Positions 1 through 37,740 of a DNA stretch of 37,740 nucleotides are shown one piece after another. The stretch comes from a virus (lineage: Duplodnaviria; Heunggongvirae; Uroviricota; Caudoviricetes; Crassvirales). How positions within the stretch are numbered: position 1 is the first letter of the stretch; the number at the start of each line of letters is the position of its first letter. Both the position numbers and the translations under genes were made by a program. The stretch is from the IMG/VR virus record IMGVR_UViG_3300020045_007777, positions 1 through 37,740 of that record. One strand, 5' to 3'. The notes beneath the pieces are model-generated. The model saw nothing but the letters and a program-made list of their open reading frames with translations, had not been told where the DNA came from and did not search any database.

Positions 1-121
1 TTTATAAAAGAATAATTAATAGAGTTAGGGTTCTCTGTAAAAAACCCATTTTTTTAAAAATAAAATAAATAAAAATAAAATAAATATATAGAATATGTAT
101 CAATTTGGAAAAGAAAATGTA
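1..121. repeat. Direct repeat, copy 1 (identical to 1299-1419; may extend beyond the window start)
   Basis: Base-by-base identity with 1299-1419 (offset 1298). It contains the last codons of the ATPase gene (FIKE*), the intergenic hairpin and the first 9 codons of the SSB gene (MYQFGKENV), then diverges at 122 vs 1420. Confidence 0.95.
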
Positions 122-189
122 CACAAAAGAAAAGACCTTATGAACATATATTAAATGAATTAATTCATACTTGTAATAATAAAAGAATT

Positions 190-483
190 ATGAATATAGA
201 TTTAAATTATGATGAATTTATAGAAATTATAAAAGATCATAAATGTCATTATTGTGATAAAAAACTTATTTTTAATCCTTATACAAGAGATAAAAATTCT
301 AATTATGTTTCAAGAGCTTATCAATTAGATAGGAAAAATAATAATTTAGGATATATAAAAGAAAATTTAGTAACTTGTTGTTGGGAATGTAATAGATTAA
401 AATCTAATATCTATACATATAGTGAATTTATGAAATTTTCTTTAGTATTAAAAGAAATACAAAAAGAAAGAAATGACGTTTAA
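190..483 (+). CDS. HNH-family endonuclease, probably 5'-truncated
   Basis: CHYC ... LDRKNNNLGY..ENLVTCCWECNRLK is a Zn-binding HNH variant. The frame stays open upstream (TQKKRPYEHILNELIHTCNNKRI, 121-189) up to the repeat junction without its own start codon. Confidence 0.75.
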   Translation: MNIDLNYDEFIEIIKDHKCHYCDKKLIFNPYTRDKNSNYVSRAYQLDRKNNNLGYIKENLVTCCWECNRLKSNIYTYSEFMKFSLVLKEIQKERNDV

Positions 484-503
484 ATATTTAGGAGTTGAAT
501 GCT

Positions 504-524
504 GGATATATACATTATATATCC
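504..524. other. Perfect inverted repeat GGATATATA-cat-TATATATCC (hairpin or operator-like)
   Basis: 9-bp stem with a 3-nt loop in the intergenic gap between the HNH and ATPase genes; no U-tract. Confidence 0.6.
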
Positions 525-548
525 TTAATAAATTAGAATTAGAATAGA

Positions 549-1313
549 ATGATATTGCCACAAAAAAAAGTAAATGCGAGTAGGAAAAATCCAAAGAAAA
601 TTGTTATTTTTAGTCAGCCTAAATCAGGTAAAACAACTTGTTTAGCTGAATTAGAAAACAATTTAATTGTAGATTTAGAAGGAGGTTCAGAATTTGTGGA
701 TGCATTAAAGATTAATGTACCAAAATTAGCTGCAGAAAGAGGTGTTTCATCTTTAGAGATTTTGAAAGAAATTATAAAAGATCTTGCTGAAGTAAAAACT
801 AAAACTGGTAAGAATGCTTATGAACGTATCTCTTTAGATACTGTTACTGTATTAGAAGATATTCTTTTACCATTAGCTGCAGATATGTATCGTGCAACAC
901 CAATGGGAGCTAATTGGGCTGGTAGTGATGTTAAAAAATTACCAAATGGTGCAGGATATCAATATACAAGAGATGCATTCTTTTTTGTAATTAATCAATT
1001 TGAACGTTTATGTGATACACTTATTTTAGTAGGTCACGTTAAACGTAAAAATATTACAGTAGGAGATGCTGATATTGATGAGAAATCATTAGATTTGACT
1101 GGTAAAGTACCAAATTTAGTGTCTGCAGATGCAGATGCTATTGCATATTTATATAGAGATGAAAATCGTACTGTATTAAATTTTGCACCTTCTGAATCAG
1201 CTATTGTTGGTGCCAGATCAGAACATTTAAGAGGTAGACAAATAGTTATCGCTGAAAGTGATGAAAATGGTAAAATTAAAGTTGATTGGAGTAAAGTTTT
1301 TATAAAAGAATAA
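549..1313 (+). CDS. P-loop ATPase, AAA_24/Sak4-like (putative recombination/annealing protein)
   Basis: Walker A SQPKSGKTT, VDLEGG, Walker B ISLDTVT, ILVGH and ADADAI motifs; lies next to a putative SSB gene as in phage Sak4-SSB modules. Confidence 0.8.
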   Translation: MILPQKKVNASRKNPKKIVIFSQPKSGKTTCLAELENNLIVDLEGGSEFVDALKINVPKLAAERGVSSLEILKEIIKDLAEVKTKTGKNAYERISLDTVTVLEDILLPLAADMYRATPMGANWAGSDVKKLPNGAGYQYTRDAFFFVINQFERLCDTLILVGHVKRKNITVGDADIDEKSLDLTGKVPNLVSADADAIAYLYRDENRTVLNFAPSESAIVGARSEHLRGRQIVIAESDENGKIKVDWSKVFIKE

Positions 1314-1419
1314 TTAATAGAGTTAGGGTTCTCTGTAAAAAACCCATTTTTTTAAAAATAAAATAAATAAAAATAAAATAAATATATAGAATATGTATCA
1401 ATTTGGAAAAGAAAATGTA
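1299..1419. repeat. Direct repeat, copy 2 (native context)
   Basis: Identical to 1-121; here it joins the intact ATPase gene end to the intact SSB gene start. Confidence 0.95.
1326..1353 (+). terminator. Possible weak intrinsic terminator/attenuator
   Basis: GGGTT-10 nt loop-AACCC followed by A and T7; the stem is short and the loop large. Confidence 0.35.
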
Positions 1420-1998
1420 AGTGAAGGAAATGGAGTAGCAATTTTTAACAATGGTGACGCTGGAAAAGTTATGGGTGTTACTGTAGAAGTTAAAAAGAAA
1501 GGTGCTGATTATCAAGATGAAGGTAAGAATAAACCAGATTATCAAGTAGTATATACTGATGCAACTGGTGCTTCTACTAATGAAGGTTTTTACTATTTGA
1601 ATCCAACAACTCATAATGCTCAATTTGGAACATTTGAAAAAGCTGTTGAGAAACAATGGAATAAACTTGCATCTATTATTACTTCTGCTGGAGGTGATCC
1701 AACAATTCAAGCTAATACACCTAACGAAATGTTAGATAAAATGGCTTCTTTAGTTAAAGCTGCTGTACCAGGAAAAAGCTTTAATGTACTTACAAACTAT
1801 GGTACTAAACAATCTCCTAAGAAATATCTACAAGTTAGATCTTGGGTTCCATTTATTGAAGCTGCAGATACATCTGAAGCAGAAAGTAAATTGAAATTGG
1901 GTAATTTAGACCAAGATGTACGTCTTGATCCTACAGGTGGAGCAACTGGAGGTAATACTGGTGGAAACACTGGTGGTACAATGCCAGGTTGGGTATAA
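1393..1998 (+). CDS. Putative single-stranded DNA-binding protein
   Basis: Position between the ATPase and primase, beta-rich aromatic N-terminal part and a flexible low-complexity C-tail (TGGx x4, encoded by an imperfect 12-nt repeat at 1933-1980). Called mainly from context. Confidence 0.5.
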   Translation: MYQFGKENVSEGNGVAIFNNGDAGKVMGVTVEVKKKGADYQDEGKNKPDYQVVYTDATGASTNEGFYYLNPTTHNAQFGTFEKAVEKQWNKLASIITSAGGDPTIQANTPNEMLDKMASLVKAAVPGKSFNVLTNYGTKQSPKKYLQVRSWVPFIEAADTSEAESKLKLGNLDQDVRLDPTGGATGGNTGGNTGGTMPGWV

Positions 1999-2032
1999 TC
2001 AACTCAATAAATTACAATTAATAATTAAGATT

Positions 2033-2059
2033 AGAGAGGGGAAACCCTCTCTTTTTTTT
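2033..2059 (+). terminator. Rho-independent terminator
   Basis: AGAGAGGG-GAAA-CCCTCTCT (8-bp stem, GNRA loop) followed by a T-run, 35 nt after the SSB stop. Confidence 0.85.
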
Positions 2060-2070
2060 ATATAAATAAT

Positions 2071-2382
2071 ATGGATATATTTAAAGAAGCTTTTGATAAA
2101 GTATATTCTTTACGAGCGCGTCAAATTGCAAGAGGAAATAATAATTATAAAATTATGGAATCATTTAGAATGACAATACTTGATTTTTCATATAAACATA
2201 ATCAAGAAAGAAATGAAATACTTAAATTATTAGAACAATTAGAATATTATGATCAAAATGGTTATAATATAATGTTTACACAAGATGAACAAAATAGTAT
2301 TAATAATTTAATTGAATCAGATGATACTTATAATTTAGAATTAGCTAAACAAATTGTCCTAGAAAGATTAAATAATAATTAA
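2071..2382 (+). CDS. Hypothetical protein (103 aa)
   Basis: ORF with an A-rich leader and TAATG overlap with the next gene; C-terminal motif NNLIESDDTYNLELAKQIV. Confidence 0.7.
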   Translation: MDIFKEAFDKVYSLRARQIARGNNNYKIMESFRMTILDFSYKHNQERNEILKLLEQLEYYDQNGYNIMFTQDEQNSINNLIESDDTYNLELAKQIVLERLNNN

Positions 2383-2618
2383 TGTATAAAATAATAAAAT
2401 ATAAAAATGGTTATTATCCTATAATTGTAACATTTCAATTATTTAATATTCCTATATTTTGGTCATATTTAAAATATGATAGTATTACCAAATCTATTAT
2501 TAAATGTTCTAAAAAAGATGTCATGTATAAATATAATAAAATTTATTATGGTTTACAATTTTATAAAAATAAAATAAGATGTTTGAGAATAATTATAAAT
2601 CATAAAAATAATGTATAA
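2382..2618 (+). CDS. Hypothetical small basic protein (78 aa)
   Basis: Fills the gap between coupled genes, with stop/start overlaps on both sides. Confidence 0.55.
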   Translation: MYKIIKYKNGYYPIIVTFQLFNIPIFWSYLKYDSITKSIIKCSKKDVMYKYNKIYYGLQFYKNKIRCLRIIINHKNNV

Positions 2619-3645
2619 TTTTAAAATTAAAACATTTATAAGTGAAGATAATTTATTACAACATGTTACAGATTATGATGTATTTAGATATTATTTAGGA
2701 AATTTTACCATTGGTAAAGCATTTAATTCACCATTAAGAAATGATACACATGCATCATTTAATATTGGTTATAATGCTGTTACAAATAGATTATATTGTA
2801 ATGATTATATTCTAGGTGGTGGAAATTTTATAATGTATGTAATGTATAGATATAATTTATCATATCGTGAAGCATGTAATAAAATTGTATTAGATTTAGG
2901 TCTTGAAGATCACTTTCATTTATTTAGTGTAGATAAAGAAGTTCCGAGAGAACAAAAGAAATTTACTAAAATTAGTGCTGATGAAATTCAAAAATTTAAA
3001 AAAGAAACTCATTTAAGTGCTAAAGTTAGAGAATGGCAAGAATATGATATTGAATTTTGGAAACAATATGGTATTACACAACAAACTTTAAATTTATATA
3101 ATGTTGTACCAGTTGAATATTCAATGTTAGGTGATAAAATATTTAAGTTAGATAAACATGCTTATGCTTTTATTGAATATAAAGATGGTGAAAAAACTTT
3201 AACTATTTATCAACCTTATAGTAATACTCAAAAATGGACTAAAAATCATGATGCTTCTACTTGGTATGGTTGGACACAATTACCTGAAAAAGGTGAAAAA
3301 CTAATTATAACTAAGTCTAGAAAAGATATTATGTCTATTTATGAACTTACTGGTGTACCTGCTACAGGTTTACAAAATGAAAAAATATTACCAAAACCTC
3401 AAGTATTAGAAGAACTGAAAAAAAGATTTGATATTATATATGTATTATATGATAATGATTTTGATAAACCAGTTAATTGGGGAAGAGAATTTGGTGAAAA
3501 ATTTTCAAATGAATGTGGTTTATTTCAATTAGAAATACCAACAAAATTTGAATCAAAAGATTTTAGCGATCTTGTAAATAATCATGGACAAGATGAAGCT
3601 AAAAAAATATTATTAGAATTAATAGAAGATAAATTACCTTTTTAA
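2611..3645 (+). CDS. DNA primase, crAss-type DnaG/TOPRIM family
   Basis: N-terminal SPLRNDTHASF degenerate zinc-binding-domain motif; TOPRIM-like LIITKSRKDIM and YVLYDND..G motifs. Confidence 0.8.
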   Translation: MYNFKIKTFISEDNLLQHVTDYDVFRYYLGNFTIGKAFNSPLRNDTHASFNIGYNAVTNRLYCNDYILGGGNFIMYVMYRYNLSYREACNKIVLDLGLEDHFHLFSVDKEVPREQKKFTKISADEIQKFKKETHLSAKVREWQEYDIEFWKQYGITQQTLNLYNVVPVEYSMLGDKIFKLDKHAYAFIEYKDGEKTLTIYQPYSNTQKWTKNHDASTWYGWTQLPEKGEKLIITKSRKDIMSIYELTGVPATGLQNEKILPKPQVLEELKKRFDIIYVLYDNDFDKPVNWGREFGEKFSNECGLFQLEIPTKFESKDFSDLVNNHGQDEAKKILLELIEDKLPF

Positions 3646-3655
3646 AATAATAAAA

Positions 3656-4045
3656 ATGAATAAACAAGAAGAAAAAGAGTACTATTTCGTATATGGTACA
3701 TTAAAACGTGGATATGGTAATAATTATATCTTAAGTGAGTCATCTACAGCTAAATTTATTGAAGAAGCTGTTACAGAACCAGAATTTACTTTATATAACT
3801 TAGGACCATTTCCTGGTGTTTCAGACACTGGAGATACTGCAGTTCATGGAGAAATTTGGTCAGTTGAAGATGCATATACAAAATCAAGATTAGATCGTTT
3901 AGAAGGATATAGAAAAGATGATCCTAAAAATGGTTTATATGATAAAAAAATAATTAAAATTAAAGACAAAGAAGTAAATATATACTTAATTAACGGATAC
4001 AGAAATAATAATACTAAACTTGAATCAGGAAAATGGGAACAATAG
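3656..4045 (+). CDS. Gamma-glutamyl cyclotransferase (AIG2/YtfP-like)
   Basis: YFVYGTLKRG N-terminal loop, GPFPGV, VHGEIW and catalytic LDRLEGY. Confidence 0.9.
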   Translation: MNKQEEKEYYFVYGTLKRGYGNNYILSESSTAKFIEEAVTEPEFTLYNLGPFPGVSDTGDTAVHGEIWSVEDAYTKSRLDRLEGYRKDDPKNGLYDKKIIKIKDKEVNIYLINGYRNNNTKLESGKWEQ

Positions 4046-5031
4046 TTAAAAGAAAAAAAAGCTTAATACATGATAATTCAGTAGGAAAACATACATTAAA
4101 TGGTAGTACATTTTGTGCATTTTCAATAGTTGATCCAAAATCTACTATAAATATTTCAAATGTTGATAATGGAAATCATAATAGTTTTAGAGGTCATGGT
4201 TGTTGTACAAGTACTTCACAACAAAAATTTAATTATGAAAGTAGACCAAAAGATGGTGAATGGGTTTTTATGAAAATAAATTTTAATAATTTACCATCTT
4301 TATATAGAGATAAAAAATATCTTCAACGTTGGGTTGACTTTATTAATGAAACTTTTGAATTTGCTGAAGTTCATATTATTGGTTATAATGGAGAAGATTT
4401 AACAGATGAATCATATATTAATAAAAATATTAAATTTACATTTGAAAAAAACAATGTATATTTTGCTATAAAAAAAGCTGTTAAATTTGGTACATCTGCT
4501 AATTATCAAGATTTATTTGTATTATCTTTAGTTAGATATTTAAGTTCTTTTAATTATCAATATATGGTATATGATACATTAAGATTAAGAAAACTTAAAT
4601 CATTATCAGATTTATCTAATTGGGATATTTTAAATATTGCAAAATTTGGTGCTCAATTAAATGATACTGATAATGAATCCAGAAATTCTAATTTAGATAT
4701 GATGATGCTAAATTATTATAGATCTCCATTAGCATTAAATATATATGTTCCTGCACAAGCTTCTTTAGAAAAAGTTATTCAATTGTTAAGTAAAAATAGC
4801 ATACAAAATATAGCTTGTTCAGATAATAAATCTGTTAAATTAAATGTAATTTATTTAATGAATTTATTTCAAAAAAAACAATATAGAAAATTATTTAATT
4901 TATTTACTGATAAAAAATATTTAGTAAATGATCCTAATAATGGATATGAAAAAGTTTATAAAACACATGATATAACTTTTGAAAATTTAAATACAATATT
5001 TAATCATAAACAATATGAATCAACACTTTAA
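4033..5031 (+). CDS. Hypothetical protein (332 aa) inside the amide-ligase cluster
   Basis: Long ORF overlapping both neighbours; GHGCC motif; no family recognised. Confidence 0.8.
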   Translation: MGTIVKRKKSLIHDNSVGKHTLNGSTFCAFSIVDPKSTINISNVDNGNHNSFRGHGCCTSTSQQKFNYESRPKDGEWVFMKINFNNLPSLYRDKKYLQRWVDFINETFEFAEVHIIGYNGEDLTDESYINKNIKFTFEKNNVYFAIKKAVKFGTSANYQDLFVLSLVRYLSSFNYQYMVYDTLRLRKLKSLSDLSNWDILNIAKFGAQLNDTDNESRNSNLDMMMLNYYRSPLALNIYVPAQASLEKVIQLLSKNSIQNIACSDNKSVKLNVIYLMNLFQKKQYRKLFNLFTDKKYLVNDPNNGYEKVYKTHDITFENLNTIFNHKQYESTL

Positions 5032-5803
5032 ATTAAAAAATTTAACTATAGGTTCTGATCTTGAACTTTTTATTAAAGATTCAAAAACTGGTAAATTAGC
5101 TTCAGCTGTTGGAGTATTTGGTGGTACTAAAGAAGAACCAAGATATATTAATAATTTATGTTATATTCAAGAAGATAATATACTGGCGGAAGCAAATATC
5201 CCGCCAGTTACTACTTTTGAAGATTTCAAAAATTATATTAATTATATTAAAGGATATATTATTAATAATTATTCACAATATTCAATTCATTATAGTTCAA
5301 GTGAAAGAGCTACGCCTGATTTATTAGCTAGTGATGGAGCAAGAACTTTTGGGTGTGAGCCAGTATTAATTGTAGATTACAATGATAATGGTGATATTAT
5401 ACCAGAAGATGAATTTGAAGAATCTGTAATGCAAAAACAATTTAGTCCTATTAGAGTAGGTGGATTTCATATTCATTTTGGTTATGATGATCATACACCA
5501 GAGATTAGTAGAGAAATTGTTAAATTATTTGAAAAAAATGTTACTTTAAAATTATTAAATAAGGAATATGATCCTTATCATAGAAGAAGTTTTTATGGTA
5601 AAGCTGGTGAATATAGACTTAAACCTTATGGTTTAGAATGTAGATCATTAGGTAGTTCTTTATTAAAAGATGATGATAGTTTAAAACAAGTATGGGATGC
5701 TGTACAAGAAACTATTACACAATTTAATCAAGGAGAAAGAGTAAGTAAACAAGAATTTCAAATTATAAAAGAAATAATAAATACACATGGTAAAAAAGAT
5801 TAA
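5015..5803 (+). CDS. phiEco32-like COOH-NH2 ligase type 2 (glutamine synthetase-like fold)
   Basis: TIGSDLELF, GGTKEEP, QEDNILAEANIPP, FGCEP, RVGGFHIHFG, RRSFYGKAGEYRLKPYGLECRSL. Confidence 0.9.
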   Translation: MNQHFKLKNLTIGSDLELFIKDSKTGKLASAVGVFGGTKEEPRYINNLCYIQEDNILAEANIPPVTTFEDFKNYINYIKGYIINNYSQYSIHYSSSERATPDLLASDGARTFGCEPVLIVDYNDNGDIIPEDEFEESVMQKQFSPIRVGGFHIHFGYDDHTPEISREIVKLFEKNVTLKLLNKEYDPYHRRSFYGKAGEYRLKPYGLECRSLGSSLLKDDDSLKQVWDAVQETITQFNQGERVSKQEFQIIKEIINTHGKKD

Positions 5804-6281
5804 AACTAAAAAAAAGAAAAAACTGATTAAAAAAGAATATATTTATTACTTTGCTTATGGATCTAATATGTTACAATCTAGACTTGAAGAAAGAGTTGGA
5901 AAAGTAATTAAAGTAGGTGTAGGAACAATTCAAGATTTTAAATTATCATTTAATTATGGTAATACTGTACAATCATTTGCTAATGTAAAATATAGTGATG
6001 GAGATAATGTTCAAGGAGTTATATACAAATTAACATTAAGACAATTACAAATTTTAGATTATTATGAAGGATATGGATGTCCTGAATTTTATACAAGAAT
6101 TGTAGAAATAATTGATGATATTCCAGTTCAAGTTTATATTTCATATAATATTAGACGTGAATTTCAAAAACCTATAATGAGTACTTATTTACACTTCTTA
6201 ATACAAGGTTATAAAGAAAATAATATTAAACATGAACATAATTTAGGAATATTAAAAAAGAATATACAAGTAATAAATTAA
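5787..6281 (+). CDS. Gamma-glutamyl cyclotransferase (GGCT-like), second copy
   Basis: YYFAYGSNM, VQGVIYKL and catalytic LDYYEGY; C-terminal YLHFLIQG helix. Confidence 0.88.
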   Translation: MVKKIKTKKKKKLIKKEYIYYFAYGSNMLQSRLEERVGKVIKVGVGTIQDFKLSFNYGNTVQSFANVKYSDGDNVQGVIYKLTLRQLQILDYYEGYGCPEFYTRIVEIIDDIPVQVYISYNIRREFQKPIMSTYLHFLIQGYKENNIKHEHNLGILKKNIQVIN

Positions 6282-6292
6282 AAAAAATAAAA

Positions 6293-8182
6293 ATGGTAAA
6301 TACAATTTTAATACTAGCAATGGTAAGAATTAGTTTAAACTTATTGTTTAAACCAAAAAATAATGTCTTAGGCTGCGGATTATTTGGAGCAGTTTCTGAC
6401 GATGTTACGAGAATTAACATAGACAAATTAAAAATATTAGGTATCTATAATGATATAAGAGGTGGACATTCATGTGGAATTTCTATTGATGGAGATATTA
6501 TTGCTGGTGTAAACGATGAAAAATTATTTAAAAACTTTATAGCAGAAAATGATATAATTGCACCAAATTATTTACCTGTAGTTTTAGGACATACTAGAAT
6601 GGCTACAGGTGGTGCACATACAATAGATAATGCACATCCATTTGGATTTGGAGATAACAAAGGTTCTTATAAATTTATAGGTGCTCACAATGGAACATTA
6701 CATAATCATATAGAATTAGCTACAAAATATGATATTGATACTAATGTTAAAACAGGAATAGATAAAAATGGTAAAGATACTTTTAGAAATAAAATTGATT
6801 CTGAAGTTTTATTAGAAATTATCTATAATAAAGGATTTAAAATTCTTGAAGAATATGAAGGTGCTGCTGCACTTACAATGTATGATACTACAAAACCAGA
6901 TACATTTTATTTATATCATGGTATGTCTAAAAAAATAGCTTCTGATAAAGAAGCTGTTGAAGAAAGACCAATGTTTGTATATCAACATTCAAAAGGTTTA
7001 TTATATTATTCATCATTAGAAAATTCATTGAGAGCTATTAATGATAATGATGGAGAAATTATTGAATTAGAACATAATTATGTTTATGAAATTAAAAATG
7101 GAACATTAAAAGGTTCTAAACGATATAAAATTGATAGAAGTGAAAAACTTCAAACAAAATATTCAACGCCGACGACAACTACAACCTATTCTAACGGGAA
7201 TTATAAAAATAGTAAACATCATACTTGGAGATATGACTTTAAAGAATGGATGACAGATTATGAATATAATCAAAGATTGGGTTTAGAAAAAAGCAGAAAA
7301 GAAAGAGAAGATAAATTAATGGGTAATACTTCTTCTGCTGGAACAAACTCAACTGTTAGACAATTACCTTCTCGAACTTGGAATTTAAATAGTCTTCAAG
7401 ATCATAAAGAACATTTTGAATTATTTAAACCTGAATTATTAAAAAATGTTTATTATGAAAATTTAAGATTTTATAAAGAAAAAAAAGAATTAGATGGTAT
7501 TTATGCTGTAACTAAAACTATGGATTTATATTATTTATGTTCATTAACAACAAGTATTGATGAATATTATGAAACATCTAAAAAAGGAGCAAGTGGTGAT
7601 ACTTTATTTAAAGAACCATTATTAATGTATTTTTCTAAAGGTATTTGTTTAATTAATCAGGCTTCATATATAGAAGTAAAAGGATTTACTACAATGAGTA
7701 CTATAGATTTAAGTATTCATAGTAAATATCCTATTAAAGATGCTTTTGTTCAAACAGGATTAATATTTTTTAAAGGTTCAGTAGCTAATTTAAAATTTAA
7801 TACTTTTATTGGTTTAAATACAATTACTATTGCAAATGGTAAATGTATATCAATTGATAAAAAAGATGTTGATTTTGAAAAAAATAAAAAATTTTATTTA
7901 ACAACTGATATTTCATTTTTTGAACAATATGCTTCTGCAGTTGCTAAAAATATTAAATTAGAAGTTGCTGAAAAAAATGGAGAAAATATTAAAGAAAATA
8001 TTATTGAAGTAAAATCAAATGATGAAACAGCTGTTGAATTATATAGAGAAAATTTAATTGCAACTGCAGATTATTGTGTTGATGATACTGATGATAGTAT
8101 TGAAGATGTTGCTACATCTAATAAAGTAAAAACAAAATTAGAAAATATAAAAGAATTTATAACAAAAACTTTAAGTTTATAA
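6293..8182 (+). CDS. Class II (Ntn) glutamine amidotransferase with N-terminal leader and long unknown C-terminal region
   Basis: CGLFG (Cys28), RGGHSCG, GHTRMAT, NAHPF, AHNGTLHN, IDSEVL. The start could also be the Met at residue 10. Confidence 0.88.
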   Translation: MVNTILILAMVRISLNLLFKPKNNVLGCGLFGAVSDDVTRINIDKLKILGIYNDIRGGHSCGISIDGDIIAGVNDEKLFKNFIAENDIIAPNYLPVVLGHTRMATGGAHTIDNAHPFGFGDNKGSYKFIGAHNGTLHNHIELATKYDIDTNVKTGIDKNGKDTFRNKIDSEVLLEIIYNKGFKILEEYEGAAALTMYDTTKPDTFYLYHGMSKKIASDKEAVEERPMFVYQHSKGLLYYSSLENSLRAINDNDGEIIELEHNYVYEIKNGTLKGSKRYKIDRSEKLQTKYSTPTTTTTYSNGNYKNSKHHTWRYDFKEWMTDYEYNQRLGLEKSRKEREDKLMGNTSSAGTNSTVRQLPSRTWNLNSLQDHKEHFELFKPELLKNVYYENLRFYKEKKELDGIYAVTKTMDLYYLCSLTTSIDEYYETSKKGASGDTLFKEPLLMYFSKGICLINQASYIEVKGFTTMSTIDLSIHSKYPIKDAFVQTGLIFFKGSVANLKFNTFIGLNTITIANGKCISIDKKDVDFEKNKKFYLTTDISFFEQYASAVAKNIKLEVAEKNGENIKENIIEVKSNDETAVELYRENLIATADYCVDDTDDSIEDVATSNKVKTKLENIKEFITKTLSL

Positions 8183-8183
8183 T

Positions 8184-9893
8184 ATGAAAGTTACAACAAT
8201 AAATGGAGAGCAAGTTTTAAAAACTAATGCTCGTAAAATTAAAAAAGATGATGGTACTTTTGGGTACTATAAAATTGGTGAAACTAATGTTAAGGATTCA
8301 GGAGATTGTTATAAAATTAATAATATTTTCTATATTCTTGATAAAGGTAGAATTACATGGGATTATTCTTTAAGTTCTTATGTTCTTAAATCATCAACTT
8401 TAACAGGTGTTATTGACACAGATTTAAATGAAGGTTCTTTTGCAATTAAAGATTATAAATATCTTTATATTTGTAATGAAAAATTTAATAAAAGACTTTG
8501 TATGAATGATTCTATTGGTAAAGAATTGGGATATACTTTAGTTAATGATACTTATTATAATCCAAAAGTATTTGGTTATAAAGAATTATATCCTCGTCAA
8601 AGAATTGATAATTCATATAAAAATACATTACCATATAATTTTAGAGATTCTTTACCACAAGCAATTAAATATTATAATTCTTATAAATATCAACAAGATG
8701 AAGAATTAGATAATTTTTTAAATAAAAGTGGTATTAGAAGTCTTTTAAGTAAATATACATTTGGTGTTGAATTAGAAACTACAGCTGGAATGATTCCTGA
8801 ACATATTTGTAAAAATTTAGGAGTTAGACCAGTTAGAGATGGATCAATTACAGGATTAGAATATGTTACAATTCCATTATCAGGAGAGAAAGGTATTTAT
8901 GCTTTAAAAGAAATTGTAGAAAGTATTATTAAATATACTGATTCTGATTTTAGTTGTTCAATGCATATTCATGTTGGTGGAATTCCAAGAACTCCTGAAT
9001 TTATTACTGCAATGTATAAATTTGCTTATTATTTCCAAGATAATGTTTATAAAATGTTTCCTAGATATAAAGAAGTAAATGATGGTGTTAAAAGACAATG
9101 TTATACAGCACCATTAGATAGTATGTTAATGACAAAATTAAATTTTAAAGCTAAATCTCCAGAACAAATTAAAGAAGATTTACAAAAAATAGTTTATCAT
9201 TTGTCAGGTAAACATGAAGCTTATAAAGATTTTATTCCTTTAGAAATGATTGATACACATCCTTCAGATCCAAATCAAAGTTCTAAATGGCATATGAAAG
9301 AAAGATATAAATGGTTAAATTTAATTCCAATTATATTTACTAATAAACAAACTATTGAATATAGAACTTATACAGTTCCAGATACAGTAGAAAAAGCTAT
9401 TAGTTTTTTATTAATGAGTTTACTTATTACTGATTATGTTTCAAGATATACAACAAGAATATTATTAAATCCTGAAACAGTAAATGGTTTTGATTTTAAC
9501 TTATTATGTGATAATTTAGGAATGACTGGAACTTTAAAAAAAATGTTTTCTGAAAGATTATCTAAAGTTGCAAGTATTACTAATACTAAAGGTGCATTTT
9601 TTGAAGAAGATGATGTTGAATTACCTAAAAGAATATTTAGTAATCCTGTTATAAGAGATAAAAGTCAAAATCCTTATAAAATAAAGATGAATTCTTTTCC
9701 ATTATATGAAAATAATAGAATTTTAATTCCAATTCCTTTTAGAAATTATGCAGAAAATGATAGTGCTTATGTTGTAAGAGTTAATGCATTAGGTATTTCT
9801 AGTTCAAATTTAAAATGGGATAATAATAGAGATTTAGAATATAATGTTGCAACATTACGTATTCATAATATAAATTCAACACCTAGACCATAA
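8184..9893 (+). CDS. Putative amidoligase (Amidoligase_2-like COOH-NH2 ligase) with N-terminal extension
   Basis: TFGVELET, VRDGSI..LEYVT, SCSMHIHVG, RYKWLNL, TIEYRT. Confidence 0.85.
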   Translation: MKVTTINGEQVLKTNARKIKKDDGTFGYYKIGETNVKDSGDCYKINNIFYILDKGRITWDYSLSSYVLKSSTLTGVIDTDLNEGSFAIKDYKYLYICNEKFNKRLCMNDSIGKELGYTLVNDTYYNPKVFGYKELYPRQRIDNSYKNTLPYNFRDSLPQAIKYYNSYKYQQDEELDNFLNKSGIRSLLSKYTFGVELETTAGMIPEHICKNLGVRPVRDGSITGLEYVTIPLSGEKGIYALKEIVESIIKYTDSDFSCSMHIHVGGIPRTPEFITAMYKFAYYFQDNVYKMFPRYKEVNDGVKRQCYTAPLDSMLMTKLNFKAKSPEQIKEDLQKIVYHLSGKHEAYKDFIPLEMIDTHPSDPNQSSKWHMKERYKWLNLIPIIFTNKQTIEYRTYTVPDTVEKAISFLLMSLLITDYVSRYTTRILLNPETVNGFDFNLLCDNLGMTGTLKKMFSERLSKVASITNTKGAFFEEDDVELPKRIFSNPVIRDKSQNPYKIKMNSFPLYENNRILIPIPFRNYAENDSAYVVRVNALGISSSNLKWDNNRDLEYNVATLRIHNINSTPRP

Positions 9894-10564
9894 TGGAACA
9901 AATATTTAAAACATGGTATAAACATTTAAAACCAATTCTTGATTCTAAATATTTTATTAATTTAGTTAAACAATTAGATTCTCAATATGAATTATCTAAA
10001 TTTATGTTTAATAAAATTAAAATATATCCAACCGATAAAAAGAAAGTATTTAAATGTTTTAATTGTGATTTTAATAATTTGAAAGTAGTTTTTATTGGAA
10101 GCAAACCCTTTGATGAATTTTCAGAGGGTTTAGCTTTTGATAGTACAAATGATAAAATTAGACTTCATTCTACATCTGAATTAATTAGATATAAAATTGA
10201 AGAAGAATTTTATGATGGATTTCATTTAGGTCATGATGCAACATTAGAATATTTAATTCCACAAGGTGTATTATTATTAAATGAATCATTAACTACTACA
10301 AATCAAAAAGATCATAAAGAATTATGGTCACAATTTATACAATTTGTATTAAAGATAATTCAAGATAATAATACTGGAATTATATTTTGTATAGATAGAC
10401 AATCTGATTTAGTTAAATTAATTGATACAAAAAAACATCATTTATTAACTTTTGAAGATCCAACTAAATGTGATTATGATTTTAATTCTTGGGATTTTAA
10501 GTTTAAAGATATTAATAACATTTTAGAACATATGAATGGTTCTGAATATAAAATAAAATTTTAA
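9893..10564 (+). CDS. Family-1 uracil-DNA glycosylase-like protein, catalytic motifs degenerate
   Basis: IYP, LKVVFIG, EGLAF and QGVLLLNESLT are retained; GQDPY is replaced by GSKPF and HPSP by approximately EDPT. Confidence 0.8.
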   Translation: MEQIFKTWYKHLKPILDSKYFINLVKQLDSQYELSKFMFNKIKIYPTDKKKVFKCFNCDFNNLKVVFIGSKPFDEFSEGLAFDSTNDKIRLHSTSELIRYKIEEEFYDGFHLGHDATLEYLIPQGVLLLNESLTTTNQKDHKELWSQFIQFVLKIIQDNNTGIIFCIDRQSDLVKLIDTKKHHLLTFEDPTKCDYDFNSWDFKFKDINNILEHMNGSEYKIKF

Positions 10565-10887
10565 TGAAAGATGAATTAATAACATTTGATACAGCTAAAT
10601 TAGCTAAAGAAAAAGGTTTTAAATTTTATACTGATAGTTATTATTCTTCTATAACAGGACAAATACATACTTCTTCAACAAGTAGTTTTAATTTAGAACA
10701 TATGTTGTCAAGACCAACTCAATCATTACTTCAAAAATGGTTAAGAGAAATTCATAAAATTTTTATAAATATTAATTCAAATGAAAATGGTCATATATTA
10801 ACAGTAGGACAATTTAAAGAAGAATATAATATTTATGAAAAAGCTTTAGAAGAAGGATTACAAGAAGCATTAAAATTAATTAAATAA
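10564..10887 (+). CDS. Hypothetical protein resembling a recurrent Bacteroidota-phage family
   Basis: FDTAKLAKEKGF, PTQSLLQKWLRE and YEKALEEGLQEAL pattern, recognised from memory; TAATG-coupled on both sides. Confidence 0.7.
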   Translation: MKDELITFDTAKLAKEKGFKFYTDSYYSSITGQIHTSSTSSFNLEHMLSRPTQSLLQKWLREIHKIFININSNENGHILTVGQFKEEYNIYEKALEEGLQEALKLIK

Positions 10888-11297
10888 TGCCTAAAGAAAA
10901 AAAAGAAAAAAAAATTATTCCTAAACCACGTAATAATGGTACAATGACAGAATCAGCTTTTTGGGCTTTTATAAGAAGTTCTATTAGAAAAGCTAGTATG
11001 TATTGGAAACCATTACAACAGTGTAAAACTGATGCTAGAAGATCTTATAAAGGGTCTAATGGTCGTCAAAAATGGGAATATCAATGTGCAGAATGTAATA
11101 AATGGTTTATGGAAAAAGAAATTCAAATAGATCATATTATAGATGCAGGAAGTTTAAAATCAGGAGATGATTTAAAAGCTTTTGTAGAACGTTGTTTTGT
11201 TGAAAGTGGTGGTTATCAAGTTTTATGTAAACCTTGTCATCAAATTAAGACAAATAACGCTAGGGAAGCTAAAAAATTATTAAAAGAAAAAGAATAA
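10887..11297 (+). CDS. Zn-binding HNH endonuclease
   Basis: YQCAEC ... IQIDHII ... YQVLCKPCHQIKT. Confidence 0.8.
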   Translation: MPKEKKEKKIIPKPRNNGTMTESAFWAFIRSSIRKASMYWKPLQQCKTDARRSYKGSNGRQKWEYQCAECNKWFMEKEIQIDHIIDAGSLKSGDDLKAFVERCFVESGGYQVLCKPCHQIKTNNAREAKKLLKEKE

Positions 11298-11303
11298 AAG
11301 CCT

Positions 11304-11570
11304 ATGGAAATAATTAGAGTAAATAGTTTGGCAAAAAGTTGTATGACTGAAATAGATCATAATAAATTTATGTCAAATATTAATACCAAGAATTTAAACT
11401 CAGCGAGGTTATTTCTTGAAGATAAGATGGATGAAATTGTTTTTAGTAAAAAAATGAAATCTATCGCAGAACAACAATATAAATATACTAGATTGAAAGA
11501 ACTAGATAATATTGTTACAAATGAATATATAAACCAAATTGATGTAAATGCAGGAACTAGTATCAAATAA
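11304..11570 (+). CDS. Hypothetical protein (88 aa)
   Basis: ORF fills the gap between recognised genes on the coding strand. Confidence 0.6.
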   Translation: MEIIRVNSLAKSCMTEIDHNKFMSNINTKNLNSARLFLEDKMDEIVFSKKMKSIAEQQYKYTRLKELDNIVTNEYINQIDVNAGTSIK

Positions 11571-12558
11571 CATTAGTTACTCTTTATTAAAATCTTTTGA
11601 CGAAAATGGTCCAAGAGTATTAATAGAAAGAAAAAATGTTAAAACAAAAAGTACTGAATTTGGAAATCGTTTAGATGATTTTATAAGTTTATCAACAGAA
11701 GAATTTAATGAAAAATATCTCATAGTTCAAAATAAAATTGAAGGAGATTTATTGATATTAGCTCAAAATGTTGCTAAAAGTATTAAAATTGAATACGATG
11801 AAAATAATAAGTACAAAAAAGATACAACTGATGCAATCATAAAAATTATAAGTTATTTAGATTTATTTAAAAGGATAAAAAAAGATGAAACAAGAATATT
11901 AAAATTTAATAATAAAGAATTTTATGATTTAGTTGATCTTATAAAAAGTTATCCAAAAAAAGAATTTATTACTCCTACAGAGTATTCAAAATTAATAGAA
12001 TGTAGAAGTGCTTTATATAATCATAAATCAACAAAATCTTACTTTAATTGTGAAGGTAATATTGAAGAAATATATCAAGCAGAAATTAATTATGAATATT
12101 TAGGAAGGAATATTAAAGTTATTCTTGACAAGATAATTATAAACCACGACAAATTAACTATTCAAGGACTAGATTTAAAATCTGGAAGTCCTGCAACTCA
12201 TGAATTCATTAAGAATTTTTTTACATATAAATATTACATACAAGGTGCATTATACATTAAAGCTTTAAATCAATATATTATTGATAGAGGTTTATATGGA
12301 TATACTATTTGTCCTTTTAAATATATTTATCAACCTACATTTGATTTTAATAATCCAAAAGTGTTTGTCTTAACTAAAAAGTGGATAAGAGCAGCTTTTG
12401 ACGGATTTACAACAAATTCAGGATATAAATATAGAGGTATAGATGAGTTAATTATTGAAATTAACTGGCACATAAATAATCAAGTATTTAATGAAACTAA
12501 AGAATTTCATGAAAATAATGAGATATACCTTGATGATAGTTTTATACATGTAGAATAA
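11548..12558 (+). CDS. PD-(D/E)XK exonuclease (RecB/ExoVIII-like)
   Basis: IKVILDKII ... GLDLKSG ... YKYYIQGALY motifs. Confidence 0.8.
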   Translation: MQELVSNNISYSLLKSFDENGPRVLIERKNVKTKSTEFGNRLDDFISLSTEEFNEKYLIVQNKIEGDLLILAQNVAKSIKIEYDENNKYKKDTTDAIIKIISYLDLFKRIKKDETRILKFNNKEFYDLVDLIKSYPKKEFITPTEYSKLIECRSALYNHKSTKSYFNCEGNIEEIYQAEINYEYLGRNIKVILDKIIINHDKLTIQGLDLKSGSPATHEFIKNFFTYKYYIQGALYIKALNQYIIDRGLYGYTICPFKYIYQPTFDFNNPKVFVLTKKWIRAAFDGFTTNSGYKYRGIDELIIEINWHINNQVFNETKEFHENNEIYLDDSFIHVE

Positions 12559-12561
12559 ATA

Positions 12562-13125
12562 ATGAATAGAGTGAATATTAAAATAAGTCCAAATAAGTCA
12601 AAAACTTATTTATTACCATTGCTTTCAGATAGTTATTACTTACCTGAAAGTATTATGAAGAATTTTATAAATTGTTATATTTATGATAAAGATAATTTAC
12701 ATGATAATTGTATTTATCTTTTATTTAATTATGACATAAAAAATCCTGCTTTTACTAAATTTGAATATGAATTAAGTCAAACACCAGGATTTGAAAAACA
12801 TTATGATTTGGAAGATAACCAAATTTTATTTGTTTTAAGATTTCCAAGAGAGTTTTTAGCTGAATATTATCATTTTATAAGTGGTAAATATTCATTATAT
12901 CAAAAAGAAGCAATTGATATGATTGTTAAATATTTAATATATAATAAAGCTAATATTAATTTTATAAATAAAATTAAACAAATATTTAATAAAGATCCTA
13001 AATTAAAACTTCAACTTGAAGCTGAAATTGGGATGAAATTAGATAGTAATGCTGAATTGGGAGGAATTGCTGATATTGAAAAAGAAACTATTAATATAAA
13101 GAAATATATATCAACTTATATATGA
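12562..13125 (+). CDS. Hypothetical protein (187 aa)
   Basis: ORF with coding-like composition; NKSKTYLLPLL and GKYS motifs; function unknown. Confidence 0.7.
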   Translation: MNRVNIKISPNKSKTYLLPLLSDSYYLPESIMKNFINCYIYDKDNLHDNCIYLLFNYDIKNPAFTKFEYELSQTPGFEKHYDLEDNQILFVLRFPREFLAEYYHFISGKYSLYQKEAIDMIVKYLIYNKANINFINKIKQIFNKDPKLKLQLEAEIGMKLDSNAELGGIADIEKETINIKKYISTYI

Positions 13126-13559
13126 AATTAAAATATAAAGAATTAAGTCCTAGTGCTGTACAACCTAAGTATGGTAAAAAAGGTGATGCAGGTATGGACT
13201 TAACTGCAAGTAAAATGGTTAAAAATAGTTTATTTACTGTTTGGTATAATACAGATATTGCTGTAGAAATACCTGAAGGTCATTTTGGAATGTTAGTACC
13301 AAGAAGTTCAATATCAAATGATGGGGCATTAACTCTAGCAAATGATATTGGAATTATTGATGCAGGATATAGAGGTGGAATTCAAGTACGTTTTAATAGA
13401 ACAGTACGTGGATTTTTTTCTCGTAAAAAATATAATGTAGGTGATAGAATTGCACAACTAATAATTGTTCCATTTAAATCTGCAGAATTAGATAAACAAA
13501 TATATCTTTCTGAAACTGAAAGAGGAACTGGTGGACATGGTTCTACGGGAATTAGATAA
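13122..13559 (+). CDS. dut: Trimeric dUTPase
   Basis: All five motifs present: AGMDL, PRSSI, GIIDAGYRG, RIAQLII, RGTGGHGSTG. Confidence 0.95.
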   Translation: MKLKYKELSPSAVQPKYGKKGDAGMDLTASKMVKNSLFTVWYNTDIAVEIPEGHFGMLVPRSSISNDGALTLANDIGIIDAGYRGGIQVRFNRTVRGFFSRKKYNVGDRIAQLIIVPFKSAELDKQIYLSETERGTGGHGSTGIR

Positions 13560-13592
13560 TTATTAATTATTACATATTATTTACCTATTTAT

Positions 13593-13621
13593 TTGACTTA
13601 CTGATAAATAATTATTATATT
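13593..13621 (+). promoter_or_regulatory. Possible sigma70-like promoter upstream of the HNH gene
   Basis: TTGACT-17 nt-TATATT in one of the few sizeable intergenic gaps; chance matches are plausible in such AT-rich DNA. Confidence 0.4.
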
Positions 13622-13638
13622 TATAAAAAAATATTATT

Positions 13639-14193
13639 ATGAATGTTAAAATTGGTTCAACAGTAGGTAATTGGTTAGTAAAATCAGATTTTTTTATAAA
13701 AGATAATATACAATATCATAATTGTGAATGTATATGTGGAATTAATAGAGATGTTAGAAGATGGCATTTAAATAATTCTAAAACAAAAGGATGTGGTTGT
13801 ACTAATATAAAAGGAAGATTTAAGTATGAAGGTGTTGGTGATTTATCAAAAGCATATTTTACTTCATTTAAATTTGGTAGAGAAAATAAAGGAAAAATAT
13901 TTTCTAATGAAATTACATTAGAATTTCTTTGGAATTTATTTTTAAAACAAAATAAAAAATGTGCATTAAGTGGAATAGATATTATATTAAATCCTCAATG
14001 GTCTGCACAAAATAATGGTAAAAAGAAACATTTGTTTCAAACTGCTTCAATTGATAGAATTGATTCAACAAAACATTATACTATTGATAATATTCAATGG
14101 GTTGATAAAGATATTAATTTTATGAAAGGAAGTTTAACAACAGATAAATTTTTAGATTTATGTAAAAAAGTAAGTAATAATGAAAGAAAATAA
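13639..14193 (+). CDS. Free-standing HNH (putative homing) endonuclease
   Basis: CECICG and KGCGC N-terminal DNA-binding motifs; CALSG; ASIDRIDSTKHYTIDNIQWV..IN.MK. Confidence 0.8.
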   Translation: MNVKIGSTVGNWLVKSDFFIKDNIQYHNCECICGINRDVRRWHLNNSKTKGCGCTNIKGRFKYEGVGDLSKAYFTSFKFGRENKGKIFSNEITLEFLWNLFLKQNKKCALSGIDIILNPQWSAQNNGKKKHLFQTASIDRIDSTKHYTIDNIQWVDKDINFMKGSLTTDKFLDLCKKVSNNERK

Positions 14194-14368
14194 AGATGAT
14201 AGTACAGATTTCTTACGTTGGTTAAGATTATGTATTGTTCATAAAGATAATATAAAAACTCCAGAAGGTCGTACTATTGATAAAGACTCTTTTATTACAA
14301 AAGATGGATTTGATAATAGAGGATTTAATGATTTTTTATATACAGTATTTAAACAATTAAATAAATAA
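14180..14368 (+). CDS. Hypothetical protein (62 aa)
   Basis: Short ORF tightly packed between the HNH and VWA genes. Confidence 0.5.
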   Translation: MKENKDDSTDFLRWLRLCIVHKDNIKTPEGRTIDKDSFITKDGFDNRGFNDFLYTVFKQLNK

Positions 14369-14370
14369 AT

Positions 14371-15525
14371 ATGAGTGACATTGGTAGAATAGGTAAACAA
14401 TTAATGATTACGGAACCATTTTATGGTTTTTTTCTGTTAAATTTAAATAAACAATTCAGTGATAGTTTACCTACTGCTGGTGTTGGTAAACAAGGAATTA
14501 ATCAAATGTTATATGTTAATCCAGATTTTTGGGCTAAATTATCAGATAATCATAAAATTGGATTACTTAAACATGAATTATTACATATTGTTATGTTTCA
14601 TTTAACTATGAGGCATAATTATATGGATAAAAAATTATTTAATATAGCAGCTGATATTGAAATTAATCAATATATTAAAGATGAATGGTTACCTGAAGGT
14701 GCATTAACATTAACAACATATAATATTCCTTTAGAACCTAAAGCAGGTACTAATTATTATTATCAAGAATTATTAAAAAATTTAAATTCTTCAGATCCAG
14801 ATCCATTATTAAAACAAATGACTAGTTCAGGTGCAGGAGATATGCATGAAAGTTGGAAAGAATTTGATAATTTAAGTGATGCTGAAAAAAAATTAGTTCA
14901 GAATCAAGTTGATCATATTTTAAAAGAAGCAGCTACTACTATTAATAAAAGTAGAGGTACAATTCCAGGAGAATTAAAAGCTAAAATTGATGAATTATTT
15001 GCTGTTAAAGAAGCTGTTTTTAATTGGAAAGCTTATTTAAGAAGAAAAATTGGTAATTCTCAAGAAATTTATACTAAAAAATCTAGAAGAAAACCTTCAA
15101 AACGTTTTGTAGATGCTGCAGGTATAAAAGTTAAACAAAAACATCATATATTATTTGCTAAAGATACATCAGGTTCAGTTAGTAATGCTGAATTAATGGA
15201 AGCTGAAAGTGAATTACATCATATTTATAAAGCTGGAACAAGACTTACAGTAATTGAATGTGATACAAAAATAAATGATATTTATGAATATAAAGGTAAA
15301 TATAAAGATTATGTTACAGGTAGAGGTGGAACTGACTTTGATCCAGTTATAGAATATTATAATAAACATAAATCTAAATTTACAACATTAGTATTTTTTA
15401 CTGATGGTTACGCACCTATAAATGTGAAACCAAACAAGCCAATGATATGGATTATTTCATCTAATGGCAAAACAGATACGGAAGAATTTCCAGGATATAA
15501 AATTAAAATTCCAAAAACTGATTAA
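14371..15525 (+). CDS. Metallopeptidase (DUF2201-like, HExxH) fused to a VWA domain
   Basis: KHELLHI, FNIAADIEINQ, MIDAS DTSGS, GRGGTDF, FTDGY. Confidence 0.88.
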   Translation: MSDIGRIGKQLMITEPFYGFFLLNLNKQFSDSLPTAGVGKQGINQMLYVNPDFWAKLSDNHKIGLLKHELLHIVMFHLTMRHNYMDKKLFNIAADIEINQYIKDEWLPEGALTLTTYNIPLEPKAGTNYYYQELLKNLNSSDPDPLLKQMTSSGAGDMHESWKEFDNLSDAEKKLVQNQVDHILKEAATTINKSRGTIPGELKAKIDELFAVKEAVFNWKAYLRRKIGNSQEIYTKKSRRKPSKRFVDAAGIKVKQKHHILFAKDTSGSVSNAELMEAESELHHIYKAGTRLTVIECDTKINDIYEYKGKYKDYVTGRGGTDFDPVIEYYNKHKSKFTTLVFFTDGYAPINVKPNKPMIWIISSNGKTDTEEFPGYKIKIPKTD

Positions 15526-15526
15526 T

Positions 15527-15766
15527 ATGATTAAAGGACAAGTATTATATAGGTTAAATGGTTATTTAGTTGTTAAAGAAAATAACGATTTAATTATATA
15601 TATCAGATATAGAAGAAAAAAAGATTCAAAAAGAAGAAAAGTATTATTTAATTCTGTTCATCATAGAAAAGTTAATGAAAATTTTTTATTAAATGCTGAT
15701 ATAAAAACCTTTAAAACTTTTTCCAAATTATATAAATTTATAAATAATTATAAAAATAATGAATAA
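15527..15766 (+). CDS. Hypothetical basic protein (79 aa)
   Basis: The ATG at 15527 directly follows the VWA stop and is preferred over the ORF-track start at 15464, which overlaps the previous gene. Confidence 0.55.
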   Translation: MIKGQVLYRLNGYLVVKENNDLIIYIRYRRKKDSKRRKVLFNSVHHRKVNENFLLNADIKTFKTFSKLYKFINNYKNNE

Positions 15767-16985
15767 CGAATTAAACATTAAAGAATTAAAAAGTATTACT
15801 AGTTATATTGTAGATAACAATGATAGATTAGTAGATGAAGGTAAAAAAACTACTGCAATTGAAGTTATTGGTGAATCAGGTATTGGTAAAACATCAGCTG
15901 TAATTCAATTAGCTGAAGAAAGAGGTATGGATATTGTAAAATTAAATTTAGCTCAATTAGAAGAGCTTGGTGATTTAATTGGATATCCTTTAAAAGAATT
16001 CTATATTGCTTCACCTAGTGGTGATCCTATTTGGGTAGCTGAAAACTTATTAGATAATTATATCAAAATGGGTTATACTATTGTAGAAAATGCAGAAGGT
16101 AGAATGTCTTATGCACCACCTGCATGGTTACCAAAAGAAGCTAATCCTAATGGAGGTATATTAATTCTTGATGACTGGAATAGAGCTGATCAAAGATTTA
16201 TTCAAGCTGTAATGGAATTATTAGATAGAGGTCAATATATTTCTTGGTCTTTACCACCTAAATGGACTATTTGTTTAACTGCAAATCCAGATAATGGTGA
16301 TTATAATGTATCATCAATTGATAATGCTCAAAGAACTAGATTTATTAGTTTTGACTTAGGATTTGATAAGGATATATGGGCTGAATGGGCTGAAGTAAAT
16401 AATATTGATGGTAGATGTATCAATTTTGTTTTAATGTATCCAGAGGTACTTAAAAAAGAAGGTAATGTACAAACAGTAAATCCAAGAAGTTTAGTAACAT
16501 TTTTTAATACTATTTCAGGTATTAAAAATTTTAATGAAGCTGAAAGTTTGTATAAAATATTATTAATTTCAAAAGGGTGTTTTTCATCTAAAGAAGATGT
16601 GGTTGGTAATTTATTTACAATGTTTATTAATAATCAATTAGATAAATTAATTCAACCAGATGAAATGTTATTTGGTGATTGGAAAAAAATCTCAAAAGAA
16701 ATTGATGATTGTGTACATTCAGGAGAAAATAATAGTTATAGAGCTGATATTGGAGCAACTATTACAACAAGATTTATTAACTTTGTACAAAATTATTTTG
16801 ATAATGATGATAAAGCTGATAGTCAAGTTGTAATTAACAGAATATTAGAAATTGTAGAACATGATAAAATGCTATTAGCAGAAGATTTAGTATTTAATTT
16901 AATTAGAAATTTAGTAGGTAAATATCCTACAAGAACTAATAAATTATTAATGAATCCAAAAATATTTAAAAAAGTAACAGGATAA
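15759..16985 (+). CDS. MoxR-like AAA+ ATPase
   Basis: Walker A GESGIGKT, DLIGYP, Walker B ILILDDWNRA, sensor TANP, arginine finger RTRF, NPRS. Confidence 0.85.
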   Translation: MNNELNIKELKSITSYIVDNNDRLVDEGKKTTAIEVIGESGIGKTSAVIQLAEERGMDIVKLNLAQLEELGDLIGYPLKEFYIASPSGDPIWVAENLLDNYIKMGYTIVENAEGRMSYAPPAWLPKEANPNGGILILDDWNRADQRFIQAVMELLDRGQYISWSLPPKWTICLTANPDNGDYNVSSIDNAQRTRFISFDLGFDKDIWAEWAEVNNIDGRCINFVLMYPEVLKKEGNVQTVNPRSLVTFFNTISGIKNFNEAESLYKILLISKGCFSSKEDVVGNLFTMFINNQLDKLIQPDEMLFGDWKKISKEIDDCVHSGENNSYRADIGATITTRFINFVQNYFDNDDKADSQVVINRILEIVEHDKMLLAEDLVFNLIRNLVGKYPTRTNKLLMNPKIFKKVTG

Positions 16986-18064
16986 TGAATATATACGGCG
17001 CGAGTGATTTGTTTATGATGAATAAACATTGGAATGGACAAGGAAAAGATGCTTTTAGTTTTGTTAAGCAACAATATGGTTATGGATTTTATGTAGAAAA
17101 TACACAAGAATTTCAAGACTTTAAAATAGCTTATGATAAAATCTTTTCTGAAACTGATAAAACTATTAATGAATCGGATGTAGTTTACTTCTTTAAAGAA
17201 AGTAAATATCCAAGATTTAAGTTCTCAGCAAATTGTAAAAACAATAAAACCATTAAAATCGAAAACGCAGATATAATTGTTACACCTAATATAATAAACT
17301 TTGGAAATATTCCACAATATAAATATCAACAAAAAACTAATCACACTTATCAAATTATTATTGATACAATTACTAATAATAAATATTTAATAAATAGTGG
17401 TTATAAACCATATTATGAAGAAATTCATAGAATGTATAATAAAAACACTGAGTTTGATTCTATTATTGCATTAATGCAAGATAAATTTTTAATTCAAGGT
17501 AATAATTATAATGTTATAACAGTAGAAAAGTTAAATGTTAGTTATAGTAAAGTAGTAGATGCTAATAATTTCTTTAATACTGTAGCTAAATATATTGATA
17601 AATGTATCTCAGAAGAAACTTTAGAAAAATATGTTACTAGAGATTCTATGGAATTAGATGATGATATGTATATATCATTAGATACTATGTTAAAATCTAA
17701 AGATGCTAATACAGTTGAATTAGGTATGAAAATGCTTAATAATTTCAATTTAGAAAAAGCATCTTTTAGATTTGGTATGTTAATTAGAAAGAATATGGAT
17801 ACTATTGCTAATAATAAAGCATTACAATCTGCTGGTTTCAAAAATGTATTAAGTCAACTTAATATAGATATGATGCAAGTTAGAGGTTCTGATTTATTAG
17901 CTTATTTAAATAATTTATATAAATCTTCTACAGATTCTGATAATAAAAATCTTATTAGAGAAGCTTGTAAAGATGAATTATTAAAACGTACTACAGATTC
18001 TTATAATATGCATAAAAATTATTGTAGAGATATTAATATTGATATGAATTTAGAAGTCATATAA
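16985..18064 (+). CDS. Hypothetical protein (359 aa), last gene of the MoxR/VWA module
   Basis: TAATG-coupled to the ATPase; helical C-terminus with LDTMLKSKDANTVELGMKML. Confidence 0.75.
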   Translation: MNIYGASDLFMMNKHWNGQGKDAFSFVKQQYGYGFYVENTQEFQDFKIAYDKIFSETDKTINESDVVYFFKESKYPRFKFSANCKNNKTIKIENADIIVTPNIINFGNIPQYKYQQKTNHTYQIIIDTITNNKYLINSGYKPYYEEIHRMYNKNTEFDSIIALMQDKFLIQGNNYNVITVEKLNVSYSKVVDANNFFNTVAKYIDKCISEETLEKYVTRDSMELDDDMYISLDTMLKSKDANTVELGMKMLNNFNLEKASFRFGMLIRKNMDTIANNKALQSAGFKNVLSQLNIDMMQVRGSDLLAYLNNLYKSSTDSDNKNLIREACKDELLKRTTDSYNMHKNYCRDINIDMNLEVI

Positions 18065-18071
18065 AACTAGA

Positions 18072-18122
18072 AAACCCACACTATATACTTAATTGTATAT
18101 AATGTGGGTTTCTTTTTTTTTT
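18072..18122 (+). terminator. Intrinsic terminator at the convergence of the two gene blocks (possibly bidirectional)
   Basis: AAACCCACA-c-TATATAC-ttaatt-GTATATA-a-TGTGGGTTT (16 bp with one mismatch) followed by C and T10. Confidence 0.85.
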
Positions 18123-18128
18123 AGACTT

Positions 18129-18692
18129 TTAGTAAATATTTGATTTTTTTAAATTATCTTTTGCCCATAACGGTTGTAAATTAGTATAATGACATAATTT
18201 AATTATTTCTTCTTCATTTTTTCCAGAAGATAAAGGTATAATATGATCAATATGCCAACCATATAATCCATGATTTTCCCATGTCATTCCTTTTAAAAAT
18301 TTAGATTCTAAATAAATTTTTACATTAAATACTTCTTCTCCTAGTATATCTTTAATTAAACTTTTTCTATTTTTATTAGTTTTTAAAAAACAAGCAGTTC
18401 TTTTTCTTAAAGTACATCTTAATTTAAAAATAATATCATTATCAAGTTTTTTACGAATATATTGAGATTGATATTTAATTCTTTCTATTTTATTATTTTT
18501 ATAATATTCATTTGCTTTTTTAAGCATTAATTCTTTATTATTTTTATATTTATTAGAAAGTTTTTCAGCATCATATTTATAATATTCTTTTTTACAAAGT
18601 TTACATTTATTTTGATAACCATCATTTTGAGTTTTATCTTTATGATATTCAGAAAAATCTTTAATAATTTTACATTTACAACATATTTTCAT
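18129..18692 (-). CDS. HNH endonuclease (putative homing endonuclease)
   Basis: CCKC and CKLC Zn motifs; WHIDHIIPLS ... CHYTNLQPLWAKDNLKKSN; TAATG-coupled to the 1382-aa gene. Confidence 0.85.
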   Translation of the reverse strand: MKICCKCKIIKDFSEYHKDKTQNDGYQNKCKLCKKEYYKYDAEKLSNKYKNNKELMLKKANEYYKNNKIERIKYQSQYIRKKLDNDIIFKLRCTLRKRTACFLKTNKNRKSLIKDILGEEVFNVKIYLESKFLKGMTWENHGLYGWHIDHIIPLSSGKNEEEIIKLCHYTNLQPLWAKDNLKKSNIY

Positions 18693-21600
18693 TATTGATT
18701 TTTATTTAAATAATTATATGCATCCTCTGAGTCTTTAAATAATTTACTACCAGGTATAAATTTAGCCATATTAGTAGTAGATTTTAATAATCTATCTAAT
18801 CTTTCATCTTCTAATGGATCTACCAAATTAATTAAAGAACCTAATAAACTACTTGTAGATTCTAAAAAGTTTAATGAACTAATTGGATTTTTAAATACTC
18901 TCCAAGCTTCAGTAATATCATAATATTGAGAAGCTTCAGATTCTAATCTTCTAAATATAGCAGCTGCATACCATAAATCATCATCTCCATCTCCTGCAGA
19001 AGCTGCAAACATTAATGATAATCCTGCAAATACTTGAATTATAGCTATTTCTGTAAAAGTTCTTTTAATATTAGCTTTTTCCCAATCACTTCTAGAATTA
19101 AAATCTTTCATTAATAAATCTAATTGTAATTTTTTAATTTTAGGTAATACAGAATTTTTAATCCATCTTATAGTTGTAACATAATTACCTTCATCTGGAC
19201 GTTGTAAATCATAATTAAATTTTATATTAACATTGTCATCACTACCAAGATTTGTAGAAATACCTCTCCATCTACTTAATGTAGGAGATATAATATGTTT
19301 TTTAAAGTGAATTAAAGCTTTACCATAAAATTTTCTTTGTAATTCATTAGTATATTCATTACTATAGTTACCTTGAGATTTAATTAATGAGGATTGAATA
19401 TAAGATCTAACAGTATTTTTACCACCTTTACTAAATTCATTCATTCTATCAAGTGTAGTATAAAATGGAGTTTTAATTGTAGTTCCAAGTTTACCATTTT
19501 CTAATGTAGTAATATCTAATAAACTTACAGCATTATCTCTTGTAGTTACTTTACCATCTTTATCTAAATATTCTCCTTTAGCATTTAATATCTTAGCAGC
19601 ATCTAATATAGTCATAGTATGAACAGCTTGAACATGATGTTCACCACTTTCTTGAAAGAAATATAATGGTTTAGTTCCAGTCATTGCTAAAGCTTTATTA
19701 TGTTCATAATCATTAACAATCATATTATGAGATACTAAACCACCATATGAAATTAATAATTGATTACCTAAAGACTTATAAACATTTCTACCCATATCAT
19801 CCATAAAACCACCTATATTTTGATAATAAGCTTTTTCAGCTTTAACAACATTATCTCTATGTAAATTAGGATCTCTTATAACTTCTAACATACTTTGAGA
19901 TTTACCTGTAATAACGTTAGCAGGTGCACCAATCATATTTAATGCCATAGAAGCTTTTGATACAGTTCCACGAATAAAACTTTCAAGTTTATTTATATCT
20001 TGTCCAAATATTTGACCAGCATATTCAATACTTTTATCATATAATCTGTTATTTAACATTGTATCTAACATTTTAATTAAATAAGCATCTTCTTTAGAAT
20101 ATTCTACTGGATCATTATTTTTATTATAAACACTTGATATAATTCTATTACCAAAACCTTTCTTTTTAATAAATTTACCTTCTTGAATTACATCTTTAAA
20201 CATTAATAAATCATTAGCTACTTTATTCTTTGTATTAAATTTAACAGCATTCTGAAATTCCATTGAATAAATTGTTGGTAAATCAATAGATTGTTCTTTT
20301 TGAGATATTTTAATTCTATAATGTATTGGTATATATCTTACTTCTTTACCTGATAAATCTGTATATACTTTATATACATCACTAGCATTAGTTAATTCTC
20401 CTAAATCTTCTTGATCTGATTGTTGAGTAAAAGTTTCATTATAAAACTCTTTAGCTGTTTGTAAAAAATTACCTGATTTTAATGTAGATATTTGAGCTTT
20501 TCTAATTTTAGGAAGTTCATAATAATCTGCATATAATACATTTTTTTTTAGACTTTTAGCTGCAACACCATATTCTACATTACTTCGTTTAGCTAAATAT
20601 TGAATATATTTTAAATAATCTCTTTCTTGTTGTGATAATTTTGTTAAATCATTTCTCCATTTAGCTAATGGTACAATTATACCATCACCAATTTCAGTAG
20701 TATTTTCTTTAACAAATAATTTATAATCAGCTAAAGTATCTTTATATTCTTTAGAATTAACACCATGTTCAGTTTGCATAGCATCTCTAATTCCTCTTAA
20801 TTTTTTAACTTTATTATAATACTCAATTTTATATTCACCTTTAAGAAATGCAGTACCATCTTCTGAAAATTCAACCATATTTTTATAAACTTCATCTGAT
20901 GATTTAGTTCTTTTACCTTCAAGAAAAGTATTAGTTTTATCTTGAATTTCAATAAGTTTAGTTTGAATTATATTATCATATATATCTTTAACACTATCAA
21001 GTATAGAAGAAAATATATTAATAATAGGATGATTTAAATCTTTTTCAGTATTCATAACTGCAGATAAAGCATCGATATCAACTATAGGTGCATCTAGTAA
21101 ACTATTAAATTCTGAATTTGTTTGAGATATAATAATATCTCTATTTTCAGACATTTGTTTATTTACATAATCATCTAATTCTCTTTTAGTATAACCAAGT
21201 TCTCTGCCTTGTCTTTTAATATCTTCTTGATATCTTAATTCAACTTCTTTGTAACCTTTAGAAAATTTACCACTATTTAATTTAATATTGTTTTTAGCAA
21301 CTCTAATTAAATCAGCTTTAATTCTTAATGCATTACCTTGAACAGTATTTAAAGATTTATTTAGAGTATCAAATTCTTCAGAAGTAAGTGTATTAGCTGT
21401 TTTAAGTTCAATTAAGGCATTTTCTACATCAGATTGAATAGATATGAAAGCATCTAAATAAGCTTTACTAGAATTAAAAATATTACTATTAAATTTATCT
21501 GCTTTTTCTAATCTCTTATCAATAGAAAATAATTGAGAGTTCATAAAAGTAATAAATAATTCTATACTTTTTTTTCTATGTTCGTCAATATTATCTCCTA

Positions 21601-22840
21601 ATTCTTTTTCAGATTTTTTAATATCATTTAAAATAGTTCTAATAGTCTTTTTAAATTTAGAATCTTCAGCTAATCTATTAGATTGTAATTGTAATACTTT
21701 AAGTACATTATTAATTTTATCAGATACTTTATCTAAAGAAGATTGATTAACAACTTTTTTACCAATATTATATCTAGATTCTAATACTTCATTTGAATTA
21801 TATACTTCATCAGTTGTATCAATTAATTTTAAAATATTATTCATTAAATTATCATAAGAACTATTTAAATTAAATAATCCTTTGAAGAAATTAATAAGTT
21901 TATTCCAAAAACCTGTATCAGAATTTAATATAGTTCTAACTTGAATTTCAAATTCTTTATTACTAAACATTGCTGCTGTAAATTCTTCAAGAGATGACAT
22001 CTCATATTCATATCCTTCAGGAATTAAATCTTTAACTTGATTAAAATAATCACTTAATTCAGTTATAAGATTTTGTTCAGATTCATTTTTAGGCTGTCTA
22101 AGAACTCTTAATGTTCTATCATGAAATACCTCATGGATAAACTTAGATACTCCAGCTTCAACACTTGAAATACGTCCTAAGTTATTAGGTTCTATTTCAA
22201 TAGTATTAGTTAAAGTATTATATTGCATATAAGTATTTTCAGCTTGTAACTGATTAGGTGCAATAGTTTTTACATTAGCTTTAGTAGATATTAATAATGC
22301 TGAAATTAACTCAGACATATATGAATTATTTTCATACAGTCCAGAATTTAAAATATTAATAAGCACATCTTTTGCAGGAATATTTTTAACTTCTCCATTA
22401 AATAATATACTTTTAATTTCATTAGTAAAATCATTTATTTCATCATTATTTTCATCAACTAATTCATCTTGAACAATACCAAAAACTTCAGTAGTTCCTG
22501 TAGATAATTCATTTAAATCTTTTTTAGATTCAAGCACAAAGGGTTTAACACCCTCTGTACTCGTTCTATATTGTTGATTAGCTTCATAAAATATACCTTT
22601 AGCTGCATCGACTTGATGAAACATATCAGTATTAGGAATAGCTTTATCATTTTCTTCAAAAAATAATTTACCATCCAAACCATATCTATCTTTAGCAACC
22701 TTACTCCAAGAGTTATTAAGTTTTCTAAATTGATTGGTATCAATTATATTAAGAAACTTATCAATAGCTCCTTTAGTTCTCATTGCAGATTTAGTAGATG
22801 CTTCTGCACTACCAAACTTTTCTTTATCTTTACACGCCAT
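18692..22840 (-). CDS. Large virion/ejected protein with zincin-like HExxH domain (1382 aa)
   Basis: Directly downstream of the vRNAP gene; FIHEVFH ... EEFTAAMFSN; hydrophobic C-terminal helix; single Cys at residue 3. Confidence 0.8.
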   Translation of the reverse strand: MACKDKEKFGSAEASTKSAMRTKGAIDKFLNIIDTNQFRKLNNSWSKVAKDRYGLDGKLFFEENDKAIPNTDMFHQVDAAKGIFYEANQQYRTSTEGVKPFVLESKKDLNELSTGTTEVFGIVQDELVDENNDEINDFTNEIKSILFNGEVKNIPAKDVLINILNSGLYENNSYMSELISALLISTKANVKTIAPNQLQAENTYMQYNTLTNTIEIEPNNLGRISSVEAGVSKFIHEVFHDRTLRVLRQPKNESEQNLITELSDYFNQVKDLIPEGYEYEMSSLEEFTAAMFSNKEFEIQVRTILNSDTGFWNKLINFFKGLFNLNSSYDNLMNNILKLIDTTDEVYNSNEVLESRYNIGKKVVNQSSLDKVSDKINNVLKVLQLQSNRLAEDSKFKKTIRTILNDIKKSEKELGDNIDEHRKKSIELFITFMNSQLFSIDKRLEKADKFNSNIFNSSKAYLDAFISIQSDVENALIELKTANTLTSEEFDTLNKSLNTVQGNALRIKADLIRVAKNNIKLNSGKFSKGYKEVELRYQEDIKRQGRELGYTKRELDDYVNKQMSENRDIIISQTNSEFNSLLDAPIVDIDALSAVMNTEKDLNHPIINIFSSILDSVKDIYDNIIQTKLIEIQDKTNTFLEGKRTKSSDEVYKNMVEFSEDGTAFLKGEYKIEYYNKVKKLRGIRDAMQTEHGVNSKEYKDTLADYKLFVKENTTEIGDGIIVPLAKWRNDLTKLSQQERDYLKYIQYLAKRSNVEYGVAAKSLKKNVLYADYYELPKIRKAQISTLKSGNFLQTAKEFYNETFTQQSDQEDLGELTNASDVYKVYTDLSGKEVRYIPIHYRIKISQKEQSIDLPTIYSMEFQNAVKFNTKNKVANDLLMFKDVIQEGKFIKKKGFGNRIISSVYNKNNDPVEYSKEDAYLIKMLDTMLNNRLYDKSIEYAGQIFGQDINKLESFIRGTVSKASMALNMIGAPANVITGKSQSMLEVIRDPNLHRDNVVKAEKAYYQNIGGFMDDMGRNVYKSLGNQLLISYGGLVSHNMIVNDYEHNKALAMTGTKPLYFFQESGEHHVQAVHTMTILDAAKILNAKGEYLDKDGKVTTRDNAVSLLDITTLENGKLGTTIKTPFYTTLDRMNEFSKGGKNTVRSYIQSSLIKSQGNYSNEYTNELQRKFYGKALIHFKKHIISPTLSRWRGISTNLGSDDNVNIKFNYDLQRPDEGNYVTTIRWIKNSVLPKIKKLQLDLLMKDFNSRSDWEKANIKRTFTEIAIIQVFAGLSLMFAASAGDGDDDLWYAAAIFRRLESEASQYYDITEAWRVFKNPISSLNFLESTSSLLGSLINLVDPLEDERLDRLLKSTTNMAKFIPGSKLFKDSEDAYNYLNKNQ

Positions 22841-22848
22841 ATTTTATT

Positions 22849-25800
22849 TTAAAAAGGTGTTGCACAATTATTATCTTCATCTTCCCATAAACTTAATTGA
22901 TTTGGATCAACAAAAGGTTTAGGTGTTAAATCAATCCCATATTGTTTTAAATATTCAATAGCTTCATTATTCGCTTGTTCTCCAAAATCTTTTAAAAATT
23001 TACCATCTATAATATCACTTGAAAAATCATTAATTAAATCTTTTATTGATTCATATTCAAATTCAATATTATCTAATGTTATAATATGATTTGATTCAGG
23101 TATTGAAGCAATATAATATTTATCATTAGATTTAGTAACTAATTCTTGATTATCAGATAAATTAAATACTTCATTAATATTTTCTTCAGTAATTTTAGTA
23201 TTTATTTCATTATTATTATCAATAGTATTTATATAATATGGACCATTTATCATTTGATTTCTAATATTTTGTGCATCAATTTGATTATAATTAATTTCAT
23301 CAACAGAATTTTCTAATTCATCATTTTGTTCTAAAGTTACACTTTCTGTATTAGAATTCAAAATTTTTGGACCAAAAGTTTCAACAGCTGGAAAATAAGT
23401 TTGTTCTAATTCAACATCATTATAATCAATTAAGCTTAATTTACTAGATACAAAATCAATATATTCTTTTTCAACTTGAGTTAAGTTATTTTCTCTAACA
23501 TTTGATTCAGATAATTCATTATATAAAGTATATTCGTGTAATTGACCTTTATCAGATTTATAACCTAATTTATGAGTTTTATAATATACAGGATCAAATA
23601 CGATTTTATTTTCTCCTTTAACAACCACTTCTTTACTATAATAACCTTCTAATTTATATAAATTATTATTATAATTTACAAATTTAGGAAATGTTAAAAT
23701 ATCAGTATTACCAATTTTATTTTTAGCTGAATGTCTATTAGAATCAAATGACATTCTAAATCCTACTACAGATTCATCTTTAACATATAAAGCTGGTGCA
23801 CTCTGATTATTAATTGCCATATTTTTAATATTGACAAAAGGTACAAGTTTAGAATTATTCCAGTTATGTCTATATATATTATCTTTAATAATATCAGGAT
23901 TTATATTACCTTGATTAATTTCATTAGCAACTTTAGTAATATAATTATTCATATTATTTTTTACAAAAACTTCATGAGGAATAAATTGATAAATTTGATT
24001 AGCATTATATCTAAATCCAGATTGTTGATAAGCATATTTAACTAAATCTTCAGATAATGAAGGATATTCTATTTCTAAAGCTCTCCAACCTTCAATAAGT
24101 TTATCTGTAAAATCATTTGGTTTTAATCTTAAACCATCAATACCTATAAATGAAAAATTATTATCTTCTTTAATTTCTAAAGATTCTAAAAAGAAATTAT
24201 TTCTATTTTCTTCTCTTAAAGATTGTCTAGTAGATTCAATTAAATCTGATAATGTTACAGGTGTAATTTCATTAGATTTAGTAAATAAATAAAAGAATTC
24301 TTTAGGAATTTGTCTATCACCACGTTGAACTGTATCATCACTCATTTTAAATAATGATGATTCAGATGTAATCATAGTATAAAAGGACTGTTCTAATATT
24401 CTACCTAAATCAACATCATCTAAATATTTTTTATTTTTATGAATCTCTGAAACCATATCATTCATAATATCTTTAAAATAATTATTAGCAGTAATAAATA
24501 TCTTAGGATTAGCATCAACTAAACTATTTAAAAACACTTCTGTATTTTTATGATTAGTTCCTAATGAAGTATATCCATTTGATATTACATCTGAATTATA
24601 AAATTTCTTATTAAAGTTTTGAATTAAACCTTTATAATAAACATCAGATGTTTTATTAGTTTGAATAATATTTTCAATTAAAGATTTACCAACACCTTTT
24701 TCACCATATTTAGAAGAAGCTACTGATTTAGTAAATTCTTTAACAGTTGGTTTTAAAGCATCATATTCAACTAATGCTAAATATTGATCTAAATAAAATT
24801 GAGCTGTTCTATCTTGAATAGGAGTTGTAATATTTGATTTTAAATTTTCAGCAGATCTATTAGTGATTTTATTAGTACTAAATGATGTTGTAGATATATT
24901 TAATTCTTTTCTTGTAGGATCTTTTAAATCTTTTAAGAAATCATTCCAATGTTGATCTGTTTTAACTACACCATTTTTAACTAAGGCTTTTCTTAATTCA
25001 GTTAAATATTTAGTTTTTAATTCTTCTGATACAGTAGAACTAGAACCTTGTTTACTTAAAATACCTTCACGTTCTGCAGTAATTTCAACCATTTCAGCTA
25101 ATGCAGGTTGTGCTAAAAATGATAATACTTTATAAGGATGAACACCTGCTCTAATAAGCATAGCACCAGTATTAGTAGTTTGAGTATTCCAGTTACCTCT
25201 AGTAATATATGGATCTTTTGCAATATCAACGAAACCATTAAGTAATGCTGTAATTGTATCAGATATTTTATATGTACCAGATTCATCATAAAATCCTTTA
25301 TCAGATTTCATATCAAAAACTGTAACATCTCTACCTTTATCATTTTTTTTCTTATTACCCCAACCAATATAATAATCTAATTGTTCTTGAGCAATTTGAT
25401 TTGTAATACTATCAACTAATTGATTAGCTACTTGTCCAATACCAAATTTACCAGCAATAAATTCATATTTCATATCAATTTGATATAATGATGAAAATGC
25501 TTGATAATCTTTAAGTTTATTAGATATAGGAAATAATTCTTTAGTTATATAATTTTTTACGTGAACGTGGTCAATAGGTGTAATTAAATTATCATAGTTA
25601 CTAGGTTGTGTTAAAATACTATGATACATTTCAAATAATCTATTGTTAATAGCTTCAGTAGATTGTTCTTGAATACTTTTAGATTCATCATAAGGAACAT
25701 ATTCTACCTTTTCTACTTTAATATTATCTTTATGTAATTCTTTAAACTTTTTAGATAAATCTTTATCTTTAAAAATATTATTGATAACACTTTCTCTAAA

Positions 25801-28800
25801 AGATTGCATAGTTTCAAGACTCATACTATTATCATCAGAAAACATCATTTTAATAATTTCTTCTTCAGACATATTATTTGGTACTTCAAACTCATCTAAT
25901 AAATCTCCTAACATTGCTGTAGTTTCATTAATAGATTTACCTCTATAAAATTGATTTAAAAGTTTTAAATTACCAGTATATCTAGTTTTTAATGAAGGTA
26001 ATATGATAAACATCTTATCAATATCAAAATCTGAACCTGTTTTAGTTGTAATACCTGTATAAGGAACTATAGTATCAATATATGTATCAGGAAGAATACC
26101 TACAATTTGTAATGCATCATTTGATGACATTGCCTGATTAGGAATTCTATATCCAATCATTTGAAGTATTTCTTTAGGTAACATACCACCTTGTCTATCT
26201 TCACCAAATAATTGATCTAATGAATAATTTCTCCAATCTGGAATATATTGTCCAATAATATTACCTGATATAAATACTTGTCCTGGTAATACTAAATCTG
26301 TACCATCTTCTTGTTTAATTCTTCTAGGTTCAGCAAGTTGTTGTTTATCAATTAACCAAGTTATACCTGTATTTTCTGCAAGATTTTGATCTAAACCAAA
26401 ATTAGACATTTGAATTAATGAACCACCATTAGTTTTTAATTTAACAGCAGCTTTATTAATAATACTTAATATAGTTGAAATAACTTTATCTTTAGATTGT
26501 GGTATAATATAAGGAGTTAATTCTTTTTCAACAGCTTTAATAATATTATCATTAACTTTTTCTTGTCTTAATTGTTCAGCAATTTCTTTTGCAAAATTAG
26601 ACCAGTTATTAATAGTATAATCAGAACCAATTTGAAATTTCTTAATTACTTTAGCAATACCTCTATTTGATAATTCTCCTAAAGCTTGATGTATATTTTC
26701 ATAAACGTCTTCACCTTTATAAGTTTTATCATTAAATTTATAAATACCTTGGAAATTAAAATTATCAAATATATTTTTTTGAATTTGAGATCCCAATAAA
26801 GTTTTCTTAAATCCTTTATTTGGTAAATCTTGTTGTAATTTCCAATATCTATTATCTAAAGGAATAGAATTTAAAGTAACTGATTCATTATTTAAAATAT
26901 CTAATGTATTATTATTTTCAGTTAATTTAGCACCTACTTTAACACCTGAATTCATTATAGCTTCAGATATATCTTGTGATCTCATTTTATTAAGTAAACC
27001 TTCTAAAGGAGAACCTTTAACTAAAGATTTAAGTAATACTGTTTGAGAATATTTAAGATAAGTTGGTTGATTATTAATATTAGAATAATAAACTCCTTTT
27101 AATGGTTTAGTTGATAAAACTTTTAATTCTTTAGAACTAAATTCAATATTTTCACCATTTTCCATTCTTATAATTTTATCATAAACATTACGTTCAGCTT
27201 TACCAAACTGACCTAATCTTTCTAATAAAAATTTCCAACGTTCTGGAGTAATATATGCTTGAGCATCTGCTTGATTAATTTTATCACCACTATAAAATCT
27301 TTTACCTACTTCACCCATATCTTTTAAATAAGGTGATGCAGTTTCCATATCTTGTAATACAGTAATATTAAATTTATGATCATTTTCAGTTACACCAAGT
27401 CTTAAACCTTTACCATCTATATAAGTTTTAGGTACACGTTTAAAATAATCTACTGCATTTTTATGATTATTAATAGAACCATTAAATATTTTAGAAAATT
27501 CAATTTGTGCAATTGTTGAATTAATAGTATAATCTGAAATAATTTCAGTCATTACAGCTTTTCTATCTGCAACAGTTGCATTATTTAAATCAACATCTGC
27601 AGAATATATATTATATAATTCTAAATCAAATGTATTTCTTGTAAAATTTTCTCTAAATATATTAGTTCTAATTGCAGCATTTCTATTTTCTTTAATTTGA
27701 TCACTTAATAATTTATTAAGAATAGGTCTTAAAGTATTTTTTTGTTCTGTAGTTAATTCAGATACACTAATAGGTGTGAAATCTTCACTATAAAAGTTTT
27801 TAAATACATCAGGTCTTTTAATTAAATTCTCTGGAGATAAAGAAGGTGTCATATAATTTTTAAATACACCACCTAAATATACTTTTCTAAATCCAGGATT
27901 GTTATCAACTAATTCATTTATTTCTGCAGAATTATTTCTAATATGTTTTCTATCTTTATAAGCATCACTTTTAAATATAGATTCATTTGAACTATCTAAA
28001 ATATCAAATACATATCCATCAGCACTCACATGTTTATATTGAGTCATTTTAGATATATCTACATTACCATTAATATCTGTATTATCAGATATAAATTTTT
28101 TAGCTTCTAATGCAGTTAATATTTCATCTTCAAAGTAACCTAAAAATATATCAATAGTTTCATCTGATAATTGAATTATTTCATTAGCATCTTCATAACC
28201 ATAAGTATTAATGAAATCACCTATTTCCATTTTTAATGTTGTAGGTTTATCAGCAGGTACTGCAGTTGGAAATATAGAATTAGATGATGCTTTTTTACCT
28301 AATAATGCTTCATAAATTTCTCTATTAATAGCATCAGTTTTAGGTGTATTAACATTATCTTTAGAACTAGATGCTTCATCTTTTTCCATCATACTATTTG
28401 TACGATGTATTTTAATAACAGGTTTAGTTATTTTACCATCAACAATATTATCATTAAATAATTTTAAATAATGAGAATTTTTATTAAAAGGTTGTTTCAA
28501 TCTATGTTGAACTTCTTTAGCATCATTATTTAAAATATTTACAACATCATAAATATGTGATGCTTGTGAATAAGCCCACATTTGTTTATCACCAGAAAAA
28601 AACATATCCTCACTCATATCTTGATTAAAGAAAGCTATTGCTTCAGCAACATCTCCTATAATTTTTTGAGAAGTGATTTGATTTTTTTCACCTTTATATA
28701 TATTTAAATATTTTTCATTTTTATCAAATAATTTATCTGTTGCAGTTTTAACTTTAATAGTATCATCTGCATTAATATTTGGAATTAAAAATTTATCAAT

Positions 28801-30282
28801 ATAATTAAATGCTGTAACAAATGTATCTAATTGAGTAATTACTGTATCAGCAGTAACTTCCCTATGTTTACCATTATCAGTTAAAAAATAATTTAATGAA
28901 TTATTATCTAATGGAAATCCCAATTCTGTAATTAATTCAGAAAATAATTGAATATTACTATTTAATAATTGAGAACGTTTTATTAAATGATCTGAAGCAG
29001 GTTGTCCAGATTTTTTAACAATATCATTAATATTTTTTAATTGTATTAATAAACCTTTAGTATCTTTATCATTTCTATTTAATAATAAATATTTATTTCT
29101 AAATTTATTATATGTATCTAAATCAAATGTTCTTTTTTTAGTTTTAGTGTCATAAGTTGTAAATACACCTCGAAAATTTAAACCAGCATCTGTAAGTAAT
29201 TTAGATTTTTTAGAAGATGATTCAGCAGCATTAATCAAACTATATTTATAATTTTTAGTATCTACTTCAAGAGTATCTTGAATGTATTTACCATTATTAA
29301 AAAATGCTTGAACAAATTGAGTTTGTAAATTTAAACTTGATGTTTCTAATGCTTCAACTAAAGCTTGAATATAAGGTTTTTGTATAGCCATTTTATTCAA
29401 ACGTTCCAACATTATATTATAAGGATCTGTAATACCAGATTTAGATGTTGAATTTAATTTAGGTATATCAGCAAGTTCTCTTTGAACATCATTCCATACT
29501 TGACTAAATGGTAATAATTTATAACCTGTAAAAAATTCAGCTTCAGAATTTGTATCAGGTAATAAAGACATCATTAATTTAACAGATGCAGTTGCATTAT
29601 CTTTACTATTTCTTTCAATAGCACTTTGTCCTACAACAGCTCCATTATCTTCTAAATTTTCTTGATAAGATTGATCTTCTTCATCTAATGATTCATTATA
29701 AGAAACATTAATACTGTTTAAAAAATCAACTACATCAAGATAAAAATCATTTTGAAATTGAGATAATACTTCCATATCTTCTGCAAGACTTGGATTTTCT
29801 TTAACTTGATCTTTAAAAAATTCAGAAATTTCTCTTTTAAGATTAAATGAAATATTATCTATATCTGTAATATCTTCATCTTTAGCTCTATATTTATTTA
29901 AAACATAATAAGCTATTTTAGATTTAGCTTCTTCACGAAGTTTAGGTAAGTCTTGTGCAAGACCTTCATATAATTCTAAACCTTCAAATCTTCTATTATT
30001 AATAAAGTATTTTTCATTATTTAAATCTAAGACATAGAAATTTTCCCCATCTTTATATAAGTTAGGTTCACCAAATTCATTTACTCTTGTTCCAAATAAT
30101 TCTTTATCTTCATTAATCCAATCACCAAAAATACTTTTGAATGAATCACTAAAGAATAATTTTACTTTAGAGTCTAAAAAATTAGAAGACTCCTGAGAAT
30201 CTTCTAATTTATAATAATCTCTTAAAATATTTGATAACGCTAATTCATTTTGAGTCTTAGGGTTAATGTATGTACATGCCAT
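22849..30282 (-). CDS. Virion-packaged single-polypeptide RNA polymerase (phi14:2 gp66-like)
   Basis: TGSDFDIDK catalytic motif (DFDID at 26017-26031), GYRIPNQ, DAQAYIT, KPLKG, GFVDIAKDP; giant size and crAss-like gene order. Confidence 0.92.
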   Translation of the reverse strand: MACTYINPKTQNELALSNILRDYYKLEDSQESSNFLDSKVKLFFSDSFKSIFGDWINEDKELFGTRVNEFGEPNLYKDGENFYVLDLNNEKYFINNRRFEGLELYEGLAQDLPKLREEAKSKIAYYVLNKYRAKDEDITDIDNISFNLKREISEFFKDQVKENPSLAEDMEVLSQFQNDFYLDVVDFLNSINVSYNESLDEEDQSYQENLEDNGAVVGQSAIERNSKDNATASVKLMMSLLPDTNSEAEFFTGYKLLPFSQVWNDVQRELADIPKLNSTSKSGITDPYNIMLERLNKMAIQKPYIQALVEALETSSLNLQTQFVQAFFNNGKYIQDTLEVDTKNYKYSLINAAESSSKKSKLLTDAGLNFRGVFTTYDTKTKKRTFDLDTYNKFRNKYLLLNRNDKDTKGLLIQLKNINDIVKKSGQPASDHLIKRSQLLNSNIQLFSELITELGFPLDNNSLNYFLTDNGKHREVTADTVITQLDTFVTAFNYIDKFLIPNINADDTIKVKTATDKLFDKNEKYLNIYKGEKNQITSQKIIGDVAEAIAFFNQDMSEDMFFSGDKQMWAYSQASHIYDVVNILNNDAKEVQHRLKQPFNKNSHYLKLFNDNIVDGKITKPVIKIHRTNSMMEKDEASSSKDNVNTPKTDAINREIYEALLGKKASSNSIFPTAVPADKPTTLKMEIGDFINTYGYEDANEIIQLSDETIDIFLGYFEDEILTALEAKKFISDNTDINGNVDISKMTQYKHVSADGYVFDILDSSNESIFKSDAYKDRKHIRNNSAEINELVDNNPGFRKVYLGGVFKNYMTPSLSPENLIKRPDVFKNFYSEDFTPISVSELTTEQKNTLRPILNKLLSDQIKENRNAAIRTNIFRENFTRNTFDLELYNIYSADVDLNNATVADRKAVMTEIISDYTINSTIAQIEFSKIFNGSINNHKNAVDYFKRVPKTYIDGKGLRLGVTENDHKFNITVLQDMETASPYLKDMGEVGKRFYSGDKINQADAQAYITPERWKFLLERLGQFGKAERNVYDKIIRMENGENIEFSSKELKVLSTKPLKGVYYSNINNQPTYLKYSQTVLLKSLVKGSPLEGLLNKMRSQDISEAIMNSGVKVGAKLTENNNTLDILNNESVTLNSIPLDNRYWKLQQDLPNKGFKKTLLGSQIQKNIFDNFNFQGIYKFNDKTYKGEDVYENIHQALGELSNRGIAKVIKKFQIGSDYTINNWSNFAKEIAEQLRQEKVNDNIIKAVEKELTPYIIPQSKDKVISTILSIINKAAVKLKTNGGSLIQMSNFGLDQNLAENTGITWLIDKQQLAEPRRIKQEDGTDLVLPGQVFISGNIIGQYIPDWRNYSLDQLFGEDRQGGMLPKEILQMIGYRIPNQAMSSNDALQIVGILPDTYIDTIVPYTGITTKTGSDFDIDKMFIILPSLKTRYTGNLKLLNQFYRGKSINETTAMLGDLLDEFEVPNNMSEEEIIKMMFSDDNSMSLETMQSFRESVINNIFKDKDLSKKFKELHKDNIKVEKVEYVPYDESKSIQEQSTEAINNRLFEMYHSILTQPSNYDNLITPIDHVHVKNYITKELFPISNKLKDYQAFSSLYQIDMKYEFIAGKFGIGQVANQLVDSITNQIAQEQLDYYIGWGNKKKNDKGRDVTVFDMKSDKGFYDESGTYKISDTITALLNGFVDIAKDPYITRGNWNTQTTNTGAMLIRAGVHPYKVLSFLAQPALAEMVEITAEREGILSKQGSSSTVSEELKTKYLTELRKALVKNGVVKTDQHWNDFLKDLKDPTRKELNISTTSFSTNKITNRSAENLKSNITTPIQDRTAQFYLDQYLALVEYDALKPTVKEFTKSVASSKYGEKGVGKSLIENIIQTNKTSDVYYKGLIQNFNKKFYNSDVISNGYTSLGTNHKNTEVFLNSLVDANPKIFITANNYFKDIMNDMVSEIHKNKKYLDDVDLGRILEQSFYTMITSESSLFKMSDDTVQRGDRQIPKEFFYLFTKSNEITPVTLSDLIESTRQSLREENRNNFFLESLEIKEDNNFSFIGIDGLRLKPNDFTDKLIEGWRALEIEYPSLSEDLVKYAYQQSGFRYNANQIYQFIPHEVFVKNNMNNYITKVANEINQGNINPDIIKDNIYRHNWNNSKLVPFVNIKNMAINNQSAPALYVKDESVVGFRMSFDSNRHSAKNKIGNTDILTFPKFVNYNNNLYKLEGYYSKEVVVKGENKIVFDPVYYKTHKLGYKSDKGQLHEYTLYNELSESNVRENNLTQVEKEYIDFVSSKLSLIDYNDVELEQTYFPAVETFGPKILNSNTESVTLEQNDELENSVDEINYNQIDAQNIRNQMINGPYYINTIDNNNEINTKITEENINEVFNLSDNQELVTKSNDKYYIASIPESNHIITLDNIEFEYESIKDLINDFSSDIIDGKFLKDFGEQANNEAIEYLKQYGIDLTPKPFVDPNQLSLWEDEDNNCATPF

Positions 30283-30294
30283 ATTTTTATTGTT

Positions 30295-33200
30295 TTAACA
30301 TCCTGTTTTACTAAATCCATCTGGTTTAGGTGGAATATTATTCTTTTTACTAAATCTACCACCTTTAGAACCTGGAGGTAAAGATACATTATCATTTTGA
30401 TTATTCAAAGTTTCTGTTACATTATTTTGTAATGGAGTTGAATTATTTACTTCATTTATATATTTAAAACCATCTTCATTAAATTCTTTATATATAATAT
30501 TATTATTAATATCTTTTGAATAATTTTTTGTATCTAGTAATGTTTTATTTTTAATTTCACTATTTGTATTTTGATCAAAATCTATTTCAATTCTAGAAAA
30601 TTCAACTGTTTTATCATTTAAGTTATTAATAATTTTAATTTCAAAATCAGATCCATCAAAAGAATAAGTTTTTGATTCAAAATTAGTTTCAATTACAGGT
30701 TGATTTTTAACTTTAACATCTTCTTTAGATTTATTCAAACCTTCAATCTCTGCATCATATTTAGCATTGATTTTTTTTCTAACTTGATTAGCTTGAAATA
30801 TTTCAGAAGTCCCTTCTTTAATATTATTATAATAATCAAAAAAATTAGGTCTTTGTTTAGTAAATAAATTATTATTATCAGGATTATAACTATTAAATTC
30901 ATTTAATTCTTCTTCTCTTCTTTTATTTATTTCATCTATTTGAGATTTATTAGAATTATTTTCAATTATAGGTTGTGATTTAACACCATCAATTTGAGAA
31001 TTAATATAAACATTAATATCACCTTTAAAAGGTTCATTAGTATCTAAGTTAACATTTATAACTTTTTCATTAATTAAATAATCTTTATAAAAAGCTTTAT
31101 TAATATTTTTATTAACTCCTGCTAAATAATCTAATTTAACATTTTGTCTTTTTTGTGAAGTAATAAAATCTATAAAAGCATCTTTAAAATCACTACTTGA
31201 TTTTTCAAAATTAATAAATGAATCTGTACCAAATGTAATACCACCACCTTTATATTTAACTGTATAAGGTTTAGCTGAACCATCTAATGCCATACTATCA
31301 TGTATAAATAATGTCATAAAATCAGCAACTGTTATATTATTTTTATTTCTAAAAAGATTAATTTCTTTTTCAAAAAACTTTTCAATAGCAGATTGCAATG
31401 AAGCATTATCTTTATACAAGTCAGTTAATTTAGCATTGTTTTGATTTAATCTAACAGTTTTACCTTTATTTAATTCATATAATGTTCTATAAACTTCATA
31501 AACTAAATTTGCTTGAGTTAAACTTAATTTTCTAACATTCATTTTAACTGGAACATCTACACCATTATGAGCTTTTATAATTGTATATACATAACCTTTT
31601 TGCTCTGATGTTAAATTAGAAGGAAATCTATCTGTACCATCATTACCATTTTCATCATATACATTACCTTGTTCATCACGTACAAAAAATAATGGAACTG
31701 CAGACGCTTTATTATTAAACTGTTGAATATTAGAAATATTATTTTCAACTAAATCATTACCTAATGGATTACCTTGTTCATCAAATACAGTATTTGGAGC
31801 AATATAATTTAATTCTCCACCTTTTTGATAATCAACTGTTGTACTTAATCCATTATATTTTTCAATACCATTACCAGAATTATTTAAAATAGCTTCAACT
31901 ATATTTTTTCTAGCAATATATCTTTCACTATTTTCATCTACAACTTCTGTAAGACTTGCAATGAATGTAAAATTATTATTAGGAAGATTTACTTGCAATG
32001 GTAATTTTCTATATAAAAAATCTCTATTACTAAAATCTCCAGAATTTAACATTCTAATAGCTTCTGATGTATCAGGATTATAACCTGATGGATCTGGTGG
32101 ACTAAATGTAACTTTAGTACCTTTTTTATCTTTAAAATCTTTTAACCAATTATAAAATTTTTCTGATAAATAACTAAATTGTTTACCAACTCTATCAATT
32201 CCCATTAAACTAATAGTAGGGAATTTTTTATTAGCTAAATTTTCAGATTCTTCAGTAGATGTTTCTAAAACATTATCACCTTGTTTTTGTTCAGTATGAA
32301 CTTCATCAGATGTTTCAAAATCTAAAGGTTTAACTACATTATCTAAAACTACATTAGAATTTAAAATATTATCAATGTAATTAACCATTGCATCTATATT
32401 ATCAAAATTCTTAGCATCAGAAAAATCTGAAGTATTCATTGATAATATTCCTAAAAAATTACTAAATGTATATGTAACTCCAGCAATTTCAATAGGTTGT
32501 AAATTTCTAACAGCTTCAAGTTTAGAAGTATTATTAGTTTCTTTTTCTATATCAATTGCAGCATTACCAACAGCAATAGCATCATTTTCTTCTTGAACTA
32601 AAACTTCAATTTTATCTTGAGCTTTTTGTTTAATAATTTCTTTAGTATCTGAATCAATACTTTCTAATGGATTTGCTGTTACTTCAGTTTTAGTAGGTTT
32701 TGGATCATTAGCATTTTCATTAGTATCTTCTAATTCAATTTTATCTACTTTTTCTCCATTAGCTAACTTAGTAATTTCTTCTTTATCATTAGATTTATTT
32801 ATTTTATCTAATGTTTCATTAACAACTTCAATATTTTCATTAGATTCTTTTTTTTCAGTTTTTCTTCTATCTTTAATAAATTTATCAACAGCTTTTTGCT
32901 GTTCTTTTTTATTCCAAACTAAAGTTTCATTAGATTTTAAAGTTTCTATTTTTTCATTTAATTCACCTTGTTTAGCAAGTAAACTTTCTAATCTAATATC
33001 AGTAGAAGCTAATTCATTTCTTAATCTAACATTATCATCTAAATTATCATTATAACCTTTATCAGATAATACACGTTGTATATCTTTATTAATTAAATTT
33101 AAATTTTCATTAGCTTGAAATTCTTGAGATTTATTAACTAATAAAGTATTATTTAAAAATGAATGAAAATCATTAACATCATTTTGAGTAGATTGATTAT

Positions 33201-34938
33201 TTTTTAAATTTAAAATAGGTTTAGAAAAATTAAGATATTCATTTTGAATTGATTGTAATTTTTCAGCTTTAGTAATAACTCTTTGTTTAGCATCTGCAGG
33301 CATATCTTTATTTTCTTTAAGATATTCCTTTAATATATCAATACCAACTTCATTATTAGTTATAAATGGCATAATTAAATTGTCTTCAGCCATAGTTTGA
33401 AGAACTTGTAAAGCTTCACTATTACCTAATGATTGTGCATAATCAAATATTTCACTAAATTGATCAGCATTCTTAGCTTTATTAACTAATTCATTTCTTT
33501 TAACAGGATCTATTACTTTTTTACCATTAACTAATTCATAAGCATTTTCACCAGTAACTGAATCTATTTCTTCAGTTCTTTTATAAATATCTGGATTTAA
33601 AGTAGTTGCTAAATAAATATCATTAGCTTCTTTACCTAAAGATAATAATCTATTAGTTTCAGCTCTATCTTTAGGAGATTGTTTAGCATTTTGATATGAT
33701 TGCATACCACCACCTAATAAACCACCTAAAGCAATAGCTTTTTGACCATCTGTAGAAGTTAACATATCTAAATAACCATCTGCAAATTCTCTTGCATTAA
33801 TATTGTTTAAATAATTACTAGTTAATGTACCAGATTCTGCACCTTTTTTAAAATATTCTTCAGTAGTACTTTGTAATCCTTCTTCAAAAAATCCTTCTCT
33901 ACCAAGAGCTTTACTAAATTCTTTACCTACATTACCTAATTTATTTAATATAGTAGGTGAAGCTACTTCAGATAATAATTCACCTGAAGCACTTCTTACA
34001 CCTGCAGCTGTTGCAGTTCTACTACCAAGTCCATATAATAATTTTGTATTAATTAAATTGGGACCTGCAAGTATAGCTAAGTTTGTAACAAAAATATCTC
34101 TACCTAAAGTAGCTTTTTGTTGTAACATAGCTTCATATTGAGTTTCATTTATTTCACCATTTTCAAGTTTTAAATTTAAATCTTTTTCAAAACTATCCAT
34201 AGCACTACCAGCTTCAGCAGCTGATTCAAACATTGTATTAGCAGTTGTTATAGCAAATGTATCAATTGCTTGAGGAGTAATACCTAAAGCTTTTTGAGCA
34301 TTAGAAACTCTATTGGACATAGAAGCAAATTTAGTTACTTTACTTCCAAGATTAAAACTTTTCATTAAAGCACCTGGTGCAAACATAGATGCTATAAAAC
34401 CAACACCATCAGCTCCTTCAGTTGCCCAGAAATCTACAGATAATAAATTATCCATTAAATTTCCTTCACTAACAGCTTTTTTTACATATACTGGTAAAAC
34501 TTCTTGATTAAGTTGTTCACCATATTCATTAATAGTTTTAGTCCATGCATTGTTAACAAAAGTATCCCAACCTTGACCTTCTTCAGCAAAAGGTGCAGTA
34601 AGAGCTCCTACTACAATACCTGGCATTTTTGCTATTTCAACACCAGCTTTAGCAATAGCTCTACTTACACCTGAAGCTGCTTTAGAACCCCAAGATTGTG
34701 TATTTGCTCTAACTTCATCTAAACCTTGTCCAGCTAATATTTCAGTTGGATTTTCATAACCTGTTAAATAATCTCTATTAGTTAAATCTAATTTACCAGT
34801 TCTTTTTTCACCTTGAGAAAATATATTATCATTTTCAAAAGGTAAATCAGAGTCTAAATTAGTTTTAAGTGCTTGTAAATTTTTATTAGGAACAGGAATT
34901 GATGGTTCAGATTGTTTTAATATATTTAATCCTCTCAT
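30295..34938 (-). CDS. Large virion/ejected protein (1547 aa)
   Basis: Directly upstream of the vRNAP gene; Gly/Ala-rich hydrophobic N-terminal region, coiled-coil and acidic middle; its only Cys is the last residue. Confidence 0.8.
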   Translation of the reverse strand: MRGLNILKQSEPSIPVPNKNLQALKTNLDSDLPFENDNIFSQGEKRTGKLDLTNRDYLTGYENPTEILAGQGLDEVRANTQSWGSKAASGVSRAIAKAGVEIAKMPGIVVGALTAPFAEEGQGWDTFVNNAWTKTINEYGEQLNQEVLPVYVKKAVSEGNLMDNLLSVDFWATEGADGVGFIASMFAPGALMKSFNLGSKVTKFASMSNRVSNAQKALGITPQAIDTFAITTANTMFESAAEAGSAMDSFEKDLNLKLENGEINETQYEAMLQQKATLGRDIFVTNLAILAGPNLINTKLLYGLGSRTATAAGVRSASGELLSEVASPTILNKLGNVGKEFSKALGREGFFEEGLQSTTEEYFKKGAESGTLTSNYLNNINAREFADGYLDMLTSTDGQKAIALGGLLGGGMQSYQNAKQSPKDRAETNRLLSLGKEANDIYLATTLNPDIYKRTEEIDSVTGENAYELVNGKKVIDPVKRNELVNKAKNADQFSEIFDYAQSLGNSEALQVLQTMAEDNLIMPFITNNEVGIDILKEYLKENKDMPADAKQRVITKAEKLQSIQNEYLNFSKPILNLKNNQSTQNDVNDFHSFLNNTLLVNKSQEFQANENLNLINKDIQRVLSDKGYNDNLDDNVRLRNELASTDIRLESLLAKQGELNEKIETLKSNETLVWNKKEQQKAVDKFIKDRRKTEKKESNENIEVVNETLDKINKSNDKEEITKLANGEKVDKIELEDTNENANDPKPTKTEVTANPLESIDSDTKEIIKQKAQDKIEVLVQEENDAIAVGNAAIDIEKETNNTSKLEAVRNLQPIEIAGVTYTFSNFLGILSMNTSDFSDAKNFDNIDAMVNYIDNILNSNVVLDNVVKPLDFETSDEVHTEQKQGDNVLETSTEESENLANKKFPTISLMGIDRVGKQFSYLSEKFYNWLKDFKDKKGTKVTFSPPDPSGYNPDTSEAIRMLNSGDFSNRDFLYRKLPLQVNLPNNNFTFIASLTEVVDENSERYIARKNIVEAILNNSGNGIEKYNGLSTTVDYQKGGELNYIAPNTVFDEQGNPLGNDLVENNISNIQQFNNKASAVPLFFVRDEQGNVYDENGNDGTDRFPSNLTSEQKGYVYTIIKAHNGVDVPVKMNVRKLSLTQANLVYEVYRTLYELNKGKTVRLNQNNAKLTDLYKDNASLQSAIEKFFEKEINLFRNKNNITVADFMTLFIHDSMALDGSAKPYTVKYKGGGITFGTDSFINFEKSSSDFKDAFIDFITSQKRQNVKLDYLAGVNKNINKAFYKDYLINEKVINVNLDTNEPFKGDINVYINSQIDGVKSQPIIENNSNKSQIDEINKRREEELNEFNSYNPDNNNLFTKQRPNFFDYYNNIKEGTSEIFQANQVRKKINAKYDAEIEGLNKSKEDVKVKNQPVIETNFESKTYSFDGSDFEIKIINNLNDKTVEFSRIEIDFDQNTNSEIKNKTLLDTKNYSKDINNNIIYKEFNEDGFKYINEVNNSTPLQNNVTETLNNQNDNVSLPPGSKGGRFSKKNNIPPKPDGFSKTGC

Positions 34939-34939
34939 A

Positions 34940-37018
34940 TTATTCTAAGTATATACTTCTATTACCATTTTGTTTTAAGAATGTTTGAACCATTCTTTCT
35001 AATTCATCATCGGGTGTTGAATTAGTTAAACCATATCTTTTTAATTCTTTTTGTAATTGTTTTTGAACAAAAGGATTCATTTGTTTAAAATCTGTAGTAG
35101 GTGTTATTAAATCAACCCATTTAGATGAATTAAGCTGTTCATTCATATTAGATTTAATAGCATTATTATTCATTTCTAAAGCTAAATCATATCCTTCTTT
35201 TCTACCAGTAGTTGGATTAACTTTACCTTTATCACTTAAATAAGTTTGAATATAACCATTAACATTTTTAAGTACATCACCAGAAGATTTATTAAATGAT
35301 AATCTTAATCTTACTGGTTTACCATCACCTAAATCATCATCACCCATTTTTAAACCATCCATATTATATGTTTGACCTTCTTTAGTTGTAAATTCAACTA
35401 CATATTCAGGTTTACCAGAATGACCATCAGGTATAATAGAAACAATTCTAGTATTACCACGTTCTGTATTTGCAAATAATTTAGTTATTTCTAATCTATC
35501 GTTATTAGTGAGTTTATCAATTCTTTTACCATTTACATCAACCCCTTCAATATTAGTAAGATTTGATAAATTCATTGGATTAGCTTTCATAGCATCTTCA
35601 AATGTAGCATTCATTAAATTAATAGATGTATTATCTTTAGAAGTAATAGGTACTAATTGATATCCATTATATTTAACATTATTTTCTTTACTAGCTTTAT
35701 TCTGCATTGATCTAATTTCATTTTCAACAGAATTATTTTTCTTGATATATTGTTGATATTTTGAAACATCTGCAGGATTCATAGGTTTATTATTAAGATA
35801 AAATCTTTTTTCAGTAGTTCCCATACCACCAGCATCAACAACTTCATCAACTTCTTCAACTTTAGATGGATCAAATTTAATTCCTAATTTAGTTTTAATA
35901 TTTTCTCTATCATTTTTAAGTTTTCTAAATCTAGGATTTGTTTCTAATGTTTTATTAACTTCTTGTTGAAATGTTTTTAATTGTGTTAATTTAACATTTT
36001 CTGCAGGAGTTAAATTAGGTTTATTAGATAATGTTTCTAATGCAGATTGATTATCACCATAACTACTTGTTGCATAAGCAGATGGATTAAATACTTCTGT
36101 ATTAGTTAAAAGATCCATACTTGTATTTTCATCTTCTTTACCTTCATTAGGATTTTTATATCCATGCATAGAATAATCAGTAGTTCTATTATCAGTTACT
36201 TTAGTATCTAACATAGAATTTATACCATATACAACTTGATTTTTAACAGATGATGGATCAGTACCTTCAAATGCAATTGAATTAGACCATTCTGGAGCAT
36301 TTATTTGTTCATTAAGTAATGATAATGCATTTTGTAAATTAGGTTTATTAGATGTTTCAATTCTTCTACCTTTACTATCAGCCATAACCATACTACCATC
36401 AGATTGAGGCATTAATTTATATCCACTAGCTTTCATTTCATTAACTACTTGTTCACCTAACAAATCTTTAGCTTGTTTAAGTTTTTCCATAGTTTCAATT
36501 TTTTTAGGTGCACCATAATTACCTATATTAGTAATTGAATTATCATCTGGATTATAACCTGTATATGAATTAGCATGTTTATTTTGCCAATTAGCTAATG
36601 CAATTTCTCTAGACCAACCTTTAGTTTTAGTTGCATCATCGAGATATTCTTTCATATTATCATAATAAACTTTCTTAGCAGCATTTATTTGACCAACTCT
36701 ACCAGTAGGTGATAATAAATTATCATATTCTCGTTTAGTTTTTAAAAATTGAGATCTACTATTTTGATTTAAACCATATTTAGCCAGTTCAGAAGCTTGT
36801 GAATCTAAATTAGCTTCAAACTCTTGTTTCAATCTCATAGCTTCATCTTTATGTTGAGGTAATGGATCTACTTGAAATGTTTTAGCTAATAAAGCTCTTT
36901 CTTCATCAAGTTTATTATGTTGTTGTTGCTTATACATTGGTACCATCATTATTTCTTCCAATGACATTGGATCAAATTGAGCTGATGATAATTGAGTATA
37001 TCTGTTTACCGTACTCAT
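34940..37018 (-). CDS. Putative internal virion/cargo protein (692 aa)
   Basis: Cys-free, helical N-terminus (FDPMSLEEIMMVP), position in the crAss-like ejected-protein block. Confidence 0.65.
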   Translation of the reverse strand: MSTVNRYTQLSSAQFDPMSLEEIMMVPMYKQQQHNKLDEERALLAKTFQVDPLPQHKDEAMRLKQEFEANLDSQASELAKYGLNQNSRSQFLKTKREYDNLLSPTGRVGQINAAKKVYYDNMKEYLDDATKTKGWSREIALANWQNKHANSYTGYNPDDNSITNIGNYGAPKKIETMEKLKQAKDLLGEQVVNEMKASGYKLMPQSDGSMVMADSKGRRIETSNKPNLQNALSLLNEQINAPEWSNSIAFEGTDPSSVKNQVVYGINSMLDTKVTDNRTTDYSMHGYKNPNEGKEDENTSMDLLTNTEVFNPSAYATSSYGDNQSALETLSNKPNLTPAENVKLTQLKTFQQEVNKTLETNPRFRKLKNDRENIKTKLGIKFDPSKVEEVDEVVDAGGMGTTEKRFYLNNKPMNPADVSKYQQYIKKNNSVENEIRSMQNKASKENNVKYNGYQLVPITSKDNTSINLMNATFEDAMKANPMNLSNLTNIEGVDVNGKRIDKLTNNDRLEITKLFANTERGNTRIVSIIPDGHSGKPEYVVEFTTKEGQTYNMDGLKMGDDDLGDGKPVRLRLSFNKSSGDVLKNVNGYIQTYLSDKGKVNPTTGRKEGYDLALEMNNNAIKSNMNEQLNSSKWVDLITPTTDFKQMNPFVQKQLQKELKRYGLTNSTPDDELERMVQTFLKQNGNRSIYLE

Positions 37019-37740
37019 TATTTTTTTCTATTTATATACATATTATTAATATGTGAAATTACATCTTTACTTAAATAACCACCTTTAGATTTTGTATTAG
37101 TATTATTTGTTGATTCTAATTGTTTAGCTTCAGCTTCAGTTTTAGTATCACCAGTTTCAGAATTTACAAAATATTTACCATTCCAATTATAACCTAATCC
37201 CATCATTTTAGGATATTTTTTAAAGACTTGTTCTTTACCTATTTGACCAACACTTGTTGCTAAATCTGCAGTTAATTTAGATTTATTAGATTCATAAGCT
37301 GCTAAATTTCTTGCATTAATATCATTTTCTGTATTACTTTGATTTAAATTAGTCTGATCAACTCCAATATTAAATTGTTGACCAGTAATATTCATATTTC
37401 TATTTGCTTCAGATGCTTTTAAATAAGCATCAGACATAGCTTTAGTTCTATTAATACCTGCACCTAAAATATTATTTCTTAAAGTTCCTGCTGAACCATT
37501 TGTAGCATTAGTTAATGAATTAATAGTATTATCAAATTCATTACCTATAATATTTTGTAATGATTTTTCATCAACATATTCAGGTTTAAATCTAGCATCT
37601 AATCTATCTAATCTTTCATAAGGTGATTTTTTTAATTTAGCTAATTGAATAGCATTTGATAATACTGGAGCATATCTTAAAGCTTCACCATAATTTTCTT
37701 TTATACTTTTACCTATTTTACTTAAATTAGTTTTAGGTAA
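37018..37740 (-). CDS. Putative virion cargo protein, partial (5' end outside the window)
   Basis: The frame is open from the window end (LPKTNLSKIGKSIKENYGEALRYAPVLSNAIQLAKL...) through the ORF-track Met at 37437; Cys-free in the visible part; C-terminal KSKGGYL. Confidence 0.7.
   Translation of the reverse strand, partial: LPKTNLSKIGKSIKENYGEALRYAPVLSNAIQLAKLKKSPYERLDRLDARFKPEYVDEKSLQNIIGNEFDNTINSLTNATNGSAGTLRNNILGAGINRTKAMSDAYLKASEANRNMNITGQQFNIGVDQTNLNQSNTENDINARNLAAYESNKSKLTADLATSVGQIGKEQVFKKYPKMMGLGYNWNGKYFVNSETGDTKTEAEAKQLESTNNTNTKSKGGYLSKDVISHINNMYINRKK

Follow-up and report, generated by a model that had tools for sequence, protein, structure and literature searches.

What does a contiguous set of enzymes that form amide bonds and cleave gamma-glutamyl groups do among the replication genes of a crAss-like phage? 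The question is raised by a six-gene block in the window, a stretch of 37,740 nucleotides from a Crassvirales record, which the initial annotation had linked to the gene cluster of phiEco32-like phages. We conclude with considerable, though not complete, confidence that the block is a phiEco32-type amidoligase cassette, including the proposed concert of ligases, glutamine amidotransferase (GATase) and cyclotransferases. The amide-bond cassette of phiEco32 was reportedly predicted by Iyer, Abhiman, Burroughs and Aravind in 2009.

The interval 3656-9893 comprises six plus-strand ORFs that all overlap or abut, and its ends match those of the cassette exactly (Table 1). In the order GGCT1, ORF2, COOH-NH2 ligase type 2, GGCT2, GATase and Amidoligase_2, the successive junctions are -13, -17, -17, +11 and +1 nt. 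A primase gene flanks the block on its 5' side and a UDG-like gene on its 3' side, the start of the latter overlapping the Amidoligase_2 stop by 1 nt. Coordinates and junctions agree with the initial annotation, which had described contiguous genes placed from primase to UDG in a crAss-like replication module, and Pfam and PHROG family matches bear out its identification of the five enzymes. The catalytic motifs that it took to be intact are so: by comparison with homologues, all five recognisable enzymes keep their conserved catalytic residues.

Table 1. Features of the cassette and its borders (positions in the window)
Feature	Positions	Strand	Length	Description	Family matches or basis
DNA primase	2611..3645	+		Upstream border of the Crassvirales cassette slot	phrog_12622 (2e-56)
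GGCT1	3656..4045	+	129 aa	GGACT/YtfP-type gamma-glutamylamine cyclotransferase-like	PF06094 (1e-18), phrog_2520 (5.6e-24)
ORF2	4033..5031	+	332 aa	Without known family; directly 5' of the COOH-NH2 ligase gene	Overlaps the COOH-NH2 ligase gene
COOH-NH2 ligase type 2	5015..5803	+	262 aa	GCS2/glutamine-synthetase-fold carboxylate-amine ligase	PF14395 (1.2e-7), phrog_3815 (2.5e-46)
GGCT2	5787..6281	+	164 aa	Human GGCT (C7orf24)-type gamma-glutamyl cyclotransferase	PF06094 (1e-9), PF13772 (0.004)
GATase, whole ORF	6293..8182	+		Leader and class II GATase	
GATase leader	6293..6373	+	27 residues	Hydrophobic, ahead of nucleophile Cys28	Sequence read directly
GATase	6374..8182	+		Class II (Ntn) glutamine amidotransferase	PF13522 (6e-12, 46.1 bits)
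Amidoligase_2	8184..9893	+	569 aa	Glutamine-synthetase-fold amide ligase	PF12224 (5.6e-5), phrog_2443 (5.7e-30)
UDG-like protein	9893..10564	+		Downstream border of the slot	PF03167 (only 0.039), phrog_12143 (9e-25)

The kinship of the block was assessed by a neighbourhood survey of 54 loci from crAss-like and non-crAss contigs. About 44 crAss-like contigs share this gene order, and in at least one relative (L067) all six genes are found, identically arranged. Across all 54 loci the ligase-GATase-amidoligase order is fixed and the amidoligase gene lies directly 3' of the GATase gene (54/54), including non-crAss contigs with the other genes shuffled. Because of this recurrent order and unbroken adjacency, the linkage is far beyond chance, and the expectation that the genes would stay together in relatives is upheld. 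The primase gene is found 5' of the cassette in 46 loci. Linkage also holds across unrelated phages, in 305 cultured-phage records, where the COOH-NH2 ligase homologues include those of Kuravirus, LUZ24-like Pseudomonas, Vibrio, Aeromonas and Proteus phages, and at the Kuravirus locus, where the cassette is likewise beside a primase/helicase gene.

The phiEco32-type cassette and this phage have in common COOH-NH2 ligase type 2, Amidoligase_2, a class II GATase linked to the ligases, AIG2/GGCT-like cyclotransferases (here two, of different subtypes) and a RimK-like ATP-grasp enzyme, together with a location among replication genes adjoining the primase. In enzyme families and setting, the kinship drawn by the initial annotation was thus correct. 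The present copy differs in its ATP-grasp gene, which lies about 12 kb off, in an extra human-GGCT-type cyclotransferase and in ORF2, to which the other accessory ORFs of the Kuravirus cassette bear no similarity. Within the Crassvirales, the cassette was already annotated in two Steigviridae, Cellulophaga phage phi14:2 (g037-g041) and cr108_1 (gp_22632-gp_22626), at the identical primase-UDG position and with the shared order GGCT ... COOH-NH2 ligase, GATase and amidoligase. The phi14:2 proteins are 33-44% identical to those of the window and its GATase has the same hydrophobic leader; cr108_1 encodes, in addition, a class I amidotransferase of the Peptidase_C26 type. Unlike here, both carry the ATP-grasp gene inside the block, and neither possesses ORF2 or a second cyclotransferase. 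New in this study are the fixed order of the three core genes, the relocated ATP-grasp, the ORF2 family and the content of the equivalent slot in crAss001.

The initial annotation had seen no ATP-grasp ligase. This is right for the window, as none lies contiguous with the cassette in 3656-9893 or in the rest of the stretch, but it does not hold for the phage. Upstream of the cassette, across the ends of the record (101,740 bp), positions 93301-94260 encode a 319-aa protein that matches PF08443 (23.8 bits, cut-off 21) and a profile built from 46 ATP-grasp genes located inside cassettes (E 6e-17 with hmmsearch, 99.4% probability with hhalign). The gene is relocated likewise in four relatives (G001, G002, L056 and L064). 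Despite its match to the cassette profile, it might serve another purpose.

The two ligases of the block are well preserved. The COOH-NH2 ligase scores 31.6 bits against PF14395 (cut-off 25). Of the 44 positions that at least 85% of 52 homologues share, it retains 39, among them D15, E17, E59, N61, R147, H152, R190, R201, K203, E208 and R210. In Amidoligase_2, at 23.6 bits against PF12224 (cut-off 22), a conserved N-domain without known fold (1-160) precedes the catalytic core (185-480), and the tail is variable; G194, E196, E198, D219, S221, E226, H261, R374, Y375, N379, E392 and R394 are invariant among 28 homologues. For the GATase, the conservation profile delimits a catalytic domain (28-285), a linker of low conservation (286-375), a beta-rich conserved C-domain (376-520) and a helical-hairpin tail. 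The model of the C-domain (pLDDT 84.5) has no match in the PDB. Residue 28 aligns with Cys1 of the PurF and GlmS structures, and C28, G29, R56, G57, H100, H115-P116-F117, H132-N133-G134 and D169-S170 do not vary among 32 sequences.

The cyclotransferases are not duplicates, and their structure matches diverge. GGCT1, whose gene is found in 48 of the 54 loci, has E. coli YtfP (1xhs, 1.4e-5) and B. subtilis YkqA as its nearest solved structures and carries the motifs YGTL (residues 13-16), GEIW (E66) and LDRLEGY (E83). GGCT2 matches human GGCT (2pn7, 2.2e-10 over residues 17-151), with the motif YFAYGSNM and the Glu of LDYYEGY aligned with that of LDEQEG in the human enzyme, and has counterparts at the equivalent position in P0132 (82% identical) and L067.

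Transcribed together with the replication genes, the cassette would supply three ATP-dependent ligases, COOH-NH2 ligase type 2, Amidoligase_2 and the RimK-like ATP-grasp enzyme, each expected to couple a carboxylate, activated as acyl-phosphate, to an amine. The GATase probably feeds ammonia to Amidoligase_2, so that, as with MurT/GatD, one carboxylate would be converted to a carboxamide. The GGACT-type and GGCT-type enzymes would release a gamma-linked glutamyl group as 5-oxoproline and free the amine. In sum, a short gamma-glutamyl-type peptide or conjugate would be built, amidated and trimmed on a substrate. The reactions themselves, the transfer of ammonia and the kind of product are all inferred from the chemistry of the enzyme families, with which the protect-modify-deprotect scheme of the initial annotation would be compatible.

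Two known systems illustrate this logic. MurT/GatD carries out the glutamine-dependent amidation of Glu in the peptidoglycan stem peptide, and shares with the cassette an ATP-dependent ligase and a glutaminase side by side that turn a carboxylate into a carboxamide. It does so with a Mur ligase and a class I amidotransferase, whereas the phage has a glutamine-synthetase-fold ligase and a class II Ntn enzyme, so the likeness is one of analogy and not of membership. In butirosin synthesis, the ATP-grasp ligase BtrJ adds a gamma-glutamyl protecting group that the GGCT-like BtrG removes. This pathway, the precedent named by the initial annotation for deprotection, pairs an ATP-grasp ligase with a GGCT-fold cyclotransferase and resembles the cassette in these folds, but genes for an acyl carrier protein, an acyltransferase or aminoglycosides are absent here.

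The GATase leader may bear on the substrate. No start codon lies immediately 5' of the Cys28 codon, and leaders of 24-48 aa, followed by K/R residues and then the Cys, occur in 28 of 51 homologues; their median best 15-residue hydropathy is 2.7 and they resemble membrane helices. The other 23 homologues start with MCG and have no leader. That about half of these GATases bear a membrane-helix-like leader is a new observation. Because Ntn action needs the Cys as first mature residue, the leader would have to be cleaved, and a propeptide role is presumed for it by analogy with the propeptide-bearing PurF. With the adjoining basic residues, such leaders would put the precursor at the inner membrane face, the site of lipid II synthesis, as suits a tentative reading in which the cell envelope is the target. 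Peptidoglycan stem peptides or lipid-linked precursors with gamma-linked D-Glu would then be edited, and the surface altered after infection, for instance for superinfection exclusion or lysis control. MurT/GatD sets the precedent of a glutamine-fed amide ligase acting on stem-peptide Glu. However, no Mur-ligase, transpeptidase, flippase or export gene is linked in the 54 loci surveyed, the cassette proteins appear cytoplasmic apart from a leader that the Ntn mechanism demands be removed, and the leaderless homologues do not fit. The envelope is the standing hypothesis of the literature, in which the set is named 'peptidoglycan modification cassette' in RIO-1-like, LUZ24-like and Kuravirus podophages (PMC5498523) and its functions are described in 2023 as still to be explored (PMC10580990), both papers citing Iyer 2009 and Hardies 2013. 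As in the initial annotation, no product is assigned here, and the 2017 and 2023 papers still give the function as hypothesis.

The primase-to-UDG slot itself may hold a clue to another substrate. In crAss001 it contains a ThiF (E1-like) protein and a Prok-JAB peptidase, a pair typical of ubiquitin-like conjugation, a hint that one tagging system can take the place of another in this slot. Protein tagging by the cassette, which we regard as rather unlikely, would have its glutamine-synthetase-fold ligases put a glutamyl group or short peptide via the gamma-carboxyl on lysine amines of proteins from host or phage, in the fashion of the Pup ligase PafA or of RimK, and its GGACT-type enzyme erase gamma-glutamyl-epsilon-lysine links. 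GGCT1 belongs to the GGACT/YtfP type, the characterised mammalian enzyme of which has gamma-glutamyl-epsilon-lysine as substrate, and the ATP-grasp enzyme of this phage is RimK-like. Yet the crAss001 parallel comes from one genome, ThiF/JAB pairs also serve sulphur-carrier and cofactor pathways, no tag-like small protein was found, and ORF2 has no link to a tag or target.

ORF2, listed by the initial annotation as unknown, is no mere filler but a conserved, cassette-specific family newly recognised here: every context examined for its homologues lies inside an amidoligase cassette. It has no sequence match in Pfam, PHROG or the PDB, and the family is rare (24 clusters among 1.8 billion protein representatives). 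C57-C58, R168, Y175 and N259 are invariant in a 26-sequence alignment, and a basic RLRKLKSL helix is present. The AF2 model (pLDDT 61), in which an alpha/beta core (residues 70-210) is confidently predicted, gave no convincing match among PDB folds. In this copy ORF2 sits in the cassette in place of the displaced ATP-grasp gene; it is unlikely to be a replacement copy, because the two genes adjoin each other in L055, L065 and L066. Its alignment against the 46 cassette ATP-grasp sequences gives an hhalign probability of 0.3%, the top fold matches of the same low-pLDDT model include no ATP-grasp, and BLASTP against phi14:2 g038 returns an E of 0.49. In this clade ORF2 occupies the spot 5' of the COOH-NH2 ligase held by Peptidase_C26 in most relatives, and no ORF2-bearing locus examined has Peptidase_C26. 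It is conceivable, if quite improbable, that ORF2 is a new Cys-dependent part of the cassette and, jointly, that the primase-to-UDG slot is an exchange site for tagging systems. As a carrier, ORF2 could use the invariant Cys-Cys pair to hold the gamma-glutamyl product as it grows; as a thiol hydrolase or transferase, it could stand in for the gamma-glutamyl hydrolase (Peptidase_C26).

Genes for Peptidase_C26 itself are present in 44 loci, with 1-3 copies each, and reinforce the case for gamma-glutamyl chemistry. They would also suit a small-molecule substrate, in which a free amine or cofactor tail is gamma-glutamylated and amidated (a polyamine, as with PuuA/PuuD, or a folate- or F420-like polyglutamate), tuning a metabolite pool for DNA replication and packaging. 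PuuA, a gamma-glutamyl-putrescine ligase, resembles glutamine synthetase, and PuuD belongs to Peptidase_C26; CofF and MptN, of the RimK family, ligate glutamate to cofactors. The cassette lies among nucleotide-metabolism genes including ThyX, RNR and dUTPase. We nonetheless judge this reading unlikely: this phage has no Peptidase_C26 gene, no polyamine or folate enzyme is linked, and three ligases with an amidotransferase seem excessive for a single conjugation.

Abutting the cassette, the UDG-like protein has degenerate catalytic motifs (GSKPF and DPTK, in a motif table of 32 homologues), which brings to mind the nucleotide or DNA modification listed by the initial annotation among possible products. 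The ligases would decorate a base in phage DNA or its precursor and shield the genome from host nucleases. In viral contigs, amidoligase and amidotransferase genes co-occur with thymidine-hypermodification genes (Lee et al., PMC8989533), and the cassette does lie in a replication module. Nothing favouring such a product was found here, however, and we hold it to be scarcely probable. Motif loss in the UDG-like protein does not track the cassette, as cr108_1, L026 and L030 combine a cassette with intact GQDPY/HP. Because the primase and UDG genes of crAss001 enclose another insert, the slot explains the adjacency, and no evidence was found for a role of the UDG-like protein in the cassette pathway. 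Going by annotation, the families that recur across the 54 loci include neither a base-hydroxymethylating nor a kinase/pyrophosphorylase gene beside the cassette, and none is a 5-hydroxymethyl-dU source, 5-HMUDK kinase or aGPT-Pplase. This genome has an ordinary ThyX and a dUTPase.

Seventeen years after its prediction, the amidoligase cassette is among the most widespread phage enzyme sets without a known product, and this copy does not solve it. It does provide means of approach. The fixed core of ligase, glutaminase and ligase defines a minimal set for expression, Cellulophaga phage phi14:2 is a cultivable relative from which the block could in principle be deleted, and cleavage of the GATase leader can be checked by mass. 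In ORF2, a rare protein confined to the cassette, the Cys-Cys pair makes a clean mutational target. Should the crAss001 parallel prove true, the favoured hypothesis would move from cell-wall editing towards protein tagging, and if the combined reading of ORF2 and of the slot as an exchange site holds, it would suggest that the cassette serves to tag protein amines in a pupylation-like way.

The six-gene cluster for amide-bond and gamma-glutamyl chemistry described in the initial annotation is real, and that reading was correct in outline. Its six ORFs overlap by 13-17 nt or are separated by gaps of 1-11 nt, and the gene of the UDG-like protein overlaps the stop codon of gene 6 by 1 nt. The window covers positions 1-37740 of a crAss-like phage record of 101,740 bp. 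Gene 1 has its nearest solved structures in E. coli YtfP and B. subtilis YkqA. The Glu in the LDYYEGY motif of gene 4 aligns with that of LDEQEG in human GGCT, and gene 3 retains nearly all of the positions that are conserved in 52 homologues. The density of homing-type nucleases in the surrounding replication module is unusually high.

Features of the cluster, its surroundings and compared loci (window positions unless a record or locus is named; G000 is the whole virus record, L059 a part of it)
Feature	Position	Strand	Length (aa)	Assignment or remark
Six-gene cluster	3656-9893	+		genes 1-6
Gene 1			129	AIG2/GGACT-family cyclotransferase; PF06094, 1e-18; YGTL and LEGY motifs
Gene 2 (ORF2)			332	no family assigned
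Gene 3			262	phiEco32-like COOH-NH2 ligase type 2; PF14395; phrog_3815, 2.5e-46
Gene 4			164	cyclotransferase of a subtype other than gene 1; human GGCT match, 2e-10; YFAYGSNM
Gene 5			629	class II glutamine amidotransferase (GATase); PurF and GlmS structures align, their Cys1 at residue 28
GATase leader	6293-6373		27	membrane-helix-like, before the nucleophile Cys
Gene 6			569	Amidoligase_2 enzyme; Glu/Asp/His/Arg set invariant
UDG-like protein	9893-10564			catalytic motifs degenerate (GSKPF, DPTK); without the GQDPY Asp and the HP(S/A) His
Replication genes	1 to ~18 kb	+		Sak4-like annealing protein, primase, exonuclease, dUTPase, ATPase, several HNH endonucleases
HNH or endonuclease VII-like genes (n=5)	190-483, 10887-11297, 13639-14193, 14371-15525, 18129-18692
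GC-rich hairpin	2033-2054			strong, perfect, bidirectional, T-runs on both sides; upstream of the gene string with primase and cassette
RimK-like ATP-grasp ligase	G000 93301-94260 (L059:7302-8261)		319	outside the window
Ribonucleotide reductase large subunit	G000 100703-101740 (L059:14704-15741)			runs off the record end
crAss001 (L053) slot	8005-13227			five other genes between primase and UDG
Peptide deformylase of relative L067	L067:3369-3890			between primase and first cyclotransferase

As a query, the amidoligase alone retrieved one viral contig, and a profile of 28 amidoligases retrieved 50. ORFs were called from primase to UDG in these 50 contigs, in the Crassvirales relatives Cellulophaga phage phi14:2 and cr108_1, in Bacteroides phage crAss001 and in the window, and were clustered by BLASTP. 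In the crAss-like loci, about 44 in number, the genes usually stand in the order primase, GGCT, ATP-grasp, one to three genes of Peptidase_C26 (assigned by Pfam, 1e-16 to 4e-29), COOH-NH2 ligase, GATase, amidoligase and UDG-like gene, and the succession COOH-NH2 ligase, GATase, amidoligase is constant in all crAss-like loci. The linkage on which the initial annotation built extends to relatives: in 54 of 54 loci the GATase adjoins the amidoligase, and non-crAss contigs with a rearranged order of the remaining genes are among these loci. Locus L067 carries all six genes in the order of the window, plus a peptide deformylase gene after the primase. The gene 4 subtype recurs in close relatives, at an unchanged position, and is found too in a cassette of the Peptidase_C26 type.

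The window cluster is a phiEco32-type phage amidoligase cassette, in which the ATP-grasp gene is not contiguous with the others but is present at the level of the genome. Phage phi14:2 (Steigviridae) has the same flanking primase and UDG genes, with the order primase, GGCT, RimK-like ATP-grasp, COOH-NH2 ligase, aminotransferase, amidoligase, UDG, and its block is annotated as such. The gut phage cr108_1 has the phi14:2 gene set with a class I amidotransferase in addition. In a Kuravirus, too, the cassette adjoins the primase/helicase. The COOH-NH2 ligase has homologues in 305 records of cultured phages, chiefly Pseudomonas and Escherichia podophages. In a 2017 paper (PMC5498523) this set of genes is named a 'peptidoglycan modification cassette' and supposed to block superinfection, with reference to Iyer 2009 and Hardies 2013; a 2023 paper described the functions of the cassette as yet to be explored (PMC10580990).

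That no ATP-grasp ligase accompanies the cluster, as first reported, holds for the window but not for the genome, which encodes one elsewhere. This ORF scores above the RimK cut-off, matches a profile of 46 in-cassette ATP-grasp genes (E 6e-17, hhalign probability 99.4%) and shares 61% identity with its counterpart in relative L056. Its identity reaches 79-84% in two further relatives (G001 and G002), and it is thus better conserved than the cassette genes. Its distance from the cluster, upstream and counted across the record ends, is about 12 kb; it is surrounded by helicase, ThyX and RNR genes and adjoined by a NUMOD4/HNH endonuclease gene. The record is cut inside the ribonucleotide reductase gene, since this gene runs off its end, and the start of the window may be the continuation of that gene.

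ORF2 occupies the place held elsewhere by ATP-grasp or Peptidase_C26 genes. In every context examined (the window and loci L002-L004, L055, L056, L063-L066 and L067) it lies within the cassette, directly upstream of the COOH-NH2 ligase; no Peptidase_C26 gene was found in these contexts or anywhere in the genome of the window. Searches against Pfam, PHROG and PDB sequences gave no match, and an exhaustive profile search of 1.8 billion proteins delimited a family of only 24 clusters at 50% identity. Only C57, C58, L161, R168, Y175 and N259 are invariant in an alignment of 26 sequences. The AF2 model is of moderate quality (pLDDT 61): residues 70-210 form an alpha/beta core predicted with confidence, and the segment before it, of low confidence, holds the Cys-Cys pair. 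Foldseek found no PDB match to the model at E <=0.001, and a wide VIA-align search reached at best Z 5.6, with small alpha/beta sandwiches, not a meaningful score. That ORF2 is a disguised ATP-grasp enzyme is unlikely, because members of the 292-aa subfamily have an ATP-grasp gene immediately before ORF2; profile comparison with the cassette ATP-grasp genes gave a probability of 0.3%. Against every recurrent cassette family and the unknown cassette ORFs of cr108_1 and Kuravirus, hhalign gave nothing significant, the best match being cr108_1 gp_22630 (E 0.02, probability 2.3%).

In the GATase, the Cys, Arg-Gly, His-Pro-Phe, His-Asn-Gly and Asp-Ser positions are invariant among 32 sequences. The catalytic Cys is residue 28 and is preceded by MVNTILILAMVRISLNLLFKPKNNVLG, a leader found likewise in phi14:2. 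In 28 of 51 homologues a leader of 24-48 residues, whose hydropathy resembles that of a membrane helix (median 2.7 over 15 residues), and then basic residues come before the Cys; the remaining 23 start with Met-Cys. Ntn chemistry requires a free amino group on the Cys, and the leader, which may first hold the precursor at the membrane, should therefore be cleaved off. To our knowledge, a hydrophobic propeptide has not been described on any Ntn amidotransferase. Beyond a poorly conserved linker, residues 376-520 form a conserved C-domain, which a helical hairpin follows. The confident C-domain model (pLDDT 84.5) had no PDB match by Foldseek, and no Pfam match was found in 33 such domains; with VIA-align the terminal helical hairpin filled the list (Z <=7.5), so that the beta-rich part was barely probed.

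Between positions 2000 and 11500 the window holds 6 terminator-like sites versus 0.7 expected, and none on the plus strand was found within 3656-9893. The six cassette genes therefore look co-transcribed with the primase. A promoter scan returned 85 sites against 90 expected and is uninformative in DNA of 24% G+C.

The interval between primase and UDG is filled differently in crAss001, by genes including a ThiF-family (E1-like) enzyme (8e-16) and a weak Prok-JAB match (5e-4, under the Pfam cut-off). It is therefore the slot that sets amidoligase and UDG side by side, and their adjacency is no evidence of joint function; the slot looks like a place where alternative systems for carboxylate activation are exchanged. 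Lee et al. described amidoligase and amidotransferase genes adjoining thymidine-hypermodification genes in some viral contigs (PMC8989533), and the initial annotation counted DNA modification among the possible products. The UDG-like motifs are decayed in most of 32 homologues, most cassette-bearing loci included, but intact in crAss001, which lacks the cassette, and in the cassette carriers cr108_1, L026 and L030. Since the state of the motifs and the presence of the cassette do not go together, a dead UDG was rejected as a sign of modified DNA; the pattern lends this product no support, and DNA or a nucleotide, last of four candidate substrates, is improbable.

The pairing of GATase and amidoligase is the strongest clue to mechanism, and their unbroken adjacency suggests that the GATase most likely feeds ammonia to the amidoligase. 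From this pairing and the known chemistry of the enzyme families, we predict that the cassette would form up to three amide bonds at the expense of ATP, one of them by glutamine-fed amidation, and would remove gamma-glutamyl groups as 5-oxoproline. Among the substrates, a cell-envelope peptide comes first, as a tentative choice; protein amines, in a tagging reaction, rank second and are rather unlikely, and a small amine or cofactor tail, in third place, is more doubtful. Clusters of this kind were already known, and what this genome adds is a variant architecture and the ORF2 family.

Follow-up and report, generated by a model that had tools for sequence, protein, structure and literature searches.

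Relatives of the cargo block

The closest described counterparts of the locus analysed here are the gene triplets gp67-gp66-gp65 of Cellulophaga phage phi14:2 and gp47-gp50-gp49 of phage crAss001. In phi14:2, gp66 is a crystallised virion RNA polymerase (vRNAP), and orthologues of gp65 are described with a zincin-like protease domain (Drobysheva et al., bioRxiv version). Virion mass spectrometry places the orthologues of phi14:2 and of crAss001 among the packaged proteins (Drobysheva et al.; PMC10172136), and the crAss001 cargo proteins are thought to traverse the tail partly unfolded (PMC10172136). Fusions among these genes have been recorded previously (Drobysheva et al.; p-crAssphage annotation) and the fused forms were assumed to be cleaved into their components (Drobysheva et al., bioRxiv version). 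Another giant ejected polymerase is found in the ejection operon of N4-like Schitoviridae (gp50/gp71, gp51/gp52-type), although the N4 and phi14:2 polymerases are fundamentally distinct in global structure (PMC13434306).

The window that we analysed is a stretch of 37,740 nucleotides from a 101,740-bp Crassvirales genome (IMG/VR record IMGVR_UViG_3300020045_007777). It contains the following features, listed in the direction of translation:

37018..37740, minus strand: 3' part of a cargo protein 1 homologue (crAss_CARG1, 26.8 bits, borderline against a cut-off of 27)
34940..37018, minus strand: cargo protein 2 homologue, 692 aa (Pfam crAss_CARGO2, E 2.6e-7, 30.3 bits)
30295..34938, minus strand: protein A, 1547 aa, orthologue of phi14:2 gp67 and crAss001 gp47; its sole Cys is the last residue
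30298..30300, minus strand: TGT codon of A Cys1547, the C-terminal residue; proposed partner, B Cys3
22849..30282, minus strand: protein B, virion RNA polymerase, 2477 aa, orthologue of phi14:2 gp66 and crAss001 gp50, with Cys3 and Cys2473
30274..30276, minus strand: codon of B Cys3 (MAC...)
26017..26031, minus strand: catalytic DFDID motif of B, residues 1418-1422, inside the conserved GYRIPNQ...KTGSDFDIDKM block
22864..22866, minus strand: codon of B Cys2473, after which four residues follow, with C Cys3 as proposed partner
18692..22840, minus strand: protein C, 1382 aa, orthologue of phi14:2 gp65 and crAss001 gp49; its sole Cys is residue 3
22832..22834, minus strand: codon of C Cys3 (MAC...)
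22121..22135, minus strand: HEVFH motif of C (HExxH, zincin-like), residues 236-240

This locus is a new member of the Crassvirales RNA polymerase cargo block. The gene neighbourhood (muzzle, cargo 1, cargo 2, A, B, C) has the same order as in phi14:2, with the muzzle gene (crAss_MUZ, 686 bits) upstream of the cargo protein 1 homologue, which lies partly in the window and reaches 564 aa in the full genome (to position 38712). B is genuinely homologous to the vRNAP gp66 of phi14:2 (tblastn, E = 0, 29% identity across 82% of the query), and in view of this match, the DFDxD motif and the published description we do not file it with N4 gp50. Profile searches gave no match for A, B, C or the 692-aa protein in PHROGs, nor for A, B or C in Pfam; HExxH occurs in 22 of the 27 C homologues and is, in C, a motif match without a profile match. 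By homology with the phi14:2 and crAss001 proteins, A, B and C are probably packed in the virion and ejected, and the block may work like the N4 ejection system.

Cysteines confined to facing protein ends

The three large proteins contain only four cysteines in 5406 residues: the last residue of A, Cys3 and Cys2473 of B, and Cys3 of C. These positions, first pointed out in the first-pass annotation, proved exact when open reading frames and cysteines were rechecked, as did its statement that the upstream 692-aa protein is free of cysteine. That protein, which lies outside the proposed A-B-C chain, and the cargo protein 1 homologue contain none. The rest of the phage genome has 225 cysteines in 21,869 residues (1.03%), so that the 6662-aa cargo block, with 4 cysteines against ~68.5 expected, is extremely depleted (Poisson P ~2e-24). 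For the window alone, the chance that four randomly placed cysteines would all fall within 5 residues of those four ends is ~1e-10. Depletion as such has a precedent, since the vRNAP of N4-like phages does lack cysteine, as the earlier annotation had held for coliphage N4: in the vRNAP homologues of these phages cysteine is strongly suppressed (0.00075%), which was attributed to passage through the periplasm (PMC11445570). However, the N4-like polymerase is one polypeptide of ~3500 residues that retains no terminal cysteine, whereas in the window the function is divided among three proteins, which have cysteines precisely at their facing ends.

The terminal cysteines are near-invariant across Crassvirales-like phages. 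A locus search with an alignment of the core motifs of B yielded 80 loci, and counts were made on 72 distinct IMG/VR loci. The facing-end cysteine was present at the end of A in 60/61 cases, at the start of B in 56/56 (complete split B proteins), at the end of B in 58/58 and at the start of C in 60/60, and all four occurred together in 49 of 50 complete triplets. An exception is locus L036, where the sole cysteine of A lies 31 residues before the end. Internal cysteines in the same loci amount to ~0.01% (4 in 100,362 residues of A, 11 in 132,049 of B and 10 in 87,768 of C). Nearly all of 120 B homologues have exactly two cysteines, one in an MxC start and one in the last 0-6 residues; 66 of 68 A homologues have exactly one, 0-3 residues from the C-terminus, and 25 of 27 C homologues have the single terminal one, the exceptions among the A and C homologues being fragments. 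The outer ends of the block, namely the N-terminus of A and the C-terminus of C, never carried a cysteine in the relatives examined. In phi14:2, gp67 has its only cysteine at 1797/1797, gp66 at 3 and 2179/2180, and gp65 at 3; the phi14:2 and crAss001 triplets, homologous to A-B-C and identical in their terminal cysteine pattern, differ from it in nothing essential.

This conservation is concentrated on the cysteines themselves. In the last 250 aa of an alignment of 33 A homologues and in the last 220 aa of 32 B homologues, the terminal cysteine is the only invariant column, and in the first 250 aa of 35 B homologues the invariant columns are the N-terminal cysteine and F52, while the surrounding terminal regions are otherwise only 13-25% identical. 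The flanking residues are mostly lysines (K-K-C-K; M-[S/A]-C-K), or else Ser, Ala or Asn, and lysine flanks favour the reactive thiolate form of cysteine. In AlphaFold2 models of the B termini, residues 1-10 are extended (pLDDT 78) and the last 10 residues are devoid of secondary structure (pLDDT 54), a prediction compatible with exposed ends, though not decisive. A complex prediction for B residues 1-250 with the last 100 residues of A, made from the window sequences alone, gave a score of 0.02 and a partner pLDDT of 27, values that speak neither for nor against the contact.

Paired loss of cysteines in fused proteins

Several relatives encode two of the three proteins as a single polypeptide, which keeps the domains and their A-B-C order but has a peptide bond in place of the junction (Suoliviridae, Intestiviridae and Flavobacterium phage Fpv1), and in these the junction cysteine pair is absent. 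A-B fusions (Suoliviridae cr114_1, cr118_1, cr1_1 and cr56_1, Fpv1, and loci L072 and L074) lack cysteine both N-terminally and where the junction maps, and retain those at the end of B and the start of C; the 4401-aa fusion of Fpv1 has one cysteine, at position 4400. Conversely, B-C fusions (p-crAssphage gp44, cr8_1, cr110_1, and loci L086, L092 and L094) retain the cysteines at the end of A and the start of B and have none at the junction or the C-terminus. Wherever a junction is fused, both of its cysteines are missing, and split relatives have them; a junction has its pair exactly when it is a break between proteins. On a phylogeny of the B core the architecture changes at least five times (four is the minimum forced by the starred branches), and the cysteine state matches each time. 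As a negative control, intron-type breaks of B inside DFDIDKM carry no cysteine at the break.

A rule kept in separate proteins and dropped in fusions suggests that A, B and C are tied end to end. The test that the first-pass annotation had put forward, co-conservation and co-loss of partner cysteines across orthologous triplets, is clearly positive, and of the A-to-B-to-C linkage proposed there the head-to-tail pairing is supported. Its further suggestion, that opposite charges of the tails (basic and acidic) give pairing specificity, does not hold across the family: tails on both sides of a junction are usually basic, and at each of the two junctions their net charges are uncorrelated in 50 triplets (Spearman -0.03 and -0.10, not significant). 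Fused proteins of gut lineages tolerate 7-15 internal cysteines, which weakens there the argument that cysteines are avoided to prevent scrambling, and, if the fused forms are cleaved as assumed, fusion would not equal a permanent link.

Nature and partners of the terminal cysteines

The best reading, and to us a probable one, is that two intermolecular disulfides hold A, B and C together head to tail inside the particle, the disulfide (or metal) nature of the link being what we infer from the sequences. The same covariation would fit equally a head-to-tail contact in which the cysteines share a metal site or dock non-covalently through their thiols, since it does not tell these bond types apart, and a contact bridged by metal would be functional under the anoxic conditions of the gut and in the reducing cytoplasm as well. 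Nevertheless, we consider such a contact unlikely: each junction offers only two thiols, with no conserved His, Asp or second Cys beside the terminal one, and two ligands on flexible ends would make a weak site.

Slightly less likely again is that the terminal cysteines bond elsewhere (to capsid, portal, an inner-body protein, a lipid or a cofactor) or pair differently. Structural proteins of crassviruses are indeed cysteine-rich and form disulfides, and p-crAssphage gp47 has a lone penultimate cysteine with no obvious N-terminal mate, which indicates that not every terminal cysteine needs a head-to-tail mate. The other pairings that we considered were a B circularised from N- to C-terminus together with an A-C link, and tail-to-tail and head-to-head pairs. 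However, each fusion loses one C-terminal and one N-terminal cysteine that are adjacent in A-B-C order and leaves the remaining junction pair intact, in at least four to five separate architecture changes, whereas with any other pairing a fusion would cost two bonds and call for a new one; the constant lack of cysteine at the two outer ends also speaks against it.

Finally, the reading of the cysteine codons as by-products of nucleotide signals at packed gene junctions, or as chance survivors at terminal residues that are often weakly constrained, is effectively refuted and keeps scarcely any probability: although both MAC starts in the window share a DNA context (aaaatATGGCrTGTA), crAss001 and Kehishuvirus encode A on the strand opposite to B and C, far from B, and keep the cysteines (A ends in ..RCNS or ..RCS, B has Cys5 and Cys2404, C has Cys5), a rearrangement that excludes a DNA-junction effect, L060, L062 and L069 retain them with an additional ORF between B and C, flanking codons and residues are quite different, and the cysteines are near-invariant in regions so divergent, chance being improbable (~1e-10 or lower) for the window alone.

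Three other candidates were rejected. In split-intein trans-splicing the required cysteine would begin an intein half of ~100 aa instead of sitting at the extreme end of the protein. Lipidation of the lipoprotein type is at odds with the lack of a signal peptide and of a lipobox, and prenylation of the CaaX type belongs to eukaryotes. Were the cysteines remnants of a protease site, the fused junctions should contain them, which they do not.

A candidate disulfide-linked cargo chain

In the head-to-tail disulfide reading, A, B and C would be translated as separate proteins, and the C-terminal cysteine of A would bond to Cys3 of B and the C-terminal cysteine of B to Cys3 of C once the particle meets an oxidising setting. 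The product, an unbranched chain of ~5400 residues, would take the place of a polyprotein in reducible form; its linearity would set a 1:1:1 stoichiometry and allow threading through the tail channel in a fixed order, while the near-absence of internal cysteines would avoid mis-pairing into branched or looped, unthreadable chains. Reductants of the host cytoplasm would then part the three proteins. The fuller proposal, in which a redox-cleavable pseudo-polyprotein enters as a thread of at least 5000 residues in a set order and thiol reduction releases or activates a self-inhibited vRNAP, stands for us in even balance, and reduction as an 'activation switch' of the polymerase is a speculation.

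The setting speaks against a disulfide. The infected cytoplasm is reducing and gut crassviruses inhabit an anoxic habitat. The genome of our phage gave no match to thioredoxin (PF00085), for which 13 of 14 control genomes did, or to Erv1/ALR (PF04777), which was matched in none of the control genomes either, so that the second blank carries no information. In such a setting the bond could arise only once particles are assembled or released. Crassvirus particles do contain disulfides between subunits, as seen in the tail and portal vertex of crAss001 virions (gp57 dimer, tail hub and ring proteins; PMC10172136), but those staple a static, cysteine-rich assembly, whereas the bonds proposed here would join mobile and otherwise cysteine-free cargo.

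Outside phages, the working principle resembles that of AB-type toxins such as diphtheria toxin and clostridial neurotoxins, unrelated proteins in which two chains held by a single disulfide pass unfolded through a channel and are separated by reduction in the cytoplasm. In contrast with the proposed chain of separately translated proteins bonded end to end, the toxin chains derive from one nicked precursor and their disulfide is not end-to-end.

Implications for crassvirus biology

We found no mention of an end-to-end cysteine link of A, B and C in the literature searched. The words 'cysteine' and 'disulfide' are absent from the bioRxiv text of the phi14:2 preprint, and the crAss001 atlas (PMC10172136) mentions disulfides in the tail and portal vertex alone, does not use the word 'cysteine' and leaves the terminal cysteines unmentioned. 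The connection between gene fusion and terminal cysteines was not drawn in earlier work, which proposed that the fusions are cleaved.

No phages are more abundant in the human gut than Crassvirales, and the pattern described here bears on how their giant cargo, including the RNA polymerase that starts infection, is packed, ordered and delivered. To this question, a four-residue signature that is switched off exactly at gene fusions offers a concrete answer, namely a covalent chain formed end to end. Such chaining, if true, would represent a new, post-translational way of building a polyprotein, would explain why these genes fuse and split freely in evolution, would provide a simple annotation rule for real gene starts and ends (for example, the start of cr110_1), and would indicate a redox step in infection.

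Cargo genes and the cysteines of their products

The cargo genes of this Crassvirales phage are all encoded on the minus strand. A, B, and C designate the proteins of 1547, 2477, and 1382 aa, whose orthologues are gp67, gp66, and gp65 in Cellulophaga phage phi14:2 and gp47, gp50, and gp49 in crAss001.

Cargo block of the window and the gene that follows it, in order of transcription
3' part only within the window, minus strand: cargo-1-like gene, first
34940-37018, minus strand: cargo-2 homologue, 692 aa, second, after the cargo-1-like gene
30295-34938, minus strand: A, 1547 aa, third
22849-30282, minus strand: B, 2477 aa, fourth
18692-22840, minus strand: C, 1382 aa, fifth
18129-18692, minus strand: endonuclease-VII-like ORF, 187 aa, 8 Cys, last, after C

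In the full phage record (101,740 bp), a muzzle gene (crAss_MUZ, 686 bits) lies directly upstream and is followed by the cargo-1-like protein, 564 aa long. B matches phi14:2 gp66 across 82% of its length and carries a DFDID motif at residues 1418-1422, two features that identify it as the predicted virion RNA polymerase. C contains an HExxH motif, common to 22 of 27 C homologues. The endonuclease-VII-like ORF starts at the last base of the C stop codon (1-nt overlap), and its 8 cysteines stand in sharp contrast with the cysteine-free cargo genes upstream. The G+C content of the phage genome is very low (23-24%). Public runs holding 65-80% of the words sampled from window positions 24000-28000 were leaf and leaf-litter metagenomes, with a smaller share found in food-production runs; since the leaf and leaf-litter runs hold most of the sampled words, the habitat of the phage is probably aerobic and plant-associated.

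The sole cysteine of A is its final residue, B has two (Cys3 and Cys2473, of 2477 residues), that of C is Cys3, and both cargo proteins upstream of A have none. These residues and their codon coordinates in A, B, and C, reported in the first-pass annotation, proved exact. Cysteine makes up 225 of the 21,869 residues encoded by the remainder of the genome (1.03%), so that about 68 would be expected in the 6662-residue cargo block, against the 4 observed (P about 2e-24). For four cysteines placed at random, the probability that all fall within 5 residues of precisely these four ends is about 1e-10, and the terminal pattern is thus confirmed to be far beyond chance.

Conservation of the terminal cysteines

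A relative with 69% identity has the same pattern despite altered tails (A ending in FSKKGC, B starting with MAC and ending in LIQCL, C starting with MNKHC). In phi14:2, where the identity of B is just 29%, gp67 has one cysteine, at residue 1797 of 1797, gp66 has Cys3 and Cys2179 (of 2180), and gp65 has Cys3. Nearly all of 120 B homologues retrieved from a search of 5.8 billion proteins possess exactly two cysteines, one in an MxC start and one in the last 0-6 residues, and those that deviate are fragments or have miscalled starts. A single cysteine lies 0-3 residues from the C-terminal end in 66 of 68 A homologues, and 25 of 27 C homologues have a cysteine at positions 3-5, with rarely any other. 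Across 72 distinct IMG/VR loci, retrieved with core-motif alignment, the end cysteines are present in 60/61 A proteins, 56/56 B starts, 58/58 B ends, and 60/60 C proteins, and all four occur in 49 of 50 complete triplets; internal cysteines amount to 4 in 100,362, 11 in 132,049, and 10 in 87,768 residues of A, B, and C, respectively. At the C-terminal ends, aligned over 250 residues for A and 220 for B (13-14% mean identity), the terminal cysteine is the sole invariant column; the alignment of the N-terminal 250 residues of B has two such columns, Cys3 and one Phe.

One could suspect a nucleotide-level effect at gene junctions, as both MAC starts in the window have a common DNA context. However, A (gp47) is encoded on the strand opposite B (gp50) and C (gp49) in crAss001 and other Kehishuvirus genomes, where the cysteines are kept (A ending in RCNS or RCS, Cys5 and Cys2404 in B, Cys5 in C), and three loci retain both junction cysteines despite an extra ORF between B and C, which argues that the terminal cysteines are not a nucleotide-level effect. 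This inserted ORF (L060:14434-14931, L062:13194-13700, and L069:14207-14704) encodes 165-168 aa, contains cysteine, and overlaps both stops and starts.

Covariation with gene fusion

A and B are fused in the Suoliviridae cr114_1, cr118_1, cr1_1, and cr56_1, in Flavobacterium phage Fpv1, and in the related loci L072 and L074, as proteins of 3984 to about 4950 residues within which BLAST locates the C-terminal region of A and the start of B. The N-terminus and the junction of these fusions are devoid of cysteine, and the B C-terminal and C N-terminal cysteines are kept; Fpv1 gp33 has one cysteine in 4401 residues, at position 4400. B and C are fused in the Intestiviridae p-crAssphage (gp44), cr8_1, and cr110_1 and in loci L086, L092, and L094, where the C-terminal cysteine of A and the N-terminal one of the fusion are kept, with none at the junction or the C-terminus. 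On a maximum-likelihood tree built from the B core (65 rows), five architecture changes are required, at least four of them forced by well-supported branches, and the cysteine state matches the architecture at every change. The head-to-tail chain proposed in the first-pass annotation therefore withstood the comparison, with partner cysteines kept when the proteins are split and absent as a pair when they are fused.

Four loci provide a natural negative control, as B is interrupted within the catalytic DFDIDKM by insertions of 0.2-0.95 kb (L060:10510-11453, L062:10537-10771, L063:10558-11471, and L069:10567-11496) and the breaks have no flanking cysteines. Three of the four insertions encode a LAGLIDADG-like motif (LLGD) within an ORF of ~220 aa, and the interruption is probably a self-splicing intron that lies in the active-site codons and carries a homing endonuclease.

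Exceptions

The Oafivirinae member cr273_1 (L012:7398-30932) is a relaxed lineage, with 14 and 9 cysteines: its fused protein of 5794 aa has 14, the last one 50 residues before the end, and the next protein has Cys3 and 8 others. Under table 11, in-frame stops are numerous in its record and in those of cr114_1 and cr56_1 (recoding). The only A without cysteine in its last 7 residues (L036:2106-6341) has its single cysteine 31 residues before the end (PEEICNGDG), as would be seen had the C-terminus been extended. Some B proteins have an extra internal cysteine at similar positions: 1324 in the 69%-identical relative (L001:10001-17413), 1334 in crAss001/Kehishuvirus (L014:15969-23207), and 1483 in cr112_1. 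The 857-aa p-crAssphage gp47 (L013:5834-8407) has a single, penultimate cysteine (KQSCR) with no obvious N-terminal partner, gp46 lacking cysteine and gp45 starting with MDVLK; it may form another, different terminal link or a homodimer. In cr110_1 gp40 (L097:15142-15261), the cysteine is residue 17 from the annotated start and Met15 would give a canonical MSC start, and the true start probably lies 14 codons downstream of the deposited one; the terminal-cysteine rule can thus be used as a start-codon check.

A candidate chain of cargo proteins

The simplest account is one bond per facing pair, giving a linear A-B-C chain, because under other pairings each fusion would break two bonds and need a new one. 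Such a chain would total about 600 kDa in phi14:2 and about 690 kDa in crAss001. The proteins start with the motif M-[S/A]-C-K, from which the initiator Met is, by the general rule, probably removed. The tails are rich in Lys, which commonly flanks the terminal cysteine. AF2 predicts an extended conformation for the N-terminal segment of B that holds Cys3 (pLDDT 78); the tail that contains Cys2473 is modelled with low confidence (pLDDT 54). Of the possible bonds, a disulfide is the most probable, given that each junction has two thiols without conserved metal-binding partner residues, that inter-subunit disulfides are known in crAss001 particles, that the cargo is believed to traverse the tail partly unfolded, and that a single end-to-end bond leaves the chain unbranched. 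Several points speak against this reading. Conditions in the cytoplasm are reducing and those in the gut anoxic, gut lineages tolerate some internal cysteines, no oxidase gene was found in the phage genome (the Erv1 blank being uninformative), and the tail charges did not show the complementarity previously suggested to confer pairing specificity.

Suppression of cysteine in ejected proteins has already been described in N4-like phages (PMC11445570). The phi14:2 preprint (Drobysheva et al., bioRxiv version) describes the three proteins as fused in some phages and ‘likely cleaved’, and the words ‘cysteine’ and ‘disulfide’ do not occur in its text. In the crAss001 atlas (Bayfield et al., PMC10172136), disulfides are described only in the tail and portal vertex, and the word cysteine is absent; its virion mass-spectrometry samples were both reduced and non-reduced. 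We found no description of the terminal cysteines or of a cargo chain in the full-text literature searched, in which the phi14:2 work was covered as a preprint.

The comparative evidence from sequences thus supports the chain hypothesis, whereas we infer the chemistry of the bond. The bond itself, its timing, and an ordered ejection of A, B, and C are inferred as well, as is any part that the bond may play in activating the self-inhibited polymerase B.
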